The notes under the pieces: model-generated
The model's input: the letters and a program-made list of their open reading frames with translations, nothing else
What the model was told of the DNA's origin: nothing
Databases searched by the model: none
Sequence record: PV805631.1
Source of the DNA: a phage
Reading direction: 5' to 3' (one strand)
Length of the DNA: 64,000 nucleotides
Shown: positions 1 to 64,000 of the stretch, piece by piece
Position numbering within the stretch: position 1 is the first letter of the stretch
Layout: each line of letters opens with the position of its first letter
Made by a program: the position numbers and the translations under genes

Positions 1-88
1 TGACAGGGGCTACACCCTTACACGTTAACTACCCCCCCGGTATGTTGACTCATGGGTGTACTACCCTACCCCACCTTACACGTTACAC

Positions 89-108
89 GTTGCTCCGCAA
101 CTTATGGA
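89..108 (+). promoter_or_regulatory. Candidate virion-RNAP early promoter hairpin (copy 1): GTTGC-TCC-GCAAC followed by TTATGGA
   Basis: Perfect 5-bp stem with 3-nt loop; same GC-TCC-GC core and TTRTGG downstream box recur at 768 and 4761; lies upstream of the first early ORF. Confidence 0.5.
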
Positions 109-144
109 CATGTCGTCCTATCATCAACTATTGGAGCTATCATC

Positions 145-468
145 ATGACTACTACCGCTACTGTACGTATGACCGCAGGAACTCTGCTGGGTACTGTTAA
201 CTCTGCTGCCACTACTGTGGCAGATTCATTCGGTGCTGCTACTAAAGCAGTTGGTATGCTTAATTCTTACGTAGCTACTATGGCAAAGAAACAAGCCATT
301 CGTACTAAATTAGAAATGCATACTTTCGAAAACAAATTAGCTGAAGAAACAGCTATGAACGAGACTCTTCGTAAGAAAAGTATCGAAGAATTCTGCAAAG
401 ATCCAGAAAACGCTCGTATCTATAACGCAGAATATTCAAGAATAATTGACATCCTGTCTAAAGACTAA
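145..468 (+). CDS. Hypothetical early protein (107 aa)
   Basis: ORF 52..468 trimmed to the ATG at 145, which has a GGAG 8 nt upstream and sits downstream of the hairpin at 89-101. Confidence 0.5.
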   Translation: MTTTATVRMTAGTLLGTVNSAATTVADSFGAATKAVGMLNSYVATMAKKQAIRTKLEMHTFENKLAEETAMNETLRKKSIEEFCKDPENARIYNAEYSRIIDILSKD

Positions 469-471
469 ATC

Positions 472-498
472 AATAGGAGGCTCTTCGAGCCTCCTATT
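472..498 (+). promoter_or_regulatory. Perfect 12-bp hairpin (AATAGGAGGCTC / GAGCCTCCTATT, 3-nt loop) just after the stop codon; no U-tract
   Basis: Inverted repeat read directly; stem contains an AGGAGG; related sequence reused in the terminator at 2621-2657. Confidence 0.4.
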
Positions 499-506
499 AA
501 GGGCAT

Positions 507-521
507 TAGATAGATAGATAG
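507..521. repeat. Short (TAGA)n microsatellite
   Basis: TAGATAGATAGATAG read directly. Confidence 0.6.
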
Positions 522-557
522 TCAGTTCTGTATAAAAAGATAGGAGAGATACCTACT

Positions 558-704
558 ATGAGCAAACTAAAAAACGCATTCATGCTGATTGTCAGTGTCC
601 TTGCACTTGTTGTTATGGTTTCCGTATACATTGGAAAACCTCTGGTAAACACTGACTATGGTAATGGTCAGAAAGTAAAATCCATCCTGCTAACGGATAA
701 GTAA
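558..704 (+). CDS. Small hydrophobic protein (48 aa), below the ORF-track cutoff
   Basis: ATG with AGGAGAG upstream; one predicted transmembrane helix (AFMLIVSVLALVVMVSVYIG). Confidence 0.3.
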   Translation: MSKLKNAFMLIVSVLALVVMVSVYIGKPLVNTDYGNGQKVKSILLTDK

Positions 705-767
705 AATGTCCCTGAATCTAAATCACCGTAAGAATCTCAGGATATCTTACATACCCTAAAAGACAAC

Positions 768-787
768 GACGCTCCGCGTCTTATGGA
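768..787 (+). promoter_or_regulatory. Candidate virion-RNAP early promoter hairpin (copy 2): GACGC-TCC-GCGTC followed by TTATGGA
   Basis: Same architecture as copy 1; about 100 nt upstream of the ATG at 889. Confidence 0.5.
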
Positions 788-888
788 TGATGTAAATGCA
801 TCCACTAATCATTGAAATTTTATCCTTTTGTTTGGGTGTTCTCACCGACGAGTTCACCCGTAAATCACATAAATCTGGAGAGTACAAA

Positions 889-1272
889 ATGTCTATTCAA
901 AAATTCACTTTCGGTCAATCTAACGCTGCTGCTACTTCTACTGCTAAAGCGGATAAACCTAAAGCTCAGTTCTGGCTGAACATTGGTTATGTAGCTAATG
1001 AAGGTTCCGATGATGAGAAATTCATCTCGCTGCCTACTGGTATTCCACTGGATACTCAGGAACCGCTGCCTACTAACAGCAGCAATGCTGACTTCCGTGC
1101 TATGCGTTGTGCACAGAACGATTTGTTGGAACAGTTAATTGAATATGCTCAGAACCTGAAACCAGGTGAAGAAGGTATCATTAACCTGCAAGTTCAACTT
1201 CGTCGTGTGAAAGCAGAGGCTGCTGACATCCCAGCAGACGAGAATAAATATGCTCGTAAACTGACTTTCTAA
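889..1272 (+). CDS. Hypothetical early protein (127 aa)
   Basis: ORF 796..1272 trimmed to the ATG at 889 with GGAGAG upstream; followed by a terminator. Confidence 0.5.
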
Positions 1273-1281
1273 TCAACAACT

Positions 1282-1310
1282 GGACTCCCTTCGGGGAGTC
1301 CTTTTATTTT
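1282..1310 (+). terminator. Intrinsic terminator (GGACTCCC-TTCG-GGGAGTCC + TTTTATTTT)
   Basis: 8-bp GC-rich stem, TTCG loop, U-tract. Confidence 0.7.
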
Positions 1311-1375
1311 AACTATGCGATAAACTAAGTAGAGTGTAATCCTACTTTTAGACGAAGAGAGACTAAGAGGTAAGT

Positions 1376-1870
1376 ATGAAGAAACCATATGGCTATTGGC
1401 AACAATCTGCTCACAATTTAGCCAAGATTCATGACCAATCTGATGCTCAGAGTAATGGGTACATATATGTAAAACATGATGGTAAAACCGTACTTTTACA
1501 TGTGTGGATTTGGGAGCAAATCAACGGTGCTATACCGGAAGGGTATGAGATAGACCATGAAAATGGTATCCGTTGGGACTGTAGGTTAAGCAACCTACGA
1601 TGCGTACCAAAGCTAATTAACCTAAGAAACTCAGCAAAACAAGCTAACAATACATCTGGTACTACTGGTGTAAGTATCATTACAGATAGGGGCAGAGAAT
1701 ATTGGATTGCTACATGGAGTGAGCCAGTTACAGGCAAGAAGAGAATGAAGCGCTTCAGTGTACAGAAGAATGGCTATGATACTGCTAAGCAGCTAGCCAT
1801 CAACTATCGTACAGAAGTTCTAAAAGATTTAATTAAAAATCATGACTATACAGAACGTCACGGTATGTGA
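1376..1870 (+). CDS. HNH homing endonuclease with AP2-like DNA-binding domain
   Basis: HNH_3-like motif (EIDHENG...NLR) plus AP2-like segment (NTSGTTGV...W); clear paralog of the ORF at 33131. Confidence 0.75.
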   Translation: MKKPYGYWQQSAHNLAKIHDQSDAQSNGYIYVKHDGKTVLLHVWIWEQINGAIPEGYEIDHENGIRWDCRLSNLRCVPKLINLRNSAKQANNTSGTTGVSIITDRGREYWIATWSEPVTGKKRMKRFSVQKNGYDTAKQLAINYRTEVLKDLIKNHDYTERHGM

Positions 1871-1947
1871 ATAGGGCTTTTCGACGAAGAGTCACTAAAA
1901 CTTAAACGTAAACAGAAGCAGATAACTTAGAGTAAGGAGTAATCAAG

Positions 1948-2133
1948 ATGCGTGTACTATGTAACCGTTATAATCCAGCAAAGTTAATCGACTTTATGGA
2001 ACCCATTGGTAGTCGTATGACTTATGCTGCTCGTTGGCAGGTATCCATAGCTGATAGTAGAGAACGTACTTATGACTACTTCTTTGTAGCTAAGCCTACT
2101 CGTAAACAAATCCGTAAACTTCACAAAGGATAA
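1948..2133 (+). CDS. Hypothetical protein (61 aa)
   Basis: ORF with AAGGAG upstream. Confidence 0.4.
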   Translation: MRVLCNRYNPAKLIDFMEPIGSRMTYAARWQVSIADSRERTYDYFFVAKPTRKQIRKLHKG

Positions 2134-2137
2134 TGCT

Positions 2138-2290
2138 ATGAAGCTACTGGCAGAGATTCTATGTATTTTATTAATGATACTGCTGGTAGCTGCATTTCCG
2201 TGGCTATTAGCCGTAGGTATAGTTATTGGTATGTTCCTAGCCAGAGCGAGTGATGCTCGTGGTAGGGATGAGCCAGGTGGAGATGTGTAA
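2138..2290 (+). CDS. Small membrane protein (50 aa), below the ORF-track cutoff
   Basis: ATG 8 nt after AAGGA; hydrophobic core LLMILLVAAFPWLLAVGIVIGMFLA. Confidence 0.3.
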   Translation: MKLLAEILCILLMILLVAAFPWLLAVGIVIGMFLARASDARGRDEPGGDV

Positions 2291-2322
2291 ACACTGCCGG
2301 AAGGGTATGTACGGAGGAACCA

Positions 2323-2496
2323 GTGATATTCACTAACATTGAAGATGCCATTGAAGAATGTATCTTCCGTAGATATCACACTGGAGTACAGAAACGACAC
2401 TATGGTGTTGTGCAACTCAATGGCTATCAAATGGCTGTAAGAATTGTACGTAACAATAAACCTTTTAACTTTATGTGGAGTACTAAACATGCGTAA
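2323..2496 (+). CDS. Hypothetical small protein (57 aa, GTG start)
   Basis: GGAGG 5 nt upstream of the GTG; open frame to TAA. Confidence 0.25.
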   Translation: MIFTNIEDAIEECIFRRYHTGVQKRHYGVVQLNGYQMAVRIVRNNKPFNFMWSTKHA

Positions 2497-2620
2497 GTCA
2501 TTAATCATGGGAACCAAAGCTGACGTACAGAAGATGAAAGAACGTCTGGCTGCTAAGAAACAGGCATCTGAACCAGTACGTAAGATTGTTACCTTCAATC
2601 ATCCGTGCATCAAATAGTAA

Positions 2621-2657
2621 GGAGTCCTCCAATAGGAGGCTCCTATTTTTTATTTTT
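2621..2657 (+). terminator. Intrinsic terminator (bulged stem containing AATAGGAGGCTCC, then TATTTTTTATTTTT)
   Basis: Stem-loop plus long U-tract. Confidence 0.65.
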
Positions 2658-2694
2658 GAATAGTTAGACATGTATTTAAATAGGAGAAAGAACC

Positions 2695-3003
2695 TTGAAT
2701 GAAATAGTATGCATACTTCCACACTTAGCTAAAGTAGCTGATAGGAATATACGGATACATTTACCCTTCCCATTAAGTAATCCATTTACTCGTAATGAAA
2801 GAACCACAGTAGAGGATATAGAGGTAGCTTATGAGGCTTACCTTCGCAATCGTCTTATTAGTGGTGACAAATTAATTACAGCAGAGATGGAAAGGATTGC
2901 TGGTTTTGTCACAGATAGTACAAAGAAACCTGTTGGTTTAATTGGTACTGAATCTGATGTTAACGTTATTCGTAAAATATTAATGGAGGCTCTAAGCCAA
3001 TGA
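2695..3003 (+). CDS. Hypothetical protein (102 aa, TTG start per ORF track)
   Basis: ORF track; AGGAGA upstream; start codon uncertain. Confidence 0.4.
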   Translation: MNEIVCILPHLAKVADRNIRIHLPFPLSNPFTRNERTTVEDIEVAYEAYLRNRLISGDKLITAEMERIAGFVTDSTKKPVGLIGTESDVNVIRKILMEALSQ

Positions 3004-3221
3004 TGTACATGAGCAATTATGGTATTTGCCCAGTCTGTAAGAAAGGACGTGGAGTTGCTAATCATAAGAAGTGTAGTCGTATATTGCAGAAACAACGGAA
3101 CCAGGAAGAATGGTCTAAGGTGCTGGAAAATCAGCACAAAGAAGAGAATCAACAGATGGCTGTTAAGGCATCTACTCAACGTATTCGCCGTATTAACTAT
3201 ATACAAGGATACCAAAAGTGA
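3000..3221 (+). CDS. Hypothetical Cys-containing basic protein (73 aa)
   Basis: ORF track; CPVCKK...C arrangement suggests a zinc ribbon. Confidence 0.4.
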   Translation: MMYMSNYGICPVCKKGRGVANHKKCSRILQKQRNQEEWSKVLENQHKEENQQMAVKASTQRIRRINYIQGYQK

Positions 3222-3475
3222 TTATTACATTCCCTGTAACTAAATCATTTAACTATATGGGACAAACTATTGAAGTCCCATTATGGGTTAAATATGTAGC
3301 CTTATTACCTCGTCCTCAGAAGAGTAAGAATGCCTCACTAATTGGATTTAGTAGAAAGCCTAAGCTAACTGAAAACTGTATTTGGAAGTCCAGCGGCAGA
3401 CAAGAAGAAATTGGTTTTTGTGACTATGTACCTCAACCGAATACAGTATATCTAACCCTGGAGAAAGTAGAGTGA
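3218..3475 (+). CDS. Hypothetical protein (85 aa)
   Basis: ORF track; stop/start overlap with neighbours. Confidence 0.45.
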   Translation: MIITFPVTKSFNYMGQTIEVPLWVKYVALLPRPQKSKNASLIGFSRKPKLTENCIWKSSGRQEEIGFCDYVPQPNTVYLTLEKVE

Positions 3476-3786
3476 ATAATATTGTAGTAGTACATGATAA
3501 TACATTTACTGACGTCGATAAGATGATGCGTAATATTGATTATGTATCTCAGACTAGTAAAGCATTTAATGAAAAGTTCATTATTTACTGTGAACCAGAA
3601 TCACCGCTGGTTCCCGTATTAAAGGAAGCTGGTCTACCCTTCTCTACAGAGAACTTCCCAGAGGAACCAGAGTATATGATCACATTCATATATGACTTAC
3701 ACGATGGCTCTCCTGCTAGTGAACTGGCTATGAACCAGTGGAGTAGTAAACGTCCTGTATATGCTTTCCAGGTACTTAAACCATGA
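3472..3786 (+). CDS. Hypothetical protein (104 aa)
   Basis: ORF track; stop/start overlaps. Confidence 0.5.
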   Translation: MNNIVVVHDNTFTDVDKMMRNIDYVSQTSKAFNEKFIIYCEPESPLVPVLKEAGLPFSTENFPEEPEYMITFIYDLHDGSPASELAMNQWSSKRPVYAFQVLKP

Positions 3787-4025
3787 TCTATGAAGAATAT
3801 TATGTATTCAAAAAAGGAAATGATTTTATAGCTATGCCCAATGATTACATGGATTGGCATACAACTCCTGTATTAAAAGAAGCATTTTCCGTACCTAACC
3901 TGGAAGAGGTTAATAAAGTAATGAACGGAGTAATGCTAACAAGAGGTATGGCTTACAAAATAGACGCATTAGAAGGAGCTTCTGTATGCAAAGTAACTAC
4001 ATCCATTGAGGTACTTAAACCATGA
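3783..4025 (+). CDS. Hypothetical protein (80 aa)
   Basis: ORF track; stop/start overlaps. Confidence 0.45.
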   Translation: MIYEEYYVFKKGNDFIAMPNDYMDWHTTPVLKEAFSVPNLEEVNKVMNGVMLTRGMAYKIDALEGASVCKVTTSIEVLKP

Positions 4026-4402
4026 AAGCTATCTCATTAGGTGATAACACCAATACTCTAATGGGTGAAACTGCTCGCTCAATTACTATTGTTAATAAAC
4101 ATCATGGTAAATCCGGTGAGTATATTGGGCGTGGCTCACCGTTAGGCAATCCATTCATCATTGGTAAACATGGAACCAGAGAGCAAGTAATTGCTAAGTA
4201 TAGAGTCTGGCTGCAAGAACAGATTGATAAAGGTAATCCAGCTGTACTGGATGAACTCAATCGTCTTGGTAATAAAGCCATTGACGAGAAAGGGCTGGCC
4301 TTACAGTGCTTCTGCTATCCCAAACCATGTCATGGTGAGGTTATTAAAGAGAAGCTCGTTCGGGCTATGTATAACTATTTTGTAGAAAATCCAAAAGGGT
4401 AA
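4022..4402 (+). CDS. DUF4326-like conserved phage protein
   Basis: YIGRGSPLGNPF motif and C-terminal C-x-C...C-H cluster recalled as typical of DUF4326; function unknown. Confidence 0.45.
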   Translation: MKAISLGDNTNTLMGETARSITIVNKHHGKSGEYIGRGSPLGNPFIIGKHGTREQVIAKYRVWLQEQIDKGNPAVLDELNRLGNKAIDEKGLALQCFCYPKPCHGEVIKEKLVRAMYNYFVENPKG

Positions 4403-4405
4403 CTA

Positions 4406-4756
4406 ATGAAAGAAATCTTAGTATTCACTACCAATGTACTTGGGCAGCATACCAATGCTGCTGCCAAGTTAGCTTATAAGAAGCACGGTGCACGTTGGGG
4501 TATGGCCTACGGTCATTATGGTAATAGCTTTGCCATTCCAGTAAGGGATGGCAATGGTAACCGAATTAAAGAGGGTGCTATCTATGGCTTCGTTGAAGGC
4601 TTTATTTCCTATGCATCTACTAATCCACAGTGGGATTTCAAAGTAATGGGAGATGACTTTCTGGACCCATACCTGTTCAATAATGTTACTGGCAATGTAC
4701 TGTTACCAGAAGCATGGCGTAAATACTTAGGTGATGCTTACAACTACTGGTCATAA
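4406..4756 (+). CDS. Hypothetical protein (116 aa), possibly Rossmann-like
   Basis: ORF track; N-terminal beta-strand/Gly motif (ILVFTTNVLGQH). Confidence 0.45.
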   Translation: MKEILVFTTNVLGQHTNAAAKLAYKKHGARWGMAYGHYGNSFAIPVRDGNGNRIKEGAIYGFVEGFISYASTNPQWDFKVMGDDFLDPYLFNNVTGNVLLPEAWRKYLGDAYNYWS

Positions 4757-4760
4757 GAAG

Positions 4761-4780
4761 GGTGCTCCGCACCTTGTGGT
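4761..4780 (+). promoter_or_regulatory. Candidate virion-RNAP early promoter hairpin (copy 3): GGTGC-TCC-GCACC followed by TTGTGG
   Basis: Same architecture as copies 1 and 2; immediately upstream of the RNAP subunit operon. Confidence 0.5.
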
Positions 4781-4804
4781 AATTAACTAATTGGAGAATA
4801 TGCG

Positions 4805-5623
4805 ATGTACTCATCTATCGAACATCAGAAGCAACTCGAAGTACTATTCAATAAAAATCAGCTCCTGCCAAGGATGCGAAAAGAGTTCGAGGACTCCAAA
4901 GAAATTGACTTTAAGGCATTCGCTGCCTATTTGGAAATTGATTATAAACTGCTCATTGATGCAATGGTGCAGATTGCCCTACATAAACGTGCTGACATCC
5001 AGACTATGATTGGCTCTCTCATGAGTCACTCAGATGATGCTCAGTACATCGCTGACTGTCTGTATAAGATGGCAGAGAATGACTGCTTCAACTATGACCC
5101 TACCATCGACAAGTTCGGTGTTATCTATGAGATTAGTGAAGATGTTCAGATGGAACTGGAAGCATTCCAGTATCCATTACCTATCGTAAGTGCTCCTAAT
5201 CCTGTCAGAACTAACAGGGATACTGGTTACTACCAGACTAAGGGAAGCATTATCCTCAAGAAGAACCATCATGAGATGGATGTCTGCCTTGACCATATCA
5301 ACCGTATGAACAATCAACGTCTCTGTATTAACTGGGATGTTGCTAACTATGTAAAAGACTCTCGTCCTAATATGGATAAACCCAAAGAGGGTGAAACCCG
5401 TCAGGACTATGAGAAACGTGTTAAAGCCTTTGAGAAGTACAGTCGTACCGCTAAGGAAGTAATGGAGTTAGTGACTCAGGAAGGTAATAACTTCTCACTA
5501 GCGCATAAGTACGATAAGAGAGGGAGAACCTATGCCTGTGGATACCATATTAACTATGCTGGGACGTCCTACAACAAGGCAGTGGTTGAATTTGCAGACA
5601 AAGAACTAGTAAACGAGGATTAG
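4805..5623 (+). CDS. Phage RNA polymerase II small subunit (N4 RNAP1-like)
   Basis: About 270 aa gene directly upstream of the catalytic subunit; assigned by synteny with the N4 two-subunit enzyme, no motif confirmed. Confidence 0.5.
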   Translation: MYSSIEHQKQLEVLFNKNQLLPRMRKEFEDSKEIDFKAFAAYLEIDYKLLIDAMVQIALHKRADIQTMIGSLMSHSDDAQYIADCLYKMAENDCFNYDPTIDKFGVIYEISEDVQMELEAFQYPLPIVSAPNPVRTNRDTGYYQTKGSIILKKNHHEMDVCLDHINRMNNQRLCINWDVANYVKDSRPNMDKPKEGETRQDYEKRVKAFEKYSRTAKEVMELVTQEGNNFSLAHKYDKRGRTYACGYHINYAGTSYNKAVVEFADKELVNED

Positions 5624-5624
5624 T

Positions 5625-6206
5625 ATGAAGACATGTTCAGTATGTAAGAAGAACTTGCCTCTGGACATGTTCAATAAACAGTCCACAGGTAAGCAAGGTG
5701 TAAGGGCAGACTGTAAAGACTGCCTTAAACGATTTATCCGTTCAAAACACGGAGTCATTAATCAGATGTACTCCGGTTGTATCAGTAGAACTAAGAAGAA
5801 GGGGTTTACTCCTGTATCTTTCACAAAGGAGGAACTAGAGAAATGGGTGTATTCAAGTAAAGAATTTCACGAATTATATGATGAATGGGTATCGAAAGAT
5901 TACCCAACTAACCTAAAGCCGAGCTTAGATCGGTTGGATGATTATAAAGGTTATTCACTGGACAACATTCGTATTGTTACAGCGAATACCAACGTAAAAA
6001 GGTACTACTCTGATGCAATCAATGGTATCAACACCAAATCAGCTAAGCCTGTTGAGCAGTATTCACTAGATGGTAAATACATTAAGACGTTCCATTCACT
6101 TAGTGCTGCTGCACGAAGTGTTAAGGGTATACCCTCTAATATTAATCAAGTAATTAACGGTACATATGCGCAAGCATATGGCTATAAGTGGAAACTAGGA
6201 GCCTAA
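5625..6206 (+). CDS. Diverged HNH-like homing endonuclease candidate between the RNAP subunit genes
   Basis: N-terminal CxxC...CxxC; DRLDD...NIRIVTANTN aligns with the HNH_3 motif of the other HNH ORFs but has Arg where they have the first His. Confidence 0.45.
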   Translation: MKTCSVCKKNLPLDMFNKQSTGKQGVRADCKDCLKRFIRSKHGVINQMYSGCISRTKKKGFTPVSFTKEELEKWVYSSKEFHELYDEWVSKDYPTNLKPSLDRLDDYKGYSLDNIRIVTANTNVKRYYSDAINGINTKSAKPVEQYSLDGKYIKTFHSLSAAARSVKGIPSNINQVINGTYAQAYGYKWKLGA

Positions 6207-6207
6207 G

Positions 6208-7425
6208 ATGCAGATTTTCACAGCTAAAGAATATTTAAAAATTGATATTGCCAATTCTTACGGGCTGGATAAGAAGACATGGGATGAGCGTATTAGCTGG
6301 TTCGATGAGAATGAAGCTAACCTGCTTAATCTGGTAGATGAAGCTGAAGAATCCGCACTGTTCTATGCTGGCGTAAACGCATGGAAAGACATGAAAGCCG
6401 GTAAACCTATCGGTTATGCCGTAGCTCTGGATGCTACATCATCTGGTTTGCAGTTACTGGCTTGCCTGACTGGTGACCGTTCTGCTGCTGAACTATGTAA
6501 CGTAGTTAACTACATGGGTGAGAACGGTAAGCCATTACGTCGTGATGCTTATACAGTTATCTATCACAAGATGCTGGACATCCTTGGTGAATCATCCCGT
6601 ATTAAACGTAGTGATACTAAGCAGGCAGTTATGACTGCGTTCTATGGTTCAGAAGCTAAGCCTAAAGAAGTATTCGGTGAAGGTATTCGTCTCAAGACTT
6701 TTGAGAATGTAATGGAAACAGTTGCTAGTGGACCTTGGGCACTGAACAAGTTCTTACTGCAATGTGGTAACCCGGATGCTAACCGTTACGTATGGGTACT
6801 GCCTGACAACTTCCATGCTGTCATTAAGGTCATGGTTCCAGAAGTACAGACCGTTAACTTCTTAGGTAAGCCATTCGACATCACCCGTATGGTACAGGGT
6901 ACTGAAGATAAGACTCGTATGCTCTCTGCTAACATCACTCACTCTATTGATGGGATGGTGGTACGTGAAATGCTGCGTCGTTGTAACTTCAACATGAACC
7001 AGGTGAACTATGTTAAGTCCCTCTGTGAAGGAACCAGTGAGTATATGCTGGGTACTAGCGGGAACTACGACATGGTTAGTCAACTGTGGCATAACTATGA
7101 GAAATCAGGATTCCTGTCTACCCGTATCTTTGATTATCTGGATTCTGACTCAATTAAACTGGTTGATACAGATGTAATCATGGCTATGATTAATACTATG
7201 CCTAAGAAACCATTCCCTGTAATGACTGTACATGACTGCTTCCGTTGTCATCCTAACTACGGTAATGATCTGCGTCGTCAGTACAATCAGATTCTGTCTG
7301 ACATTGCTAAGAGTGATCTACTGGGCTTCATCCTGTCTCAGGTACTGGGACAAGAGTTCTCTGCTGGTAAGCTGGATGACAGCCTCTGGCAGGACATCCT
7401 TGAAACAGACTATGCGTTAAGTTAA
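6208..7425 (+). CDS. Phage RNA polymerase II catalytic subunit (N4 RNAP2-like, T7-family)
   Basis: T7-RNAP-like motif A (LDATSSGLQLLA), motif B (RSDTKQAVMTAFYGS) and motif C (VHDCF). Confidence 0.8.
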   Translation: MQIFTAKEYLKIDIANSYGLDKKTWDERISWFDENEANLLNLVDEAEESALFYAGVNAWKDMKAGKPIGYAVALDATSSGLQLLACLTGDRSAAELCNVVNYMGENGKPLRRDAYTVIYHKMLDILGESSRIKRSDTKQAVMTAFYGSEAKPKEVFGEGIRLKTFENVMETVASGPWALNKFLLQCGNPDANRYVWVLPDNFHAVIKVMVPEVQTVNFLGKPFDITRMVQGTEDKTRMLSANITHSIDGMVVREMLRRCNFNMNQVNYVKSLCEGTSEYMLGTSGNYDMVSQLWHNYEKSGFLSTRIFDYLDSDSIKLVDTDVIMAMINTMPKKPFPVMTVHDCFRCHPNYGNDLRRQYNQILSDIAKSDLLGFILSQVLGQEFSAGKLDDSLWQDILETDYALS

Positions 7426-7432
7426 TAAACTG

Positions 7433-7467
7433 GCCTCATACCTTCGGGTATGGGGCTTTTATTTTTT
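7433..7467 (+). terminator. Intrinsic terminator (10-bp stem, TTCG loop, TTTTATTTTTT)
   Basis: Read directly. Confidence 0.7.
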
Positions 7468-7484
7468 GCTTGGAGGTAGTCAAC

Positions 7485-7667
7485 ATGACAGACATCTATG
7501 ATGTTATTACTAAAACTGTACTGATAGTTTTATCTGCTATTGTGGTATTCACTATAGCCAATGTTCATAAATCCAAGTTTTCCTATTGCTACTATGGAGC
7601 ATACTCTGCCGGTTGTTTTGTATTAGCCGGTTGGATAGCTTACTGGATTTACCGCATCAACAACTAG
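7485..7667 (+). CDS. Small membrane protein (60 aa)
   Basis: ATG with GGAGG 7 nt upstream; two hydrophobic segments; terminators on both sides. Confidence 0.4.
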   Translation: MTDIYDVITKTVLIVLSAIVVFTIANVHKSKFSYCYYGAYSAGCFVLAGWIAYWIYRINN

Positions 7668-7696
7668 CCACCCTCATGGGTGGCTTTCTTTTTTAT
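7666..7696 (+). terminator. Intrinsic terminator (AGCCACCC-TCAT-GGGTGGCT + TTCTTTTTT)
   Basis: Read directly. Confidence 0.7.
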
Positions 7697-7741
7697 CAGC
7701 CTTCATAATAATTAGGCATATTTACTCAAGAGGATACATGT

Positions 7742-8563
7742 ATGCCAACCTTAAAGATTGCGTTTAATAAAACAACCAACGTTGCTATCGTGCTTGATTC
7801 AGATGGTAGTGTTCCAGATGGTTTTGCGGAAGTAGGTACTTTTGTACATCCTGATGCCACTTACCCTGATAGCTTAGTTATCTATCACGGTGTACGTGAC
7901 CTGTTGTATAAACGTTCTGCTGAAGACCCTGCTGAAGAAGGTTTCTGGCCTAACAGCATCGTGGATATGCAGTCGATCACTATTACCCCACAACTGACTA
8001 TTGCTACCGAACTGCTTAATGAAGTCTCTGCCATCGAAGGTGAAGATATTAACTGGCATATTGATGTAGCAGGTGGTAAAGCACCTTTTACCTATAAGTG
8101 GCAATACAAAGCAGATACTGATGATGCAGTATTCACTGATATTGATTCTGATGACAACGAATCTGCTGCTACTGCAACATTGACCATTAGTGGTGTAACC
8201 GCTGCTTCTGCTGGTACTTATAAAGTGATTGTTACTGATGCTAATGGAACCACGGTGGAAGATACCTCACTGCTGACTGTAAGCTACCCCGAAGCAAGCT
8301 CACTGGTAGCTACCCCAGATTCACTGGAACTGTCTGTTGCTGACGATACTACTGATGGCAAGACTGTAACCATCACTGCTTTGCCTGTCGGAGCGTCTGT
8401 TGGTACTTTATCTATCAAGACTGCTCCGGATTCTGCCCGTGCTACAGCTACCATTTCTGGTAACGTACTAACAGTTAAACCAGTGGCAGAAGGTGAAGCT
8501 ACTTCTGTAGTAGTTACCAACGGTACTGTCGATGTAACCATCGCTATTACTGTTGCAGAGTAA
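7742..8563 (+). CDS. Ig-like domain protein, possible capsid decoration protein (N4 gp17-like position)
   Basis: Ig/Big_2-like repeats (e.g. TLTISGVTAASAGTYKVIVTD); sits right after RNAP2. Confidence 0.45.
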   Translation: MPTLKIAFNKTTNVAIVLDSDGSVPDGFAEVGTFVHPDATYPDSLVIYHGVRDLLYKRSAEDPAEEGFWPNSIVDMQSITITPQLTIATELLNEVSAIEGEDINWHIDVAGGKAPFTYKWQYKADTDDAVFTDIDSDDNESAATATLTISGVTAASAGTYKVIVTDANGTTVEDTSLLTVSYPEASSLVATPDSLELSVADDTTDGKTVTITALPVGASVGTLSIKTAPDSARATATISGNVLTVKPVAEGEATSVVVTNGTVDVTIAITVAE

Positions 8564-8613
8564 GGGTATCCCTTATTTGGGGTTATAAACCCTGAAAGGA
8601 ATCCCTCTAGTTT

Positions 8614-8642
8614 GACCTCCCTATTGAAGGGAGGTCTTTTTT
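8614..8642 (+). terminator. Intrinsic terminator (GACCTCCC ... GGGAGGTC + TTTTTT)
   Basis: Read directly. Confidence 0.7.
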
Positions 8643-8667
8643 GACTTAAACAAACCGGAGCCAGGAA

Positions 8668-8856
8668 ATGTATAAAGAGATTGCATTCTTCTCGTTCTTA
8701 TTAGGAGGGTTAATTGGTGCAGGAATTGTAGCTATTTCTAATACCTACTTTGGTTCTACTCCAAATTCTGTAACACAAACCCTCAAGCATGAATGTGAAT
8801 TGAATATCCCTCGTAACCAAAACTGTGTAATGCAGTTCGTACCGGAGAAGAAATGA
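8668..8856 (+). CDS. Small membrane protein (62 aa)
   Basis: ORF track; N-terminal hydrophobic helix. Confidence 0.35.
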   Translation: MYKEIAFFSFLLGGLIGAGIVAISNTYFGSTPNSVTQTLKHECELNIPRNQNCVMQFVPEKK

Positions 8857-9038
8857 AACTAACCCAGTCCCAAGCAATTTTCCTTCGCATGGTTCAAGGT
8901 GGTTCTGCCACCAGCAACCGTAATAACAAAACCGCACAGTCTCTTAAGAAGCTGGGCTTAGTACAGTTCAATGCTGGTCTTGGGTGGTCATTAACCCCTA
9001 CCGGTGTACTTCAACTCAACGAATTAAAAGGTAACTAA
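8853..9038 (+). CDS. Hypothetical small protein (61 aa)
   Basis: ORF track; stop/start overlap. Confidence 0.35.
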   Translation: MKLTQSQAIFLRMVQGGSATSNRNNKTAQSLKKLGLVQFNAGLGWSLTPTGVLQLNELKGN

Positions 9039-9365
9039 ATGAAAACTTTAATTGCTGTTGTTCTAGTAGCTCTATCAGTTCTGTCATTCGGTGCTCAAGC
9101 ATCTAGTCGTGCAACCTTGTTGGAATCTGCTGCTGATTACAAAGCTAATAATGCAAACTTTGTGAATCAAGGTTACTTCATGGGCATGGTTACTATGGGT
9201 GTGGAAGCAGGAAAGAATTGTGTACCTGACGGTATAAAATTAGGGCACATTTTTGACAGAGTGGCATCTATTATTCTGTATGACCGAAAGGTTAATGCAG
9301 TAAAAGTACCATCAGACATGGTTCTGTTAGCGATTAATACAGCCTATCCCTGCGTTAAATCTTAA
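9039..9365 (+). CDS. Secreted/periplasmic protein with N-terminal signal peptide (108 aa)
   Basis: MKTLIAVVLVALSVLSFGAQA-SS signal-peptide pattern; two Cys in the mature part. Confidence 0.5.
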   Translation: MKTLIAVVLVALSVLSFGAQASSRATLLESAADYKANNANFVNQGYFMGMVTMGVEAGKNCVPDGIKLGHIFDRVASIILYDRKVNAVKVPSDMVLLAINTAYPCVKS

Positions 9366-9399
9366 TTAGTAATTCCATTAACTTTAGGAGAGTAAGTAA

Positions 9400-10452
9400 A
9401 TGGCGAGCATTGACTCCTTGACTGTATGTAATACACGCCAAGCCCGTAACTTTATTATCCGTGCCTTGCAAGCAGGTAACGTACCGTTCCTGACTTCATC
9501 ACCAGGTATGGGTAAGTCTGCAATTATTCGTTCTATTGCAGAAGAATTTGGTATGAAGCTGATTGACCATCGTCTGTCTACTTCTGCCCCGGAAGACTTA
9601 TCTGGTCTACCATTCCGTAATGGTGACCGTGCAGAGTTTATTCCATTTGCTGACTTATTCCCTATCGAGGGTGACAAAGTACCGGATGGTTATAATGGCT
9701 GGCTCCTGTTCCTTGATGAGTTCAACTCAGCTAAGAAAGAAGTAGTGGCTGCTGCATACAAACTAATTCTCGACCGCATGACCGGACAGAAAAAACTTCA
9801 CCCTAATGTGATGATTATCTGTGCCGGTAACAAAGCTACTGACCGAGCCATAGTTAACCCACTGGGTACTGCAATGCAGTCTCGTGTTGTCCACTTCGAA
9901 ATGGAACTCGACTTCGACATCTTTGTTGAAGACGTAATGATTCCACAAGAATGGGATGAGCGTCTGGTTGCATTCTTACATGCTAACCCTGGTTATCTGC
10001 ATGACTTCGACCCCGCACATAAGAATAAAACATTCTGTTGCCCACGTACCTGGGACTTTGTTAACAAAGACCTCAAGAACCGACCAGAAGGTGCTTTGCC
10101 TGATGAAGATTCTATCTACTATGCAGGCCACGTTACTGCTGGTAAAGCTACAGAGTTTGTTCAGTTCACTCAGGTATACAATCGTATGATTACGATTGAG
10201 AAGGTAGTAAAAGACCCGTTAGGCTGTGCACTACCGGAAGATAATAACCTGTGTTGGGCTACTGTTAACCATCTGGCTAACAAAACTACTGAAGATAACT
10301 TCGCTGATGTTCTTCAGTACATTGAACGCTTTAAAACGTTCACCCATAAGATTCTGTACTTCCGTACAGTAGGAAAAGCATTACCAGAAATTCAGGCTAC
10401 CCCTGAATGGCGTAAGGCTGCTGCCAATATCTCTCGTTACATTCACGGATAA
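9400..10452 (+). CDS. AAA+ ATPase (MoxR-like)
   Basis: Walker A SPGMGKS and Walker B LLFLDEF. Confidence 0.75.
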   Translation: MASIDSLTVCNTRQARNFIIRALQAGNVPFLTSSPGMGKSAIIRSIAEEFGMKLIDHRLSTSAPEDLSGLPFRNGDRAEFIPFADLFPIEGDKVPDGYNGWLLFLDEFNSAKKEVVAAAYKLILDRMTGQKKLHPNVMIICAGNKATDRAIVNPLGTAMQSRVVHFEMELDFDIFVEDVMIPQEWDERLVAFLHANPGYLHDFDPAHKNKTFCCPRTWDFVNKDLKNRPEGALPDEDSIYYAGHVTAGKATEFVQFTQVYNRMITIEKVVKDPLGCALPEDNNLCWATVNHLANKTTEDNFADVLQYIERFKTFTHKILYFRTVGKALPEIQATPEWRKAAANISRYIHG

Positions 10453-10455
10453 ACT

Positions 10456-10932
10456 ATGAACTGGCATGAACTATTTGTTTATAGCAATGGTTCCCTTTAC
10501 TGGAAAGTAAGTAGGGGCTGCGTAAAAGCAGGTGCCATTGCTGGTTGTTTGGATAACAGCGGGTATTTGCGTGTTAAATGTAATAGAAAAAATCATTTAG
10601 TTCACCGCATAATTTATGAAATGGAAATTGGTCCAATTCCTGATGGTATGCAGGTAGACCATATTGACCACAATAGGCTAAATAATTACCCAAGTAATTT
10701 CCGTTTAGTAACAAACATGGTTAATAGTAAAAACCAAACCATGAGAGTAACAAATACATCAGGTGTGACAGGAGTATACTGGCACACTCGGGATAAAATT
10801 TGGACTGCCCATATAAATGACAATGGTAAACAAATTTACTTAGGAAAATTTAACAGTAAACAAGAAGCCATTTCAGCCAGAAAGGAAGCAGAAAAATTAT
10901 TGGGCTACCATATAAATCATGGGGAACCCTAA
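10456..10932 (+). CDS. HNH homing endonuclease with AP2-like domain
   Basis: QVDHIDHNRLNN...NFRLVT motif plus NTSGVTGVYW AP2-like segment; lies between the ATPase and vWA genes. Confidence 0.7.
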   Translation: MNWHELFVYSNGSLYWKVSRGCVKAGAIAGCLDNSGYLRVKCNRKNHLVHRIIYEMEIGPIPDGMQVDHIDHNRLNNYPSNFRLVTNMVNSKNQTMRVTNTSGVTGVYWHTRDKIWTAHINDNGKQIYLGKFNSKQEAISARKEAEKLLGYHINHGEP

Positions 10933-12107
10933 TGAATAGTATACCTACGCATACTCTCACTGATGAACGGTTAATGAGGGAGTACGATAGAATACAAGCG
11001 CAGGCATTTCTCGGACGTAGTGCAGCGTTTTTTGGTTCATTGCTGTGTAGTCTTAAGTTCTCATGGAAACGTGAGGGCTGTCCCACTGCATGTACCGACG
11101 GGATAGAACTCCATTTCAACCCAGACTTCTTTATCTGGATGTGTCCTGATGCAAGGGAAACAGTGCTAATGCACGAACTTTGGCATGTGGCATATCTGCA
11201 TGGAATCCGTTGTGGAAGCCGTGATCCAGAAGTCTGGAACCAGGCATGTGACCACTTCATTAACCTTCAGTTAGAGGAAGATGGTTACAAGTTCACTGGT
11301 ATCGACAAAGGCATTTGCAAAGACCCTCAATATAAAGGATGGGTCGAAGAAGACATCTACGATGACCTGATGAAGAACCCTCAGAAAAGGCAGAAGCCGT
11401 CGGGGGGAGCTGGAGCAGGTCTTGCTGGCGACATGAAAGCTCCCTCTTCGGGGCAGTCCCAGGGTGCTGTTGTCAACAACGTAGTACGTGCAATACAAAG
11501 CCAGAAGATGGCTGGTGGAACGATGCCCGGTAAAGGTGCTGGTCGTATGGAAGAGGTTATTACCCAATTCCTTAAACCAGTGGTTCCGTGGCAGGAAGTC
11601 CTGATGAACTTCTTTACCGACATTGATGATACGCATTATACGTGGGCCAGACCCAACCGTCGTTTCACTGACGTCTATCTACCTTCTCTGGAAGATGATG
11701 AAGGACGTTTACGACACTTAGCCTATTTTGAGGATGTATCCGGTTCTATTAGTAGTGCTGACTCTCTGCGTTTTAACTCAGAGGTTGCCTACGTTAAGAG
11801 CCAGTTCAATCCTAAGAAGATGACCCTAATTACCTTCGACGATATTATCCAAGAAGAAATAGACATCACTGAAGAAGATACTTTTGAAGAGATTAAGATT
11901 ACTGGACGAGGGGGTACAAACCTTGAACCAGTGCGTGAATGGATTATTAAGAATAAGCCAACCGCTGCAATCATATTCTCTGATATGTATGTTCGCCCTA
12001 TGGAAGATTTACCATTTGATATTCCTATCATCTGGTGTGTTCTGAATAATCCTAATGCTACCGTACCTTTTGGGGAGGTAGTTCATATCCCTAAAGGAAT
12101 GAAATAA
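10932..12107 (+). CDS. vWA-type protein with N-terminal metallopeptidase-like domain
   Basis: HELWH (HExxH) motif in the N-terminal half; partner position to the AAA+ ATPase. Confidence 0.5.
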   Translation: MNSIPTHTLTDERLMREYDRIQAQAFLGRSAAFFGSLLCSLKFSWKREGCPTACTDGIELHFNPDFFIWMCPDARETVLMHELWHVAYLHGIRCGSRDPEVWNQACDHFINLQLEEDGYKFTGIDKGICKDPQYKGWVEEDIYDDLMKNPQKRQKPSGGAGAGLAGDMKAPSSGQSQGAVVNNVVRAIQSQKMAGGTMPGKGAGRMEEVITQFLKPVVPWQEVLMNFFTDIDDTHYTWARPNRRFTDVYLPSLEDDEGRLRHLAYFEDVSGSISSADSLRFNSEVAYVKSQFNPKKMTLITFDDIIQEEIDITEEDTFEEIKITGRGGTNLEPVREWIIKNKPTAAIIFSDMYVRPMEDLPFDIPIIWCVLNNPNATVPFGEVVHIPKGMK

Positions 12108-12613
12108 TGATTGTTAATGGTAATTCTCTATACCGTTCATCTCAATTGCTGGATGTCCCAGACCGTAAGGTATCCGAGCATGGTGTAAGCTATGGATTAG
12201 GTGAAGCTGGTTATGATATTCGTATCAAACAAGACATTACCTTCTATCGCTTATTTGGGTTAATTCCAATGGTGAAAATCGTCGATGGAAAACAAGTATC
12301 ACGCCATCTCGGTAAATTCGCATTAGCTTCAGCAATTGAGAAGTTCAACATGTCACCCTCGTGTGTAGCTATCGTTCACGATAAGTCCACATGGGCAAGA
12401 CGTGCATTATCTGTGTTCAATACCGTAATAGAACCAGGATGGAAAGGGTATCTTACCCTTGAACTGGTCTATCACGGTCGTAAGAAACTGCATATCCCGG
12501 CTGGTGCTGGGATAGCTCAAGTATTATTTCATCTGGTTCAAGAGCCTGCTAATTACAACGGCAAGTATCAGAATCAGGAGGACAAACCAGTAGCTGCAAG
12601 AAGCAGTAAATAA
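12107..12613 (+). CDS. dCTP deaminase-like protein (dUTPase superfamily)
   Basis: IEPGWKGYLTLEL resembles the dCTP-deaminase/dUTPase signature. Confidence 0.55.
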   Translation: MIVNGNSLYRSSQLLDVPDRKVSEHGVSYGLGEAGYDIRIKQDITFYRLFGLIPMVKIVDGKQVSRHLGKFALASAIEKFNMSPSCVAIVHDKSTWARRALSVFNTVIEPGWKGYLTLELVYHGRKKLHIPAGAGIAQVLFHLVQEPANYNGKYQNQEDKPVAARSSK

Positions 12614-12622
12614 GGAAACAAC

Positions 12623-12823
12623 ATGTCTGTATTTCAAGTAACTCCTGTTGATAGTACCCAACGTAAAACTATTGTTGCAACTAATGTAGTAGATGTAGAT
12701 GAAACCCCAGCTGGTGCTGTAATCCATCTGATTGATGGGCGAACTGTAACTGTAAAAGAAAGCTATCGTTCAGTACGTGGTTACGTCCGTAAAGCTTTAG
12801 CTGCTGTCTCTGATGCAGAGTAA
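12623..12823 (+). CDS. Hypothetical protein (66 aa)
   Basis: ORF track; ATG start with purine-rich GGAAAC upstream. Confidence 0.4.
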   Translation: MSVFQVTPVDSTQRKTIVATNVVDVDETPAGAVIHLIDGRTVTVKESYRSVRGYVRKALAAVSDAE

Positions 12824-12896
12824 GTAGCTGCCTAAATAGCCCAACTATGCTGGGCTATTTGTGAAGAAACTAACTCAACCTCACATAGGAACCATC

Positions 12897-13157
12897 ATGG
12901 AATCTTTAGCAGCAATCCTCGTTCTGTTATTTGCACTTGCTATATACCTTATCCCTACTATTATTGCTTTTGCACGAGGCCATGCCTCTAAGTGGGGCAT
13001 TGGTATACTCAATATCGTATTAGGCTGGTCTTTAGTCTTCTGGGTAGTAGCACTGATTTGGTCACTGTCTAACAAAGGGCAGTCTCAGACTACAATCGTT
13101 AACGTTGGCAGTGGTAACCAGTACAACGTGTCTCAAACGAGCCAGTCTGATAAGTAA
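12897..13157 (+). CDS. Superinfection-immunity (Imm-like) membrane protein candidate
   Basis: Two TM helices and YLIPTIIAFARGH...GWSLVFWVVALIWSL, resembling the Imm_superinfect family from memory; ATG at 12897 has AGGAA upstream. Confidence 0.45.
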   Translation: MESLAAILVLLFALAIYLIPTIIAFARGHASKWGIGILNIVLGWSLVFWVVALIWSLSNKGQSQTTIVNVGSGNQYNVSQTSQSDK

Positions 13158-13231
13158 CTAACCTAAGCATCATTGTATAGTGGTGCTTGTGGAAGTTGCT
13201 TCCAGCTCATTACTTATCCATCTCCTAATCC

Positions 13232-13259
13232 AAGCCCACCTAACCCGTGGGCTTTTTTT
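13232..13259 (+). terminator. Intrinsic terminator (AAGCCCAC ... GTGGGCTT + TTTTT)
   Basis: Read directly. Confidence 0.7.
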
Positions 13260-13280
13260 AATTATAGGTAGTAAATACTA

Positions 13281-13724
13281 ATGCGTATCCCATTCCTAAG
13301 AAAAAGGGAACGGAATCCTGTTCTTTATAATAAAGGCATAGAGGATGAGTATGAACTCAACCGTAAGGCCCGTTCCTACGCAGCAAAATTATTCATGGGG
13401 ACTAGCAACCCTAATAGATTACTGGACTTTGTTTTCGAACAAGTCTTTATCATATACAGCTTAGCTATGTCTGCTGGTTCACAAGAAGTAAGTGATAAGG
13501 CAAGATATGCTCTCTGTATGCTCCGGAAAGAGTATGAAGCCCTCCTGTATGAAGACTTGTACTCCTTTAAGAAAGAAACCGCTGTAGCGTGTTCTGTGGC
13601 TCTTACTGAAGGTATAGCAGTATTACAAGAACTACCTCGTAGTGAGTTTAAGCTGGTATATGCCCAGGCCAGGAGAATTACAGAAAACCGAAGTGGTATT
13701 ACCAACTATCTAAGGTCATTCTAA
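13281..13724 (+). CDS. Hypothetical protein (147 aa)
   Basis: ORF track; TAATG overlap with the next gene. Confidence 0.5.
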   Translation: MRIPFLRKRERNPVLYNKGIEDEYELNRKARSYAAKLFMGTSNPNRLLDFVFEQVFIIYSLAMSAGSQEVSDKARYALCMLRKEYEALLYEDLYSFKKETAVACSVALTEGIAVLQELPRSEFKLVYAQARRITENRSGITNYLRSF

Positions 13725-14668
13725 TGATTAAGGCAACTGTCATTGCAGATTCCGTTCATCATGTAACGGGTACTCGTATTACTACCTTTGAATTGGTTTA
13801 TCCTCGATTCATTCACAGTGAGTTTATGACCCACCGTGTATTCAACCGAAATGCTTCAAGTAGTCGTGCTATCCCTACTTCTAAGTTCATAGAACAGGTT
13901 CGTAATGAACCAGTGATGCCAAGTCACTGGGGCAAGAACCAGAAAGGTATGCAGGCATTTGAAGAATTGTCTGAAGACCAACGTAGTGATGCAACCTTTA
14001 TCTGGGAACAGGCTGCATCCAGTGCTGCTACCTATGCAGAAATGCTTCGTCGTGGACAAGTACATAAGCAGATTGTTAACCGTATTCTGGAACCATTTAC
14101 GCATATCCGTGTAGTGGTAACTTCAACTAGCTGGGCTAATTTCTATGGCTTACGTGACCATGAAGATGCTCAACCAGAGATTCGTGAACTGGCTCAAGCA
14201 ATGCGTAAGGCTCATAATGAAAGTGTTCCATCTAAGCTGTCCCAAGGTGTGTGGCATCTGCCTTATATTCGCAAGATTGATTGTATTAACGCTTACGATC
14301 ATTGCAAACATCAACGAGTTACTTGTGATAAACCAAGTGATGAAGAAGTTTTAGGCTTACTGCTTAAAGTCTCTGCTGCTCGCTGTGCACGTGCCTCCTA
14401 TAACAACTTTGAAGGCAAGCCATCTACTATTAGTGATGACCTTGCCCTCTTTGCTAAGTTGGTAGAGAAACAACCAATTCATGCGTCACCTACTGAGCAT
14501 CAAGCTACCCCGATGGACTTCAGTACCAAGTTTGTTAACAACCAGAACCCATTAACCTGGGAACAAGGTGTTACCTCTATGGACCGTGAAGGTAAGCTGT
14601 ACTCAGGCAACTTACTGGATTTCATCCAATTCCGTAAACTAATACCCGGAGAAACAATTACAGAATGA
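13724..14668 (+). CDS. thyX: Flavin-dependent thymidylate synthase (ThyX)-like
   Basis: HR-x7-SSSR segment resembles the ThyX RHR...S signature; adjacent to dCTP deaminase-like gene. Confidence 0.5.
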   Translation: MIKATVIADSVHHVTGTRITTFELVYPRFIHSEFMTHRVFNRNASSSRAIPTSKFIEQVRNEPVMPSHWGKNQKGMQAFEELSEDQRSDATFIWEQAASSAATYAEMLRRGQVHKQIVNRILEPFTHIRVVVTSTSWANFYGLRDHEDAQPEIRELAQAMRKAHNESVPSKLSQGVWHLPYIRKIDCINAYDHCKHQRVTCDKPSDEEVLGLLLKVSAARCARASYNNFEGKPSTISDDLALFAKLVEKQPIHASPTEHQATPMDFSTKFVNNQNPLTWEQGVTSMDREGKLYSGNLLDFIQFRKLIPGETITE

Positions 14669-14901
14669 AACGTTTAGCTATCCAAGCTCTATTTATAAGT
14701 ATCATCCTGGTTCTGGAATTTGTATTTGCACTACATGGTGCACAGAGCCTGGAAGAGATGTTCTTCGTAGTAGCCCGTTTCTCTGCGTGTGTTCTTGGCT
14801 TGTGGTGTGTGTATTACTATGCACGAGATTACGCAGCCATTAAGGAACATGATGATGCTAAGGAACGTCTACGACAATTCGTAGAAGAGAATCGTAAGTA
14901 A
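14665..14901 (+). CDS. Small membrane protein (78 aa)
   Basis: ORF track; two hydrophobic helices. Confidence 0.45.
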   Translation: MKRLAIQALFISIILVLEFVFALHGAQSLEEMFFVVARFSACVLGLWCVYYYARDYAAIKEHDDAKERLRQFVEENRK

Positions 14902-14906
14902 ACCTA

Positions 14907-14932
14907 AGACCTCCTCCGGGAGGTCTTTTTTT
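14907..14932 (+). terminator. Intrinsic terminator (AGACCTCC-TCCG-GGAGGTCT + TTTTTTT)
   Basis: Read directly. Confidence 0.7.
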
Positions 14933-14960
14933 GGTTTCAATTACTGTCCCAGGAGGACTT

Positions 14961-15185
14961 ATGGCAAGTTGGTACGCAACTATGTTGGAGAAAGATTCCA
15001 ATGGACTATGCAGGGAATCCGTCGGTAGTTTTAAAAACATCTGTATAGATGGGCGTTTATGCATGATTAACGCAATAGATATTGCAGAAGAAACCCTGTC
15101 TAAAGAGTCAGGTTATGCAGGGTTTAAGCTGGAAAAACTTAATAGAGCCTGGGATTACAGAAATCCTTTTATTTATAAAAATTAA
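14961..15185 (+). CDS. Hypothetical protein (74 aa)
   Basis: ATG with AGGAGG upstream; ORF-track start at 14931 is a TTG inside the terminator. Confidence 0.4.
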   Translation: MASWYATMLEKDSNGLCRESVGSFKNICIDGRLCMINAIDIAEETLSKESGYAGFKLEKLNRAWDYRNPFIYKN

Positions 15186-15194
15186 GGAAACAGT

Positions 15195-15407
15195 ATGCCT
15201 GCTAAATACCGTATCAAAGACACTCCACTAATGTGTGAGGGTGAGAAGGGTGACATTGTATATGCCTGTATACAGGATGATTTCAATGCTGCTCTGATGT
15301 TAACCCAAATGACAAATACACTGCATGTATCAGTAACACTGGACCCTACCGGGGACTATCCATGCTTCCCTATCCCTGCTCATAACCTGGAGCAAATCCG
15401 TGATTAA
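15195..15407 (+). CDS. Hypothetical protein (70 aa)
   Basis: ORF track. Confidence 0.4.
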   Translation: MPAKYRIKDTPLMCEGEKGDIVYACIQDDFNAALMLTQMTNTLHVSVTLDPTGDYPCFPIPAHNLEQIRD

Positions 15408-15714
15408 TCCTGAAGTTATTCATAGTAAAACTGGTAAGGCTGTACCACTTAGTGATATTGCAGTTACTGGTGATATTGCTGCTTGCCCAGCTAATATCGC
15501 CTCCCTATGTATGTGCATTGCTGCACTAGCAGAAGAACGTAAATTATGGCTGGAACCAAGCAAAGAAATGGTACTGGCTGGCATGTCTGAACTGAATGCA
15601 CTTCTGAAAGAAATGTATGACGAGGATGGACAATTAGTTGAGCCAACTGATGATCAGATTTCGGATGCTGTAGTATTCGTCCTTCAAGCAATGGCAGGTA
15701 AACGCAATGATTGA
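15400..15714 (+). CDS. Hypothetical protein (104 aa)
   Basis: ORF track. Confidence 0.45.
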   Translation: MINPEVIHSKTGKAVPLSDIAVTGDIAACPANIASLCMCIAALAEERKLWLEPSKEMVLAGMSELNALLKEMYDEDGQLVEPTDDQISDAVVFVLQAMAGKRND

Positions 15715-15847
15715 AGTATTCATCTATTTCATGGCTCTACCCTACATACTTAATGAGTTATTGGGTACATACGGTACAGCCGTAGGCATTTCTGTAGTTG
15801 TATTCAGTCTTTTCCTATAAGCAACATTTAAACTGGAGAGTAAATAA

Positions 15848-18412
15848 ATGTTAGTCGCAGATACCAATCAATCAGCCACTTCAGCGACACTGGGTGGCAA
15901 AGAAGCAATCGCTTTTGCCATCTCAGATGACCCGGCATTCTTTCATGTATTAAGTACCTCCTTGTATAACAACCCTACTCTGGCAGTAGTCCGTGAGACT
16001 ATCTGTAACAGTTGGGATGCTCATATTGAAGCAGGTAAGACTGATACTCCTATCCGTATTACTATTGATACAGACAATTTTATTACCTTCCGTGACTTCG
16101 GTAATGGGATACCAGATGAACTCATTGGTTCCATTTATGGTGTCTACGGTGCATCTACCAAGAAGTCCAACAGTAGTGTTACTGGTGGCTTTGGTTTGGG
16201 ATGTAAATCCCCATTCGCTTATACAGATAGCTTCCAGGTTACTTCATGGAACCAGGGAAAGATGTCAGTATATAACGTAGCTAAGGCTGCGATTGAGAAT
16301 GATGGTAAACCGGGTATTGTTCCTATTGTTACTGGTATTCCTACTGAGGAATCTGGTCTGGAAGTTAAATTCCAGCTAGGTAAACATGATGTGAATACCT
16401 TTGTACATTACATCACGTCAATTGTATTTAACGGTGAGATTAAGGCTGAGCTTAGTATTCCCAAACTTGTTCGTGAAGAAACAGGTAATAGTATTCAGCA
16501 GGGTAACTATACTCTACTGAATACGCTAGGTATGTCATTTGAACCAGGTTCATATGATATGTCTGATAAATGGTATCAAGGCTATATGGGTAACAGCACC
16601 ATCTTTGTTCGCTACGGTAACGTAATGTACCCAATAGTATCTAGCCCGGCTAGTGAAGAGGCTGTAGGTCTTATTCTCAACTTCATGAATATCATTGGAG
16701 CTGATAATTTAGTAGTTCAGGCTGCACCAGATACCTTAGCTATTGCCCCTAGTCGTGAAACGCTGTCTAACCAGAAGTTAACCGACGATGGTATTACTGC
16801 TCTATGCGTAGATTTAGTAGACCGTATGGAGAAAGAGATTAAGGCTAAGATTCCTGAAGCTATTAAGCAGGTTGAAGAATATGCCTCCCAATCTTCTACT
16901 CGTGACTGGGAATATCCTGCTTTCTTAAGTGCTGTTACAGACAGAACTGTTCAACGCTATATGTCCTCTAGTTTGTGGGCTAAGCAGCGTAAACATCATG
17001 TTAAGCACTGGCGTAATCTATCCAATAAGGCATTACTAGCTCGCCCTGAATATGCAGGGCTTAAAAAACTGTATAGTAAGGCTATGCGTGCTCTTAAGTG
17101 TACGCGTGAAGATAAAACATACTATCAATTCCAGGATTTAGTATATCGGCATCTGCACTTACCTCAGCTTGCTGCTTTAAAAGCTACAGGTATTAAGTGG
17201 TCTGGTTACATAATGAACCAGGGTAGCAGTGTTGGCCTGGTAACAGGTAAACTTACTGACTACTTTAAGATGGGCTATAACAGCCATTTGGGTATCGGTA
17301 TATTCACTACCAAGAACGTTGTAGTTACAAGACGTTTATCTGACTGTGCAGACTCTTTTTCATACTTCCCTGATTACACCCAAGGTGATCTGAAGCGTAC
17401 AGCTTTTGTTCACGTCGTTGGTCCTAAGAAAGGAGAAGCAGAAAAAGCTGTAGCTAAGTTCTCTGCTATGGGTTATCGGGTAATTGACCTTACTCAATAC
17501 AATGAGTGGGACAAGCCAACTAACTTCCGCAGGGAACAGGCTAAGATAGCTGCTGAGAAGCGTGCTAAGACAATAGCTGCCAATAAAACCAAAGCAGGGG
17601 GTAAAACTAATGCACTGGTTTCATTGAATGCAGTACTTGGTACTACCCCTGTACGAGATAAAAGCGGTGATTTGGTATCTAAACCATACATTGACAAGGA
17701 TTTTGCTGACCCAAGATTCCATGAGGAACCTAGATTCGTTGAGGTGGATCTGCCTAAGTACTACGTACCAGCCAGTCAGGTTGTTTCTGGTAGACCAGCA
17801 ACTGCCAAGATTGGAACCATGTGGAAATGGTATGAATTATCCGATGAGATGAAAGCAGAAACTGTTGTCTGTCGTAATCAAATCGAAGTTAACAAAGCCA
17901 AACGTCGTGGTGCTATTCACATTGACGATATTCGTCTTAATGAATTGATGTCTGTTATTACCAGCAAGGGATTCAAGAAGTACGCCACTGAACAACGTAA
18001 CGGTGTTCTTGAGTATCTTGATTTAAATGACAAAGAATACTGTGAAATCCTCGACATTCTTGGACTAACATTCAAACCATTACAGAGTCTGGTTCTTAAA
18101 CCAGAGTACGAATGGGCATGTGACTTCCTAAGAAATCATTCAAGTAACAAAGATAAACTGGTTGAGATGGGCCTCATTAAGTCAGTAGATGACTTGGAAC
18201 CATATGTAAGGATGGTTAATCCTCGTATGCATAAGTATTTCAAAGTACTTAACGAGTACAAAGGGTTATTTAGATATAGCTGGAATGATAATGACATCCT
18301 GCAAAGCCTGGATTTGAGTAGATTAATCAAACATCTCAAGAAAAATCCAGAGGATATTCCTGGGTTTAAGCCCCTCTACCGTAATCGTTTAAATAAACTG
18401 AAAGGTAAATAA
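15848..18412 (+). CDS. rIIA: rIIA-like protein
   Basis: N-terminal GHKL/HATPase-like motifs (NSWDAH, DFGNGI); size and position upstream of an rIIB-sized partner. Confidence 0.6.
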   Translation: MLVADTNQSATSATLGGKEAIAFAISDDPAFFHVLSTSLYNNPTLAVVRETICNSWDAHIEAGKTDTPIRITIDTDNFITFRDFGNGIPDELIGSIYGVYGASTKKSNSSVTGGFGLGCKSPFAYTDSFQVTSWNQGKMSVYNVAKAAIENDGKPGIVPIVTGIPTEESGLEVKFQLGKHDVNTFVHYITSIVFNGEIKAELSIPKLVREETGNSIQQGNYTLLNTLGMSFEPGSYDMSDKWYQGYMGNSTIFVRYGNVMYPIVSSPASEEAVGLILNFMNIIGADNLVVQAAPDTLAIAPSRETLSNQKLTDDGITALCVDLVDRMEKEIKAKIPEAIKQVEEYASQSSTRDWEYPAFLSAVTDRTVQRYMSSSLWAKQRKHHVKHWRNLSNKALLARPEYAGLKKLYSKAMRALKCTREDKTYYQFQDLVYRHLHLPQLAALKATGIKWSGYIMNQGSSVGLVTGKLTDYFKMGYNSHLGIGIFTTKNVVVTRRLSDCADSFSYFPDYTQGDLKRTAFVHVVGPKKGEAEKAVAKFSAMGYRVIDLTQYNEWDKPTNFRREQAKIAAEKRAKTIAANKTKAGGKTNALVSLNAVLGTTPVRDKSGDLVSKPYIDKDFADPRFHEEPRFVEVDLPKYYVPASQVVSGRPATAKIGTMWKWYELSDEMKAETVVCRNQIEVNKAKRRGAIHIDDIRLNELMSVITSKGFKKYATEQRNGVLEYLDLNDKEYCEILDILGLTFKPLQSLVLKPEYEWACDFLRNHSSNKDKLVEMGLIKSVDDLEPYVRMVNPRMHKYFKVLNEYKGLFRYSWNDNDILQSLDLSRLIKHLKKNPEDIPGFKPLYRNRLNKLKGK

Positions 18413-18416
18413 TCTG

Positions 18417-20462
18417 ATGAAAATCGAATTGATTTCTATCATCGCACTGGCAGTTGACAGTCGAAACCTCACACTGTGGAAGCCAGATGGCTCCACGGTT
18501 GTATATCCTCAGAGCGACCCACGGGTTGCTCGTATTGTATCTGAAGCACAGACCAAAGGTCTTGGTACTACCCAGGACCAAATAGAAGTAAACATTGCAC
18601 CAGAAGTAGAGCTACGTACTGAATATCTGGAAGCAGAGAAGAACACCAACGGATTCGTTCGCTTCTTTAAGGTAGCTAAAGCTAAACTCAAAGAGTTCTT
18701 CGAAGATGGTACAGGTGTTTCACCAGCCCGTACCGTTTCAGATATTAAGCTGGGTAATCCTACTAAGACGCTGGTATCTAAAGCTATGGATACCTTCCTG
18801 GCTGTTCAGGCTAATGAACCGGAGGTAACAGTAGCAGATGGTTACTACGACAAACGTGACAATCTGATGTGGGTTACTGGCTGGGATAAAGACCATAACC
18901 ATCTTGCACTGGTTCGTTTTATTAACGACGTACTTTGTTGGAGTCATAAACATACTGATCTTACTCTTAGACAAGAATGGCCTATTGCAATTCGTGCAGT
19001 ATCTGACGATGAAATGGGGGAGTTTGCTAAACAAGCTCAGAACATCAAAGGTGTACACGTTGTATTTACCAATCGTGGGGAAACACCACTGCCTTACGTG
19101 GAAGTAGCTAAAACTACGAACCAGGATAAGCTGGCTGCTGCTTCTGAGAAACTGGCTGCATTGGGTGCTATCAGCACCGATGATGCTAACTTCCACACTG
19201 ATGTGAAGGAAGATGAAGTGGTTGTTGCTGTTACCAACAATGGGGTTATCCCTGGGGTTGAGAACCTGCAACGTCACCTGCGTCAATCTGCCAAACTGAA
19301 AGACTACAAGGGCTTTACTAAGTTCCTTGAGCGTCTGGCTCCGGTTATTAAAGACCGCCTGCACTCAGTGGAAGACCTGATGAAGTTCATGGAAACTGCT
19401 GAACTGCCTATCGCTGATGATGGCTCTATCCTGTTTCTGAAACGCCTTGAGTTCAGAGGTGAAGAAAATGGTAAACGTGTATTCGTTGACTGTCACTCGG
19501 GTAACATCCGTCAGTGGGTAGGCTGTAAAGTACAGGTACGGGAAGACCTGGTAGACCCTGACCGTCGTCAGGACTGCTCTAATGGTCTGCACGTAGCATC
19601 CATGAGTTACATTCGTACCTTCGGTGGTAACGTAACTATCCTTGGTAAAGTAGCACCAGAAGATGTATTTGCTGTTCCTGAGTACAACACTAATAAGATG
19701 CGTGTAGCTGCGTATCACATTATTGCTGAACTACCGGAAGAGGAACGTTGCAACGTTAACAATGGCATTTATCTGTCTAAAACAGAAGTGGGTAAGAAAC
19801 TGCTTAATGATGCCATCGTTGGGAACCATAGTTCACCTACCACACTCGTTATGGTTGGTGGGCATCATGGCACTAACCTCAAATACACCAATCTCTCGTC
19901 TGGTTCTGTAGAACAGTTCCGTACAGTTGCTAATAAAGAGGCACTGAATATGGAAGAGTCACTGAATGAAGCTGTAGCTGCTGAACCAGTGAAGGCTACT
20001 GACCTTAAACCTATTGTTAATAAGGCTCCTACCGTGAAAGAACAAATCCAGGAACTGATTAAAGAGTTCCTTAACGCAACTACTCCGGAAGATAAATTAG
20101 CTGCTGCTGATTTGCTTGTGGAAATGCGAGGTAAGGCTCGTAAGCCATGGGCTGCTTTAGGTGTTGGTTCCGATGTGGTATCTAAGATTGCTGATGTGCG
20201 TAGTACTCGCATTCCTGCACCGAAAGCTGTACCAGTGAAGCAAGCTAAGGTTCATCGCTCGGCTACTGCTACTAAGGTAGCACCGTCTGGTAAACACGCT
20301 GATAACCTGCGTAGCATCCTGAACGATACGTCCTACTCTGACTATCAGAAAGGTCATGCTCTACAAGACTATAAGCGTCATGCCAAGAAGTCATTCACTG
20401 CAATGGGTCTGACTGAAGAAGAAGCTAAGTTGGCTACCAAGCTGGCCAAGGCCGTTAAGTAA
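18417..20462 (+). CDS. rIIB: rIIB-like protein
   Basis: Large ORF directly after the rIIA-like gene; synteny only. Confidence 0.45.
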   Translation: MKIELISIIALAVDSRNLTLWKPDGSTVVYPQSDPRVARIVSEAQTKGLGTTQDQIEVNIAPEVELRTEYLEAEKNTNGFVRFFKVAKAKLKEFFEDGTGVSPARTVSDIKLGNPTKTLVSKAMDTFLAVQANEPEVTVADGYYDKRDNLMWVTGWDKDHNHLALVRFINDVLCWSHKHTDLTLRQEWPIAIRAVSDDEMGEFAKQAQNIKGVHVVFTNRGETPLPYVEVAKTTNQDKLAAASEKLAALGAISTDDANFHTDVKEDEVVVAVTNNGVIPGVENLQRHLRQSAKLKDYKGFTKFLERLAPVIKDRLHSVEDLMKFMETAELPIADDGSILFLKRLEFRGEENGKRVFVDCHSGNIRQWVGCKVQVREDLVDPDRRQDCSNGLHVASMSYIRTFGGNVTILGKVAPEDVFAVPEYNTNKMRVAAYHIIAELPEEERCNVNNGIYLSKTEVGKKLLNDAIVGNHSSPTTLVMVGGHHGTNLKYTNLSSGSVEQFRTVANKEALNMEESLNEAVAAEPVKATDLKPIVNKAPTVKEQIQELIKEFLNATTPEDKLAAADLLVEMRGKARKPWAALGVGSDVVSKIADVRSTRIPAPKAVPVKQAKVHRSATATKVAPSGKHADNLRSILNDTSYSDYQKGHALQDYKRHAKKSFTAMGLTEEEAKLATKLAKAVK

Positions 20463-20477
20463 TAGCCTGTTCAAATG

Positions 20478-20501
20478 CCCTCACTTATAATAAAGTGAGG
20501 G
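20478..20501 (+). promoter_or_regulatory. 9-bp hairpin (CCCTCACTT / AAGTGAGGG) with TATAAT-containing loop
   Basis: Read directly; sits between rIIB-like gene and next ORF. Confidence 0.3.
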
Positions 20502-20524
20502 TAAATTTGAAGAGGAAGTGTACT

Positions 20525-20920
20525 ATGAGTTCTGTATACAGAGTTAATCGCAAAGCAACTGATGAAGACATCATTCGTATGAATGCTGTTGGTCTATCCC
20601 TCGCAACTATCGCTAAGACGTTGGGGGTTCACCCCACTACGGTTACTCTGCGATTGCGTTCTTTAAACATTGAACCAGCCGACACACGTCGGACGTTCAT
20701 GGAGAATGTACTCCGTCCATTACCAACCCATGTGGTAGATTGGCTATCAGAGCAAGTTGGTCCTGCTTATGAGATTCGTTCATATGTAAGGGACTTGATT
20801 CTGGAGGCATATAATAATCGCCACCTTAACCAAGAGAGTGAGCATGACAAGTTCATCCGTTTGTACGCTGGAAAACACACGGCAATGGTTTCTAAAAGCC
20901 GTACCAAATCCGACGAGTAA
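20525..20920 (+). CDS. Hypothetical protein with helix-turn-helix-like segment (131 aa)
   Basis: ATG with GAGGAAG upstream; LSLATIAKTLGVHPTTVTLRL resembles an HTH. Confidence 0.45.
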   Translation: MSSVYRVNRKATDEDIIRMNAVGLSLATIAKTLGVHPTTVTLRLRSLNIEPADTRRTFMENVLRPLPTHVVDWLSEQVGPAYEIRSYVRDLILEAYNNRHLNQESEHDKFIRLYAGKHTAMVSKSRTKSDE

Positions 20921-21299
20921 GAACATTAGTACCCAGATTGGTTGTCATCTGGAAGAAGTAGAAGAAATGCTTCAGACCATTTATCCAAATGGTAGCTACG
21001 ATGCAGAACTACTACAACGTGCACAGGATGCCATTACAAATCTGGCAAACCATATGAAGCGTAATGACGATGCCTACCGTATTGATGGTAGTACCAACTT
21101 GCTGGATGCACTAGCAGACCAGATTGTTACAGCAACTGGCGTCGGTACTTTCCTTGGGATGAATGTCCCTGGAGCATTGGCTGAAGTCAATCGCTCAAAC
21201 TATTCCAAGTTCGAAGATGGAGAACCTATCTTCAACGAGAACAAGAAAGTCATGAAGGGGAAAGATTACACTCCCCCTGATTTAAAACCTTACATCTAA
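20838..21299 (+). CDS. MazG-like nucleotide pyrophosphohydrolase candidate
   Basis: LEEVEEM (EExxE-type) and EVNRSNYSK motifs; overlaps upstream gene by 83 nt in another frame. Confidence 0.4.
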   Translation: MSMTSSSVCTLENTRQWFLKAVPNPTSKNISTQIGCHLEEVEEMLQTIYPNGSYDAELLQRAQDAITNLANHMKRNDDAYRIDGSTNLLDALADQIVTATGVGTFLGMNVPGALAEVNRSNYSKFEDGEPIFNENKKVMKGKDYTPPDLKPYI

Positions 21300-21319
21300 C
21301 CCTCTACGGAGGGTTTTTT
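21298..21319 (+). terminator. Intrinsic terminator (CCCTC-TACG-GAGGG + TTTTTT)
   Basis: Read directly. Confidence 0.65.
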
Positions 21320-21332
21320 ACTGGAGATTTAA

Positions 21333-22643
21333 ATGTTTTCCAAACCTACCAAAGCCCCATTGAACCAGGGGCAAGAAGCGGTTGCGAAGGAGTTCTTCGA
21401 CTTCCTGCTCGACCCTAATGCCACAGAGTTCGGAATAAGTGGACCTGGAGGAACTGGTAAGACATTCCTGATGTCGCACCTCATTGATGACACTATGCCT
21501 GCATATATGGAAACCTGTTCTCTAATGGGAACCAAGCCTCTGTATAACGAAGTTGTCATGACTGCGACCACGAACAAAGCTGCTGAAGTTCTGGCTCAAG
21601 CTACTGGACGTCCAACGTCTACCTATCATTCCTTCCAGGGACTGATTGTTAAGAATGACTTTAAAACCGGTGAGGCTAATGTCGTACCGTCTAAGTCATT
21701 CAATATTAAGAAGAACAAGATTATCTTCGTAGATGAAGCATCCATGATTGACCGTCAGTTACTTAAGTATGCACGTGAAGGTACTCACCAGTGCAAACTG
21801 GTATTCGTAGGTGATGCTTCTCAGCTTCTGCCTGTTAAAGAGAGTAAGTCTCCAGTGTATGCTGGCAATATCCCAACACACTATCTGACTGAACAGATGC
21901 GTACCGATACACCGGAACTCAAAGCATTGCACCAGCAATTGCGTGATACGGTGGAAGGTAAGACAGGCTTCCTGCCTATTAAATGTATTCCAGGCATTAT
22001 TGACTGGGTACAAGGGGAAGAGATGGAGAAACTGGTTCTCAGTCACTTCACCCAACCCACCAATAGCCGTATTGTTGCTTACACCAATGACCAGGTTATT
22101 AATTACAATAACTACATTCGTGAAGCTAATGGCTACGTAGGTGAATACTCCATTGGTGAACAACTAGTTTCTAACTCAGCTGTTCGCTTGGGCGGGGAAG
22201 ACCGTCTGTCTATCGAGCAGGACGTAAAACTCATTGACCAAGATAGCAGTACTCGCATGATTAAGGTTACAGGCGACCTGGAACTGGAAGTCCGTGATAG
22301 TACTCTAGACCTTGGTTATGGTGGTATTGTTAGTGAAGTACCAGTTCCTACCGACCCAGACTACTTCAACCGTTTGGTTAAGTGGTTAGGTAAAGAGAAG
22401 AACTGGGAACCTTACTTCCGCCTTAAAGAAACCATTCCAGACCTGCGTGCTACTCATGCATGTACTGTTCATAAATCACAAGGCTCTACTTACGACACAA
22501 TCTTCATTGATGCAAATGACCTCTCAAGCTGTCGCCAACCTGATATGGTTGCCCGTCTGCTTTACGTCGCTGTGTCTCGTGCCCGTAAGCGAGTAGTGTT
22601 CTATGGCAATCTTGCCAGTAAGTATGGTGGTCTAACTTTCTAA
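21333..22643 (+). CDS. Superfamily 1 DNA helicase (Dda/RecD-like)
   Basis: Walker A GPGGTGKT, Walker B IIFVDEAS, C-terminal VHKSQGSTYD motif. Confidence 0.75.
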   Translation: MFSKPTKAPLNQGQEAVAKEFFDFLLDPNATEFGISGPGGTGKTFLMSHLIDDTMPAYMETCSLMGTKPLYNEVVMTATTNKAAEVLAQATGRPTSTYHSFQGLIVKNDFKTGEANVVPSKSFNIKKNKIIFVDEASMIDRQLLKYAREGTHQCKLVFVGDASQLLPVKESKSPVYAGNIPTHYLTEQMRTDTPELKALHQQLRDTVEGKTGFLPIKCIPGIIDWVQGEEMEKLVLSHFTQPTNSRIVAYTNDQVINYNNYIREANGYVGEYSIGEQLVSNSAVRLGGEDRLSIEQDVKLIDQDSSTRMIKVTGDLELEVRDSTLDLGYGGIVSEVPVPTDPDYFNRLVKWLGKEKNWEPYFRLKETIPDLRATHACTVHKSQGSTYDTIFIDANDLSSCRQPDMVARLLYVAVSRARKRVVFYGNLASKYGGLTF

Positions 22644-22653
22644 GGGAGGGTAT

Positions 22654-23184
22654 ATGCCTCAGATTGGTTCAGCGACTATTGGTCAGGTTGCCAATAGTAG
22701 TGAGATAGTCAAACACCTGTTCTTAGCAGAACTGGTTCGTCTTGATGGTGTGTTAAACGGCATTATTGATAAGAATGATCGTATCAATGGCGTAGACGTA
22801 TCGGCTGGATTTCTTCATCAAGGGGAGTTCTATCAGCGTTCTAACGCTACCAGACCTCCAACCTACGGTGAGCGATTAACACTTAATCCAGAACTTTGGC
22901 CTGCAATGGACAAGTATCTGAAAGCCTCCAGTCGTCTGATTATGGAAGTACACCTTGTGAACCAGACTGTATATCGTCTGGTTCGTGGTTGTATGTCCTA
23001 TCAGGATGTACGTGATGCTTTACCTGAATGTCTGGTAGCACAAGACCAGACTGGTCAGTACAAAGGACTACCACGTACTCGTGAAGCTGCTTGGACTCTT
23101 GCTGGTGATGCTATGGCAATCAAACAGTATGAGAAGATTCTTCCCTCTATCGAGTACTATGCAGCTTCACATCTGATTTTCTAA
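22654..23184 (+). CDS. Hypothetical protein (176 aa)
   Basis: ORF track; between helicase and polymerase. Confidence 0.5.
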   Translation: MPQIGSATIGQVANSSEIVKHLFLAELVRLDGVLNGIIDKNDRINGVDVSAGFLHQGEFYQRSNATRPPTYGERLTLNPELWPAMDKYLKASSRLIMEVHLVNQTVYRLVRGCMSYQDVRDALPECLVAQDQTGQYKGLPRTREAAWTLAGDAMAIKQYEKILPSIEYYAASHLIF

Positions 23185-23193
23185 GGTAAAGCT

Positions 23194-25773
23194 ATGCGTT
23201 ACATCACCTCTCAGGATACTGGCAAGTATCCTATTGCTATCCTCGGTCATCAAATCCGAAGGGAGGAGATGATTAAAACCTACCTGCTGCCTTATGACCT
23301 AAGCATGGAAGATTTCATCTTCCTTGAACTTCATTCTGCCCCTGGCAAGAAGAAGACCCCTGCAAGGGAGATTAAGGAGTTCATACAGCAGGAACTACAG
23401 CAAGTACTGGATGATGCAGAGACTCAATACATTATCTGTACCGATTCTGACTACTTCAAAATACTGACTAAAGAAGCTAAAGCAGAGGCTAACCTCGGCT
23501 ATGTTTGTGATTCAGTATGGGGTAAGCAGAAGGTTATCTATACACCTAGCTACAGACAGGTCTTTTATGACCCACCTGTAGTGAAAGCCAAGATTGCTCA
23601 GGGAATGGATGCATTACTTAACCACATTCGCGGACAGTATGCTGAACCAGGGCAGGGAATCATTGAGTTTGAAGCCTACCCAGATACACCCGAAAAGATT
23701 AAAGCCTGGTTGGACCAGTTGCTTGAGATGAATAAGCCTCTGGCTATAGACATCGAATCATTCGGTTTAAAGCACTATAACGCAGGCATAGGAACGATTA
23801 CGTTCTGTTGGAGTAAGACACAAGGCATAGCCTTTAATGTGGACTACGAGCCAATTAAGGGAGCTACTGAAGCACCTTATGGGCGTATAAACAGGAATGA
23901 TGTTGTTCGTAACCTGTTACGCGAGTTCTTCATTAAGTACACCCAACGGCAGATGTATCACAACATTAGCTATGACGTGTACATACTTATCTATCAGTTA
24001 TTCATGGATAACCTGATTGATACGGAAGGCTTACTACATGGCATGGAAATCATGCTACGTAACTGGGACTGTACTAAGTTAATCACCTACCTGGCTACTA
24101 ACAGTTGTGCCGGTAATCACCTTAGTCTGAAAGACCAGGCTCAGGAGTATGCTGGTAACTATGCTCAGGATGATATTAAAGACATACGTCTTATTCCTAA
24201 TGAGCAACTGTTACGCTACAACCTCATTGATGGTTTGTGTACGTGGTACACCTACGAGAAGCACTGGGATACTCTCATTGCTGATGACCAACTAGATGTT
24301 TACAACAACATCTTTAAACCAGCCTGTGAAGACATTATTCAGATGCAGTTAACCGGTATGCCCATGAATATGGAAACCGTTAACCAAGTGGCTGAAGAGA
24401 TGGAAACTGACAGGAACCAGGCTTTGAAAACTATTCGTGAGTCTAAGCTCATGAAGAATTTCACCCTGATGCTTCGTCAGGAATGGGTAGACGATAAGAA
24501 TGCTAAGCTTAAGAAGAAGCAAGTAACATTGGCTGATTGTGACATTGAGTTTAATCCTAACTCCGGTCCTCAATTACAGAAACTGTTATTTGATTATATT
24601 GGCTTACCGGTTCTTGGTCTTACTAAGAGCAAGCAACCTGCTACTGACGGTGACACTATTAAAGCACTGCGTACACATACGCAGAGTGAAGATGTTAAGG
24701 AACTGCTCAATGCACTTATCGACTATAAACTCGTGGATAAGATTATCACTAGTTTTATACCAGCTTTCAGGAATGCCCAACCGGGGCCGGATGGCTGGCA
24801 CTATCTGTTCGGAAACCTCAATCTGGGAGGCACAGTCTCCGGTAGGCTATCGGCTTCAGAGCCAAATCTACAAACAATTCCATCCGGTTCTAAATATGCC
24901 AAGAAGATTAAGAAATGCTTCGAAGCCCCTCCTGGCTGGATATTTTGCGGTTTGGACTTCGCCTCGCTGGAAGACAGAATATCTGCATTGACTACCAAAG
25001 ACCCCCAGAAGCTGAAGGTGTATACCGATGGCTATGATGGTCATAGTCTTCGTGCGTATGCTTACTTTGGTGAGCAGATGCCAGACATAGTAGACACAGT
25101 TGAGTCAATCAATTCTATTCAGACGAAGTACAAGCACTTGCGTAGTGATTCTAAAGCCCCAACTTTCTTGCTTACCTATGGTGGCACGTACATGGGCTTG
25201 ATGAAAAACTGTGGCTTCTCAGAAGAGAAAGCTAAGACAACAGAGAAACGTTATCACGACCTCTATGTAGTTAGTGATGCGTGGGTTCAGGCTAAGCTAG
25301 ATGAAGCTGCCAAAACTGGTTATGTTACTGCTGCATTTGGTTTGAGAGTGCGTACTCCTTTACTGGCTCAGGTATTACGTGGGACATGTAAGACTCCATA
25401 TGAAGCAGAAGCTGAAGGTAGGACTGCTGGTAATGCCTTGGGGCAAAGCTGGTGTCTACTGAATAACCGTGCTGGTTCAGAATTTATGCGTAAAGTCAGA
25501 GCCAGTGAGTTCAGATTAGATATACGCCCTAGTATTCACATTCATGATGCTCAGTACTTCATGATTCGTGACAATATGGATACCTTGCAGTACACGAACA
25601 AGCACTTGGTGGAAGCCGTTAACTGGCAAGACCATCCTGATATTGCTCATCCAGAAGTTGGTTTGGGTGGGGAACTATCCTTGTTTTACCCAACGTGGGC
25701 TAACGAGATTGAGATTCCAAATCACGCTACCCCAGAAGAAGTTCATCAAATAATTCAAAAGGCATTCGCATGA
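23194..25773 (+). CDS. DNA polymerase, family A
   Basis: Pol I motif A (DFASLEDR), motif B (RSDSKAPTFLLTYGG), motif C (HIHDAQ); large N-terminal region consistent with an exonuclease domain. Confidence 0.9.
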   Translation: MRYITSQDTGKYPIAILGHQIRREEMIKTYLLPYDLSMEDFIFLELHSAPGKKKTPAREIKEFIQQELQQVLDDAETQYIICTDSDYFKILTKEAKAEANLGYVCDSVWGKQKVIYTPSYRQVFYDPPVVKAKIAQGMDALLNHIRGQYAEPGQGIIEFEAYPDTPEKIKAWLDQLLEMNKPLAIDIESFGLKHYNAGIGTITFCWSKTQGIAFNVDYEPIKGATEAPYGRINRNDVVRNLLREFFIKYTQRQMYHNISYDVYILIYQLFMDNLIDTEGLLHGMEIMLRNWDCTKLITYLATNSCAGNHLSLKDQAQEYAGNYAQDDIKDIRLIPNEQLLRYNLIDGLCTWYTYEKHWDTLIADDQLDVYNNIFKPACEDIIQMQLTGMPMNMETVNQVAEEMETDRNQALKTIRESKLMKNFTLMLRQEWVDDKNAKLKKKQVTLADCDIEFNPNSGPQLQKLLFDYIGLPVLGLTKSKQPATDGDTIKALRTHTQSEDVKELLNALIDYKLVDKIITSFIPAFRNAQPGPDGWHYLFGNLNLGGTVSGRLSASEPNLQTIPSGSKYAKKIKKCFEAPPGWIFCGLDFASLEDRISALTTKDPQKLKVYTDGYDGHSLRAYAYFGEQMPDIVDTVESINSIQTKYKHLRSDSKAPTFLLTYGGTYMGLMKNCGFSEEKAKTTEKRYHDLYVVSDAWVQAKLDEAAKTGYVTAAFGLRVRTPLLAQVLRGTCKTPYEAEAEGRTAGNALGQSWCLLNNRAGSEFMRKVRASEFRLDIRPSIHIHDAQYFMIRDNMDTLQYTNKHLVEAVNWQDHPDIAHPEVGLGGELSLFYPTWANEIEIPNHATPEEVHQIIQKAFA

Positions 25774-26075
25774 CTAAAAGTACTAAAGAAACCATCGTCA
25801 AAAAATATCATTGGATGGTGGCAGCACAGGTAATCTTCCAGCTCCCTAAAGCTGATGATGGTTCTCTGCTTACCATGAACACAATGCTGCTCACTACCGA
25901 ACCTCATGTGACCTATAAAGATTTGGCTCGTGCCAATCATTCCCTGAAAATTAGTCTGGACCAGCGTTTCGACACCTCAGTTGACCTGAAAGACATTGTT
26001 TATCTGTCTCTTAGCAACCTGGGTCTGATGTCTGAACCAGAGTTCCAGGCAAACATGATTCCCAAGGGGGAATAA
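25770..26075 (+). CDS. Hypothetical protein (101 aa)
   Basis: ORF track; start overlaps polymerase stop. Confidence 0.45.
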   Translation: MTKSTKETIVKKYHWMVAAQVIFQLPKADDGSLLTMNTMLLTTEPHVTYKDLARANHSLKISLDQRFDTSVDLKDIVYLSLSNLGLMSEPEFQANMIPKGE

Positions 26076-26545
26076 TGACTAAGCTCTCCGGTGGCCTTAA
26101 TAACTACTATGTAGTTTCAATTAAGAATCCCCAACGGAAAGAGCAAGAGCCATATCAAGCAGAGTGTGAGGATATTATCCAAGCACTGGGCATGACCTTC
26201 GATGAAGGTTGTGCCTTTAAAGCTCTATGGCGAAATGCTGCTGCCCGTATGGGTAATGGTAAACCAGGTAATAAAGCCCTGTATGACTGTGAGAAGCTAG
26301 TTCATTACGCTAATCGTATTCTCGCTAAAGAAAGGTTAGCGGAGGAACCAGCAGTCAAAGATGTCCTTAACTCTGTGTGTAATAATTGGATTTACTCTAA
26401 CGAGAAACCTCTGCTCACTAAACCATTTACGTTTATTGAGGTTATCTTCAAAGACCAGACTATCCCTATTCCAAGCACTTACCTTGCGAATAACATTGGA
26501 GCAATTCCTTGGGATAATGTACAGAAATACAGGATTACTTACTGA
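26075..26545 (+). CDS. Hypothetical protein (156 aa)
   Basis: ORF track. Confidence 0.5.
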   Translation: MTKLSGGLNNYYVVSIKNPQRKEQEPYQAECEDIIQALGMTFDEGCAFKALWRNAAARMGNGKPGNKALYDCEKLVHYANRILAKERLAEEPAVKDVLNSVCNNWIYSNEKPLLTKPFTFIEVIFKDQTIPIPSTYLANNIGAIPWDNVQKYRITY

Positions 26546-26616
26546 TGAAGATAACCAACAACCATGATGTCTCACTAGCTCTGGCTGTATGGCTATTGCA
26601 TGATGAGTAACTAATT

Positions 26617-35471: not shown

Positions 35472-38400
35472 AATTTACTAAGTTCACCCAAGGGTTCAGG
35501 TTGTGAGCACGAAGCCCCTGACCAAAGCCCCATGAGTAATCCAGACTACCCTTAGCAGCAATACTAAAGATGTTGTCCTGAATAGGTAAGCCAACGTTAC
35601 CAAACATGGTAGGAGTTGGAGCCAGCATCGCCATTGCTGCATGTACTGGGTTATTGCGAATCATGGACACTGCAACCTTAGCTGAACGAATCTTAAAGTT
35701 GTAGAACCACATTAAACCAACGCTTTCCATATACCCACGGAAACGGCCCGGCAGACGGTCATAGTTAATGAACTCTTCGGTTACACGTCCCAGTGCTTCT
35801 TCACGAGTCTTACCTTTACGCTGGGTCAATTCATCATAGATGATTGCTTTAGCGATAAAGTCAGAGTACTCAACCGTCTTCTGGATACCCTGGAACAGAG
35901 CAGTATCCTTAGTGATAAGTGCATAACGACCAGCAGCACGTACAGACTTAGGTAACTTATCCGCCAGCTTTTCCATGTATTCGTGAAGTTTACCTTCAGT
36001 AATCAGGATGTCATCACGACCAATACCAGCATCTGCAATTGAAGAGAACTCACCAGCTTCTATCAGAGGCCAGATACTCATACGCTTATGGCTATCAGTA
36101 ATGGACTGAATCTCAGCCTTAAGTTTACGAATCTGGTTCGGGTTAGTAGCTGCACGTAATTCTGCTTCTGCATCTACCTGACGTAAACGAGATTTAAGGT
36201 ATTGGTTAATCTCAGCAGTCTTCCGTGGAATGCTCTTAGCAATGTTCTTAACCGGTACACCACGAGCAACCATCTGGTAAAGGTTAGCCAAAAAGTTAAC
36301 AACAGGTACGACTACTGACTTAACTACAATCAGAGTCTTAGCATCTTTAACTAAATTTTGAACCAGGTTCTCACCACCCATTAAGTACTTATAGGCACGG
36401 TTACCGGCTAAACCCAGAATAGCTTTTTTAAAAGTATTAAGCGTTTCCGGGGACCAACGAGAATTACCAGACCAAGCATCACCAATCGAAGCTGCACGAT
36501 AGCCAAGTGCATCATTCAGCATGTCACGACGTACCCACAGTTCACCCTCACCAAACAGTTTTTCTGCTTTCCGTCGAGTTTCACTGTTCATCAGCTTAAG
36601 AGCATCAGCAGTTACTGGGTCCAGTTTAGAACCAAAAAGGTTCACGTACTGGGACTTATTAGCAGCAGACATCTTAATGTCTTCCTTGTACATGCTATAC
36701 AGGTTCTCAATCAGCATATCATTGAAACGCTGAGCCTTAGCTTCTTCCACCTGACGTCCACGCCATACACCAATTGCACGGGCAAGATGATTTTCACCTT
36801 CAATATGCTTCAGCATATTAGGGTTAATTGATTGCTCATAAGCAACCACATCACCTTTAGCATTATATACAGGCAGCAGTGGTTCATTACCACGTTCACC
36901 ACGAGCTAGTGCTTTAGCGATACGGTCTACAGAAGGCTTGTCAGTAATACGACCAGCTACCATGGAACCCATAGTAAAGCCTGTACCGAGGTCTACACCA
37001 CCAGCAGTATTACGAACGTTCTGTAGAATACCTTGTGAGAACGGAGCCTGTGCCTGTACTGGGGCAAAGTAGTAGCTACGTGCCAGACCTCGGTTAGCAG
37101 AGCTACCTTGATAAGTACCCAGACGAACATAGGACTTCTCTATCAAATCACCAAACTCGCTATCTTCAGCAACAACCAGACTAACACCCTGTTTAGTCTC
37201 ACTAGGGATATACCCTTTGTACTGGTTCAGGGTTGCACGCATATCAGACTTGGCTTTAGCCATTTCATCTTTACGCTGCCCAACCAGGTAAGAAGTAGCA
37301 AAGTCCATTCCCTCAACTTCTGTCTGAGCCAGTGAAGATAACATCTCACGGTCGGACTTGTTCATTGCTTCCAGTGCATACAGGGTAATAAGTTTATCCA
37401 GTTGAGCTACATCTACAATAGAACGAGTAGTCTTACGTTCACCCAGCATACGAGAGATTGCAGTAGCATTACGCAGCAAGTTTTTACCGACTGTGCCATT
37501 AATCATGTACTGAGCCAGTTGCTTAGATTTACGGTTAATCAGAGGCCAGTTACGACCAGCTTGTTTCTGCAAATCTGCTTCCAGCTTATTCACTTCACGG
37601 TCAACAATCTTCTGGTCTGAAAGCAGGTCACGAATTTCAGCCAGAGACATGGTGTCACGCAGGACAGCTAAGTCAGTTTTACCCATACCAGTGTACATTG
37701 CTTTCCACTCATCCTTAGTCAGCTTACGGCTGAACTTAGATGCGATAGTGGTAGGCAGGTGTTCACGGAACTGCTGACGGTCAGCCTGCACCTGTGCACG
37801 GACTGCTTTAATCAAATCGTATACAGAAGCATTGCTCTTAGTACGACCGGTTAAATCATTAACCAGGTCATGGAAAGGTTGCCATACTTTACCCTGGTTC
37901 ATTGCAACCATAACGCCTTCAGCTACGTTTGCACCATTCTTCTCTGTAGCAATAGCAGCCATTAGTTGTGCAGCATGAGCAGCACCTTTGACCAATGGGT
38001 TCTTGGTATTAGCTGCAACTTCACGAGCACTTTCTAAAACACGAGTAGACAGTACATCAATAGAGTCCACCAAATACTGGTTAGCACGGTCAATAGCATT
38101 ACCACTAGGAGTAGCAACGGAATCATAGAATGACTGTGCATTTAGGCTAGTCTGCATGATTGTTTGAGCCAGTGCATCCATACCTTCCTGTACGTTGGTA
38201 GCTTTGGTATCACCTGCTACACGAGCATTCAGACTAGCCATTGCAGCAGTACCAATGTTAGTCAGCATTGCATCAACGGTATTCCCAGATTTCTTATCTG
38301 CTTTCATAACAGGAATGTTAGCCAGTACGTTACGTACCTCTTCACTTACCATTGCCAGACCAACAAAGGTAGGCAGTATTGAAGAACGACCCTGTGCATC

Positions 38401-41400
38401 AAACTCAATATTGTTAGCACCCATGATGGTATCGAACTTCTGCTGTGCATAGTAACGGTCAGCAGGGTTAGTACTATCTGGGTCAGTCATGAATGATTCA
38501 ACAGTCAGGTTCTTAGTAACGTGTGCATAGTATTCCTGTGCACGAGAAAGAGCAGCCGGACTAATAGCAGCTTCAGTAGCGAGTGCAGCAACAATGTTAG
38601 TAAAGAGACGCTGCTCCTGCATATTCATAGTGAAGCCATGAGCCTGAACATCACGGGTTACTTTAGTTGCGTGCTTTTTCGCATCAGAGAACTTACCTTC
38701 ACGGATTACTTGCTGTACTGGTTCTGAACCAATGTAGTTAGTAATCAGCTTATCAAATGTCTGTCCTAACTCTTCCAGACGGGTATTGTCACCATATGCT
38801 TTGTTATGGAACAAAGTAGTATCTTTGGCTACAGCAGCAGTAGGAGCCTGCCCACGCATAACAACTGAAGAGTTAAACAGTAAGCCAGAGAACATATCAT
38901 CAGCATTAGCAGGTGCTTCTTCACGACCAAATACCAGTCGCTTGATTGCTTCATATACAGACTGAATCATAACTTTCAGTGCTGTGGTCTTCTTCTGCTT
39001 ACTAATTAGCTCCTGGTTAGTTAAACCCCATGCCATGTACTCATTTAATGCAGCAGCTTTAGCTATTGCTGGTTCAATATAGCCATTAGACAAGTAGCCG
39101 TTAATGGTATAGAGGGCATCGGCATATGCTTCACGTACTTCCGGAGATTCATCCTTAACATCCAGAGCAAGGAACTGGTTCATCAGGTCTTCGATATTCT
39201 GGACTGCTTCGTTAGGAGTACCCTCATAGTGAGCCAGTACAGATTCAAAAGTAGAAGCATGTACCAATTCATGAACCAGAGTCTCTAAGGAAGGGGTGAC
39301 TAAGTAGATGGTCTTATCATCAAAGTTAGTCCAGCCGTATGTATTACCTGCTTCGGCAGCTTCAATATCTTCTGGTGCTGGACGGGTAATGTTCTTCTCA
39401 ATAGCGTAAGCATCCAATTGAGCAGGAGTACCGTAAACAACCTTGTAGTCTTTAGCAGCAAGGGATTTCTGTATCTCTTTCAATACTGCTTGCTGTTCTG
39501 GAGACATCTCTTTAGCCAGCTTGGTAATAGCAGTATTAGACAATAGACGTACACCAGACTTAAGTACACGACCAACTTGTTCCATTGCTGGCACTTCTTT
39601 AACAGGTGCTTCTTTAGTAGGTACTTCTTTCACTGGATCTGCTTTAGCAGCACGTACTGCATCACGACGCTTATTTAATTCAGCATCAAACAGTTCGTTC
39701 AGCTTAGCTACTTGCTGGTCTACAGTCAGTCCCTCAAGAGAAATTTTACCGTTGTTCACATAAGGAGCACCTACAGCAGCCATCTGGTCAACAGTGGTCT
39801 GTACCTGGTTCATTACTTTGTGGCGAATATCCACACTTAAAGCAATGTTACGCAGGTTACGCTCAATAAGGTTAACACCGGAATTCTTAATCATATCAAT
39901 CTTATACTGCCTGTCTCCCTCAACGCGACTGATATGAGAAAGCTGTTCAAAATCTAAAGCGGAACGGGCAATGTCATCAATTGTCTTATCTGACAACTTA
40001 TCAAAGTCTACATTCTTCAAGAACTCAGAGAAGGATTCATATACAGCCTTGATAGGATTCCCCTGCCAGGAAGTGTATACAGCCTCGTTTGCTTTACGAC
40101 TTGCATCAGTGATGTCACTAATACCAATGTTCATACCATCAAAGATTTTCAGGGTATTCTTCGGAGCACCTTTCATAGTAGAAAGGGTCTGCATCATCAT
40201 GCCATCACCAGTACCGATGGTCATAAATGGAATACCTGCAACACCTGCTTGTGAAGGAGCATAGATGCTCATTGGCACACGCATACGGTCATCTAAGTTG
40301 GTAGCCAGTACTTGGTTAGCAACGTCAGTACTCTCACTGCCAGCAAGGTAGAAAGTCTGTGAGCCAGTCTCAATCATTGGAGCCAGTGGTGATAATGATT
40401 CCTGGATTTCATTCAGTTCTTTCTGTGTTAAGAAATCACCCTTCTTCCAGGTTGGGTCTTTTTCTTTTTCTGCTAGCTTAGCCTGTACTGCTTGCTGGAA
40501 CATATCCTGCAATACCAGGGACTGAATCTGAGTAGCCTTCTGCAAGTTCTCAGTAGAGTACATCAGACCTTCACCAACAGTATTACGGATACCAGTACGC
40601 ATTGGTTCAACGAACAAATGGAGCATATTCTCTTGTAAGTTCTTCAGAGCATTACCGGATACGGTAAATTTCTGAGGGTCTAACTTACCAGTCAGAGCAC
40701 CATCTACTTCCTTAATAAATAACTTACCCTTACGCTTAGCTGGAATCTTACCGGTCAGTGCTTCCATAGAAGTAAGGAAAGTATCCAGCATAGCCTGAGC
40801 ATCTGCCTCAGACGCAGCCTCCTTACCAAACATTGCCATAGCCGGGGAAATGCTAGGGTCAGCAGCACGTGCTTGCAGAACGTCGCTGAAGCGTTCGTAG
40901 ATGGTGTCAGTAATTGCACTGACCATCTTGCCAGCAATACCACGAGCACCAGAACCATAGATGGTAATGGTCAGAGGGTTCTTAGCGATACCACGTTTCA
41001 GGTCCAGAGTACCATCTTCATTCAGGTTAAAGTCTTTAATGAACAGGTCCATTAACTTCTGGAGATGATTTATCTGGTTCATAACTGGAACGTTGTTACG
41101 GTAAGTAGTACGTAACTCATTCAGTGCTTGTTGTAGACCATTGGTAGATGCTTCATACAAGTCAACATTATCGTCGATAGAACAATGTTCATTCATCGTT
41201 TTACCAGCACGACCGAAAAACAAACCACCTTTGGCAGTATTCTTAATCCAGTCTGGAGTGAACTTACCACCGGTCATTAATACCATTGCGTTGATTGGGC
41301 CGTTGGTTACACCATCAGCTTCAACGTACAGAGGGGTAGTAAAATTAACACGATCATCACTGTTCAGGTAACGGGCATATTCCATCAGAGCCATGAGAGC

Positions 41401-44400
41401 CACGAAGGATTTGTTATCACCCAGAGAGGTTTTCAGAATATCTACTGCATCAGTAGGTAAGTAGCCAGACTTATCAAACTCGACCATCATATCAACAGCA
41501 GGTTTCAGATTACCTTCCAGAGCTTTGGTCAGATTTTCAGACATAGCTTCACGGGACATTTTATGTACCTTGATGCCTAATGCCTGAGCCAGACCTAACT
41601 GGAAGTCAGAGAACGCTTGGCTGTTTTCATTACTCAAGTCAATAGTAGAGAAGGTTGGCAGAATTGCTTCACGAACCAGCTTACTGGATTGTGGGTTATT
41701 CTTACCAAGCATCTGCATACGACCTACACGGGTCATGTTGTAACCGTAGTGAATGGGGGTATCCAAACCATTCTCTTGTTCTTTTAGCTGATTAATTAAA
41801 CCGAACAAGGAATCATATGCCATAGACACAGACAGGTTTTTACCCTCCAGTGACTTAGCAGTGTTACCGTTCAACAGTTTAGGATTAAGAGTACCAGCAC
41901 CCATCAGTTCCAGAATGCCGTCACGCCCCAATGCTTCATAGAAGTTAACCATCGGCATGTGTACACGGAACTCCGTAGCCTGTTCAGCTTTCAAAGCAGC
42001 TTTCTGTTCCGGGGTATTCCTAACAGCAGGGTTACGTAACTGAGTTTGAGCCACGGAAGGAATGTCATCACCGAAGTACGTTTTCTCTTCCGGATTTACC
42101 AGCACAGCTTCCTCAATTGCTGTAGGGAAATTATTAATAGGGTCTTTATCTGCCAACTTATTAATAGTGTACAGACCAATAGTCTTATTAGAGTCCGGGT
42201 CAATCTCAGACACATCCAGCATAGTCTCAGTAACTGCACCCATCTCAATGAGGGAAGACAGAATCTCTGTAGCCATTGCCACTGGAATACCCTTGGTATA
42301 ACCCAGTGGTGCATTAGGGTTACGGTTTAAACCCCAGTAGGATTCAATCTTTTGAGCCAGTGAGTTAGTAGCCTCAATCAGAGTCTGGGCATTATCAAAC
42401 TCAGCCAGAATACTTTCTGGTAACAGAGATGCATCTACACCAGTAATAGCAGCCACGTCTTTCATGTCTTTAATGGCAGCATTCTGTGTAGCAGTCAGTC
42501 GCCATTGCAAACCAGCAAGTACAGCAGTCTCTAACAACTGATCATTGAACTTAAAGGTATCCCCGTCTTTCTCTACGATGTTAAGTAACTTACCACCTAC
42601 CCAACGGTTAGCCTCAGTACCTTCTGCAAAACGTTTACCAACATTCTTATTAGCAAGGAACTTAGCCAGTCGTTCAGACAAAGTAGTCTTCAAAGTTTCC
42701 CCAAAGTCCATCAAGTCTTGATAGCGTTCTAACACATCACCTGCGAGAACGTTATTTTCTTTTTGAGTGAACGCTTCAAAGCGAGCAGCAGAAGACAGTG
42801 CTTTCTTGATATCAGCCAAAGGAGATTCTGAACCAATGGTACGAGTCTTAGGTTCTTCCGGTAAGGTAAATGCTTTCAGAAACTGGTTCGGTGTCTTTTC
42901 ATTGTTATAGACAGGGAACACTGCTTCCATTCCAGAAAGAGGTTTGCCACCCACTGTATAATCTGCTTTCAGCTGAGCCAGTGATACTTCATCTTCCTCT
43001 ACGTTGTTAGTGTTAAGACCAGAGGTATCTACACCAACCAGAATATGTGCATTATTGGCTTCAACGAAAGATTGAACAGTATTGAATTGTTCAGCAGTCA
43101 GTTTCTGATCATCGAACAGCTGTAAGGACACAAACGGTTGTTCGCTGCCTTTATAGAACATAGAGCGAATAGCACCTGTATCCAGAGACATATCACGATA
43201 ACCATCATGACCAAATACATCGGACAGGCTGATATGGTCGCCATTAGAGCCAACCACAGTACCATCAGCAAACAGCCATGGACTCTCTCTACGATCACCA
43301 TACTTATTAAGAGTTTCCTGTGAAATAGTATTTTCTTTCACATAAGCATCTCTTTCAGATTCGGTAGGTTGCTCGATGGTATCCTCATTAGTAAGGGTAG
43401 CATCATCTACAACCGGGCTAGCCTTTTCAGACTTAGGTACTTTCTCTTCCTGTACAGGTGTAACTTCTGGCTGGGAGAATGTATTACGTACATAGTTCAT
43501 AAAATCATTACGTGCTTGGGAAGGGGAAGACCATACTTCCCGTGTGCTACGTAAACTAAAGATTCGACCTTCAGGAGTCATTACGTAAGGTACATTTGTT
43601 TTACCGTACTTAAATGAAGTGAGTACATCTGACTTACCAGTAACAGTGCTTTCCCCTGGAATGACAATAGTCTTACCACCAGTAGAAGGAACAGCACGAA
43701 CACCCTCAATATCCTTACCAAGAGAAATATACTCTTTACCGTTGTAATCAAAGTACTGACCTATCTGCATATAGGTAGCTTGTTGCTTACCAGTAAACTC
43801 AGCAGTTTTCATCTCCGGGCCGTTAGGTACAGACGTACTTTCAGACTTAGGCTTAGATACTTTCTCTGGTTCTGACTTAGACTCTACAGTGTTAGGGGCA
43901 GTCTCTTTTGCTTCGACTGGTGCAGTTTTTGACTGTACAGTAATGGCTGGTTCCTGTGTTTTTACAGGTGTTTCATCAACCTGATTCACTGGTTCATTAG
44001 TCTGTTGGGACTGAGTGGCATTAAGACCACCTTGACGGAACTCTTTAACTACCTGGGCAGCTGGCTTGTTCAGACGTGAATCCAACGAGGTAACTTTCAC
44101 ATGAGAAACATTAAGCTCCGGGTAAGCCGTAGCAAGTGCATTAGCAATATCAGCTACGGTTTTGGCCTCCAGTGCTACTTGCTGGGCAAACTTAACAGAC
44201 TTGGTATCATAAGGATTAACACCGAGGCCAGTACGACTACGTACCCATTCACGGGTAGGCGTGAGAGCCTGATAATGAACAGACTTATTCTTATCCGCAT
44301 TCCCCGAAATCAGATGCTCATTCAACGCTCCGACCTTATTCTGCATGTGCTGGGCGAACTTCATAAAATCGCTCAGATAAGCGGAAGCCAAATCGAAGTT

Positions 44401-46731
44401 ACCAGAGTTATACGCAGAACGAATGCGTTTCGCATGTTGCAACGCAGAGTACTGTCCTTCATTAGAACGAGACTCGTCGGTTTTAATCTGTTTACTAACA
44501 ATGTCTTGAGGACGTAAGCCCAGTTCTTCTGCTTTAGCATCATACTCACGTGCACCCTGTAACAGAGCAGCAGCTGATTGCAGGGCAGCACGTTGACGAT
44601 TATTCAGTGTAATCTTACCTTCACTTGCGTGCTTCAGAACCATGTTCACTGAATCTGCATCCAGTACTTCTGGAGACACATCAGCAGCCATAGCAATGTT
44701 GTTTGCTTGGGCTTGATTAGCTTCTTCAGTAGCTTTCAGTTTACCTGCTTCAGCTTGTTCCTGAATCATGGAATGGATGGCACGGAATGCACGAAGTACT
44801 TTAGGGGTATTCTGTATGTTAGCCATCAGGCCGGAGAACTGGTCTACGATTGCAGCAGCAGGAGAACCTTGTTCCAGATTAGCCAGAGCACCTGGGTCAC
44901 GGTTAATGAAGCTATCCATAGACATGATGTTGTCATACATCTGGATTGCAGCTTCCATTTGAACGTCAGGGTCTTCAGCAGTATTAACCAAGTCAGCCAT
45001 CTTCTGAATAGCTTCCACACGGTTAGTGGAACCAGAAACAGCTTCACGGATTACTGGGTTGGCTTGTTCCAATTCTACTGGGTCAAACTTCATTGCCTGA
45101 GTCAAGTCAGCAGCATACTGGGTAGCAGCAGCTTTCTCTTCTGGAGTGATATCCATTGCATCTACTGCTTCCTGTACGGTTGCCTGTGCTTGTTCTGCCT
45201 GAGCAACAGCTTCCTGTGCAGCAGCATTAACCGTAGCATCGGCTACAGGGGATGCTTGTTCATTACGCTTAGCAACTTCTTCCCCACGTTGAACCAGGAT
45301 GTTAGTAAGAGGAGATGCAGCTTTTGCTAATGTTTTACCAACCAGAGAAGCACCAGCCAGAGTGGTACGAAGAGCAGGTCCAGCAGCAGCACCGGCAGCT
45401 TTAACAGTTGCACCAGGAGCCTGAGCAACACCAGCACTACCGAAGCCATAGAGTGCACCAAGACCCGCTTGCTCACCGACACCTTTGAGGGTATCTCGGG
45501 ATGCATCAACATTTTCCTTGATTGCACGGTTCTGTGCGAACTGACCAAAGCCTGATTGAGTACCCTCTTCAAAAGTCTGAGCACCAAGGTTAGTAAGAGC
45601 TGCCCCAGCAGAACCAACCCTCATGGGGTTAAGTTCAAACTTAGATACTAACGGACCCATAGCAGCAGCAACTGGGGCAGTTAAGGCAGCAGCAATGATA
45701 CCCGTTTCAGATGCAGTCTGACGACGTGCTTCATCAGGAGATAAACCATCAGCAATATGTTGTTGGTAAACAGGAGACTTACTTGCCAGTTCTGGATGGG
45801 ACATCTTCATGATTTCAGAAGCAGTCTGTTGGTATGCACCCCCGGCTTCCATGCCACCGATTGCAATAGCAGGTGCAGCAACACGACCAGTAGACAATGC
45901 AACCTGTGCAGGACGTGAACCCAACCCAGCAGCTAAGGTAATACCCTTAACAGCTTTATCACCACCTACCATTACTTTACCGAGTGCAGATACACCACGA
46001 ATAAGTGGACCACCAGTAAAGAGGGAACCGACACCCTCACTCAGTCCATCTGAGGCAGCCATACCATTATCAAGTGTGTTAGCAACAGAGTCGAAAGCAT
46101 CACGACCAATACGAGACAGGGAGGCAACCAAATCACTCTCCCCGTTTTTGATGTCCTGTTCATAGAGTTTCTGGTTCTTTTGAGCAGAAATCTGGTTCTG
46201 ATTCTGAACAACTTTACGGGTAGCATTCAGTGCATCAGACTGTAGATTGTGTACGCCTTCATTCAGCCAATCCATCCCGGAAGCAATGGTTGCCCCGGCA
46301 TTATCATTGACCAGACCTGCGCCAAGAGCAGCAATGCCCCCAAGGGTATTAGCAACACCAAGACCAACACCAGAAAGAGTATCGCCAAATGCTTCTGCGT
46401 TAGTACGCTGTTTAGATAAGTCCTGACGTACAGCATCCGCAGCATTAGCTCGGCTATTAAGAATCTGTAAACCTTGCTCATTACCGTACTTATTAATGAT
46501 TTCTAATGGGGAGGCTTGAGTGAAGTCTGCCTGAAGTGAACCTGGTTCGAATGCACCGATTCCAAGATTACCTACTCGTCCAGTCTGGAGAGTGTAAGCA
46601 TTCTCTGGGGTTAATTGGAAAGGGCTTTGCCCTTGTGCAGCTTGCTTCTGAGAGGTTGCAGTAGAGACATCGACTTGCTTAGCATTAGTGATGCTGTCTG
46701 CGAAACCTGCCAGACGGTCAAATGTTGACAT
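35470..46731 (-). CDS. Virion-encapsidated RNA polymerase (N4 gp50-like vRNAP)
   Basis: Single ORF of about 3750 aa; T7-like motif A (VEADGVTNGPINAM) and motif B (RGIAKNPLTITIYGSG); start moved to the ATG at 46731 with AGGAAA upstream. Confidence 0.9.
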   Translation of the reverse strand: MSTFDRLAGFADSITNAKQVDVSTATSQKQAAQGQSPFQLTPENAYTLQTGRVGNLGIGAFEPGSLQADFTQASPLEIINKYGNEQGLQILNSRANAADAVRQDLSKQRTNAEAFGDTLSGVGLGVANTLGGIAALGAGLVNDNAGATIASGMDWLNEGVHNLQSDALNATRKVVQNQNQISAQKNQKLYEQDIKNGESDLVASLSRIGRDAFDSVANTLDNGMAASDGLSEGVGSLFTGGPLIRGVSALGKVMVGGDKAVKGITLAAGLGSRPAQVALSTGRVAAPAIAIGGMEAGGAYQQTASEIMKMSHPELASKSPVYQQHIADGLSPDEARRQTASETGIIAAALTAPVAAAMGPLVSKFELNPMRVGSAGAALTNLGAQTFEEGTQSGFGQFAQNRAIKENVDASRDTLKGVGEQAGLGALYGFGSAGVAQAPGATVKAAGAAAGPALRTTLAGASLVGKTLAKAASPLTNILVQRGEEVAKRNEQASPVADATVNAAAQEAVAQAEQAQATVQEAVDAMDITPEEKAAATQYAADLTQAMKFDPVELEQANPVIREAVSGSTNRVEAIQKMADLVNTAEDPDVQMEAAIQMYDNIMSMDSFINRDPGALANLEQGSPAAAIVDQFSGLMANIQNTPKVLRAFRAIHSMIQEQAEAGKLKATEEANQAQANNIAMAADVSPEVLDADSVNMVLKHASEGKITLNNRQRAALQSAAALLQGAREYDAKAEELGLRPQDIVSKQIKTDESRSNEGQYSALQHAKRIRSAYNSGNFDLASAYLSDFMKFAQHMQNKVGALNEHLISGNADKNKSVHYQALTPTREWVRSRTGLGVNPYDTKSVKFAQQVALEAKTVADIANALATAYPELNVSHVKVTSLDSRLNKPAAQVVKEFRQGGLNATQSQQTNEPVNQVDETPVKTQEPAITVQSKTAPVEAKETAPNTVESKSEPEKVSKPKSESTSVPNGPEMKTAEFTGKQQATYMQIGQYFDYNGKEYISLGKDIEGVRAVPSTGGKTIVIPGESTVTGKSDVLTSFKYGKTNVPYVMTPEGRIFSLRSTREVWSSPSQARNDFMNYVRNTFSQPEVTPVQEEKVPKSEKASPVVDDATLTNEDTIEQPTESERDAYVKENTISQETLNKYGDRRESPWLFADGTVVGSNGDHISLSDVFGHDGYRDMSLDTGAIRSMFYKGSEQPFVSLQLFDDQKLTAEQFNTVQSFVEANNAHILVGVDTSGLNTNNVEEDEVSLAQLKADYTVGGKPLSGMEAVFPVYNNEKTPNQFLKAFTLPEEPKTRTIGSESPLADIKKALSSAARFEAFTQKENNVLAGDVLERYQDLMDFGETLKTTLSERLAKFLANKNVGKRFAEGTEANRWVGGKLLNIVEKDGDTFKFNDQLLETAVLAGLQWRLTATQNAAIKDMKDVAAITGVDASLLPESILAEFDNAQTLIEATNSLAQKIESYWGLNRNPNAPLGYTKGIPVAMATEILSSLIEMGAVTETMLDVSEIDPDSNKTIGLYTINKLADKDPINNFPTAIEEAVLVNPEEKTYFGDDIPSVAQTQLRNPAVRNTPEQKAALKAEQATEFRVHMPMVNFYEALGRDGILELMGAGTLNPKLLNGNTAKSLEGKNLSVSMAYDSLFGLINQLKEQENGLDTPIHYGYNMTRVGRMQMLGKNNPQSSKLVREAILPTFSTIDLSNENSQAFSDFQLGLAQALGIKVHKMSREAMSENLTKALEGNLKPAVDMMVEFDKSGYLPTDAVDILKTSLGDNKSFVALMALMEYARYLNSDDRVNFTTPLYVEADGVTNGPINAMVLMTGGKFTPDWIKNTAKGGLFFGRAGKTMNEHCSIDDNVDLYEASTNGLQQALNELRTTYRNNVPVMNQINHLQKLMDLFIKDFNLNEDGTLDLKRGIAKNPLTITIYGSGARGIAGKMVSAITDTIYERFSDVLQARAADPSISPAMAMFGKEAASEADAQAMLDTFLTSMEALTGKIPAKRKGKLFIKEVDGALTGKLDPQKFTVSGNALKNLQENMLHLFVEPMRTGIRNTVGEGLMYSTENLQKATQIQSLVLQDMFQQAVQAKLAEKEKDPTWKKGDFLTQKELNEIQESLSPLAPMIETGSQTFYLAGSESTDVANQVLATNLDDRMRVPMSIYAPSQAGVAGIPFMTIGTGDGMMMQTLSTMKGAPKNTLKIFDGMNIGISDITDASRKANEAVYTSWQGNPIKAVYESFSEFLKNVDFDKLSDKTIDDIARSALDFEQLSHISRVEGDRQYKIDMIKNSGVNLIERNLRNIALSVDIRHKVMNQVQTTVDQMAAVGAPYVNNGKISLEGLTVDQQVAKLNELFDAELNKRRDAVRAAKADPVKEVPTKEAPVKEVPAMEQVGRVLKSGVRLLSNTAITKLAKEMSPEQQAVLKEIQKSLAAKDYKVVYGTPAQLDAYAIEKNITRPAPEDIEAAEAGNTYGWTNFDDKTIYLVTPSLETLVHELVHASTFESVLAHYEGTPNEAVQNIEDLMNQFLALDVKDESPEVREAYADALYTINGYLSNGYIEPAIAKAAALNEYMAWGLTNQELISKQKKTTALKVMIQSVYEAIKRLVFGREEAPANADDMFSGLLFNSSVVMRGQAPTAAVAKDTTLFHNKAYGDNTRLEELGQTFDKLITNYIGSEPVQQVIREGKFSDAKKHATKVTRDVQAHGFTMNMQEQRLFTNIVAALATEAAISPAALSRAQEYYAHVTKNLTVESFMTDPDSTNPADRYYAQQKFDTIMGANNIEFDAQGRSSILPTFVGLAMVSEEVRNVLANIPVMKADKKSGNTVDAMLTNIGTAAMASLNARVAGDTKATNVQEGMDALAQTIMQTSLNAQSFYDSVATPSGNAIDRANQYLVDSIDVLSTRVLESAREVAANTKNPLVKGAAHAAQLMAAIATEKNGANVAEGVMVAMNQGKVWQPFHDLVNDLTGRTKSNASVYDLIKAVRAQVQADRQQFREHLPTTIASKFSRKLTKDEWKAMYTGMGKTDLAVLRDTMSLAEIRDLLSDQKIVDREVNKLEADLQKQAGRNWPLINRKSKQLAQYMINGTVGKNLLRNATAISRMLGERKTTRSIVDVAQLDKLITLYALEAMNKSDREMLSSLAQTEVEGMDFATSYLVGQRKDEMAKAKSDMRATLNQYKGYIPSETKQGVSLVVAEDSEFGDLIEKSYVRLGTYQGSSANRGLARSYYFAPVQAQAPFSQGILQNVRNTAGGVDLGTGFTMGSMVAGRITDKPSVDRIAKALARGERGNEPLLPVYNAKGDVVAYEQSINPNMLKHIEGENHLARAIGVWRGRQVEEAKAQRFNDMLIENLYSMYKEDIKMSAANKSQYVNLFGSKLDPVTADALKLMNSETRRKAEKLFGEGELWVRRDMLNDALGYRAASIGDAWSGNSRWSPETLNTFKKAILGLAGNRAYKYLMGGENLVQNLVKDAKTLIVVKSVVVPVVNFLANLYQMVARGVPVKNIAKSIPRKTAEINQYLKSRLRQVDAEAELRAATNPNQIRKLKAEIQSITDSHKRMSIWPLIEAGEFSSIADAGIGRDDILITEGKLHEYMEKLADKLPKSVRAAGRYALITKDTALFQGIQKTVEYSDFIAKAIIYDELTQRKGKTREEALGRVTEEFINYDRLPGRFRGYMESVGLMWFYNFKIRSAKVAVSMIRNNPVHAAMAMLAPTPTMFGNVGLPIQDNIFSIAAKGSLDYSWGFGQGLRAHNLNPWVNLVN

Positions 46732-46795
46732 AGCATGTTTCCTGTTCAAACTTATATCGTATATAGGTAACTTACTCTACAGTAAGCCAGTTAAA

Positions 46796-46818
46796 GAAAA
46801 AAGCCCCGTAGGGCTTTT
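46796..46818 (-). terminator. Intrinsic terminator on the minus strand (GCCC-UACG-GGGC + U6)
   Basis: Read directly as reverse complement. Confidence 0.6.
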
Positions 46819-46825
46819 ATTAGTA

Positions 46826-48790
46826 TTACCGATTTTGTCTGGGTTGCATATACTCAGGCAGTCCTTGTGCCTGACGTAAGTACCGTGCAGCACGTTCTTC
46901 ATCTTCCTTGGCTCGTGCCCTGTCCACACTAGCCTGTGACCGAAAACCTCTTGGAGCCAGGTTAGCTGGGTCAGCCTGTACTTGTGCCTGTGCAGCTTGG
47001 AGCATTGCAGCAGCTTTAGTAACAGCCTCCTGTCGTGCAGGTAACAGTGCAGTAAGACCAGTTTGCCCGGTGTTAATCTTATTCTGGGTATTTGCCAGTG
47101 CAGCTACAGCAGCATCATACGCAGTCTGTGCTGCCTGAATATTCTGCATAGCTTGAGCACGACCTAGGTTACGAACACTACCTTCCAGTGGTTCTCCACG
47201 TTTCACACCCTCAATTAACTGTTCTACCTGACGGTCATTAAGACGCATACCATTACCGGCTTCATTGGTAATGAATGGGTTAACTGCATCAATAGCACGG
47301 CTAATATAACCTTCCGGTACACCGGTCTGTGCACGTTGCATAACAGCAGCAGCCATAGCAGGTGACATATTCCCACGTTGGGAAATATCGTTCAGTCGGT
47401 TCAGTACCCAGTTACGGTCAGCACCTTTAAAATCACCTTCCAACAGACGGTTAGCAATCTCACCTACTGGGGTATTATCAGTGACAGTACCGAGGAAGTC
47501 TGTGTTAAGACTACCGGTGTTATCCTGCATGGAACGTGTACCAATCATACCCTGAGCCAGAGTAGATACTGCCTGATTACCTTGATTATTCTGAACCATA
47601 GCTAGTGGGTCAGCCCCTACTTCAGCTTGGGCAATAACAGGTTTAATCTCTTCCCATGTCATATCCTTATAAGCACCTGGGGTAGAGTTAGGCAGAGCAG
47701 CCCAAGTATCTTTAAGGTTACCGTTCTTACGAGCCTCGAAGATAGCCTTACCAATCTTATCCTGGTTCTCAGGAGAAAGGGGCTGGCTTTGCCAATCTGA
47801 ACCAAGAACTTTAGGAGCGAAGTCTTTCAGGGTAGCTTGGTTAATCTGGAATGCTCCAACAGGTGAAGCACCCTGATTCGACTTCATACCATCCTGGTGT
47901 TTAATTACATCACCAATACTCATTTGAGTAATAGGAGTAGATGTACCAGCAAACTGGTAGGTAACATCGTAAGGGGAACCCTGACGTGTACCAGCAGTAC
48001 CCGGAGCAGACGTAGCACCAACATTGTTACCGTAAACACCCGGGTATGCTCGTGCAAGCATTTCCTGCAAACGTGCCTGGGCAACCGGAGACAGGTTCTT
48101 ACTATATGCTTCTGCCAATAGACGGGCATCATTAGGGTTCTCAGCACCACGGGTAATCTGTGACATTACACCCATAGCTGCCTGACTATCGGCATCATTA
48201 CGCTGAGCAACACCTAAATCAAAACGGTTCTGTGCCTGATTAATAGCCTGACCACTTTGGCCTTGAAGACGGCTCAGCATGTCCAATTGCTGGTCAGCAG
48301 GGAGTGCAGACAATGCATCACGGGTCTGACTTAATGCAGCATTAATACGGTTCTGGTCACCTGACTGGTATGCCTCAGACAGTAAACGGATAGCAGGGGA
48401 AGCATTATCTAATGCAGTGTTAGTATCCTGTAAACGACCAAAGCGATACGCATTGTAGTCATTGGTTCCCTGCTGACCTTGTTGAGTCAACAGTGTACCT
48501 GCTCTCTCATCCAGGTTTTGAAGGGTACGCTGGTTTATCAATGAACGGTCAACCCCCTGAAATAATGCACCAGATGCCAAAGCATTACGGTACTCAGTAG
48601 GGTCTTGGTACTGCATAGCATTCATCATGACGGCATTGCCAGCCTCCTGCTTGGCAGCGTTCTGGAAATTACCCAGTGCATCACTTAAGCCGGAGGTGGC
48701 GTTACCAATCATGCTGCCAAATGTGCGAATGCTGTCACCAACTCCAGAAAAGTTAGGTGCATCAACATTACGCCATGTAATTTGAGCCAT
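46826..48790 (-). CDS. Virion protein (N4 gp51-like position)
   Basis: Large Gln/Asn/Ala-rich ORF immediately upstream of vRNAP; synteny only. Confidence 0.5.
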   Translation of the reverse strand: MAQITWRNVDAPNFSGVGDSIRTFGSMIGNATSGLSDALGNFQNAAKQEAGNAVMMNAMQYQDPTEYRNALASGALFQGVDRSLINQRTLQNLDERAGTLLTQQGQQGTNDYNAYRFGRLQDTNTALDNASPAIRLLSEAYQSGDQNRINAALSQTRDALSALPADQQLDMLSRLQGQSGQAINQAQNRFDLGVAQRNDADSQAAMGVMSQITRGAENPNDARLLAEAYSKNLSPVAQARLQEMLARAYPGVYGNNVGATSAPGTAGTRQGSPYDVTYQFAGTSTPITQMSIGDVIKHQDGMKSNQGASPVGAFQINQATLKDFAPKVLGSDWQSQPLSPENQDKIGKAIFEARKNGNLKDTWAALPNSTPGAYKDMTWEEIKPVIAQAEVGADPLAMVQNNQGNQAVSTLAQGMIGTRSMQDNTGSLNTDFLGTVTDNTPVGEIANRLLEGDFKGADRNWVLNRLNDISQRGNMSPAMAAAVMQRAQTGVPEGYISRAIDAVNPFITNEAGNGMRLNDRQVEQLIEGVKRGEPLEGSVRNLGRAQAMQNIQAAQTAYDAAVAALANTQNKINTGQTGLTALLPARQEAVTKAAAMLQAAQAQVQADPANLAPRGFRSQASVDRARAKEDEERAARYLRQAQGLPEYMQPRQNR

Positions 48791-48802
48791 GATGGTTTCC
48801 TA

Positions 48803-49285
48803 TTAACGAGTAAGTTTATTAGCTGCAATGTAAGCATCAGCTGAAGACTGGTCACGGTTCTCTGCTGTAGCACGGCTACGAGCACGGTCTTCCAGTGCAG
48901 TGTTATAAGACTTAATCTGATTATTCAGGTTAGTGTTAGTAACGCTCTTAGCAAAGTTCAACTGGTTTTTGGCTAACTTGTTAGCCTGGAAACCACCATA
49001 GATATTGGCTAAGGAACCAAGTGCATCAAGTCCTAGTTGGAAGGTAGGAATATTCATGCCTAATTGGTCAGTCAAGCCTGAATCATTACCTGAGCCAAAC
49101 AAAGAACTATCCAAACTACCATTTAAAAAATCCATGCCAACTGTTTGTCCGGGCCGATAATTCATTGCCGGAGTACTAAAGTTTTGCTTCTGGTTGTTAC
49201 CAGATAACCAGGACAAAGCCCCTGGCTGAAGGGTTTGGTTGCCTGTAAAGAATGACAAATCCATGGGGATTCTCCTGTTAAACAA
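48803..49285 (-). CDS. Virion protein (N4 gp52-like position)
   Basis: ORF track; synteny. Confidence 0.45.
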   Translation of the reverse strand: MFNRRIPMDLSFFTGNQTLQPGALSWLSGNNQKQNFSTPAMNYRPGQTVGMDFLNGSLDSSLFGSGNDSGLTDQLGMNIPTFQLGLDALGSLANIYGGFQANKLAKNQLNFAKSVTNTNLNNQIKSYNTALEDRARSRATAENRDQSSADAYIAANKLTR

Positions 49286-51929
49286 GGTCAGTATTAAGAG
49301 TCATATCAGAGTAGCTGCCAATCATGTTTAAGGACATGTCAGCTATATCCGAACCAGTCATAAGAGTACGTGAGAGGAAAGAATCCAACGACTCCAATGA
49401 CACAAATTGCATAGGGTCAATTACACCCTGCCCAGCAGTACCAAACATTTCTTCATACTGCTTATTGATTGCCATCATATCAGTATTGTACTGCTGCATT
49501 ACATTCTCTGCTTTCTGAATAGTAGCAGCCGTAGATGCATTAATATACTGGCTAATACCATTACCTACTGAACTGGTAAGCTGCATAATGTTCTGAGCAT
49601 TCATCATTTCACCGGCTAAGGTAGATAAGGATGTACCAGTAGACATAGCAGTACCAACGTTCATAGCCACCATTGAAGCAATAGCAGCAATGATAAAACC
49701 TAGCTTATCACCAAACAGAGAAGTGGATACTTTAGTGACAATAGATATCATAATCATTGCAGCAATGGCGTTTGCTACAGCACCTACTATTACAGCAGCT
49801 AATCCAACAAAACCTAGCGATGCACCAACTGCACCATAAGCCCCAAGAATACCTGCACCACCAGCACTACCAGCACCCATAGTAAATACGGATATAACGA
49901 CAGCAACTACAACAACCACAATCTTAAAGGCAGAGGACTGATACCACTTTTTCTTAACCTTTTTATATGAGTTCATTACTAAGTAAGAGCAGGCAGTAGA
50001 TAACTGAGTGCTACGAACTAGTGACATTGAACGATAGATGTTGGTGTGCAGGGGAATAATGAATCCACTCTCTTCTGCATCACCCATTGCTTCAGCAACA
50101 TCAATATTTACTGACTTATTTTTATATACCTTGTTGCTATGATGAAGGCCCAATACCCTAAGTTTACGGTAGGTATTATTACCATCCTGCCAAAGCAACT
50201 CATATTCTTGCATAGTATAAAACGTAGGGGTAACTTCCAGCTTTTTGCTAGCACCAGCACGCATGTTCTTACGGGTAAGGGTTATATCCCCTGCATATCT
50301 GGCTCGAAGTTGTCCTTGTTTAGCACCAGCCCATGCTTCACCGGAATGGGTAGTTTCAAATACGTAGTTCCAACTAATAGTCATATCATACTTATAATGC
50401 TTACTACTATGCACCCTAAACTCCCGCTTAGGTATAACAGGGTATTCTGGCAGCGGTGGAGGTGTTCCAACAATTTGGCCTTCATGCCTGTCCCACCATT
50501 CCTCATATGCATCTACTGCATCGTTTGCTGCCTGATAACCTGCAATCACTGCTTCCAGTGTAGGGTAGGTTGGATCAGGTGGAAATGCTTCAGTAGCCAT
50601 CTGAAAGAAACGGTAGATGTATTCCTTAGCAGTATCTTCTGGAGTATTAAGAGATACACCGAATGTGCCATAGATGTATTGAATATCGCCTATGTCATCA
50701 TTCTTCTTAAGCTCAGTCACTACTTTATCTAGCTTACCACCAGTAGCTTTATAGAGTGCCTTCTTACAGTGGGGGTAGATTGTGTCATTCTCTACCCATT
50801 GCTTATCATTCCTGATTGGAATAAATGGATAGAATCGGTTATCAGTAGCCTCAGTTTCAAACAGTGAATCGAGTGTAGCGTTACCTGAGTTCTTCTTATA
50901 GATAAGCATCTTAGGTGTACCAACAGCAGTCATCTCAGTGTCAGTACGAGTAGTCTGGGATGAGTACTTACGAACCAGTGTCTCTGTGGTCGTGGTGATT
51001 GTATCGGTGCGAGTAACACCACCACCTAAATTAACTACATTAGTGGTTACAGTAGTACTGGATTGAACCTCACCAAACTTTCTATGAGTCATTACCCTGT
51101 CAGATACAACTACAGTTACATCATCAGGTTTCTCAGTGAACCCTCTACGGTAAACCTTAACGTAAGAGTTCCAGTTATCCACACTTGGTACAGTAACAGT
51201 ACTGTCTTCATATGGTCTACCATCAGAGTAAACAGAATGAGTCTGTATAGTCTTAGTAAGATTGGTTGTGTTAGCCGTCGTATTACTTGAGATGGTAGTC
51301 CATAACAGAGTAGACGGTAAGTCATTTTCGCTGTTATAGACAGTAGTCGGACCTACTACCGGTGGATTGGTAGCCGGGGACTTATAGAACGTGTAATCAG
51401 CATAGAGATACAAAGCACCTGGTTCAAAGTTAGTAGGTGTGAATGTAATGGGGGAACCTCCATCTAAGGAGGTCATAGCGATTACATTGGTATCTTCATC
51501 AATGTCTACATCGAATCGTTCCATGATTCGACTTGGGGCATTCTCATAAAGATACTGATCACACCATTGCTCAAAGTCAGCAAAGCCAATCTCTGCTGCC
51601 TGAACATAGACAGATTCTCCAGCAGGTGGAGTAATTTGACCCTCTATAACAGTAGGGTCAATCTTAGCCAGTACACCTAATGAAGCCCCTGCCATACCAA
51701 CTTCTGAATCATAGTGGTTCTTGCTCCAGCTAGAGAACAGTCGCATACGTATACCAGGCCCCTTCAGATAACTATCAGAGATAGTGTCTGCCATAGTGAA
51801 TCCTGTATCAGCAACAATCTTACCGATGACTACAGTCTTCATATAGTTTGGACGTTTGTGTATATCCCCTGCCATGTTATAGACAGAGGATGCTACGTAT
51901 ACTTTGGTCTTACTACTGAATAAGCCCAT
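49278..51929 (-). CDS. Large virion protein with C-terminal Gly/Ala-rich hydrophobic segments (N4 gp53-like position)
   Basis: 883 aa; C-terminal region has several glycine-zipper-like hydrophobic stretches. Confidence 0.5.
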   Translation of the reverse strand: MGLFSSKTKVYVASSVYNMAGDIHKRPNYMKTVVIGKIVADTGFTMADTISDSYLKGPGIRMRLFSSWSKNHYDSEVGMAGASLGVLAKIDPTVIEGQITPPAGESVYVQAAEIGFADFEQWCDQYLYENAPSRIMERFDVDIDEDTNVIAMTSLDGGSPITFTPTNFEPGALYLYADYTFYKSPATNPPVVGPTTVYNSENDLPSTLLWTTISSNTTANTTNLTKTIQTHSVYSDGRPYEDSTVTVPSVDNWNSYVKVYRRGFTEKPDDVTVVVSDRVMTHRKFGEVQSSTTVTTNVVNLGGGVTRTDTITTTTETLVRKYSSQTTRTDTEMTAVGTPKMLIYKKNSGNATLDSLFETEATDNRFYPFIPIRNDKQWVENDTIYPHCKKALYKATGGKLDKVVTELKKNDDIGDIQYIYGTFGVSLNTPEDTAKEYIYRFFQMATEAFPPDPTYPTLEAVIAGYQAANDAVDAYEEWWDRHEGQIVGTPPPLPEYPVIPKREFRVHSSKHYKYDMTISWNYVFETTHSGEAWAGAKQGQLRARYAGDITLTRKNMRAGASKKLEVTPTFYTMQEYELLWQDGNNTYRKLRVLGLHHSNKVYKNKSVNIDVAEAMGDAEESGFIIPLHTNIYRSMSLVRSTQLSTACSYLVMNSYKKVKKKWYQSSAFKIVVVVVAVVISVFTMGAGSAGGAGILGAYGAVGASLGFVGLAAVIVGAVANAIAAMIMISIVTKVSTSLFGDKLGFIIAAIASMVAMNVGTAMSTGTSLSTLAGEMMNAQNIMQLTSSVGNGISQYINASTAATIQKAENVMQQYNTDMMAINKQYEEMFGTAGQGVIDPMQFVSLESLDSFLSRTLMTGSDIADMSLNMIGSYSDMTLNTDLV

Positions 51930-51930
51930 A

Positions 51931-52773
51931 TTAATTCAGCCCGTTGTTAGACTTCAGCTTGGACAGAATGGTATCAATACTTGCGTTGGTGAATCCATTA
52001 GGTGGGTTCAAGCCTTCATCAATAGTCTTCTGTGTAATCCATGCATCAGTAAACAACTTAGATGCTTTAACTTCTGCATCACGTTGGTAAGAAGTAATCT
52101 GTTGAGAGTACAACTCTTTCTGCTTACCTACGGAACCCCTAACTGCTGCACCGTCTGTACGAGTATCCAATGTCTGTGCACGTTGTGCCTCAGTCTGCTC
52201 AGTAATCAGTTTAAGCTGTTGGGGTAACATCTGGTCAGCATTAAACAATGCAGCACAGTATGTCTCAGACTCAGTAGCAATCTTCATCTTAGTGAGTGCA
52301 TATTCACTCTTAGCAGACAGTGCCTGAATCTTAGCCAGCACATACTGAGCTTTAGATGTTGCCAGTTGAACACGTGCAGTAACTGCCTGAATCTGTGCCA
52401 TAGCAGCAGCCCAGTACGCTTGGTCTCGACCAAGTAAGAACTGAACAGCATTACTCATGCAAGATTCCATCATAGCAATGTATGCTTTGGTATATTCACC
52501 ACCGGTAATACGGTTAGCTTTAAACTCAGCCTTAAGATGATTGTGTGCAGATTCCATTAATGCATCAAACGTACCACTACCACCTACTTCACGGGTAGTA
52601 AGTGATTCATTGGTTACTTTAGTAATAGCATCAAAGATTGGAGAATTATCTCCACCAGGGATATCCCATTCAGGGCCAGACATATCAATGTCAGGGAGGG
52701 TAAAGTCATCACCCTTAGTTAACTCTTCTAGGAGTCGGTTAGCTTCTACCTCAGCAGAACAAGACATAATCAT
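51931..52773 (-). CDS. Virion structural protein (N4 gp54-like position)
   Basis: ORF track; synteny. Confidence 0.45.
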
Positions 52774-52843
52774 TCCTCTTGGTTCAAAAAGAAACGGCCC
52801 ACGGAGTTACCCCAGTGAGCCGTGTTGAACTGTAGCTTATACG

Positions 52844-53485
52844 TTAATCGTTCAGGCTACCAGCAGCAATCTGTGCTTGAGCCAGTTGAGCCAATTCTGC
52901 TTCAGTCAGCGGAGGCAATACTTCAATGGAGAACTCACGTGCTTCTGTTGCACGGATATCCGGTAAGCCATTCTTACCTTTACGAGTCGTAATGTTGATG
53001 AACTTACGCTCTTTAAGGAACTCGTAGATACAGTACGGAATATGATAACCATTATCGGTCACTTCACCGAATGGAACAAACTTACGTACAGTACCCATAT
53101 ATTCGTTAGCTACGGTGATAATCTCACCCGGCAGGTCTTTCTTCTTAGGGTCAAGGTTCTGGATACGTACACGAATCAGTCGAGTCTGTTCTGCACGAAT
53201 CTTCTGACCCAGGGTCATCTTCTTAACACCAGCTTCCTGTTTTTCACCCAAAGGATTAACAGCAGCTTCTTTTACTTCTGGTTCATCTTTTGCTTGTGCA
53301 GCTTCAATTTTCTCACGGAGCTTTTCAACGGAGATGTTGTTAGAGAACTTAATATTCATCAACGTTGCACGTTGCTTAAGAACTTCAAGTTCGCTAGGCA
53401 TTGCAATATCGTTAACGGTATCTTCGTTGCCCTGTACGTCCAGTTCTACGCCAGTGGTCGGTTTATCGTTAATGCTCATGTTCAT
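52844..53485 (-). CDS. Head-module protein of unknown function
   Basis: ORF track; directly downstream of the capsid gene. Confidence 0.45.
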   Translation of the reverse strand: MNMSINDKPTTGVELDVQGNEDTVNDIAMPSELEVLKQRATLMNIKFSNNISVEKLREKIEAAQAKDEPEVKEAAVNPLGEKQEAGVKKMTLGQKIRAEQTRLIRVRIQNLDPKKKDLPGEIITVANEYMGTVRKFVPFGEVTDNGYHIPYCIYEFLKERKFINITTRKGKNGLPDIRATEAREFSIEVLPPLTEAELAQLAQAQIAAGSLND

Positions 53486-53516
53486 ATTTCCTGTGGTTCA
53501 ACTAGTTTTATTAAGA

Positions 53517-53534
53517 GGGGGACACTAGTCCCCC
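53517..53534 (-). terminator. 7-bp GC hairpin (GGGGGAC / GTCCCCC) after the capsid gene; weak U-tract on the minus strand
   Basis: Read directly. Confidence 0.4.
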
Positions 53535-53552
53535 TTATTTTATTTAGGACTA

Positions 53553-54755
53553 TTACAGAGGAGCAACAGTCTTAATCAGAGCCAGACGTTCCGGACGTTT
53601 AACCAGGATACCGTAGTACCACTTGATGGAGCTGAAGCCAGTCTCACCATACGGGTCATTACGGTCAGCAGTTTCTCGACCAGGCATCTTAGTCATGATG
53701 GAGAACTTAACAGACTTACCATCAGTCTGGAAACCAATGGTAGAGAAGGAGTCATCACCAACTACCAGCATCGGGAACACGTCATAGTGTTCTTCGCCAC
53801 TAACCATAGAAGAACGGTAACCTGGGTTAGTAGAGACTTGTGCACCAGCACCTGCCCAATGCAGCATCTCAGGAACCTGGATAATACGGAACTTGTCGAT
53901 ACAACCAATTTCACCATTCATCAGAGTACCAGCGTCAGCATAGTGCTGAACCTCAATGAATGCTTTGTTACCGAACAGGTCTTTCATCGCTTTCAGTTCT
54001 GGAACTAGTTCAGAACCAACGTACATTACACGAGTACCGCCAAGTACTTTGGTATCGGTAAGTTTAGAACCAGTGATGATAGTAGTCTGAGTCGGAGTAC
54101 GGTTCTCAGTAAGAATCTGGTCAAGACGCATCAGGTTCTTATAAGAAACTACAGACGGGGTAGCACCTTCACCCGTGATGGTAGCATCGGAAGTAGCAGC
54201 ACCTGCATACAGTACAGTACCAGCAGCAGCCAACAGGTCTTTCTGGAGAACAGCTTCAGTCAGCTGTACAGCACCGTTCATCAGTTCACGAGACAGGTGT
54301 TCTTTCAGTTGGTCATCAGAATCAAAGTCCAGGGACTCTTGAGTAAATTCGTAGAAGAAACCGAACTTATGGATGGAACCTTCACGGGACAGACGGGTAA
54401 AGCCTACACGGTTAACACGACCACCGTTCTCTGTCAGCAGAGGCAGTTTAGAAGTGATGTTACCAACGTCTCGGGAAGAACCATACAGGTTACCATTAAC
54501 GATGGTAGCACCATTAGCATCAATACCCTGGTCGTTGATGTTCTTATCGTCAAGCAGTGGAACGTACTCATACACCTTAACAGTCTTACCGTAGTTCTTC
54601 GGCATGTTAATAGTGTTAGCCAGTGGCATGAAGTACTGGTCTTTACGGGACTGAATAATAGCTTTCTTCAGCCAGTAATAGGTATTCATCTGGTCGGAAC
54701 CAGCACCATCAATGCTAGATTTCTGGCCGTCAATTGGGGCGTTATAGTTTAACAT
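53553..54755 (-). CDS. Major capsid protein (N4 gp56-like)
   Basis: 400 aa ORF downstream of scaffold-like and portal genes, flanked by a strong hairpin; synteny and size only. Confidence 0.6.
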
Positions 54756-54771
54756 ATCATCTTATTCCTGT

Positions 54772-55992
54772 TTAAAGACTACCCGGTACTGGGAGTTTAG
54801 CGAAATCTTCATCACTCATTGCGAGTGGGTTTACAATAGGTGTTGCTTTACGTGTAGCAGCCCGATTAAGGGAAGCTGCTTTAGCTTGCTCACTGTTAGC
54901 CAGAGTCTGCTTAGGTTGTGCTACACGCACTACCGGCTGAACCACTGGCTTAACTGCTTGTACCGGTTCTGGCTTAGCCGCTCGGTTAAATGCCCCTTGC
55001 TGTGTAAGGAGGTTACCGACGTGGTTATAAGCCTGAATGAACGGAGTACCTACCGGAATCTGGCCTAACATTTGAAGACGGTTCACTTCGTTTGCAATGG
55101 TGTCATAAATACCATTCTCACGTTGTTCGTGAATAGTCTGGAGTAGGCCACGATTCTGGTAAAGAGCTTCTTTACTGGCAGCATCCCATGTCGAGCCGAT
55201 AACACCTAATGTAGCTTGTCCTTCTTGAGTAGACTTTAAGTCGTCAATTTCGGTTGCAAAATCTGCTTCGGTGTCGGTAACACGGTGATTGCCACCCTGG
55301 TAGTTAATTTCTTCATCTGGGTTAAAGTCCAGAGGATCTGTACCAGAGTCTTTGAGCAACTTCTTAATGGCTTCAGGATTCTTTTTATCCAGGTCAATAA
55401 GGAAAGAAAGTTTATCCTCATCCATTAAACCGTTGTTCTGTAACATCAGCATTACCTTACGGTAAGGCTTTAGTTCTTGCATCTTGCGAGTATAGTTAGC
55501 ACCCATCTGCATCAGGCTAATGGCCTCCTCCGGTGAACGGGGAGTAATCACTTTGCCGTTAGCTTTAAAAGGAGCCATCAACTTCTCGTAACCTTCTTTA
55601 TAGTTGAAGTCAGCAGGCAGACCTTCAGACTGTTTGCCTTCTTCTTTCTGTTCCTGGCCTGGTTCAGTAGTAGAAGGTTCAGCTTTAGTAATCGGCTCAC
55701 CGTTACTATCAACTTCTGTGTCAACAACTTTATCATCAACTTTATCAGAAGTTAAAGAATTTGCTGAATCTTCTTCATCAGGTTCGGCTTCAGGGGGGGT
55801 TTCTTCGGTTGGTAGGTCTTCAACAGCAGGGGTGTCAACTTCTTCTTCAGGAGTCTGTACGCCGTTGGTTTCTGGGTTGTTCTGAGTGGAAGTATCTTCC
55901 TCAGCAATAATTGCTGGGGCTTCCATATTCAGAATCTCATCATCCGACATTGCGAGAATGTCGGAAGCTGTGGTTGCAGCTTCCGTAGTCAT
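54772..55992 (-). CDS. Scaffolding-like protein
   Basis: Acidic low-complexity N-terminus; between portal and capsid genes. Confidence 0.4.
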   Translation of the reverse strand: MTTEAATTASDILAMSDDEILNMEAPAIIAEEDTSTQNNPETNGVQTPEEEVDTPAVEDLPTEETPPEAEPDEEDSANSLTSDKVDDKVVDTEVDSNGEPITKAEPSTTEPGQEQKEEGKQSEGLPADFNYKEGYEKLMAPFKANGKVITPRSPEEAISLMQMGANYTRKMQELKPYRKVMLMLQNNGLMDEDKLSFLIDLDKKNPEAIKKLLKDSGTDPLDFNPDEEINYQGGNHRVTDTEADFATEIDDLKSTQEGQATLGVIGSTWDAASKEALYQNRGLLQTIHEQRENGIYDTIANEVNRLQMLGQIPVGTPFIQAYNHVGNLLTQQGAFNRAAKPEPVQAVKPVVQPVVRVAQPKQTLANSEQAKAASLNRAATRKATPIVNPLAMSDEDFAKLPVPGSL

Positions 55993-56011
55993 AGGAAATA
56001 TCTCCGGTTAA

Positions 56012-56356
56012 TTATTCGTCTTCAGGTTCAGCACGAACTGCGTCGAGTTCTTCTTCTACCTGTAGAATAACGTCAGCTTCGTTTTCGCCCATACGAATGG
56101 CAAGATCAAGCCAACGACGTAAGTGACCAGCAGCTTGAGCCATGTTCAATGCATCTGCACGGTTATTAGGTTCAAGCAGTGGGTCACCAGACTCTTGCAC
56201 GTAACGTGCACAATCTTCCGTACAGAACTGGCGAAGAATTACTTTACGGAACAGTGGATTCTCCAGAAGTTTACGTACATCTTCTGCATGTGCAACTGCA
56301 CCTTTAGCAGCTTCCAGTCGATGTTCCAGTCCAGCGATTGTTGATTCTTTACTCAT
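56012..56356 (-). CDS. Hypothetical protein (114 aa)
   Basis: ORF track. Confidence 0.45.
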   Translation of the reverse strand: MSKESTIAGLEHRLEAAKGAVAHAEDVRKLLENPLFRKVILRQFCTEDCARYVQESGDPLLEPNNRADALNMAQAAGHLRRWLDLAIRMGENEADVILQVEEELDAVRAEPEDE

Positions 56357-56369
56357 GTGAAGGTCTGCC

Positions 56370-58640
56370 TTACAGGTTCATGCCAAGAGCCGATGCTGGG
56401 TCTTGGCTAGGGTCATAGTATTGGGAACTAAGTGAATAAGCTGGGTCTTGCTGAGCAGCTAAATCCCGTTCTGGTATAGAGTTCACGTTAGTCAAAGTAT
56501 TATATCCAACAGCTGCAGATATGTTGGGGGTAGTTTCCCCTTCTTTAATAGGTGTTGTCAATGCCTTAGTTATCTGAAGGTTCTGGTTTCCTTGGGATTG
56601 TGCTTTTTGTTTTTCCATATCACGAGCATGTTTAGTACCAGATTCCTGTTCCAGATAATCCAGGTCTTTAAGGTCACCACTGGAAGCAGCCTCTTTAGCC
56701 TTAGCCATATTGAGTGCAATCTTACTTTGTAACTCTTCATTCTCAAGCTGTGCTTTCTGAATTGCCAATTGCTTAAGCTGTTCTTCCATAGGGTCTGGCT
56801 GTGGTTGCCAGGTACGTAACTCATGAGCCAGGTCGGGCATACGTTTAAGTTCTGCAATCTTAGCTACGAGAGATAACGTAATAGTTTGGTCAACCGTATT
56901 ACCCAATGTTTGAACCATGAAGCTCAAGTCCTGGGATTTCTGGTTATCAATTTCAGCAGTGTTGATATCAACCTCAATATCGAAGTTACCTTTAAGGTCT
57001 TCACGGTTAATCTCTACATACTGCTCGTTAGTAATACGTACTACTTCTTTCTCAGATAAGAACACAGCATTCATTGCACAAATCTTAGTACCAATGTCTG
57101 CCATGCCCTTAGCTAATCGGCGAAGGATTGCCATCTCACGTTTGGATGCTGCATCAAGTGCACCACGAATACCGGCAGCCACTTCCCCGTAAGCTGAACC
57201 AGTTACACCACCAGAGAATGCTTTAACACCAGTTAATGATTCAGCTTCCTGGTTTTGCATCTGGGTCATTATTATTGCCGACTGAGGTAACTCAGGGAAC
57301 TTATGTTCCATAATGGCCTGACTAGGATTACCCTGCATTGGGTTGTATTCGTAGTCTTGCCCATCGTCATATCGACGACGGTTTAGTGTATCCAACATCC
57401 CTTTAGGATAACCACGTTGACCGTTTGCACTTCGACCTAACAGGTCAATCATCCCACGCATAGTTGCACCAAGAATTGCTTGGTTATCCCCTAACAGTTC
57501 AGCATCAGCTTCACCGAAGAGTTCGCGTTTACGGGGCATGTAAGGAACAACTACTAAAGGTAATTTACCGTCAGGGAATGGGTTCCTCTCCATACGAATA
57601 AGAGTAGAACCAATCCAGGTAGCAACAATAGGTTCCAGAGAACCATCATCATTGATGTCGTAAAATCCCCAGTACTCATAAGCAACAACCTTCTTACGAA
57701 GTGCATCCTTAAACTGGAAGTCACTAGGAGTTTTACTTTCATGGTCTGGGTCAGTCATAGGACTGGAACTTTCCCAGTCAATCTTATCTAAATTGTGATA
57801 ACGGTCCTTATTCTTCATGAGGTCTGCTTTGCATGTCTCAAAGGAGATAACTGCATACAGAGCCTTATCCAAATCACCGTTACAGCTTGGGTCAATAACT
57901 ACGTTATTAGGGTTAAGCATTTCAACGGTAGGTCTGTTAACTAGTGCCTTCTCTACTTCTACTTCAGTAACTCCAGTCTGGATTGCATAGGTAGCTTCCC
58001 CAGTTTCATTAAAGTAGTTAACAGCTTCCTTAATATCTTCCGACATTGTCTCATCGTACTCACGAGGATTCTCTGCCTGAAGCTGTAAAGCCTGTTGAAG
58101 AACATCTGCTTGTTCCTGGTTCTCGATTGGATATAACTGGAAGACTGGTGTTTCTGTTTTAATCTTAACAGTCTTACGTTCCCAACCAATACGAGCAATA
58201 CCAGTACCGTCATCTACAACACTGTGTACGTAATCATCTACTAGTTTCACTTTATTAAGCTGGGTACGGAATTGGTAGTTAAGAACTAATTCATTCTGAC
58301 GTGCAGCTAACTCATCTTCAAAAGTAACCGGAGTTACTTTAAAGAGCTTATTAGACGAGAGAAAAGGCTCAGACAATGGAGCATATCGCCATTCTGCCTG
58401 ACGGCGAACCAGTCTGGGTTGGACTTGTGAGCGCCCCTTAACCTTTGGGGGTTTAGCTTTACCTTTAACTTCCATCAGGTCATTCCACTCACGAATCTGA
58501 GCCATAATTGCATCGTGAGCAGGTTTAGCTGATTCCAAATCACCTTTCAGTAATTGGATACTTGGTTCCTTCTTCCAGTCCGTTAGCTTCTCTGATTGAG
58601 CCGGGTCTGGTAAAGGCTTAAAAGTGTCTTGGTGTTCCAT
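56370..58640 (-). CDS. Portal protein (N4 gp59-like)
   Basis: 756 aa ORF upstream of scaffold-like and capsid genes; size and synteny. Confidence 0.6.
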
Positions 58641-58648
58641 AGTTAATC

Positions 58649-59149
58649 CTATTCAAAAAGTTTACGGTCAGCCTGAATTTGCTTACCCAACTCAATTAGT
58701 TGGTTGTCACGGAGTCTAACAGTTGCCCGGAGTTCTTCAACCAAACGTCTGCCTTCTTCAAGACTGTTGTCGAGTCTGGCTGCATGGCTTGCAAGACTTC
58801 TGCACTCAAGGGTTCCGGCTTCGGCTTGACGTTTATATACCGATGCTCGTTTTTCAGACTGTTGCATCCGGCTGTCATAATCACTGCTAACGCGAGCAAG
58901 CTCGCTTGCGTAATTACTCTCAGCCGTCTGCAACCGGGAAGTGAGTAACCCGACTTCATAACTATGGTTTCTTTGGAGAGCATTGTATTTGTCCTGTAGT
59001 TTTTGTGTTGCCTTCTGGTCTTCAACCTTTTGAGCATCCCACTTCTTTTGAACAGTAGACTGTCCGTTGGAATTGCCCCAAAAGTAAATGGTGGCCCCGA
59101 GGACCACCACCAGAAGATAAGGCCAACCTTTAGAGATTAGCATCTTCAT
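58649..59149 (-). CDS. i-spanin (Rz-like)
   Basis: N-terminal TM helix then charged coiled-coil; directly after endolysin; start among three nearby Met is uncertain. Confidence 0.5.
58696..58959 (-). CDS. o-spanin (Rz1-like) nested in the i-spanin gene
   Basis: Alternate frame inside i-spanin; signal peptide with lipobox-like MTAG-C, Pro-rich mature part. Confidence 0.4.
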   Translation of the reverse strand: MKSGYSLPGCRRLRVITQASLLALAVIMTAGCNSLKNEHRYINVKPKPEPLSAEVLQAMQPDSTTVLKKADVWLKNSGQLLDSVTTN

Positions 59150-59765
59150 TACATGCCTCCAGTGGTACATTACCGATTCGGTTAGCTACCCAACCATACG
59201 TAAAGTCTGGCATGTTCAATGAGGTGTAGTGGTTCAGTTGTTTAGCATCGAGTAACTTAATCATTACCTGACATGCTGCAACTTTGCCTCGTTTTTTCTG
59301 CAATGCTTTATATGCATTAACAGTACCTGCACCGACTTTACCATCAACTTGTATTTTAGGGTAGTCTTTGCCATCACGGGACATTTCATTAAGAGATTGC
59401 TGCAACCATTTAGCTGGTCTGGTTACACCGGTATTAACCCCAGCATCAACCAGTTTGTGTGTTATAGCAGGAGATATATCAGCGAAGGCTACGAAGTTAG
59501 GCTTAATAACGTAGTCATCAATGTATATCTCAGCAGCCATCTCTTTAGATAAACCCTTCATGGAACCATCCCAACCATACTCAGTAGCCAGAACTTCTTT
59601 ATGAGACTTAGCTACTGATTGGGTAATACCATGATTAGTTTCCCCACCTGGGTCACGAGGATTGTTTACGTACCCTCCTTCCATATAGAACACTGCCCCC
59701 AGAATAGCAGCGACAACTCCTCCCACTACACCCCCTTTTGCAGCAAGTTTCTGTTTAGCTTTCAT
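59130..59765 (-). CDS. Endolysin, GH108-type muramidase with N-terminal signal-anchor
   Basis: EGGYVNNPRDPGGETNHGIT matches the GH108 signature from memory; N-terminal hydrophobic GGVVGGVVAAILGAVF. Confidence 0.7.
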   Translation of the reverse strand: MKAKQKLAAKGGVVGGVVAAILGAVFYMEGGYVNNPRDPGGETNHGITQSVAKSHKEVLATEYGWDGSMKGLSKEMAAEIYIDDYVIKPNFVAFADISPAITHKLVDAGVNTGVTRPAKWLQQSLNEMSRDGKDYPKIQVDGKVGAGTVNAYKALQKKRGKVAACQVMIKLLDAKQLNHYTSLNMPDFTYGWVANRIGNVPLEACNEDANL

Positions 59766-60015
59766 GAGAATCTTCCTTTGGATGGAATCGTATTAGTCTG
59801 CCCACAATGTTTAAGGCAAATAGTGCGATTGTAATACTGGAACCATGTGGAATATCTTCAAGGATGTGACGAGGTAGTCCTGTTAGCATTGGTTGGATAA
59901 TATCCACTGTAGAAAACAGAATTAATCCAAATGCACTAATCTGAACAGATGCCCACTTCCAGGACTTCTTCCAGTTAGGAACTAGCCCTATTTTTCTTTT
60001 TAGCTTGCGAACCAT
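59755..60015 (-). CDS. Holin candidate (two TM helices)
   Basis: Basic N-terminus then two hydrophobic helices; start chosen at internal Met, so 5' end uncertain. Confidence 0.4.
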   Translation of the reverse strand: MVRKLKRKIGLVPNWKKSWKWASVQISAFGLILFSTVDIIQPMLTGLPRHILEDIPHGSSITIALFALNIVGRLIRFHPKEDSHES

Positions 60016-60332
60016 GCGAATATCTCCCGTCTTGCAGCAGCCAATACACCAATAATTGCACCTGCCCCAGCCCATACCCACTTACCAAAAATCCCAGCAC
60101 CTGCAACCTTATGTTTGATGGTGATGAACTCTTCAATGGTAGGTTCGGACTTAGTGATGCTCTCCTCTACCCGTTTAAGTCGGGTACTGAGGTCACCCAT
60201 AGACTCGCTTAGCTTTTTAATAGACTCTTCCATTTTCTCCCTATCCCTCGATTCACGAGTTTGGTTTTCGAAAATGTTTCTCAGTCTCTCTTCAAGTCTG
60301 GCTAGAGTTACGTTATCTGGTTCATTTCCCAT
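60000..60332 (-). CDS. Coiled-coil protein with C-terminal transmembrane anchor
   Basis: Charged helical N-terminal part, C-terminal GAGIFGKWVWAGAGAIIGVLAAA. Confidence 0.4.
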   Translation of the reverse strand: MGNEPDNVTLARLEERLRNIFENQTRESRDREKMEESIKKLSESMGDLSTRLKRVEESITKSEPTIEEFITIKHKVAGAGIFGKWVWAGAGAIIGVLAAARREIFAWFAS

Positions 60333-60579
60333 AGGGATTTTCTCAGGTTAGTTAAGTCGTAATTGACTAAAACAGTCTACCTAATGACTTGTTTTTGGTA
60401 CAACAAAAACCCACCCCCCGCAACCTAGTTGGGCTGGTTAAAGCCTGAAATATGGAACAGCAGTCACCAAAACAACAAAGACCATACTTAGGGTTGAGAC
60501 AACCATATGGGTGGCTATATGCGTATAATATTTTTAGGGAGCAAGTGTATACTTGCTCCCCAGAGTTATCTCAGAGTCA

Positions 60580-63114
60580 TCAGAACACATAATCCAGTTG
60601 CGTAAGCTGCTTCAACTGAATCTGCACGGTACTATCCAGAGTTACTGCCGGAACAGTTAAGCCAGAAACACCGATTGCAAAGTCCGCAATGAACCCGGTA
60701 GTAGGATTCTTTACTATATCCGCCCCAGTACCCCCAGAACCTGTACTTGCAAACTGAGTCTGCTTAGTACCATAAGCATTCCCTGTACCCGCAATAACTA
60801 GTTGCCATACACCCCTGCCGAGCGTACCTGGAATACTCAAGCTACCTGAACCAGCAGCCCGAAATATCTTGGTATTCTCATAGAACATACACTCTTGCAA
60901 CGTGCAGGTACTTCTCTGCCCGGTACTCACAACCTGATTACCCCGGAAGCTAAAGTTAGTCTGGTCATTCAGAACGAAGTCACACAGCTTAGCCTCTTGC
61001 ACCCGCACGTTCATATCCAGAGTGTTGGCATGAGCAATCAGGGACTTAGGAATACCTTGCACCTTATATCCAACAGCACGATAACTTAAATCCAGAGAGT
61101 TGTACTGCTTCACGGAGTTGCCAATCAGCTTAACCGTCTGTCCCCGATATACCTGGGATGCGCTAGCCCCAGCGTTAACTATAATAGCCTCGGTTGTGTT
61201 ATTGACAGTCTGACACTTAAGTACAACCGTATTGTGACTGATATCGATATCCTGGTACACCTGGTATGAGCTATCCCCTGCTCCGGTCGATATAGCTACC
61301 CCATCAAAAGCTCTAAGCTCGCAATAGTTGTTGTGAATCTTAACAAAGGGGTTCGGATACGTCGCTGCCGTAGCCTCCCCGCCGCCACCTACATCGATGC
61401 TGCGAGTATACTTTCCACCTATAAGCAGTCCGGAAGTAGCACTAGCAGGAATATCTCTGGAGCGCACATAGTTGTTGCTAACGATGAGGTTGTATGGTTC
61501 GTAGTTTGGATTCCAACCTGCCCCACATTTAGCATATATACCAACTACGCCGTGCTCAAGGCACATGTTCTCCGTGATGATTACCTGCCCACCACCGTGG
61601 AAGTCAATACACTTATGACGACAGTTCTTAATCTGGTTTTTAGCAACAACTACGTTCCTGATTCTTCGGTTACGCGCATGCGAAATACCGTACCCAGGGT
61701 CGTAGCTATCGTTCAGAACATCATCACCGTAAGGGTGTCCAATATTCTGGATATCGTTGGACTCATAGTTTAGTCTGTAGCCGGACAGTACGTAGATACC
61801 TGCACTGTAGCAATCCTTGATGGTACAGCCCATAACCATAACACCGTCAGGTACATCCGTGTCATTCGTATAATCCGTGCTGCCGTAGGTAGTCGCAATG
61901 TTACGGATGCCTATACCAATGCCACCAAAGTTAAAACCGGATACGTGCGAGTTCAGAATAAGGATGCCACGGCAGCCGCGTTGCACCTTGATACCATTAG
62001 CCCAGCTTCCGATGTAACCGCCAAGGAAAGTCCCCCAGGTACTGCGCCACCCATCCAACTGATTACCCGCGTCATCATAGTTAGGGAACTGTCCAGCTAC
62101 ACCAGCATAAGCACCAGACGTGTACGCACTGGAGTCAACGGAGTTATTAGGACCTGTAAACAGTGCTGTATCGTATCCGAAACGAGCCTCACCTTTCTCT
62201 GCATAACCAGTAGGCACATCTATAGCAGGGAACTTGTTAGGGCCACGCACAGTCAGCGATACAGTCACGTTCCGGCAATTTACAAGGGCAAGTCCGTCCA
62301 GCCCATGCGTATTCACAATTATAGTGCCGTTGGAGATACGAATACCTTCCTTATTTACCAGTGCCAGACACGGACTGTAGTTACGTGTACCGTCGCTGAA
62401 GTCAGGCTCAGTAGGGTACGTAGAAGCCAATGCAGGATTTTTTCGAACTAAATATGTCTTTCCACCTAAATCTATGTCGCCAGTAGCGGCGTCGAAACAT
62501 GCCTGCACTGCCAACGTATCGTCGGCAACGCCATCACCAACCGCCCCCCATCCACGTGGATCGCCATTATCACGCCAGCGAGCCATTTGTAGTTCGGGGT
62601 ATTTTGTTGCACCTTCAGGGTCTGAAATCTGTCCTCGTAGTACCGCATCCCCAACACTCACCCAAGCACCCAGACCAACGCCACCAGAAGTTTCGGGGGT
62701 TGAATCAGCAGGAACCTCTTTAGGCAATACACCATCCCATCGATACTTACCATCGGTAAAGACAACCAGTTCATTCTTGGTATTAACTGTTACACCAGTA
62801 TCAAATGAACCAGGTAAGGTTACATACTCTTCACGAGCAACAGCCAGTGCACCTAAGTCCACACTACCAGCAGAGTGAACTAATACACCAGCAGGACTAA
62901 GGCTTATAGCAGTAACACCTGAACCAATGTTAGCAGGTAAGGAATAAGCACGCTGTGTCCCTTTGTCGTAGATGACTTTGTAACCACTTAGTACAGCACC
63001 CACTGAGAAGTAAACAACCTCAGATTGTTTAACCCCAAAGTGACGTGCTATTGCTTGTTTATTGGTTAGGATTCCTGTTGAACCCTTACCGCCTTGTGAG
63101 AACATTTCGTTCAT
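60580..63114 (-). CDS. Tailspike / tail fibre protein with beta-helix-like repeats
   Basis: 844 aa; Gly/Asn/Ile/Val-rich repeated rungs typical of right-handed beta-helix proteins. Confidence 0.55.
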   Translation of the reverse strand: MNEMFSQGGKGSTGILTNKQAIARHFGVKQSEVVYFSVGAVLSGYKVIYDKGTQRAYSLPANIGSGVTAISLSPAGVLVHSAGSVDLGALAVAREEYVTLPGSFDTGVTVNTKNELVVFTDGKYRWDGVLPKEVPADSTPETSGGVGLGAWVSVGDAVLRGQISDPEGATKYPELQMARWRDNGDPRGWGAVGDGVADDTLAVQACFDAATGDIDLGGKTYLVRKNPALASTYPTEPDFSDGTRNYSPCLALVNKEGIRISNGTIIVNTHGLDGLALVNCRNVTVSLTVRGPNKFPAIDVPTGYAEKGEARFGYDTALFTGPNNSVDSSAYTSGAYAGVAGQFPNYDDAGNQLDGWRSTWGTFLGGYIGSWANGIKVQRGCRGILILNSHVSGFNFGGIGIGIRNIATTYGSTDYTNDTDVPDGVMVMGCTIKDCYSAGIYVLSGYRLNYESNDIQNIGHPYGDDVLNDSYDPGYGISHARNRRIRNVVVAKNQIKNCRHKCIDFHGGGQVIITENMCLEHGVVGIYAKCGAGWNPNYEPYNLIVSNNYVRSRDIPASATSGLLIGGKYTRSIDVGGGGEATAATYPNPFVKIHNNYCELRAFDGVAISTGAGDSSYQVYQDIDISHNTVVLKCQTVNNTTEAIIVNAGASASQVYRGQTVKLIGNSVKQYNSLDLSYRAVGYKVQGIPKSLIAHANTLDMNVRVQEAKLCDFVLNDQTNFSFRGNQVVSTGQRSTCTLQECMFYENTKIFRAAGSGSLSIPGTLGRGVWQLVIAGTGNAYGTKQTQFASTGSGGTGADIVKNPTTGFIADFAIGVSGLTVPAVTLDSTVQIQLKQLTQLDYVF

Positions 63115-63161
63115 ATAAACCTCTTTGTTTTTCTAAGAAACCCCGCCGAAGCGGGGGTATT

Positions 63162-64000
63162 CTACCTGATAATGAACTTACCGAGGCTCATATCATTTAT
63201 CAGAGTTGCAACTATGTTTGCCAGTTGGGTGGTTGTTAACGTGTTCACATCACCACCACGCAACTGTCCGGCGTTTGTGAATGGGAACTGCTGAGGCTGA
63301 GCGCTATTGTAAAACTGGTTCCCCTCTTCATACCGAGAAGACGGCGTAGAAGTGTAAAGGATTCCTTTAGTAGTCGCAGGAACAGAACAATTCACGATGT
63401 TTACATGACCAGCGATGCCAACGCACTCGATAGGGCGATCAACAGTACCAAACGGTTGAACACCAACCAGGCGATGCACGTTCAAGCTCTGAGCTGCCTG
63501 CGCGTACAGATAAGAACTAGGCTGCCCGTTAACACCTCTGATGTTCCAGTTGTCTACTTCAATGTGTCGGGCATTATGAATCTGACAGATTGCTTGACCG
63601 TCTGCATCAGGAAATGCACCAACAATACGCACGTTCTTCATAGTGATATCGGAAGTAGCTGTTGCGTTCAACCCGCAGTTAATCATAACAGCTTTAGAAC
63701 CAGATTGTGTGCAGTGGATTGTCAGCCCGTCGAATTCAATATCGCCTAGATTTACTGTGTGAGAGGAGCCATCCTTACGCAAAAAGAATACAGCCCAATC
63801 TGTGTGTCCTGTTATTAAGATATTACTAAATCGCAGGCGTGTGCAGACTACCGGATAATATCGACAGAGGATTGGCTGTGAACAATTCTTGATTGTGATG
63901 TTGTCATACGTGACATCACTGGAACCCTCAATCGCAATACCCGCATTACATGCTTCAATGTAAGCACCGGTCACACTTCCGTTGGTGAAGTTTGCGCGGA
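63162..64000 (-). CDS. Second tailspike-like beta-helix protein, 5' end beyond the window
   Basis: Frame stays open from 63974 to the window edge; beta-helix-like repeats (NITIKNC, VRIVGAF). Confidence 0.45.
   Translation of the reverse strand, partial: RANFTNGSVTGAYIEACNAGIAIEGSSDVTYDNITIKNCSQPILCRYYPVVCTRLRFSNILITGHTDWAVFFLRKDGSSHTVNLGDIEFDGLTIHCTQSGSKAVMINCGLNATATSDITMKNVRIVGAFPDADGQAICQIHNARHIEVDNWNIRGVNGQPSSYLYAQAAQSLNVHRLVGVQPFGTVDRPIECVGIAGHVNIVNCSVPATTKGILYTSTPSSRYEEGNQFYNSAQPQQFPFTNAGQLRGGDVNTLTTTQLANIVATLINDMSLGKFIIR

Follow-up and report, generated by a model that had tools for sequence, protein, structure and literature searches.

Three hairpins at the left genome end of a G7C-like phage are probable early promoters of its virion RNA polymerase

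Early genes and hairpins at the left genome end

The window, by which we mean the whole 64-kb stretch of DNA that was analyzed, represents the left part of the genome of a G7C-like Gamaleyavirus (Schitoviridae, N4-like), and it is 99.6% identical to HQ259105 over positions 1–5400. Its early genes include homologues of N4 gp1, gp2, gp15, and gp16, with an HNH endonuclease ORF between the latter two (Table 1). In N4, gp1 is a cofactor of middle transcription, and gp2 is an ssDNA-binding protein that recruits RNAPII, the middle RNA polymerase. Small hairpins, designated P1, P2, and P3, precede gp1, gp2, and gp15, respectively. The original prediction had placed two copies before the first early ORFs and the third before an operon for RNA polymerase subunits, which agrees with these gene homologies, and the sequences and coordinates of the three hairpins are exactly as it had claimed.

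Table 1. Features of the early region and the virion RNA polymerase gene (positions in the window)
Feature	Position	Strand	Remarks
P1 hairpin GTTGC-TCC-GCAAC	89..101	+	promoter positions −17 to −5; rightward transcription
P1 spacer TTAT (−4 to −1) and initiating GG	102..107	+	predicted start G106; spacing rule and template +1C from PMC4496689
gp1 homologue	145..468	+	first gene after P1; 65% identity to N4 gp1, E 1e-49; annotated in the G7C record
Long hairpin 3' of gp1	470..500	+	same place as the post-gp1 terminator of N4; no + strand T-run; status uncertain
P2 hairpin GACGC-TCC-GCGTC	768..780	+	−17 to −5; aligns with N4 P2
P2 spacer TTAT and initiating GG	781..786	+	predicted start G785
gp2 homologue	796..1272	+	first gene after P2; 68% identity to N4 gp2, E 4e-84
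Terminator-like hairpin and T-run 3' of gp2	1282..1311	+	likely end of the P2 unit
P3 hairpin GGTGC-TCC-GCACC	4761..4773	+	−17 to −5; aligns with N4 and BaqKoxi sites before gp15
P3 spacer TTGT and initiating GG	4774..4779	+	predicted start G4778
gp15 homologue, small subunit of RNAPII	4805..5623	+	first gene after P3; 65% identity to N4 gp15
HNH endonuclease ORF	5625-6206		between gp15 and gp16
gp16 homologue, large subunit of RNAPII	6208..7425	+	shares the P3 unit with gp15; 69% identity to N4 gp16
Terminator-like hairpin and T-run 3' of gp16	7432..7467	+	likely end of the P3 unit
Virion RNA polymerase (vRNAP), gp50 homologue	35470..46731 (ORF 35470-46749)	−	sole ORF >900 aa; 3.7 kaa

All three hairpins are intergenic, with a start codon following on the same strand 11–39 nt downstream, and all are located inside the first 4.8 kb of the genome of about 72 kb, whereas the rest of the 64 kb contains none. 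Region 1–9000 is depleted in sigma-70-like sites (8 vs 23.3 ± 4.5), and the GenBank record of the G7C reference has no promoter features annotated in its first 9 kb. The ATG of gp2 at 796 lies 11 nt beyond the predicted P2 start, and this short predicted leader, which is without a classical Shine-Dalgarno sequence, counts against a promoter function. A further hairpin, GGCTC-TTC-GAGCC at 479, was considered as a fourth promoter and rejected, as it caps the long hairpin 3' of gp1 and lacks the heptamer, the −8G, and the GG.

Rarity and folding of the hairpins

When both strands of the 64 kb were scanned, perfect hairpins with a 5-bp stem and a TCC loop were found only at P1, P2, and P3, all on the + strand. 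The heptamer GCTCCGC likewise occurs three times, always on the + strand (at 92, 771, and 4764), and is invariant at the three sites, in line with the originally described GC-TCC-GC core. Taken by itself, the heptamer occurs about as often as expected by chance (3 observed vs 2.85 expected in 64 kb), and the sites become significant only when stems and GG are demanded as well. Among 1000 sequences simulated from the window with a first-order Markov model, the heptamer GCT[CT]CGC with complementarity at three more flanking pairs was found 0.12 times per simulated sequence, and three copies were reached in a single simulation; with the GG at its fixed spacing, the frequency was 0.006 per simulated sequence with a maximum of 1, vs the three that are observed.

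The 5-bp stem with its 3-nt loop is the minimum-free-energy fold of both strands at all three sites. According to nearest-neighbor DNA folding, the hairpins have energies of −3.3 to −4.7 kcal/mol, which are not distinct from those of shuffled sequences (z-scores −0.9 to −2.0). These energies also differ little between the template and non-template strands, and the folding result counts against a promoter function. In a consensus scan, 768–780 and 4761–4773 were flagged as terminator-like in their − strand forms, as would be seen if the hairpins were intrinsic terminators of leftward transcription. However, these flags arise because T-rich sequence follows on the − strand, and the matches (780–768 and 4773–4761) were rejected as artefacts of the T-rich upstream flank. 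Moreover, there are no − strand genes nearby, the stems have just 5 bp, P1 was not flagged, and the loop and its closing pairs are invariant across genera, which is not a terminator property. A terminator function is thus extremely improbable.

Each hairpin corresponds to an N4 early promoter

Hairpin promoters are known from the vRNAP of N4 (Haynes and Rothman-Denes, 1985; Glucksmann et al., 1992; via PMC4496689). The hairpins in the N4 genome are GTTGC-TTC-GCAAC followed by ttatGG before gp1, GAAGC-TCC-GCTTC followed by ttttGG before gp2, and GCTGC-TCC-GCAGC followed by ttttGG before gp15, and they share with the window sites the position at the leftmost genome end, the orientation, the 5-bp stem, the 3-nt loop, the GCT(C/T)CGC centered at −11, the 4-nt spacer, and the GG start. 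Reverse complementing the N4 site before gp2, at 559, gives the published template oligonucleotide for P2, 5'-...CCAAAAGAAGCGGAGCTTC...-3', which has a CC-AAAA-stem layout and is used with two initiating GTPs. Flank-anchored alignments placed each window site on its own N4 counterpart, and the stem changes were found to be compensatory. P1 is orthologous to the hairpin at N4 position 90 and sits in a block conserved from about −45 to +15; it differs by one loop base, TCC (−11G) in the window vs TTC (−11A) in N4, and the published −11A/G rule permits both. P2 shows a compensated C:G to A:T change relative to N4 P2, and P3 differs in two pairs, again compensated, from the GCTGC..GCAGC of N4 and the GCAGC..GCTGC of BaqKoxi before gp15. 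The spacers are TTAT and TTGT in the window vs TTTT at N4 P2 and P3. All three sites are thus positional orthologues of N4 P1–P3, which bears out the originally suggested comparison, and this orthology suggests that the hairpins function as promoters.

The determinants of N4 promoters have been described in detail: a GC-rich heptamer is centered at −11 with inverted repeats on both sides, −11A/G, −10G, −8G, and +1C are needed in the template strand, a G:C pair closes a loop with 3'A and 5'G, and a 4-nt ruler that is not contacted by the enzyme separates the stem from the start (PMC4496689). Read directly from the sequence, P1–P3 agree with every one of these determinants. Their template strands have −12A, −11G, −10G, −9C, and −8G with the loop-closing G:C, and the GG exactly 4 nt past each stem results in a template +1C, which predicts transcription starts at 106, 785, and 4778. 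On the template (−) strand, the functional form of P1 would be 5'-GTTGC-GGA-GCAAC-3'. The template-strand core GCGGAGC of all three sites also fits GCGNAGC, a stable mini-hairpin (PMC13037366).

The genome encodes a matching virion RNA polymerase

The product of the vRNAP gene matches the structures of N4 vRNAP with E = 0 and is 66% identical to the N4 enzyme overall and 70% identical in the mini-vRNAP domain, which covers about residues 1250–2355 of the predicted protein when numbered from the Met at 46731. The five residues that make base-specific promoter contacts (K114, R119, W129, D901, and R904) are the same as in N4 and lie within identical local sequence, and K268, K849, and K850 are identical as well. 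One backbone-contact residue is unlike N4, as K267 is replaced by N (K267N), and this counts against a promoter function of the hairpins. From the comparison as a whole, we infer that this vRNAP reads the three hairpins. The original assignment to early promoters of the N4 vRNAP type is therefore upheld by the N4-like genome, the gp50 homologue, and the N4 hairpins at the same three positions.

Stems covary across relatives while loop and spacing are kept

The original prediction had named absence of the motif from related genomes as a refutation, and the motif is present there with compensated stems. Diverse Schitoviridae were gathered by tblastn on a phage collection; a related-locus search with gp15 as the single protein returned close relatives only. 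In 209 kb sampled from 12 phages, the heptamer was found 46 times, and 33 of these sites had complementary bases at all three further pairs (chance 1/64). Of the 33 fully paired sites, 32 were on the early-gene strand. In the Enquatrovirinae, inbricus, and Axy11 loci, nine different stems were found, all perfectly complementary. The heptamer-anchored alignment contained 33 cells that were changed on both sides, vs 10.2 ± 2.5 after shuffling, with none of 500 shuffles as high, and the covariation score collapsed when the 3' partners were slid. The covarying perfect stems that had been claimed are thereby extended from the window to its relatives.

Among these loci, 26 distinct sites have a perfect stem, and 25 of them, all but G7C 503, have the GG at the 4-nt spacing. 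The four nucleotides after the stem vary among relatives (ttat, ttgt, tttt, taaa, cttt, ttta, tatt, ttga, ttaa). A TTRTGG box, as initially proposed, hence correctly describes the TTATGG and TTGTGG of the window but is not conserved, since the constant features are just the 4-nt spacing and the GG. By a strict scan for perfect 5-bp stems with a 3-nt loop, the distant relatives Ea9-2, RHph_Y38, and LIT1 showed no GCT(C/T)CGC promoters, and HN03 showed one doubtful site without GG.

Inverted repeats directly upstream of genes could also be operators, that is, palindromic double-stranded sites for a regulatory protein of the phage or the host. However, the outer stem bases vary freely as long as they are complementary, which fits a structure and not an operator read by sequence, and the half-sites have just 5 bp. 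The loop is asymmetric, and it is always the coding strand that reads TCC (32 of 33 sites). In addition, a known reader, the vRNAP with its conserved contact residues, is encoded in the genome. We therefore regard operators as very improbable.

The covariation could also reflect RNA structure, with the hairpins acting as processing or stability elements in rightward read-through transcripts. Stem covariation alone fits a DNA hairpin and an RNA hairpin equally, and read-through from upstream units could transcribe P2 and P3. However, the distance from P1 to the left genome end is only about 90 nt, so that no upstream unit could transcribe it, and the invariant bases are exactly those that N4 vRNAP contacts in the template DNA, followed by GG at a fixed 4 nt. 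In addition, an RNA hairpin with a UCC loop and a stem of just 5 bp is weak, and Rfam gave no family match in 1–9000. A function at the RNA level is thus highly improbable, and P1–P3 are very probably early promoters of this G7C-like phage that are recognized by the virion-encapsidated RNA polymerase.

The number of hairpins differs between genomes. The three copies originally described hold for the window genome, but this number is genome-specific, as there are four in the G7C reference record and three to four in relatives. The fourth G7C hairpin, AACGC-TCC-GCGTT at record position 503, has a non-canonical gtttCG start region and resides on a 77-bp segment that is absent from the window, as is a 365-bp segment that carries gp1.2. 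The predicted early-promoter set is thus not fixed within the G7C-like lineage, and its copy number differs between relatives. Many P2-type copies have a common TTAAAA(A)CCA element before them. One speculative and rather unlikely explanation is that hairpin promoters come and go as small cassettes, each with an upstream determinant of its own, and that this tunes early-gene dosage.

Proposed mechanism of early transcription

If the mechanism of N4 applies, the left genome end would enter the cell first, along with the vRNAP, and negative supercoiling by gyrase would cause the inverted repeats to extrude as cruciforms. Host SSB would then melt the non-template hairpin with its TCC loop and spare the hairpin of the template strand, whose core 5'-GCGGAGC-3' would form a GNA-type mini-hairpin with a sheared G:A pair; the extra stability assumed for the GGA loop is derived from the literature. 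On the template, vRNAP would contact −11G by R119 (stacked on W129), −10G by K114 and D901, −9C by D901, and −8G by R904, and its beta-intercalating hairpin would fix the junction of stem and single strand at −5/−4. The four uncontacted spacer bases would serve as the ruler, and two GTPs opposite the template CC would start the RNA at the three predicted positions. In this way, P1 would serve gp1, P2 would serve gp2, and P3 would serve gp15–gp16, and these four products correspond exactly to the proteins of the N4 middle-transcription machinery.

Previous publications already cover the mechanism and the enzyme, and even hairpins of identical sequence have been listed for phage KP8. Our analysis places three predicted starts and three early units on a G7C-like genome, which is little beyond annotation. 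In our literature search, we found no open-access paper listing G7C promoters. In the new genomes, the stems have evolved by compensatory changes, as mutagenesis of N4 had predicted.

Comparison with known systems

The N4 sites have been mapped experimentally, whereas those of the window are predicted from the sequence. Putative counterparts have been described for Klebsiella phage KP8, whose P1 ACGTTGCTCCGCAACCTATGGA has the same hairpin as P1 of the window, and whose P2 AAGACGCTCCGCGTCTTATGGA is identical to P2 of the window through the GG (PMC6950046, Table 1). Four putative sites (P1–P4) have been listed for KP8 vs three in the window, and both sets are predictions (PMC6950046). In Pseudomonas phage LUZ7, the 5' ends at early hairpin promoters have been mapped by ONT-cappable-seq (PMC9163698). 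LUZ7 resembles the window in that its hairpins have at least 4 bp in the stem and a conserved loop of 3 nt, transcription preferentially starts at a downstream G, and a co-injected vRNAP reads the hairpins. However, LUZ7 belongs to another subfamily, has nine early start sites, and starts transcription 13–14 bp from the hairpin center (PMC9163698). The LUZ7-related phage LIT1 has no GCTCCGC heptamer in its early region by the strict scan. In a wider context, T7-type RNA polymerase is a member of the same family as vRNAP and shares with it the specificity loop, the beta-intercalating hairpin, and an upstream recognition element, and T7 promoters also span −17 to about +1. However, T7 promoters are duplex DNA read by sequence, whereas promoters of the N4 type are extruded single-stranded hairpins.

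The three hairpins and their N4 counterparts

Re-reading of the window returned the three hairpins (P1, P2, and P3) with exactly the sequences and positions of the original prediction. The bare GCTCCGC heptamer is found three times in 64 kb, always on the + strand, which is chance level (2.85 expected), but the complete feature of heptamer, stem, and GG is, unlike the heptamer alone, beyond chance. Perfect hairpins with a 5-bp stem and a TCC loop are limited to P1, P2, and P3 on both strands of the window, and in 1000 first-order Markov simulations GCT[CT]CGC flanked by three more complementary pairs arose 0.12 times per sequence, and only 0.006 times (maximum 1, observed 3) when GG at the fixed spacing was included. 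A relaxed scan of the window, allowing 4 of 5 pairs and a TCC or TTC loop with a C:G closing pair, gave no further site with heptamer and GG. Although a consensus scan flagged two of the sites as possible leftward terminators, there are no leftward genes for them, and their loops are invariant on stems of just 5 bp; we regard such a function as extremely improbable.

Hairpins, reading frames, and related elements in the window and in related phages
Feature	Source	Position	Strand	Description
P1 hairpin	window	89-101	+	GTTGC-TCC-GCAAC, then TTATGG
P2 hairpin	window	768-780	+	GACGC-TCC-GCGTC, then TTATGG
P3 hairpin	window	4761-4773	+	GGTGC-TCC-GCACC, then TTGTGG
First ORF after P1	window	145-468		homologue of N4 gp1, 65% identity
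First ORF after P2	window	796-1272		homologue of N4 gp2, 68% identity
First ORF after P3	window	4805-5623		homologue of N4 gp15, 65% identity
Further ORF after P3	window	6208-7425		homologue of N4 gp16, 69% identity
vRNAP ORF	window	35470-46749	-	sole window ORF >900 aa; E = 0 to N4 vRNAP structures
Hairpin before gp1	N4 (NC_008720)	90		GTTGC-TTC-GCAAC ttatGG
Hairpin before gp2	N4 (NC_008720)	559		GAAGC-TCC-GCTTC ttttGG
Hairpin before gp15	N4 (NC_008720)	4548		GCTGC-TCC-GCAGC ttttGG
TTAAAA(A)CCA sites	loci of related phages	L004:136-147, L004:420-431, L005:2214-2225, L007:1572-1583, L009:2610-2621, L010:2192-2203, L013:1393-1404
Variant hairpins	Shigella phage B2 (L020)	2413, 3243, 4510, 4562, 7040	+

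In N4, the same element stands at the three corresponding places, and in the alignment to N4 P1–P3 the flanks put each window site on its counterpart. The published P2 template oligonucleotide, 5'-...CCAAAAGAAGCGGAGCTTC...-3', from which a cryo-EM initiation complex containing two GTPs was formed (PMC13492108), is the reverse complement of N4 site 559; this match settles which site is P2 and assigns the GG to +1/+2. According to the review by Lenneman and Rothman-Denes, N4 promoters are conserved from −17 to +1, with a GC-rich heptamer centered at −11 between inverted repeats, and are recognized through template −11A/G, −10G, −8G, and +1C, while the four bases preceding the start serve as a ruler without base contacts (PMC4496689). 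P1, P2, and P3 each have −12A, −11G, −10G, −9C, −8G, and the G:C closing pair on the template strand, followed by a 4-nt spacer and template +1C/+2C. Judged from sequence, every published N4 determinant is present at all three sites, and transcript starts are predicted at 106, 785, and 4778.

P1 lies inside a block conserved with N4 from about −45 to +15, whereas at P2 and P3 diverged upstream flanks lead into an invariant hairpin core and conserved initial transcribed sequences. The P1-region conservation (window 45-120) reaches well past the published −17 to +1 span and includes a tandem TTACACG TTACACG that directly abuts the hairpin; such wide flank conservation is absent at P2 and P3. As the P1 region is inside the terminal repeat, its conservation may relate to genome ends or injection rather than to transcription.

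On both strands, nearest-neighbor DNA folding gave the expected hairpin (energies of −3.3 to −4.7 kcal/mol; z-scores modest, at −0.9 to −2.0), and this standard method misses the stability class of the template core. The core, 5'-GCGGAGC-3', fits the GCGNAGC class of mini-hairpins, described as extraordinarily stable (PMC13037366), and the asymmetry between template and non-template strands has its predicted sequence basis in this core.

Stem covariation and distribution among relatives

The stems covary, as had been claimed. Orthologous sites show compensated changes at P1 (GTTGC/GCAAC in the window and N4, CATGC/GCATG in other Gamaleyaviruses), P2 (GACGC/GCGTC versus GAAGC/GCTTC), and P3 (GGTGC/GCACC versus GCTGC/GCAGC versus GCAGC/GCTGC). 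To avoid circularity, a 209-kb sample from 12 phages was anchored on the heptamer alone: all three outer pairs are complementary at 33 of its 46 heptamers (chance 1/64), and 32 of these 33 sites are on the early-gene strand. In the heptamer-anchored alignment, both-side changes at the three variable pairs amount to 33 cells, compared with 10.2 ± 2.5 in shuffles, a value reached by none of 500 shuffles, and the covariation score drops from 0.476 to 0.08 or less once partners are slid. Duplex operators would also be palindromic, but here the outer half-site bases change freely with complementarity kept and the loop orientation is strict, which makes an operator function highly improbable. The same hairpin is present in N4, in Gamaleyaviruses, and also in Rothmandenesvirinae (Pseudomonas phage inbricus, Achromobacter phage Axy11).

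Two parts of the original prediction hold for this window and have to be modified for the lineage. The "TTRTGG box" varies at its four bases across relatives, with only the spacing and the GG constant, in agreement with the published "molecular ruler", and the three copies become three to four in relatives, with four in Klebsiella phage KP8. The reference record of Escherichia phage vB_EcoP_G7C (HQ259105) has a fourth hairpin at position 503 (AACGC-TCC-GCGTT gtttCG, without a GG start) in a 77-bp segment (469-545) missing from the window (junction 468-470), and its 1160-bp terminal repeat puts a second P1 copy at the right end, beyond this window. A second G7C segment, of 365 bp with gp1.2 (791-1155), is also missing (junction 704-706); identity to G7C is just 96–98% in the 1-706 flanks and 99.96% in 696-6000.

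Many P2-type hairpins of relatives, including within-genome paralogues, share TTAAAA(A)CCA at about −29 to −18, of which window P2 has a weaker form, CCTAAAAGACAAC (754-767); the N4 literature consulted contains no description of this element as a promoter determinant. Upstream of its gp15 homologue, phage B2 (Humphriesvirinae) has five variant hairpins of the form NNNNC-TTC-GNNNN, 4 nt, GG (often TGGTGGA), in which −8 is not conserved. The vRNAP of this subfamily may thus differ in specificity.

Virion RNA polymerase and downstream genes

The window vRNAP is 66% identical to N4 gp50 overall and 70% in the mini-vRNAP domain. Published mini-vRNAP numbering equals the full-length residue minus 997, an offset verified in N4, where each of the nine named residues is the expected amino acid. 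All base-specific contacts (K114, R119, W129, D901, and R904) are identical to N4, as is the sequence around them. Residues K268, K849, and K850 are likewise unchanged, and K267 of N4 is N here. The conserved contact residues therefore place the enzyme and the −11G, −10G, −9C, −8G recognition surface in the same genome. That the hairpins act at the RNA level instead is very unlikely, as the conserved bases are DNA contacts of vRNAP, P1 lies ~90 nt from the genome end, and window 1-9000 has no Rfam match. For the proposed vRNAP promoters, by analogy to N4, supercoiling would extrude the cruciform, and RNA synthesis would begin 4 nt beyond the stem with GTP+GTP.

In N4, RNAPII, the middle RNA polymerase, consists of gp15 and gp16, and gp2 recruits it to DNA, with gp1 as a cofactor on preliminary evidence (PMC4496689). 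The downstream ORFs are homologues of these four genes, and therefore the hairpins precede exactly the genes of the early-to-middle switch. Window 1-9000 has 8 sigma-70-like matches against 23.3 ± 4.5 expected from shuffles, an about three-fold depletion. Terminator-like hairpins are enriched there (19 versus 5.1 ± 2.4), and two with T-runs come after gp2 (1282-1311) and gp16 (7432-7467). Both the depletion and these two terminator-like hairpins fit a polymerase-specific early transcription.

The annotated gp2 start, ATG 796, is just 11 nt past the predicted P2 start and has no classical Shine-Dalgarno sequence, and a strong GGAG precedes an internal ATG at 889. The start at 796 looks real, because the leader (785-798, GGATGATGTAA; GGATGAAGTA in N4) and the 20 N-terminal codons, with synonymous changes, are conserved. 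HNH homing-endonuclease ORFs are inserted at 1376-1870 and 5625-6206, one of them separating the gp15 and gp16 genes; neither is present in N4.

Relation to known N4-like phages

Window 1-5400 shares 99.6% identity with the left end of vB_EcoP_G7C, an N4-like phage (Gamaleyavirus, Enquatrovirinae, Schitoviridae). At the position of tailspike gp63.1 (about 60410-62812) stands a gene without match to G7C, and the window thus represents a G7C-like phage, not G7C itself; Enterobacter cloacae podophages such as PQ039553 have tail-fibre genes ~88% identical to 60572-62754, and this looks like a swap of the receptor-binding module.

In conclusion, the hairpins are real, and their interpretation as vRNAP early promoters is very probably correct. 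The GenBank record of G7C annotates no promoter in its first 9 kb, and we found no open-access paper that lists promoters of G7C. Hairpin prediction is routine in N4-like genome papers, and hairpin class, mechanism, and structure are textbook knowledge for N4. Neither the kind of element nor its sequence is new: the published putative P1 and P2 of KP8 have hairpins identical to those of window P1 and P2.

What the first reader, a model, noticed from the sequence alone, without database searches (positions are those of the whole stretch)
4022..4756. DUF4326-like protein plus adjacent Rossmann-like ORF in the early region
The 126-aa ORF carries YIGRGSPLGNPF and a C-x-C...C-H cluster that I recall as typical of DUF4326, a phage-associated family of unknown function. 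The next ORF has a nucleotide-binding-like start (ILVFTTNVLGQH). They sit just upstream of promoter copy 3. A two-gene early module with enzyme-like folds is a candidate nucleotide- or NAD-targeting host-takeover or anti-defence function.
Basis: partly seen in the sequence, partly recalled or inferred. Interest (0 to 1): 0.5.

Follow-up and report, generated by a model that had tools for sequence, protein, structure and literature searches.

The report
Phage DUF4326 plus degenerate macrodomain pair
Two neighbouring immediate-early genes of the N4-like coliphage G7C encode an intact DUF4326 phosphatase-like domain and a crippled ADP-ribose-binding "macro" domain; this pairing is already known as a fused module, so the find is a fairly ordinary member of a predicted but untested anti-defence toolkit.

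Summary
The window is Escherichia phage vB_EcoP_G7C (N4-like). Both ORFs are real: 4022-4402 is gp12 and 4406-4756 is gp14.

- **gp12** is a bona fide DUF4326 protein (Pfam E 5e-22). It keeps all invariant residues, and its model is closest to the RapZ C-terminal domain.
- **gp14** is not a Rossmann nucleotide binder. It belongs to the N4 gp14 / A1S_2505 family, and its model is closest to the DarG and TARG1 macrodomains.
- **The G7C version of gp14 is degenerate.** The Gly-rich loop is mutated, the TARG1 K84 equivalent is Arg, and the RIGCGLAG loop is deleted. The gene is still under purifying selection.
- **Functional link.** DUF4326 and this macrodomain are fused in the same order, usually with a SLOG domain, in 71 of 119 retrieved relatives from mobile elements.
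- **Limits of the link.** In phages the pairing is loose. Some relatives have gp14 without gp12, and DUF4326 occurs in about 1400 phage genomes.
- **Expression.** Both genes lie just upstream of the third N4-type hairpin promoter, so they are immediate-early.

The best reading is a split ADP-ribose-processing counter-defence module, with gp14 as a non-catalytic partner in G7C. The DUF4326-Macro-SLOG association is already published, and no experiment supports a function. Interest is modest.

The parts
4022..4402 (+). G7C gp12: intact DUF4326 domain protein (126 aa), with a RapZ-C-like rhodanese/phosphatase-type fold. The candidate active-site loop C96-F-C98-Y-P-K-P-C103-H104 sits between strand 91-96 and helix 104-122.
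4406..4756 (+). G7C gp14: 116-aa degenerate macrodomain of the N4 gp14 / A1S_2505 family. It lacks the conserved GSN and HGAGAA glycines, has Arg in place of the family Lys (TARG1 K84 equivalent), and has an 8-residue deletion of the RIGCGLAG loop.
2695..3003 (+). G7C gp9: second, degenerate DUF4326 paralogue (102 aa, TTG start) in the same early transcription unit. It keeps the NPF motif but lacks GR, R53, W63 and the Cys/His cluster. It is a possible third member of the module.
   Evidence: phrog_464 E 3.7e-15. It scores 1.3e-43 against a locally built DUF4326 HMM that included its own orthologues. Alignment is. dN/dS is 0.07-0.13.
4761..4773 (+). Third N4-type virion-RNA-polymerase promoter hairpin (GGTGC-TCC-GCACC; template-strand loop GGA), between gp14 and gp15. 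It marks the 3' boundary of the transcription unit holding gp12 and gp14.
   Evidence: The homologous element AGCTGC-TCC-GCAGCT lies directly after N4 gp14.
768..780 (+). Second hairpin promoter copy (GACGC-TCC-GCGTC). It is the nearest upstream early promoter from which gp9, gp12 and gp14 would be transcribed. The first copy is at 89-101.
   Evidence: N4 carries GAAGC-TCC-GCTTC at the corresponding place. I recognise that sequence from memory as N4 promoter P2.

Best explanation
The two ORFs are the G7C orthologues of phage N4 gp12 and gp14. They form a split version of a DUF4326-macrodomain(-SLOG) module that exists as a single polypeptide in many mobile elements.

Shown here:
- gp12 is an intact DUF4326 domain with a RapZ-C-like phosphatase/rhodanese-type fold.
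- gp14 is a minimal macrodomain of the TARG1/DarG/Poa1p-like kind.
- Both are transcribed in the first minutes of infection from N4-type hairpin promoters.
- The two domains are fused in this same order in dozens of protein clusters.

Inferred: the module processes ADP-ribose adducts or ADP-ribose-derived small molecules made by host NAD-dependent immunity (DarTG-type DNA ADP-ribosylation, or TIR/SIR2-type signalling). The macrodomain would recognise or remove ADP-ribose. DUF4326 would act on a ribose-linked terminal phosphate or on the nucleic-acid end left behind.

Specific to G7C and about 40 related coliphage genomes: the macrodomain has lost the Gly-rich loop, the catalytic Lys equivalent and the second phosphate-binding loop, yet stays under purifying selection. 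There, gp12 is the only plausible enzyme. gp14 most likely acts non-catalytically, as a binding partner, adaptor or decoy.
For: - Identity and context: 100% match to G7C gp12 and gp14.
- Functional link: P0219 is a DUF4326-macro-SLOG fusion. 71 of 119 of its relatives carry DUF4326 followed by this macrodomain in one chain, and 48 are macro-SLOG.
- Fusion context: they sit in mobile elements next to SSB, helicase, ParA/ParB and an ART-PolyVal polyvalent protein.
- Literature: DUF4326 is fused to Macro, SLOG and NADAR and is predicted to process ribose-linked terminal phosphates of ADPr. SLOG-DUF4326 fusions are related to the anti-Avs protein ORF83. DarG-like phage macrodomains (AdfM) are proven anti-DarTG2 factors.
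- Early expression: hairpin promoters.
- Degeneracy of G7C gp14: it deviates at G8, S9, G16, G18, T46 and K47, each conserved in 132-148 of 149 diverse family representatives. It also lacks the GxGxxG loop present in 135 of 149.
- Selection: dN/dS is 0.09-0.20.
Against: - No experiment on any DUF4326 protein or on N4 gp12/gp14 was found.
- Phage synteny is loose. Only 17 of 27 viral loci with a gp14 relative have DUF4326 within 6 kb. U1G and several metagenomic relatives have an intact gp14 but no gp12. Small ORFs are often inserted between the two genes.
- DUF4326 occurs in about 1400 phage records against 292-449 for the gp14 family, often next to nrd genes. Most DUF4326 proteins therefore work without this macrodomain.
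- A degenerate macrodomain weakens a two-enzyme pathway model for G7C itself.
- There are no PADLOC matches.
Confidence: 0.5

Rival explanations
1. The two genes are functionally independent. Their adjacency is a by-product of the tightly packed, mosaic early operon of N4-like phages, in which small genes are shuffled freely.
For: All genes in this block abut or overlap. Relatives insert one or two unrelated small ORFs between gp12 and gp14. gp14 occurs without gp12 in U1G and in several IMG/VR contigs. DUF4326 is three to five times more widespread in phages than the gp14 family. gp14 alleles are exchanged independently of gp12.
Against: 71 of 119 relatives of P0219 fuse the two domains in the same order in one polypeptide. 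That is hard to explain without a shared function. All seven sampled genomes with the degenerate gp14 keep an intact gp12 zero or one ORF upstream.
Confidence: 0.2
2. gp12 works in nucleotide or DNA metabolism rather than in ADP-ribose processing. It could be a DNA-end or nucleotide phosphatase linked to replication or dNTP supply, like T4 NrdA.1. gp14 would be incidental.
For: tblastn hits of gp12 fall on T4-like 'NrdA.1' genes and next to nrdA, nrdB and nrdG in T4-like and jumbo phages. PHROG hits are to 'DNA repair protein' and 'NrdA-like' families. Iyer et al. 2021 note DUF4326 fusions to DNA replication and R-M components. The fusion proteins sit beside SSB, helicase and PolA.
Against: G7C gp12 is not near any nrd or replication gene. 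It lies in the immediate-early block. The 'NrdA-like' and 'DNA repair' names are transferred labels, not tested functions. The recurrent fusion partners are ADPr-related domains: Macro, SLOG and NADAR.
Confidence: 0.15
3. The degenerate gp14 is itself the effector. It would be a pseudo-macrodomain that stoichiometrically binds and blocks a host ADP-ribosyltransferase or ADPr-sensing immune protein, as an antitoxin or decoy mimic. gp12 would be unrelated or auxiliary.
For: Catalytic and ligand-binding motifs are lost while purifying selection stays strong. The degenerate allele is the commoner one in E. coli Gamaleyaviruses: about 40 of 66 Escherichia phage records. There is precedent for non-enzymatic anti-DarT factors that bind DarT directly, such as ICP1 Gp145/AdfB.
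Against: No target is known and no interaction was tested. The surface that changed is the ADPr cleft, which could equally mean simple loss of function that is tolerated because gp12 or the host compensates.
Confidence: 0.12
4. The pair clears by-products of RNA repair (ADP-ribose 1''-phosphate or 1''-2'' cyclic phosphate), as Poa1p-type macrodomains do after Tpt1/KptA action.
Against: G7C has no annotated RNA ligase, Tpt1/KptA, polynucleotide kinase or 2H phosphoesterase. The G7C macrodomain lacks its phosphate-binding loop.
Confidence: 0.03

Closest known systems
Phage N4 gp12 and gp14 (and 'N4 gp14-like protein' of Schitoviridae)
   Same: They are direct orthologues, in the same order and strand in the early region, ending at the hairpin promoter in front of gp15.
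   Different: N4 gp14 (128 aa) keeps GSN, HGAGAA, PTK and VGCGLAG. G7C gp14 (116 aa) has TTN, HTNAAA and PVR, and an 8-residue deletion. N4 also has gp13 between the two genes.
DUF4326-macro(A1S_2505)-SLOG(YAcAr) fusion proteins of bacterial mobile elements (e.g. P0219, P0320, P0328, P0331)
   Same: They have the same two domain families in the same N-to-C order. DUF4326 invariant residues are shared.
   Different: They are a single polypeptide with an intact macrodomain and an extra C-terminal SLOG domain. G7C has separate genes, a degenerate macrodomain, and no SLOG gene detected in neighbours or annotation.
TARG1/OARD1 and DarG macrodomains (ADP-ribosyl hydrolases acting on Glu-ADPr and on thymidine-ADPr in DNA)
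   Different: gp14 is about 35 residues shorter. Sequence similarity is detectable only by profile-profile or fold comparison. The G7C copy lacks the Lys and the loop carrying the D125 equivalent.
AdfM, phage anti-DarT factor macrodomain (PhiKZ gp104, T4 Tk.4)
   Same: It is a stand-alone phage macrodomain of the DarG-like kind, deployed against an ADP-ribosylating defence.
   Different: It is a different sequence family: hhalign of the gp14 family against T4 Tk.4 gives probability 0.9%, and Foldseek to an Acinetobacter phage Tk.4 gives E 0.04. AdfM has the catalytic N and K. The G7C gp14 activity is untested and probably absent.
RapZ C-terminal domain (E. coli RNase adaptor protein)
   Different: Identity is 11-13%. 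RapZ-C is a sugar-phosphate/RNA-binding module with no equivalent of the CxCxPxxCH cluster. A shared function is not implied.
T4 NrdA.1 and other stand-alone phage DUF4326 proteins
   Same: They are the same Pfam family, present as small stand-alone phage proteins.
   Different: They are encoded next to ribonucleotide reductase genes, not in an immediate-early block, and have no adjacent gp14-type macrodomain.

Membership tests
Pfam DUF4326 (PF14216) | Score above the curated gathering threshold | tested here: met
   78.8 bits against a cut-off of 25, E 5.1e-22, profile positions 4-82 of 82.
Pfam DUF4326 (PF14216) | Conserved IGR, GNPF and CxCxPxxCHG motifs | tested here: met
   All 13 invariant columns of a 30-sequence alignment with distant fusion-protein domains are present in gp12.
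Pfam DUF4326 (PF14216) | RapZ-C-like rhodanese/phosphatase-type fold, with the conserved Cys loop between a central strand and a helix | tested here: met
Pfam DUF4326 (PF14216) | Phosphatase-like activity on ribose-linked phosphates (predicted in the literature) | not testable with these tools
   This is only a prediction. No experimental paper was found.
NCBIfam NF049995, A1S_2505 family / N4 gp14-like | Score above the curated cut-off | tested here: met
   83.4 bits against a cut-off of 45, E 1.2e-23. phrog_2072 E 4.9e-37.
NCBIfam NF049995, A1S_2505 family / N4 gp14-like | Family hallmark motifs FGSN, HGAGAA, AIPTK and RIGCGLAG | tested here: not met
   G7C has FTTN, HTNAAA and AIPVR, and an 8-residue gap. 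These positions are conserved in 132-148 of 149 representatives.
Macrodomain, TARG1/DarG-like ADP-ribosyl hydrolases | Macro fold | tested here: met
Macrodomain, TARG1/DarG-like ADP-ribosyl hydrolases | Detectable sequence homology to macrodomain families | tested here: inconclusive
   There is no Pfam Macro hit for gp14 or for 28 + 149 relatives. HMM against PDB gives E of about 1.2, or nothing. hhalign to TARG1 gives probability 81% and 69%, E 1.3e-5 and 4.3e-5.
Macrodomain, TARG1/DarG-like ADP-ribosyl hydrolases | Catalytic Lys (TARG1 K84 / DarG K80) | tested here: not met
   The aligned residue in G7C gp14 is R47. The family consensus is K, in 132 of 149 representatives.
Macrodomain, TARG1/DarG-like ADP-ribosyl hydrolases | Gly-rich loop 1 and phosphate-binding loop 2 (TARG1 G41-A-G43 and R119-IGCGLD125) | tested here: not met
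   Loop 1 is T16-N17-A18 in G7C. Loop 2 is deleted.
Macrodomain, TARG1/DarG-like ADP-ribosyl hydrolases | ADP-ribose binding or hydrolysis | not testable with these tools
   This needs biochemistry.
AdfM (anti-DarT factor, macrodomain) | Homology to T4 Tk.4 / PhiKZ gp104 | tested here: not met
   hhalign of the family against T4 Tk.4 gives probability 0.9%. Foldseek to phage 133 Tk.4 gives E 0.04.
AdfM (anti-DarT factor, macrodomain) | Protection against DarTG2 | not testable with these tools
   This needs plaque assays.
DUF4326-Macro-SLOG module | DUF4326 directly upstream of the A1S_2505-type macrodomain, in the same orientation | tested here: met
   The two genes have a 3-nt spacer on the same strand. 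The order matches the fusions.
DUF4326-Macro-SLOG module | SLOG (YAcAr/DprA-like) component | tested here: not met
   None of the five neighbouring ORFs scanned with Pfam has a SLOG hit. No SLOG gene is annotated in the parts of the G7C record examined, positions 1-61000.

The most novel reading that the evidence does not exclude
The G7C-type gp14 is a selected pseudo-macrodomain. Having lost ADP-ribose chemistry, it would act as a stoichiometric decoy or inhibitor of a host ADP-ribosyltransferase or ADPr-sensing immune protein, or as an obligate non-catalytic subunit that retargets the DUF4326 enzyme gp12. Together with the degenerate DUF4326 paralogue gp9, this would make the N4-like early region a small set of 'dead-enzyme' counter-defence proteins.
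Probability: 0.12. Interest if true: 0.6.

Novelty: new member of a known kind. Interest (0 to 1): 0.3.

Why it matters
DUF4326 is one of the most widespread phage domains with no tested function, present in about 1400 phage genomes here. N4-like phages offer a clean genetic system for it: one intact DUF4326 (gp12), one degenerate paralogue (gp9), and natural intact and degenerate alleles of its macrodomain partner in otherwise near-identical phages. Comparing these alleles on hosts that carry ADP-ribosylation or NAD-based defences could give the first function for DUF4326. It could also show whether pseudo-macrodomains have a role of their own. As a sequence observation, however, it mostly re-finds an association already published by the Aravind group, and annotations already present in GenBank.

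Tried and rejected
- **Rossmann nucleotide binder for gp14:** rejected by fold search and by the lack of a GxGxxG motif.
- **Direct sequence matches to solved structures:** none significant for either protein, or for the family profiles.
- **Pfam on gp14 and 177 relatives:** no Macro hit. There were only spurious 5-FTHF cyclo-ligase matches at E of about 0.004.
- **Same family as T4 Tk.4/AdfM:** not supported.
- **Defence-system component:** no PADLOC hits.
- **RNA elements:** no Rfam hit anywhere in the window.
- **RefSeq label 'DNA repair protein' for gp12:** this traces to a partial match to an 852-position PHROG profile (E 5e-9). I do not regard it as evidence of function.
- **'ADP-ribosylglycohydrolase' (Mimir124 and others):** this label may fit intact family members but probably not the G7C-type protein it is attached to.
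- **Burroughs & Aravind 2023 (PMC10034599):** the paper is not held, so statements about it rest on my memory of the abstract.
- **Opposite-strand ORFs** (4102-4281, 4375-4467, 4686-4814): short, and they overlap the conserved + strand genes. I did not search them for homologues and regard them as unlikely genes.
Full report
**What is there.**
The window is Escherichia phage vB_EcoP_G7C, an N4-like podovirus (Schitoviridae, Gamaleyavirus). The region 3400-5000 is 100% identical to HQ259105 / NC_015933, and window position equals record position minus 460. In the record they are gp12 and gp14, named for their similarity to phage N4 gp12 and gp14. Both are real genes. Against orthologues in related phages, dN/dS is 0.08-0.17 for gp12 and 0.09-0.20 for gp14.

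**gp12.**
- The recall of DUF4326 is correct. Pfam PF14216 scores E 5.1e-22, 78.8 bits against a gathering score of 25. phrog_464 scores E 1.7e-38.
- I aligned gp12 with DUF4326 domains cut from distant fusion proteins (27-43% identity). It keeps every invariant column: G36, R37, G42, N43, P44, R53, W63, G91, C96, C98, P100, C103 and H104.
- An AlphaFold2 model (pLDDT 85.8) places the C96-x-C98-x4-C103-H104 loop between a central beta strand (91-96) and a long helix (104-122). That is the position of the active-site loop in Cys-phosphatase/rhodanese folds.
[quoted passage not shown] The paper is not held in the library, and only its citation could be confirmed.

**gp14.**
- It has no Pfam hit. 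It belongs to NCBIfam NF049995, 'A1S_2505 family phage non-structural protein' (E 1.2e-23, above cut-off), and to phrog_2072.
- The family is large. A profile search of 1.84 billion representatives returned 4822 proteins at E of 0.001 or better. tblastn finds the family in 292-449 phage records, mostly N4-like phages of many hosts, where it is often labelled 'N4 gp14-like'.
- Profile-profile alignment to TARG1 (E 1.3e-5 and 4.3e-5; probability 81% and 69%) pairs three family motifs with TARG1. HGAGAA matches R-M-G41-A-G43-I-A. AIPTK matches L-I-T83-K84. TRIGCGLAG matches P-R-I-G-C-G-L-D125.
It is not a Rossmann motif.

**The G7C copy of gp14 is degenerate.**
- The family consensus reads FVFGSN-AG-HGAGAA ... 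SFAIPTKD ... VTRIGCGLAG.
- G7C gp14 reads LVFTTN-LG-HTNAAA ... SFAIPVRD ... VMG, followed by an 8-residue gap.
- In 149 diverse representatives the deviating positions are conserved as follows: G8 in 145, S9 in 148, G16 in 137, G18 in 147, T46 in 146 and K47 in 132. A GxGxxG loop is present in 135.
- K47 aligns with the catalytic K84 of TARG1. By the structure-based literature it also corresponds to K80 of DarG.
- N4 gp14 and many Gamaleyavirus relatives keep all motifs. The short degenerate form is found in about 40 phage records at 60% identity or more, out of 66 Escherichia phage records with a family member.
- KKP 3715 is an intermediate form. It keeps the TK pair but has already lost the GSN and HGAGAA glycines, so only the Lys position is still intact.
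- Phages with nearly identical gp9 and gp12 (PhAPEC5/7-like; dS 0.16-0.44) carry the intact macrodomain, which is only 50% identical. The locus is therefore mosaic.
- Because the degenerate allele is under purifying selection, it is not a decaying pseudogene. It most likely has a non-catalytic role.

**Are the two genes linked?**
- Synteny alone is weak evidence. Of 27 IMG/VR loci with a gp14 relative, 17 have DUF4326 upstream on the same strand within 6 kb and 10 have none.
- U1G and several contigs have an intact gp14 without gp12.
- N4, Bp4, HK2 and Mimir124 have one or two small ORFs between the two genes.
- DUF4326 occurs in about 1400 phage records, often as 'NrdA.1' next to nrd genes.
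- The strong evidence is domain fusion. Among the 150 best family representatives, the co-occurring Pfam domains are SLOG (YAcAr 9, DprA-like 3), NADAR (3) and DUF4326 (1).
- That one DUF4326 case, P0219, is DUF4326-macro-SLOG. A search with it returned 119 relatives. Of these, 71 carry DUF4326 followed by this macrodomain in one chain, and 48 are macro-SLOG.
- Two genomic contexts examined are mobile-element-like. They contain SSB, a helicase, PolA, ParA/ParB and a 2707-aa ART-PolyVal polyvalent protein.
- The gene order in G7C (DUF4326, then macro) is the order in the fusions.
- All seven sampled genomes with a degenerate gp14 keep an intact gp12 immediately, or one ORF, upstream.

**Expression context.**
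- Three + strand hairpins with a 5-bp GC-rich stem and a TCC loop (GGA on the template strand) lie at 89-101, 768-780 and 4761-4773. They share flanks A(C/A)G ... CTT(A/G)TGG.
- N4 has GAAGC-TCC-GCTTC-TTTTGGATG at the corresponding upstream place. I recognise that sequence as N4 virion-RNAP promoter P2 (own knowledge).
- N4 also has AGCTGC-TCC-GCAGCT directly after gp14 and before gp15.
- So gp9, gp12 and gp14 are immediate-early genes read by the injected virion RNA polymerase. The third promoter then drives the RNAPII genes gp15 and gp16.

**How it most likely works.**
- **Shown:** the two domain identities, their fusion elsewhere, immediate-early placement, the intactness of gp12 and the degeneracy of gp14.
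- **From the literature:**
[quoted passage not shown] - They had earlier suggested that it bridges NAD-utilising systems with DNA modification.
  - A SLOG/LOG-like anti-Avs protein, ORF83, has amoeba-virus homologues fused to DUF4326.
  - DarG-like phage macrodomains (AdfM: PhiKZ gp104, T4 Tk.4) protect against DarTG2 by removing ADP-ribose from DNA.
- **Inferred:**
  - gp12 and gp14 are the split form of an ADP-ribose-processing counter-defence module deployed at the start of infection.
  - In phages with an intact gp14, the macrodomain would remove or recognise ADP-ribose, and DUF4326 would act on a ribose-linked phosphate or the residual nucleic-acid end.
  - In G7C, gp12 is the only plausible catalyst, and gp14 acts as a binding partner, adaptor or decoy.
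- I put about 0.5 on this overall. The domain identities are near certain. The functional link is about 0.6. The anti-defence ADPr chemistry is about 0.45. The catalytic death of G7C gp14 is about 0.7.

**Rivals.**
1. Independent genes packed together by chance in a mosaic operon (0.2). The fusions argue against this.
2. gp12 in nucleotide metabolism or DNA-end metabolism, like T4 NrdA.1 (0.15). This is supported by nrd adjacency in other phages, but not by the G7C context.
3. gp14 as a stand-alone pseudo-enzyme inhibitor of a host ADP-ribosyltransferase or sensor (0.12). This is the most novel reading.
4. Clearance of RNA-repair by-products (0.03). G7C lacks the RNA-repair genes this would need.

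**Comparison with the known, and novelty.**
- Membership in DUF4326 is met on score, motifs and fold.
- Membership in the A1S_2505 / N4 gp14-like family is met on score, but the family's hallmark motifs are not met.
- The macro fold is met. The catalytic features of TARG1/DarG-type hydrolases were tested and are not met.
- gp14 is not in the same sequence family as AdfM.
- The DUF4326-Macro-SLOG association and the macrodomain nature of gp14-like proteins are already in the literature and in GenBank annotations: 'macro domain Poa1p family', 'ADP-ribosylglycohydrolase' and 'O-acetyl-ADP-ribose deacetylase 1'.
- As far as I could find, three points are new:
  - N4-like gp12 and gp14 are a split form of that fusion.
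  - The G7C-clade gp14 is a selected, motif-less macrodomain.
  - gp9 is a second, degenerate DUF4326 paralogue.
- That makes the finding a new member of a known kind, of modest interest (0.3). Its practical value is as a tractable system for giving DUF4326 its first tested function.

Noticed in passing
window 2695-3003 (+): G7C gp9 is a second DUF4326-like paralogue (phrog_464 E 3.7e-15). It keeps the NPF motif but has lost GR, R53, W63 and the whole Cys/His cluster. It is under purifying selection (dN/dS 0.07-0.13). At least one DUF4326-like ORF, gp9-type wherever only one is found, is present in every closely related (Enquatrovirinae-like) locus sampled, including those that lack gp12.
   Followed up: partly
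window 5625-6206 (+), between 4805-5623 and 6208-7425: An HNH/NUMOD1 homing-endonuclease-like ORF sits exactly between the two RNAPII subunit genes gp15 and gp16. Relatives carry a different endonuclease (Mimir124, HK2) or only a ~53-aa ORF (Bp4, U1G) at that junction, so this is a variable insertion hotspot.
   Followed up: partly
window 89-101, 768-780, 4761-4773 (+): There are three copies of an N4-type virion-RNAP promoter hairpin: a 5-bp stem, a TCC loop (GGA on the template strand), and conserved flanks. N4 has matching elements at the homologous places (L014 558-570 and 4547-4561).
   Followed up: yes
window 1-9000: Sigma-70-like promoter matches are depleted (8 found against 23.3 +/- 4.5 expected). 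Terminator-like hairpins are enriched (19 against 5.1 expected). This fits a region transcribed by phage polymerases.
   Followed up: no
L012 and L013 (PhAPEC5/7-like) against window 4406-4756: The gp14 locus is mosaic. Phages whose gp9 and gp12 are nearly identical to G7C's carry the intact 126-128-aa macrodomain allele, which is only about 50% identical. This implies allele replacement by recombination.
   Followed up: partly
L002 3184-3369 (Mimir124); similar ORFs in HK2 (L037 3322-3504) and U1G (L036 3322-3504): A 60-aa Cys-rich (CxC...CxxC, zinc-ribbon-like) ORF is inserted between gp12 and gp14 in several Gamaleyaviruses but is absent from G7C.
   Followed up: no
L032 1-2004 and L031 (contexts of fusion proteins P0331 and P0328): The DUF4326-macro-SLOG fusion genes lie in plasmid- or ICE-like regions with SSB, a helicase, PolA, ParA/ParB and a 2707-aa ART-PolyVal polyvalent protein. 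This is reminiscent of anti-defence 'leading regions'.
   Followed up: partly
protein P0149: A protein 83% identical to gp12 is labelled Enterococcus faecium on a 2.76-Mb contig. This is probably contamination or mis-binning of an N4-like coliphage sequence.
   Followed up: no

Follow-up and report, generated by a model that had tools for sequence, protein, structure and literature searches.

Gene 15.1, which lies between the genes for the two subunits of an N4-type RNA polymerase II in an Escherichia phage, is probably an active, free-standing homing endonuclease gene of the PacI type that invaded the RNAP1/RNAP2 spacer, as judged from sequence comparison and a predicted structure. An earlier note on this DNA had proposed that its product might be an inactivated or retargeted homing endonuclease, or a domesticated DNA-binding protein, with arginine standing where the first histidine of an HNH motif would be expected. 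The gene and its general homing-endonuclease label are already known, as the phage's public record and published comparisons name both. What is new here, so far as alignments and profiles can carry it, is a refinement (a PacI-type active site) and a correction (neither inactivated nor an endonuclease VII). For the window, the whole stretch of DNA that was analysed (64,000 nucleotides, phage sequence record PV805631.1), the outcome is mainly a corrected interpretation, in which the apparently "mutated" histidine is the family hallmark of a known selfish element.

Gene 15.1 as an insertion between RNAP1 and RNAP2

Positions 4805-7425 of the window are 100% identical to Escherichia phage vB_EcoP_G7C (HQ259105 / NC_015933), a member of the genus Gamaleyavirus in the Schitoviridae, and the open reading frame at 5625-6206 is G7C gene 15.1, labelled "putative HNH homing endonuclease" in the public record. 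A comparison of N4-like phages counted five HNH homing endonuclease genes in G7C, none of them disrupting a gene (PMC3670811), and small genes between RNAP1 and RNAP2 have been mentioned for some N4-like genomes (PMC3915230). The 193-aa open reading frame does fit between the two polymerase genes as tightly as the earlier note had claimed, with 1 nt from the end of RNAP1 to the ATG and 1 nt from the TAA to the start of RNAP2 (Table 1). It is an open reading frame of its own, RNAP1 having its own stop codon and RNAP2 its own start codon and Shine-Dalgarno sequence, and the two subunits are encoded by separate genes in all of the relatives compared. We considered an intron-encoded origin and rejected it, as there is no Rfam group I or group II signal in 4000-8500 and the flanking stop and start codons are separate. 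The GC content of gene 15.1 is 38.7%, compared with 43.7% for the window and 42.0% and 43.5% for the flanking genes, and this lower value is consistent with a foreign origin.

The adjacency of the two subunit genes in N4, which the earlier note had stated, is correct: they are separated by a spacer of 47 bp (L010, 1414-1460), and in phi G17 by 55 bp with nothing else in it (L006, 1620-1674). Because N4 and phi G17 have only this spacer of 47-55 bp, gene 15.1 is an insertion. Comparison of the junction across relatives shows a presence/absence polymorphism rather than a universal gene. The carriers are five distinct phages, G7C, Bas96, ST4, PGN829.1 and Moonfish (7 of the 60 matching Gamaleyavirus-type records), and the gene is absent from phi G17, N4, PhAPEC7 and others.

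The remaining junctions hold a variety of other open reading frames (Table 1), and all of the non-G7C variants keep an ancestral 3' spacer of about 50 nt, whose small hairpin (AGCCAATAGGCT) is shared by N4 and the Gamaleyaviruses. The G7C-type cassette has replaced this spacer entirely, and the hairpin is absent from the window; G7C evidently manages without an element common to N4 and the other Gamaleyavirus junctions, which might serve in RNA processing, in regulation or as something like a promoter. The possibility that the small open reading frames of PhAPEC7, E20 and 24-32N are what is left of an endonuclease gene of the G7C, HK2 or UE-M6 kind was rejected, as tblastn and blastn found similarity only in the shared 3' spacer. 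A metagenomic N4-like contig (L019) has both an HNH_3-AP2 gene and a PacI-like gene between RNAP1 and RNAP2 (330-857 and 1439-2062), which shows selfish elements stacked at this junction. With at least four different endonuclease genes, several small open reading frames and an empty site competing for one 50-bp spacer, the Gamaleyavirus junction is a compact natural system in which to study homing, co-conversion and competition between selfish elements.

The 3' end of RNAP1 reads GAGGA(T/C) in the G7C-, HK2- and UE-M6-type alleles, all of which carry an endonuclease gene, and serves there as the ribosome-binding site for the insert; it reads GAAGAC in phi G17 and PhAPEC7, which have no endonuclease gene. 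A search for a sigma-70-like promoter between RNAP1, 15.1 and RNAP2, including an internal one for 15.1, found none. A terminator-like hairpin at 5800-5813 was discounted, being a weak stem of 5 bp that probably arose by chance. The gp15 and gp16 genes of N4 are early genes, and by analogy the product of gene 15.1 would be made early, alongside the RNAPII subunits.

Table 1. Features of the RNAP1-15.1-RNAP2 region (window positions) and content of the same junction in related phages
Feature	Position	Strand	Description and basis
RNAP1 (gp15), N4-type RNA polymerase II small subunit	4805..5623	+	PHROG 2166, E=1e-115; annotation
GAGGA Shine-Dalgarno of gene 15.1	5615..5619	+	In the last RNAP1 sense codons; sequence, junction comparison
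Gene 15.1	5625..6206	+	193 aa, ATG start; probable free-standing homing endonuclease gene, PacI-like HNH type
Predicted N-terminal Cys4 zinc ribbon, aa 1-36 (C4, C7, C30, C33)	5625..5732	+	Conservation; alignment with PacI residues 1-44
Beta-beta-alpha-metal nuclease core, aa 96-132	5910..6020	+	AF2 strands and helix; I-HmuI and PacI alignment; invariance
Putative catalytic residues	D102 5928-5930; R103 5931-5933; Y110 5952-5954; N123 5991-5993	+	
NUMOD1 / I-HmuI-like helix-turn-helix DNA-binding domain (predicted), C-terminal, aa 141-193	6045..6203	+	
AGGAG Shine-Dalgarno of RNAP2	6197..6201	+	Inside the 3' end of gene 15.1; sequence, spacer comparison
RNAP2 (gp16), RNA polymerase II large subunit	6208..7425	+	Pfam RNA_pol; PHROG 2051, E=8e-178
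Endonuclease-linked divergent block, RNAP2 5' end (gene nt 6-54)	6213..6261	+	Fixed differences; identity contrast
Strong terminator-like hairpin and T-run	7432..7467	+	End of the RNAP1-15.1-RNAP2 unit
Junction of PhAPEC7			53-aa open reading frame
Junctions of E20 and 24-32N			Small open reading frames, unrelated
Junctions of HK2 and pSb-1			Second PacI-like gene, identity 33%
Junction of UE-M6			Canonical HNH_3-AP2 gene
Junction of PW8			Another open reading frame of 168 aa at the same position; weakly like the UE-M6 gene (30% over 74 aa)

Domains and putative active site of gp15.1

Pfam gave a single match in gp15.1, to NUMOD1 (aa 141-171, E=6e-8), and at E<=1 nothing beyond it and no HNH model; Pfam and NCBIfam together recognised only the NUMOD1/intron-endonuclease C-terminus and missed the nuclease core. 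PHROG 1035 ("endonuclease VII") matched the full length of the protein (E=1.6e-30), and several HNH PHROGs matched aa 80-143. When gp15.1 alone was searched against the PDB sequences as a single sequence, only noise was returned, and a family profile, built from 27 homologues, was needed. This profile matched I-HmuI (E=4.8e-5), in an alignment that extends through the C-terminal DNA-binding module, and the restriction enzyme PacI (E=3.5e-3), in two collinear pieces consisting of the N-terminal CxxC...CxxC ribbon and of VDRSDSFEGYSPQN...N against LDRLDDYKGYSLDN...N. The AF2 model of gp15.1 (pLDDT 95) has strands at 99-103 and 115-119 followed by a helix at 120-132, and its top fold matches are also I-HmuI and PacI. 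The matches to I-HmuI, PacI and the HNH PHROGs supply the nuclease-family relationship that the earlier note had suspected, and support the assignment of gp15.1 to the His-Me finger / HNH (beta-beta-alpha-metal) nuclease superfamily, with a homing-endonuclease architecture. NUMOD1 is usually found in homing endonucleases that act as monomers on long asymmetric targets, and this C-terminal module is also present in GIY-YIG proteins among the homologues of gp15.1.

The N-terminal pair of CxxC motifs described in the earlier note is found as C4-x2-C7 and C30-x2-C33, and the putative active-site segment reads L-D102-R103-L-D-D-Y-K-G-Y110-S-L-D-N114-I-R-I-V-T-A-N-T-N123. The claim that arginine replaces the first histidine holds with I-HmuI as the reference, V-D74-H75...N96 pairing in the family profile alignment with D102-R103...N123 of gp15.1. 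The alignment on which the claim had been based, with the HNH-AP2 genes of the same phage, is only marginal: hhalign of the gp15.1 family against these genes gave E=0.11 and covers just SLDNIRIVTANTN versus RLSNLRCVPKLIN. There are four such HNH_3/AP2-type genes in the window (1376-1870, 10456-10932, about 26611-27111, and 33131-33625), the copies at 1376 and 33131 sharing 52% identity. They belong to the same superfamily and share the selfish lifestyle of 15.1, and a gene of this type occupies the UE-M6 junction, but they have a canonical DH...N motif with Pfam HNH_3 and AP2 domains and lack the zinc ribbon and NUMOD1. On the basis of the hhalign result and the absence of any HNH_3 or AP2 Pfam match in gp15.1, we rejected its membership in this group.

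An exhaustive search of 1.84 billion cluster representatives with the family profile returned 2,319 proteins at E<=1e-30, and conservation was scored on 113 near-full-length representatives of 50%-identity clusters. D102, R103 and Y110 are each 100% conserved, N123 is 99% conserved, and the four cysteines (C4, C7, C30 and C33) are conserved at 95-96%. Strand 1 does not end in the general-base histidine; the column holds Arg103 in 113 of 113 representatives. Since R103 is invariant across this set, we take Arg103 to be a hallmark of the family and not a lesion specific to G7C.

PacI is an exception among the His-Me finger nucleases in that the catalytic histidine is missing and is replaced by a tyrosine of the omega loop, acting as general base or nucleophile, with one Asp and one Asn as the ligands of the metal (PMC5714182; PMC4081073). 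The Arg-for-His exception defines the PacI group of this superfamily (PMC5714182). In our alignments D102 pairs with D74 of I-HmuI and D92 of PacI, N123 with N96 and N113, respectively, and R103 with R93 of PacI, and Y110 pairs with the sole tyrosine in the aligned PacI loop segment, a position taken from the alignment. The same D-R...Y arrangement is seen in LDRLDDYKGYS of gp15.1 and VDRSDSFEGYS of PacI. The invariant residues of gp15.1 are thus, by alignment, the set that a PacI-type active site would require, the putative link to PacI itself resting on a weak profile match and on similarity to a modelled fold.

There are also clear differences between gp15.1 and these two relatives. PacI (PDB 3LDY/3M7K; His-Me finger group 20, Jablonska et al. 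2017) shares the D-R...Y...N and Cys4 motifs with gp15.1, at a sequence identity of only about 20%, but it is a type IIP restriction enzyme that acts on TTAATTAA as a homodimer (142 aa) and has no separate DNA-binding domain, whereas gp15.1 has a helical linker of about 60 aa and a C-terminal NUMOD1, and is encoded by a mobile phage cassette. Around its core PacI also holds a second zinc through cysteines, in part those of the core helix (LACFICN), while the corresponding gp15.1 segment, IRIVTANTN, has no cysteine. Bacillus phage SPO1 encodes I-HmuI (PDB 1U3E) in an intron, and this HNH homing endonuclease has the canonical active site D74-H75...N96 and no N-terminal Cys4 ribbon; gp15.1 is the product of a free-standing gene and has R103 in the position of H75.

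The 2017 classification of His-Me finger proteins lists the PacI group mainly from giant viruses (PMC5714182), and the size of the phage family to which gp15.1 belongs may for this reason be under-appreciated. By its sequences, this very large family (thousands of 50%-identity clusters) appears to combine a PacI-type, tyrosine-assisted His-Me core with NUMOD1 targeting, and it is a possible source of new site-specific nucleases. The label "endonuclease VII", found in PHROG 1035 and in several GenBank records, looks like a misnomer carried over from the rV5 annotation. Membership of gp15.1 in the T4 endonuclease VII family (Endonuclease_7, HxDH...CxxC-N, PF02945) was considered and rejected, this family giving no Pfam match and not appearing in the PDB profile search at E<=10.

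Probable activity and homing, and the linked flanks

Gene 15.1 is under purifying selection about as strong as that on the polymerase genes, with dN/dS of 0.05-0.13 at dS 0.2-1.0, compared with 0.03-0.09 for RNAP1 and RNAP2. Its copies are intact in all five phages, and among 18 metagenomic clusters at 87-95% identity, 16 encode 193 aa, one 179 aa (P0017) and one 200 aa (P0020). Homing endonuclease genes often degenerate once fixed, and gene 15.1 might be imagined as the decaying remnant of a once-mobile gene, neutral cargo linked to RNAP2, with arginine in place of histidine as a mark of decay. In other phages HNH genes are often found truncated (PMC12724721). Intact copies and low dN/dS disfavour a remnant, as does the presence of the arginine throughout the family, and we find this explanation hardly credible.

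A catalytically dead, domesticated DNA-binding protein, regulating for example the RNAPII operon or middle transcription, would accommodate both the missing general-base histidine and a dN/dS as low as that of essential genes. It would also suit the tight coupling of 15.1 between two essential genes, for one of which, RNAP2, it provides the ribosome-binding site, and there is a precedent in SMAD MH1, a His-Me domain that lacks catalysis and has kept DNA binding (PMC5714182). We nevertheless regard such a role as quite unlikely. The residues that are invariant are the PacI catalytic set (D102, N123 and the loop tyrosine), which a pure binder would not need; N4 and most close relatives lack the gene, so that RNAPII does not need it to function; and the family occurs in many unrelated phages and contexts, as is typical of mobile nucleases. 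The earlier reading of the arginine as a sign of inactivation or domestication is therefore not sustained, given the invariance of D102, R103 and Y110, the same arrangement in PacI, an active enzyme, and selection like that on the polymerase. The accompanying idea of a homing endonuclease survives in its HNH/His-Me membership and architecture, without the inactivation.

If gp15.1 is an active homing endonuclease, as we favor, the zinc ribbon and NUMOD1 would place a PacI-type one-metal active site on the DNA of a cassette-free co-infecting relative, the helix-turn-helix of NUMOD1 supplying sequence-specific binding. D102 and N123 would bind the catalytic metal, R103, at the position of the general-base histidine, would stabilise the phosphate, and Y110, the invariant loop tyrosine, would do the job of the histidine as base or nucleophile. 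As an early gene, 15.1 would share a transcript with RNAP1 and RNAP2 and be coupled to them in translation. In a mixed infection the enzyme would cut the cassette-free junction in or near the spacer or the 5' end of RNAP2, and repair from the carrier genome would then copy in the gene along with its flanks, about 40-150 nt from the 3' end of RNAP1 and the initial ~54 nt of RNAP2. We infer the nuclease activity, the tyrosine catalysis and the location of the target; the junction of the spacer with the RNAP2 5' end, which the insertion itself disrupts, is the most likely target, and the block at nt 6-54 of RNAP2 is an alternative.

This block stands out when RNAP2 is compared between four carriers and four non-carriers. 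All 14 of the fixed differences between the two groups fall within nt 6-54, with none in the other ~1160 nt, and the first 60 nt are 66% identical between groups and 94% and 88% identical within them. The last ~160 nt of RNAP1 (5465-5623) form a hypervariable mosaic in every comparison among relatives. Over the bulk of the flanking genes the carriers are not mutually closest, Bas96 being nearest to the endonuclease-free PhAPEC7 (97.3%) and PGN829.1 nearest to UE-M6, and the junction block groups strictly by cassette type. The cassette does not track the phylogeny of its flanking genes and has been exchanged horizontally. Such cassette-wise grouping is what would be expected from homing with co-conversion, and the block at nt 6-54 might be a flank that was co-converted, the form of the target site that is protected, or both at once. 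The block and the incongruence could also have come from homologous recombination of the ordinary kind at a hot spot, unstimulated by any nuclease. In protein sequence, the RNAP2 N-terminus of the carriers (MQIFTA..KID) is nearer to that of N4 (MQTFTA..KID) than is the non-carrier Gamaleyavirus allele, which makes it ambiguous in which direction the change went and where the target site lies.

An active nuclease might instead serve chiefly as a weapon or a means of exclusion, cutting the DNA of a competitor (marker exclusion) or, early in infection, of the host, in the manner of PacI-like restriction. The likeness of gp15.1 to a restriction enzyme invites this suggestion, the homologues in LUZ100 and Pyxpy02 are annotated "putative restriction endonuclease", and it would be compatible with the strong purifying selection and with the place of 15.1 in an early-gene operon, where it lacks a separate promoter-like site. 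However, NUMOD1 and an I-HmuI-like C-terminus are characteristic of homing endonucleases whose sites are long and asymmetric, and a linked flank block with cassette-specific junctions is a prediction of homing and co-conversion. We think it unlikely that exclusion is the main function, although the two are compatible and the distinction is partly a question of emphasis.

The homing reading has parallels among free-standing endonucleases of other phages. T-even enzymes such as SegG and MobE are encoded by intergenic, variably present genes, which spread when the endonuclease-free allele is cleaved and its flanks are co-converted. They fall into the GIY-YIG class or into canonical HNH classes that have the histidine, and experiments have demonstrated both cleavage and co-conversion for them; gp15.1 is like them in its placement between conserved genes, its own cleavage being putative. 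The "PacI-like" HNH genes of Skunavirus, a class assigned by profile similarity to PacI, are described as free-standing, variably present at a fixed location and presumed homing endonucleases (PMC12724721). They differ from gp15.1 in host, phage family and insertion site (the morphogenesis module), and they are rare in Skunavirus (2 of 268), in contrast to the thousands of clusters in the gp15.1 family. In a marker-exclusion assay with Skunavirus genes, the two reported to reduce plaque numbers were HNH7 and HNH9, and the one PacI-like HNH gene included was not among them (PMC12724721).

Homologues and introns at RNAP2

The homologues closest to gp15.1 beyond its own genus have the same placement: in Vibrio phage pVco-5 (39% identity) the gene lies between RNAP1 and RNAP2, directly upstream of RNAP2, and in three metagenomic N4-like loci (45-52%) it is likewise found between the two genes and abutting RNAP2. 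Acinetobacter phage XC38 and Erwinia phage MIF8 have a more distant homologue downstream of RNAP2, and further distant homologues occur in rV5-like, Vibrio, Pseudomonas and other phages. We checked 13 IMG/VR relatives (34-45% identity) for neighbouring RNAP1 or RNAP2 genes and found none (0/13), and the association with RNAP2 is for this reason a trait of a sub-lineage and not of the whole family.

RNAP2 itself is interrupted in some of these phages. In Moonfish (L005) it is split by a group I intron at 3224-3467 (Rfam RF00028, 91 bits, E=1.5e-22), followed by an HNH_3-AP2 open reading frame at 3528-4172. The intron site is inside catalytic motif C, exon 1 ending in ...TVHD and exon 2 containing ...FRCHPNYG, and corresponds to about 7228-7242 in the window (RNAP2 aa 341-345, VHDCF), where G7C has no intron. 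The Moonfish arrangement of intron and open reading frame recurs in a metagenomic N4-like contig (L017). Sub-threshold matches to group I introns (36-38 bits, E about 1e-6) were found in pVco-5 (L007, 4117-4218 and 4605-4874) and XC38 (L008, 1898-2034), adjoining open reading frames that divide RNAP2 in two and that have no Pfam match. RNAP2 seems to be a recurrent target of introns and endonucleases across the Schitoviridae.

The RNAP2-abutting lineage is present in Gamaleyavirus, Vicoquintavirus and the three metagenomic N4-like loci, and a profile of T7-like polymerases is cleanly split between the two subunits, aa 117-271 of RNAP1 matching positions 227-425 and aa 7-149 of RNAP2 matching positions 428-595. 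It is tempting to see in this PacI-like lineage a relic of the event that split a single-subunit T7-like RNA polymerase into RNAP1 and RNAP2. We consider this decidedly improbable, and it stays speculative because all N4-like phages have the split polymerase, with or without the cassette. If true, the heterodimeric N4 RNAPII would be a "gene in pieces" made by a homing endonuclease, and the present group I intron and HNH insertions in motif C of RNAP2 would be the same process, still ongoing.

A second variable patch in RNAP2 lies at 6988-7428 of the window (nt 781-1221), with identities among relatives of 66-84% around nt 781-960; for UE-M6 the identity over nt 781-1221 is only ~76%. Lying just upstream of the Moonfish intron site, this patch may be the footprint of past intron homing or co-conversion.

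Follow-up and report, generated by a model that had tools for sequence, protein, structure and literature searches.

A free-standing HNH-AP2 gene, probably a homing endonuclease gene, between genes 24 and 25 of Escherichia phage G7C and some of its Gamaleyavirus relatives

In the 64,000 nucleotides of phage DNA analysed here (sequence record PV805631.1; this whole stretch is called the window), an open reading frame for a protein with HNH and AP2 domains stands between the gene for an AAA+ ATPase and that for a VWA-like protein. A preliminary description made from the sequence had taken this arrangement as a selfish insertion into a conserved junction, and had suggested comparing the junction in related phages. 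The question is whether the gene entered the junction by homing, arrived there by ordinary recombination, is an old resident lost elsewhere, or is kept for some service to the phage. Over positions 9000..12700 the window shows 100% identity to Escherichia phage vB_EcoP_G7C (HQ259105 / NC_015933), an N4-like phage of the Schitoviridae (Gamaleyavirus), and a window coordinate equals the coordinate in the G7C record minus 461. The genes are referred to by their G7C designations, gp24, gp24.1 and gp25, and their features are collected in Table 1.

Table 1. Features of the gp24-gp24.1-gp25 region in window coordinates.
Feature	Coordinates	Strand	Basis
gp24, AAA+ ATPase, left flank	9400..10452	+	Pfam AAA 2.4e-6, PHROG 1297 4.5e-134
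Spacer ACT, 3 nt, gp24 stop to nuclease start	10453..10455	+	read from sequence
gp24.1, free-standing HNH_3 + AP2 gene, probable homing endonuclease, 158 aa	10456..10932	+	Pfam, PHROG, model
HNH_3 nuclease core, residues 48-91	10597..10728	+	Pfam
D68/H69 codons	10657-10662	+	phmmer alignment to 1U3E
N81 codon	10696-10698	+	phmmer alignment to 1U3E
N90 codon	10723-10725	+	phmmer alignment to 1U3E
AP2-type DNA-binding domain, residues ~102-149	10759..10902	+	Pfam AP2, DSSP, Foldseek
Translation hand-over to gp25, GGGGA run + TAATG	10921..10934	+	sequence; ribosome-binding role presumed
gp25 first 66 nt, insert-linked haplotype	10932..10997	+	junction comparison among Gamaleyavirus
gp25, DUF2201_N (putative metallopeptidase) + DUF2201 (VWA-like), right flank	10932..12107	+	Pfam 1.3e-54, 2.9e-34

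The reading frame exists between the two flanking genes as the preliminary description had it, with Pfam and PHROG matches and a predicted fold in agreement. It begins with ATG 3 nt past the gp24 stop codon, and the last base of its TAA (10930-10932) is also the first of the gp25 ATG (10932-10934), so that the reported TAATG overlap is indeed seen at 10930-10934. The GC content of gp24.1 is 36.5%, compared with 43.7 ± 2.8% for the window, and falls in the lowest 0.9% of 477-nt windows; the composition of the gene is foreign to the window. In the deposited G7C record gp24.1 is annotated as 'putative HNH homing endonuclease; similar to EndZ of phage TLS', an annotation that the preliminary description had missed. 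This annotation, and the variable presence of the gene tabulated in a preprint (10.1101/542787), are already known, and gp24.1 is a member of a well-known kind, not a new kind of element. What is added here is a defined insertion site, a recoded gp25 allele linked to the insert, and several deep nuclease lineages at one site.

The HNH_3 model (PF13392) matches residues 48-91 of gp24.1 with E=9.2e-18 and 64.1 bits against a cut-off of 24.8, and the protein falls into PHROG 99 'HNH endonuclease' with E=2.6e-63; given these two matches, the reading frame is far beyond chance. The AP2 match (PF00847; E=6.5e-7) scores 30.0 bits, slightly below the cut-off of 33.3, and the domain was confirmed by the predicted fold. 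Among solved structures the best sequence match is I-HmuI (1U3E; phmmer 7.4e-5), and in the phmmer alignment D68/H69, N81 and N90 of gp24.1 correspond to D74/H75, N87 and N96 of I-HmuI. In the work of Shen and co-workers in 2004 these I-HmuI residues are said to act as the D-H general base, the structural N and the metal N, respectively. An alignment of gp24.1 with 48 homologues (49 sequences) shows H69, N77 and N81 to be invariant and D68 and N90 to be at least 90% conserved. The AlphaFold2 model built on the same alignment has a pLDDT of 92.2, and a Foldseek comparison with the PDB once more places I-HmuI 1U3E first (E=1.3e-4, prob 1.00, TM 0.45/0.42, 166 aligned columns), the overall TM of 0.45 being low because the arrangement of the domains differs. 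According to DSSP, the C-terminal part of the model consists of strands at 107-110, 115-122 and 125-132 and a helix at 135-149, i.e. a three-stranded sheet followed by a helix, which in Foldseek matches the plant AP2/ERF domains 7ET5, 7WQ5 and 1GCC (rmsd 1.3 A to 7ET5; TM 0.71, target-normalised, to 1GCC). As judged by profile, alignment and model, gp24.1 is an HNH_3 / I-HmuI-like His-Me finger endonuclease with a beta-beta-alpha-metal fold and putative cleavage activity.

The nicking 'HNN' enzymes I-HmuI, I-HmuII, I-BasI and I-TwoI of Bacillus and Staphylococcus phages thus provide the best match to gp24.1 in both sequence and fold, and with I-HmuI it shares an N-terminal beta-rich region and, behind it, the beta-beta-alpha-metal core in which the D-H, N and N residues align. 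These enzymes differ in being encoded in group I introns and ending in a helix-turn-helix, whereas gp24.1 is free-standing and ends in AP2. An enzyme encoded by a group I intron was considered for the G7C locus and rejected, since carriers and non-carriers alike have gp24 and gp25 as two distinct, complete genes, and no intron or RNA family was found with Rfam at E<=1 in 9000..12700.

To establish the distribution of the gene, a 1200-nt query composed of both flanks without the insert was run against 50,697 phage records, and the junctions were then read. An insert of 451-486 nt is present in 10 of 41 Gamaleyavirus phages, namely G7C, UE-M3, UE-M6, UE-S5a, UE-S5b, Mimir124, PD38, Bp4, Uz-1 and Moonfish. 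It is absent in the remaining 31, in which gp24 and gp25 are joined by a ~7-nt spacer, TCACAAC or variants, directly followed by the gp25 ATG (SP5M, F22, PhAPEC5, PhAPEC7, E20, CU10EC, ST4, St11Ph5, K57alpha1.2, U1G, AN24P2, IME11, KKP 3715, Bas96, pSb-1, PGN829.1, ECBP1, PBM-2, PBM-3, PD205, VTCCBPA_322, ShWW44, 24-32N, phi G17, HK2, nithesis, ZQ2, EC1-UPM, PE007, PW8 and NAN33P5). The junction is empty too in the more distant relatives Moo19 and Jgk1, which served as outgroups, and a contiguous empty junction covering at least 80% of the query occurs in 48 records. Further copies of the nuclease gene occupy the same junction in two metagenome contigs with Gamaleyavirus-like backbones (L024; also L031 and L032). 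A protein scan of IMG/VR with gp24.1 returned G7C itself and two distant homologues (37-39%) and did not extend the census. NAN33P5 was initially a candidate carrier and was rejected, as the 872 additional bases of this phage are located within gp24, with no insert between gp24 and gp25. Inserts within gp24 are also seen in U1G and pSb-1, and no Rfam family was found at the gathering threshold in the gp24-internal inserts of these three phages.

The preliminary description had further treated the flanking genes as a normally adjacent MoxR-like ATPase and vWA pair. The adjacency stands: gp24 and gp25 adjoin in the 31 empty genomes and in the outgroups, and this pairing fits the literature on MoxR-class AAA+ proteins and their VWA partners (PMC9976466, PMC13036017). 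The MoxR part is less secure, as gp24 has no match to the AAA_3/MoxR model in Pfam. It matches AAA above threshold (28.4 bits) and AAA_5 below threshold, midasin is its best PDB sequence match, and no NCBIfam match was obtained for gp24, gp24.1 or gp25. The MoxR-like label for gp24 is plausible.

The nuclease copies at the junction show 56-94% amino acid identity to that of G7C, and the backbones are ~94% identical. The genes of the UE phages (94% aa, 92% nt), Mimir124 (77% aa, 74% nt) and PD38 (58-60% aa) are intact, those of Bp4 and Uz-1 (56% aa) have a 1-nt frameshift, and that of Moonfish (60% aa) has a ~35-nt deletion and a frameshift with loss of AP2; the Moonfish copy is decayed. The nuclease genes differ by 8-39% in nucleotide sequence with saturated synonymous sites (pS 0.75-0.82), and the flanks have dS values of 0.16-0.44. 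For instance, the nuclease genes of G7C and Mimir124 are 26% different (pS 0.755, saturated), as against ~5% for the flanks (dS 0.16-0.23). Between G7C and UE-M6 the dS of the nuclease gene is 0.37, similar to that of the flanks, and this pair therefore looks vertically inherited. The dN/dS of 0.095 for the same pair, together with the conserved catalytic residues, points to purifying selection on gp24.1 with retention of function, and an active enzyme is predicted.

A copy in Logan contig L025 is located at the same junction and is 76% (nt) and 81% (aa) identical to that of G7C, with gp25 only 71% identical. PD38 and Mimir124, although of the same genus as G7C, thus have nuclease genes more distant from that of G7C than is the L025 copy, which comes from a different genus-level lineage. 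The next homologues, at ~50% aa identity, are found in T1-like and Klebsiella siphophages in unrelated contexts. Altogether, at least four deep nuclease lineages share the same base-precise site across two genus-level groups. When flank relatives were judged on the last 600 nt of gp24, gp25 nt 91-1176 and dcd, the nearest one was insert-free for all five independent carrier lineages: NAN33P5 for G7C, Mimir124 and Moonfish, U1G for UE-M6, and pSb-1 for PD38 and Bp4. The carriers are likewise scattered in neighbour-joining trees of gp24 and of gp25 nt 91-1176, although these trees have no support values and are blurred by recombination. These comparisons support lateral spread of the gp24.1-type insert among Gamaleyavirus. 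In the junction comparison proposed beforehand, then, the relatives do not all carry the gene, and the divergence of the nuclease does not track that of the flanks.

Uz-1 and Bp4 have the same sequence across the nuclease gene and 35 nt of gp25, with flanks diverged on both sides. This would be striking evidence of a very recent cassette transfer, but it was rejected as such, given that the record length of 72,583 and the frameshifts are common to both phages; these features make a reference-guided assembly likely, and the carrier status of Uz-1 may be an artefact.

The beginning of gp25 differs according to the presence of the insert. Over gp25 nt 1-66, the mean divergence between carriers and non-carriers is 32.1% against a background of 6.4%, that among non-carriers 3.7% against 6.6%, and that among carriers 13.3% against 6.3%. 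The empty junction is therefore more conserved than the background, as expected of a homing site. G7C and PhAPEC7 differ at 22 of the 66 bases (binomial P≈1e-11), and the carrier allele generally at 20-22. Ten differences are fixed between carriers and non-carriers, at gp25 nt 7, 9, 17, 21, 24, 29, 39, 42, 46 and 48 (window positions 10938, 10940, 10948, 10952, 10955, 10960, 10970, 10973, 10977 and 10979), and no fixed difference was found in the last 600 nt of gp24 or the other ~1.6 kb compared (~2.2 kb in total). Identity to G7C over the first ~60 nt is 0.85-0.92 for carriers and 0.66-0.67 for non-carriers, and from nt ~61 onward the two groups are indistinguishable. The recoding is mostly synonymous, with switches of codon family (CGT to AGG/AGA, CTC to TTA), and the amino acid is altered in 4 of 22 codons. 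Since Moo19 and Jgk1 have the non-carrier haplotype, that of the carriers is derived. Among the 50,697 phage records the 66-nt carrier haplotype occurs in exactly 12, all of which carry the insert, and its diagnostic 22-mer occurs in two metagenome contigs, both with the nuclease gene. This recoding, which the preliminary description had overlooked, is the strongest evidence on the locus, rather than the TAATG overlap.

As the variant segment lies wholly downstream of the insert and is not split by it, the recognition or cleavage site would fall within gp25 nt ~1-60, and the recoded allele would be resistant. The recoded gp25 start is accordingly put forward as a candidate cleavage-resistant version of the homing site. 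The carriers form a single group in the neighbour-joining tree of gp25 nt 1-66, and this tree disagrees with that of the nuclease gene: the G7C haplotype is nearest those of Moonfish and PD38, and the G7C nuclease gene is nearest that of UE-M6. A simple, matched allele-specific immunity was rejected because of this disagreement. In contig L025 the bases next to the insert are of the non-carrier type and the distal Arg codons of the carrier type, which, with the disagreement of the trees, suggests that recombination took place later or that selection acts on certain positions. It could also be that the recoded 66 nt are donor DNA, a fossil co-conversion tract and not an immunity determinant, and they would still be a signature of homing.

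Donor sequence is also what the 66 nt would represent if the insert had been brought in by ordinary homologous or illegitimate recombination, as one more mosaic module exchange in which the nuclease has no role. Many small module swaps are on record for G7C-like phages (10.1101/542787), and the incongruent haplotype and nuclease-gene trees suit this explanation. However, mere exchange does not account for purifying selection on a nuclease gene with intact catalytic residues, or for at least four deep lineages at one base-precise site in two genus-level groups. Moreover, the codon families are switched and the Gamaleyavirus protein sequence is nearly unchanged, unlike what a distant donor gp25 would bring, and the N-terminus of N4 gp25 is very different. 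Mosaic exchange is hence considered unlikely.

The haplotype bears as well on the possibility that the gene is ancestral to Gamaleyavirus and was lost repeatedly, G7C being a case of retention. Loss is part of homing endonuclease cycles, decay is seen in Moonfish, and the state of phage 10Gb, a close relative of G7C, is listed as 'ORF 24.1 deletion' in the 2019 preprint on G7C-like horse phages (10.1101/542787, Table S1). Nevertheless, the outgroups are empty and have the non-carrier gp25 haplotype, all 31 empty sites combine the same clean ~7-nt junction with the ancestral haplotype, a state that could not be regained by deletion alone, and the carriers are polyphyletic on their flanks. Ancestral presence is highly improbable on these grounds.

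The borders of the insert indicate how it is fitted between its neighbours. In PD38, Bp4 and Mimir124 the ancestral spacer is kept and 'ATGAAC' is the start of the nuclease gene, and gp25 begins again with ATGAA[C/T] downstream of the insert, so that the place of insertion can be narrowed down no further than to this 6-nt repeat. All Gamaleyavirus copies have ...CATGG(A/G)G(C/A)A... as their last codons, followed by TAATG, and the intact copies other than that of G7C end ...CATGGAGCAYCYTAATG. A GGAG/GGGGA run is located 6-9 nt ahead of the gp25 ATG, in G7C inside the last nuclease codons, and presumably serves as the ribosome-binding site for gp25. By this reading of the sequence, gp24.1 takes over the old initiation region of gp25 and gives gp25 a new one. 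Sigma-70-like sites occur at chance level (8 found, 8.3 expected in 9000..13000, N4-type promoters being outside the scan), and no terminator was found between the three genes or elsewhere in 9000..13000. With neither an excess of promoters nor a terminator nor an RNA family, gp24.1 appears to ride inside the operon.

Thus, gp24.1 is most probably a homing endonuclease gene that stands free of any intron and has spread by intronless homing; its product would be an HNH enzyme of the I-HmuI-like ('HNN') class that ends in an AP2 domain. As judged by genome comparison, the locus bears the hallmarks of such genes known from the seg and mob genes of T4 (references in PMC10448857), i.e. a sporadic, base-precise distribution, phylogenetic incongruence, purifying selection with occasional decay, a conserved target and a carrier-specific flank. 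The proposal of a selfish insertion into a conserved junction is supported in this respect by the 31 of 41 empty sites and the outgroups, by the divergence of the inserts and by the recoded gp25. In a mixed infection, the DNA of an insert-free Gamaleyavirus would be nicked or cut by gp24.1, either in the conserved 5' end of gp25 or at the gp24/gp25 junction, and repair off the carrier genome would bring in the nuclease gene along with ~60 nt of gp25 in recoded form. This allele, encoding almost the same protein, would shield the carrier from its own enzyme. The cost to the phage would be low, as the nuclease gene would use the old gp25 start region (ATGAAC...), its last codons would supply gp25 with a new ribosome-binding site and the TAATG overlap, and it would be expressed in the operon without a promoter or terminator of its own. 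No report of cleavage, nicking or homing by gp24.1 or any N4-like HNH-AP2 gene was found in the literature.

Alternatively, gp24.1 might be domesticated, as an AP2-type regulator or as a nuclease for replication, host DNA degradation or competition, and be maintained by benefit and not by drive. Strong purifying selection would be expected to accompany such a role, site-specific repression by AP2 domains is on record for other phage proteins (10.64898/2026.02.23.707548), and four HNH-AP2 paralogues are kept in the G7C window. Yet 31 of 41 close relatives, and phage 10Gb as well, do without the gene, and the Moonfish copy has been allowed to decay. The link to a recoded neighbour is predicted by homing and is unneeded for a regulator. 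Domestication is accordingly judged quite unlikely, more so than mosaic exchange.

If homing is accepted, an extension may be considered tentatively, namely that in Gamaleyavirus and neighbouring genera the gp24/gp25 junction has long been contested by several deeply diverged HNH-AP2 alleles, which would vie for one conserved site in the manner of I-HmuI and I-HmuII in SPO1 and SP82. Each would cut rival phages at co-infection, and the gene would serve as a weapon of interference competition that skews the inheritance of the replication-gene block. The recoded gp25 start would then be the footprint of an arms race, a reading suggested by the 13% divergence among carriers at the gp25 start against a 6% background. 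This extension is possible but doubtful.

The combination of HNH and AP2 domains is recognised as a homing endonuclease family of phages, cyanobacteria and protists (PMC10448857 citing Magnani et al. 2004; PMC2248197). Its members in the Xanthomonas phages Xp10, OP1 and Xop411 (PMC2248197), EndZ of TLS and T1-like homologues have the same two-domain architecture; they too are free-standing, occur in multiple copies and vary in presence between phage genomes, some of them being truncated or decayed. For the Xanthomonas phage genes no conserved flanking sequence was found, and their transfer was regarded as sequence-independent (PMC2248197); gp24.1 differs in its base-precise site and its link to a specific recoded flank. 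In these latter features it resembles SegF, SegG and MobE of T4 (references in PMC10448857), which are free-standing between conserved genes, have their target in the neighbour, differ in the carrier allele at the target and co-convert adjacent markers. The Seg enzymes are of the GIY-YIG type, however, and the T4 Mob enzymes lack AP2. For the T4 systems homing, marker exclusion and cleavage sites have been measured, whereas the case for gp24.1 is comparative inference throughout. Its apparent co-converted tract is also unusually short and one-sided, with ~60 nt downstream and none upstream, unlike those of T4. A further likeness is to the 'IPA-HNH' genes of ICP1, HNH + AP2 genes in lytic phages at boundaries of identity change (Barth, Dunham & Seed 2023, PMC10448857). 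The ICP1 proteins are too divergent for the Pfam HNH_3 model (PMC10448857), whereas gp24.1 is a canonical HNH_3 protein.

The comparison bears out the deposited annotation, and beyond the T-even phages the gp24/gp25 junction may serve as a textbook example, by comparative evidence, of intronless homing. Its insertion site is base-precise, a stretch of 60 nt is the candidate target, with a putatively resistant allele, and natural carrier and non-carrier phages lend themselves to a direct test. The host of the non-carrier St11Ph5 is E. coli 4s, presumably the host of G7C as well, and if this common host holds, the two phages form a ready experimental pair. In the engineering of N4-like therapeutic phages and in cocktails, co-infection could move gp24.1 together with adjacent gp25 markers. 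Homologues of gp25 are themselves commonly misnamed 'HNH endonuclease' in sequence records.

Among relatives of phage G7C in which gp24 and gp25 meet at an empty junction, i.e. without the free-standing nuclease gene gp24.1, the junction together with nucleotides 1–66 of gp25 (corresponding to window positions 10932..10997) is unusually conserved. In five phages, this stretch is 100% identical over 93 nt, while the same phages are ~6% different elsewhere, and divergence of the junction and gp25 nt 1–66 to other genera is 13% versus 22%. Such conservation may reflect a constraint in addition to protein coding, for example on translation initiation or coupling.

In phage Bas96, nt 54–66 of gp25 are similar to those of the recoded, insert-linked haplotype of Mimir124, yet the Bas96 junction is empty. 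The gene block that contains gp24/gp25 has another variable site for a nuclease gene, occupied in Bas96 by an HNH endonuclease ORF (see table). In phage N4, gp24 is separated from gp25 by 167 nt; therefore, the pair is not strictly abutting in all N4-like phages.

The Uz-1 (L023) and Bp4 (L008) records are both 72,583 bp in length, and their copies of gp24, the nuclease gene and gp25 carry identical frameshifts. Over the nuclease gene and a further 35 nt, the two records match exactly, whereas the flanks are ~5% different. The identical length, shared frameshifts and exact match over the nuclease gene suggest that Uz-1 was assembled by a reference-guided approach, which filled in sequence that may be absent from this phage.

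The gp24 gene is itself split in U1G, pSb-1 and NAN33P5 by a ~0.9-kb insert, which encodes another HNH endonuclease. No group I intron was found in these three inserts using Rfam at the gathering threshold.

Related features in the G7C window and in other phages
Feature	Phage or locus	Coordinates	Remarks
HNH_3 + AP2 ORF (ORF 2.1)	G7C	1376..1870	
HNH_3 + AP2 ORF	G7C	26617..27114	
HNH_3 + AP2 ORF	G7C	33131..33628	
ORF	G7C	27111..28091	weak PD-(D/E)XK match
ORF	G7C	5625..6206	between ORF 4805..5623 and RNA polymerase-domain gene 6208..7425
Insert within gp24	U1G (L014)	1486..2426	annotated 'Phage intron'
Insert within gp24	pSb-1 (L018)	about 386..1426	
Insert within gp24	NAN33P5 (L006)	upstream of 2556	
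HNH endonuclease ORF	Bas96 (L019)	3793..4207	directly after dCTP deaminase gene
Unannotated 70-aa ORF	N4 (L022)	1951..2163	in gp24–gp25 gap
gp25 homologue	L009	2108..3283	named 'HNH endonuclease'
gp25 homologue	L021	165..1307	named 'HNH endonuclease'

The G7C window includes three other HNH_3 + AP2 ORFs, which encode products of 164–165 aa that are 30–37% identical to gp24.1. The stop of the second overlaps the start of the ORF that follows it. ORF 2.1 is tabulated as a deletion in phage 10Gb (10.1101/542787), and the ORF at 5625..6206 is likewise tabulated as deleted there (10.1101/542787). The latter is separated by 1 nt from each of its neighbours, and a placement between partners is common to this ORF and gp24.1.

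Many RefSeq records, as well as PHROG 1314, give homologues of gp25 (10932..12107 in the window) the name 'HNH endonuclease'. A Pfam search of gp25 matched DUF2201_N and DUF2201 only, and an HNH domain was not found. The label is probably a propagated misnomer, possibly originating from adjacent nuclease genes.

Follow-up and report, generated by a model that had tools for sequence, protein, structure and literature searches.

Does the small open reading frame that begins at position 12897 of the window (the whole 64,000-nucleotide stretch of phage DNA analyzed here, PV805631.1) encode a protein that excludes the DNA of superinfecting phages and, if so, what would such a protein act upon in a phage that carries no tape measure protein? 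An earlier note, made from the letters of the sequence, had read an 86-aa protein with two transmembrane helices in this frame and noted its likeness to the Imm_superinfect (T4 Imm) family. The 3.8-kb stretch around the frame is 100% identical to the genome of Escherichia phage vB_EcoP_G7C (HQ259105/NC_015933), an N4-like podovirus (Schitoviridae, Enquatrovirinae, Gamaleyavirus); window coordinates equal G7C record coordinates minus 461. The gene is G7C gp27.1. GenBank labels it “putative membrane immunity protein”; the RefSeq label is “immunity to superinfection”, with a similarity to Imm of the T4-like phage JS98 mentioned. The Imm annotation is already known from HQ259105, from its RefSeq copy NC_015933 and from dozens of related genomes, and, since gp27.1 already bore an immunity label, the earlier note recovered an existing annotation from raw sequence. 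As an annotation, the assignment adds nothing. The sole part of the finding with some potential for novelty is the question of the target, i.e., whether gp27.1 acts on phages of its own kind or on others.

The gp27.1 reading frame and its family

The frame opens with an ATG at 12897 and extends over 261 nt, that is, 86 codons and a stop. Its translation, MESLAAILVLLFALAIYLIPTIIAFARGHASKWGIGILNIVLGWSLVFWVVALIWSLSNKGQSQTTIVNVGSGNQYNVSQTSQSDK, confirms the length given previously and contains both strings quoted then, YLIPTIIAFARGH and GWSLVFWVVALIWSL. The features at the start of the gene are as follows:

12897–13157, plus strand: imm-like coding sequence, G7C gp27.1, 86 aa plus stop codon, 100% identical to 13358–13618 of HQ259105/NC_015933
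12887–12890, plus strand: Shine-Dalgarno sequence AGGA, 6 nt 5′ of the ATG, read from the sequence

The leader of imm is nearly invariant in four other Gamaleyaviruses, as determined by ortholog comparison. An in-frame GTG at 12861 would extend the product to 98 aa; this codon has no Shine-Dalgarno sequence, and the basic N-terminus that would result (MKK..) conflicts with an N-out topology. In T4 Imm, the Imm protein of phage Mangalitsa and many other relatives, the opening “ME..” coincides exactly with the ATG at 12897. Since the GTG lacks a Shine-Dalgarno sequence and the homologs start at the ATG, the 86-aa form was kept, and the GTG is probably not the real start of gp27.1. An in-frame upstream alternative start is common to G7C imm (the 12861–12896 extension) and T4 imm, and a 94-aa form of T4 Imm has been reported (bioRxiv 10.64898/2026.03.06.709160).

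Membership of gp27.1 in the Imm family is almost certain. The Pfam check proposed in the earlier note was run, and PF14373 (Imm_superinfect) matched the protein above the cut-off and over the full domain (60.7 bits, cut-off 27.9, E 1.2e-16; residues 16–57, corresponding to profile positions 1–42 of 42). PHROG 1039 (phrog_1039, “immunity to superinfection”) matched with an E-value of 1.9e-33. T4 Imm, whose gene was taken from NC_000866, positions 26373–26624, scores 58.2 bits on the same Pfam model, and a composition-adjusted BLASTP comparison aligns 69 aa of the two proteins, from residue 1 of each, with 33% identity, 57% positives and an E-value of 1e-10. Such a similarity is well above what chance would give. 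A tblastn search with gp27.1 also reached the imm genes of many T4-like phages. Together with the annotation of the G7C record, the Pfam, PHROG and BLASTP matches bear out the likeness to T4 Imm.

The matched region can be described as follows:

12942–13067, plus strand: PF14373 domain region, residues 16–57, with Y17, P20, A24, R27, H29, I35, N39, G43, W44, W49 and W55

As can be seen, the family motif Y-x-x-P...A-x-x-R-x-H...I-x-x-x-N-x-x-x-G-W...W-x5-W is fully present. Each of the motif residues is conserved in 73–82 of 82 aligned relatives: none varies at P20 or W55, Y17, A24, R27 (78 of 82), H29, I35, N39, G43 and W49 are each at least 90% conserved, and W44 is kept in 73. Many members also share a Q-T-[VT]-I-V-N-V-like stretch (the columns of residues 64–70) about 8 residues after the last helix and outside the 42-residue Pfam model; its T4 counterpart is QVIIIRE.

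A HMMER search over 1.84 billion representative proteins placed 8341 clusters (at 50% identity) in the PF14373 family at E ≤ 1e-3, of which 93 reach E ≤ 1e-10; the 82 aligned relatives come from this search. Many of these clusters have extra domains, and lengths reach ~350 aa. In a family this large, the function of all members may not necessarily be given by the one member that has been tested. NCBIfam models gave only meaningless sub-threshold matches to gp27.1.

The two transmembrane helices of the earlier reading correspond to two hydrophobic stretches in a Kyte-Doolittle plot, at about residues 3–26 and 33–57, which flank a basic loop, R27-G-H-A-S-K32; a polar tail rich in Q, S, T and N follows the second stretch. 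Combined with an AlphaFold2 model and ortholog translations, hydropathy defines the following regions:

12900–12974, plus strand: first hydrophobic span, residues 2–26, with predicted helices at 2–17 and 19–26 and a kink at P20 (hydropathy and AlphaFold2)
12990–13067, plus strand: second hydrophobic span, residues 32–57, with predicted helices at 32–42 and 46–57 (hydropathy and AlphaFold2)
13068–13154, plus strand: polar C-terminal tail, residues 58–86, pLDDT 58–77 (ortholog translations)

The model was computed from the alignment of 82 relatives, with the T4 and Mangalitsa rows left out. Its mean pLDDT is 85.7, and above 90 for residues 1–60; it comprises four helices, the second span being broken by a G43-W44-S45 loop, and a disordered tail. 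A compact four-helix membrane fold is therefore predicted for gp27.1. We infer that the protein would reside in the inner membrane and that, by the positive-inside rule, its acidic N-terminus would be outside and the R27/H29/K32 loop inside. A structural search of BFVD with the model returned six matches (TM 0.56–0.61; probability 1.0 for the top five), four of which bear the name superinfection immunity protein, while two are unnamed. The PDB copies that we searched, which did not include the T4 tape measure–Imm entry cited in bioRxiv 10.64898/2026.03.06.709160, held no match to the model by fold, and by sequence only a spurious match to the designed repeat protein 8erw.

Organization and history of the imm locus

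On the plus strand, imm lies between gp27, which follows the dCTP deaminase gene gp26, and gp29/ThyX, in a neighborhood of genes for nucleotide metabolism and replication. Orthologs occupy the same locus in Bas96, PhAPEC7, pSb-1 and Bp4. The corresponding slot of N4 holds gp28, and N4 itself lacks imm. We considered whether N4 gp28 could be a divergent Imm and ruled this out, as it is a soluble, unrelated 80-aa protein without a Pfam match. G7C (13158–13280) does not have the gp28 homolog that Bas96, PhAPEC7, pSb-1 and Bp4 carry between imm and gp29, so that in G7C gp29 comes directly after the imm terminator. Two hairpins bracket the gene:

12834–12860, plus strand: hairpin between gp27 and imm, AAATAGCCCA-actatgc-TGGGCTATTT, annotated as a stem_loop in NC_015933
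13232–13261, plus strand: intrinsic-terminator-like hairpin with a T run, 3′ of imm (terminator scan)

In relatives the stem of the upstream hairpin is conserved and its loop varies. The terminator scan did not call this hairpin; because its T tract is only weak, it is likely a leaky terminator or an RNA structure. The downstream hairpin (13232–13254) has an 8-bp stem with 5 GC pairs and is followed by TTTTTAATTA; this terminator is conserved in relatives and upstream of N4 gp28, and it is annotated as a terminator in PhAPEC7. A scan for σ70 promoters found no site in the 73-nt spacer upstream of imm, the counts being at chance level, and read-through of the weak upstream hairpin is therefore likely. 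By synteny, the N4 counterpart of the locus is the middle block transcribed by RNAPII (PMC13434306). Since the synteny is with this block, we infer that imm would be expressed in the pre-late phase (middle class), probably via read-through.

Several further observations concern the sequences around the gene. An Rfam search of 12500–13500 gave only sub-threshold chance matches, on the terminator. Two more small hairpins precede the terminator in the imm 3′ untranslated region (13168–13203): GCATCA..TGGTGC and a perfect GGAAG-TTG-CTTCC (13191–13203; 5-bp stem, 3-nt loop), the latter with a conserved stem and a variable loop in relatives. In stem and loop size it resembles the N4 virion RNA polymerase promoter hairpins. 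The pattern GGAAG-NNN-CTTCC is expected 0.05 times per window, and its single other copy (55888–55900) lies inside a coding region; there is thus no evidence that it belongs to a family of repeated signals. HNH homing-endonuclease genes are placed differently around the locus among Gamaleyaviruses: in G7C, gp24.1 stands before gp25 (10456–10932), in Bas96 such a gene lies between the dCTP deaminase gene and gp27 (1777–2343 in the compared segment), and in Bp4 and pSb-1 one splits or precedes gp25. The imm region would seem to be a hotspot at which endonuclease genes move.

Among five Gamaleyaviruses, the dN/dS ratio of the imm core (Nei-Gojobori, codons 1–62) is 0.03–0.19, with 5–19 synonymous versus 2–8 non-synonymous changes per pair, and the same codons compared with those of Mangalitsa give 0.06–0.21. 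Such ratios show purifying selection on a genuine gene. Of the records in the phage collection, 52 encode at least 80% of gp27.1, and 85 close relatives came from a word-indexed protein search, each with PF14373 and many on contigs of ~72 kb, the size of a Gamaleyavirus genome.

The Gamaleyavirus homologs (Bas96, PhAPEC7, pSb-1, Bp4, St11Ph5, Moo19 and others) are orthologs, 79–97% identical to gp27.1, at the same locus. They share the G7C leader and the flanking hairpins, and all are annotated as superinfection or membrane immunity proteins. Their tails come in two alleles, which give proteins of 86 and 80 aa; the alleles (13083–13154, residues 63–86) read ..SQTTIVNVGSGNQYNVSQTSQSDK in G7C and Bas96 and ..NQVTNVTVVQTNGGSKAE in PhAPEC7 and pSb-1, look unrelated to each other, and the G7C type resembles the tail of the Mangalitsa protein. 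This pattern suggests that the tail may have been exchanged as a module. In Bp4, imm is frameshifted and cut off after about residue 60, leaving a truncated 67-aa copy; it follows that either at least the tail is dispensable or the Bp4 copy is defective.

Outside the genus, the closest relative is the Imm protein of Mangalitsa (QEG07836; 64% identity over 80 aa), and the next relatives come from phage-like metagenomic contexts. Any exchange between the G7C and Mangalitsa lineages was not recent, because synonymous sites are saturated. Since the closest relative belongs to a myovirus, further relatives are metagenomic and phage-like, and the GC content of imm is not different from that of its flanks, the Gamaleyavirus lineage seems to have acquired the gene horizontally, and long ago.

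Probable superinfection exclusion and its possible targets

T4 Imm is reported to co-purify from membranes with a tape measure protein (gp29) construct, its loop faces a hydrophobic patch of the helical-bundle domain of the tape measure, and T4 exclusion is reduced by the Imm substitutions W50A (loop) and R33A (helical core) (bioRxiv 10.64898/2026.03.06.709160). In the BLASTP alignment, T4 R33 and W50 correspond to gp27.1 R27 and W44, and the AlphaFold2 model places W44 in the loop that joins the third and fourth helices; W50 of T4 Imm also lies in a loop. gp27.1 therefore has the features currently known to be important for the activity of T4 Imm. By analogy with T4 Imm, gp27.1 would be a small inner-membrane protein, made in the pre-late phase of infection, that would keep the genome of a phage arriving later from passing through the inner membrane, presumably by engaging a membrane-inserting channel protein of the incoming phage.

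Judged from homology alone, we consider it rather likely that gp27.1 excludes superinfecting phage DNA. The family match, the presence of R27 and W44, the structural model, the selection on the gene, its distribution and its position in the locus all count for this explanation. Against it count the absence of imm from N4, the truncation in Bp4 and the size and diversity of the family, as well as the fact that the reported type of T4 Imm partner, a tape measure protein, is absent from G7C. Lysis inhibition, which in T4 requires superinfecting DNA that has been excluded, is reportedly absent from G7C (PMC12642591), and this likewise counts against exclusion. According to the same 2025 preprint, no superinfection exclusion system has been characterized for N4 (PMC12642591). 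Our literature search found no paper in which the Imm of a Gamaleyavirus or an N4-like phage had been put to an experimental test; a transcriptomics paper that associates an Imm homolog with “cell lysis” deals with another phage, offers no evidence for the link, and was set aside.

Because G7C has no tape measure protein, two kinds of target were considered. N4-type phages cross the envelope by means of the ejection proteins gp52, gp51 and gp50, with no tape measure, and the proposed inner-membrane element of N4 is formed by the hydrophobic C-terminus of gp51 and the N-terminal domain of gp50 (PMC13434306). The inner-membrane part of such an ejectosome could be the target (the gp51 C-terminus and/or the gp50 N-terminal domain), in which case gp27.1 would exclude phages of its own kind; this we regard as possible, if on balance doubtful. 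Alternatively, gp27.1 would bind the tape measure proteins of competing myoviruses or siphoviruses, and it may act on tape-measure-bearing competitors only, as a cross-family weapon of a podovirus.

Next to exclusion, the reading that survives best is that gp27.1 has the Imm fold and a membrane location but does something else in G7C, which we consider rather unlikely. The protein could, for example, shield the inner membrane of the infected cell from depolarization or leakage caused by further adsorbing virions, with no change in which phage replicates, or it could modulate the timing of lysis or membrane physiology. Historically, T4 Imm was also connected with resistance to being killed by phage ghosts, which speaks for this reading. 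The huge family with its diverse architectures, N4 without imm, the lack of lysis inhibition in G7C and a G7C virion that itself carries no tape measure target all count for a different job. However, T4 Imm, the only member of the family that has been tested, prevents genomes from entering, and gp27.1 retains both residues important for that activity; no lysis gene adjoins imm, its neighbors being nucleotide-metabolism genes; and membrane protection and exclusion would probably be two read-outs of the same molecular act.

We consider it very improbable that imm is a decaying or neutral passenger, i.e., a moron brought in by horizontal transfer and devoid of current function. Such an origin would account for the N4 slot without imm, for hairpins that bracket the gene like an inserted cassette, for the finding that, beyond the genus, the most similar protein comes from a myovirus family unrelated to it (Mangalitsa, 64% identity) and for the truncated copy in Bp4. 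It is contradicted by the strong purifying selection on residues 1–62 (dN/dS 0.03–0.19) and by the intact frame, Shine-Dalgarno sequence and motif in G7C and dozens of Gamaleyavirus genomes and metagenomic contigs.

The remaining explanation, that PF14373 matched a generic small transmembrane peptide on account of its hydrophobic composition, has a negligible probability: weak matches to unrelated membrane families are indeed common for short transmembrane proteins, and four such sub-threshold Pfam matches (DUF3302, DUF3810, DUF2975 and DUF6594) were seen here as membrane-protein noise, but a PF14373 score 33 bits over the curated cut-off with the entire profile covered, the composition-adjusted E-value of 1e-10 against T4 Imm and the 90–100% conservation in relatives of the polar and aromatic residues Y17, P20, R27, H29, N39, G43, W49 and W55 refute it, and a match caused by composition alone is ruled out because gp27.1 carries every conserved residue of the family.

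G7C offers a test case of modest value, in which the Imm fold and the same key residues are under selection in a phage without a tape measure. The phages that G7C Imm excludes would reveal how target specificity is set in a family of >8000 clusters at 50% identity, and G7C Imm could identify the superinfection exclusion system of N4-like phages. Should self-exclusion prove true, the Imm fold would act in general against phage proteins that form channels in the inner membrane, instead of being a binder specific to the tape measure, and gp27.1 would be the first defined superinfection exclusion factor of N4-like phages. The question is also relevant to the design of phage cocktails in which Gamaleyaviruses are mixed with T-even or other phages.

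gp27.1 beside known exclusion proteins

The system closest to hand is T4 Imm (imm, NP_049660), which at 83 aa is of similar size to gp27.1 and belongs to the same Pfam family with nearly the same score. The two proteins share their layout: an “ME..” start, a hydrophobic helix with a Y-x-x-P kink, a basic R-G-(H/S) loop, a G/N-W loop, a W-x5-W-S helix and a polar tail. Beyond a short V/I-rich motif, the C-terminal tails of the two show no relation. Both T4 and G7C are virulent coliphages that carry imm among nucleotide-metabolism genes, which are pre-late in T4 and would be so in G7C. However, T4 is a contractile-tailed myovirus whose Imm is reported to bind the tape measure gp29, whereas G7C is an N4-like podovirus that has none; T4 additionally possesses Sp (spackle) and an RI/T lysis-inhibition circuit that makes use of excluded DNA.

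The Imm of Mangalitsa shares the G7C-type tail (..VVNVGSNNVSNVSQ..) and has L in place of G7C W44, and the phage, a Chaseviridae myovirus, has a tape measure, unlike G7C.

HK97 gp15 and P22 SieA resemble Imm in outline, being phage inner-membrane proteins that stop genome translocation, and HK97 gp15 has been proposed to act through the tape measure (cited in bioRxiv 10.64898/2026.03.06.709160). They show no sequence relationship to gp27.1, their families being absent from its Pfam and PHROG matches. Both are expressed from prophages, whereas gp27.1 would be made, like T4 Imm, during lytic infection.
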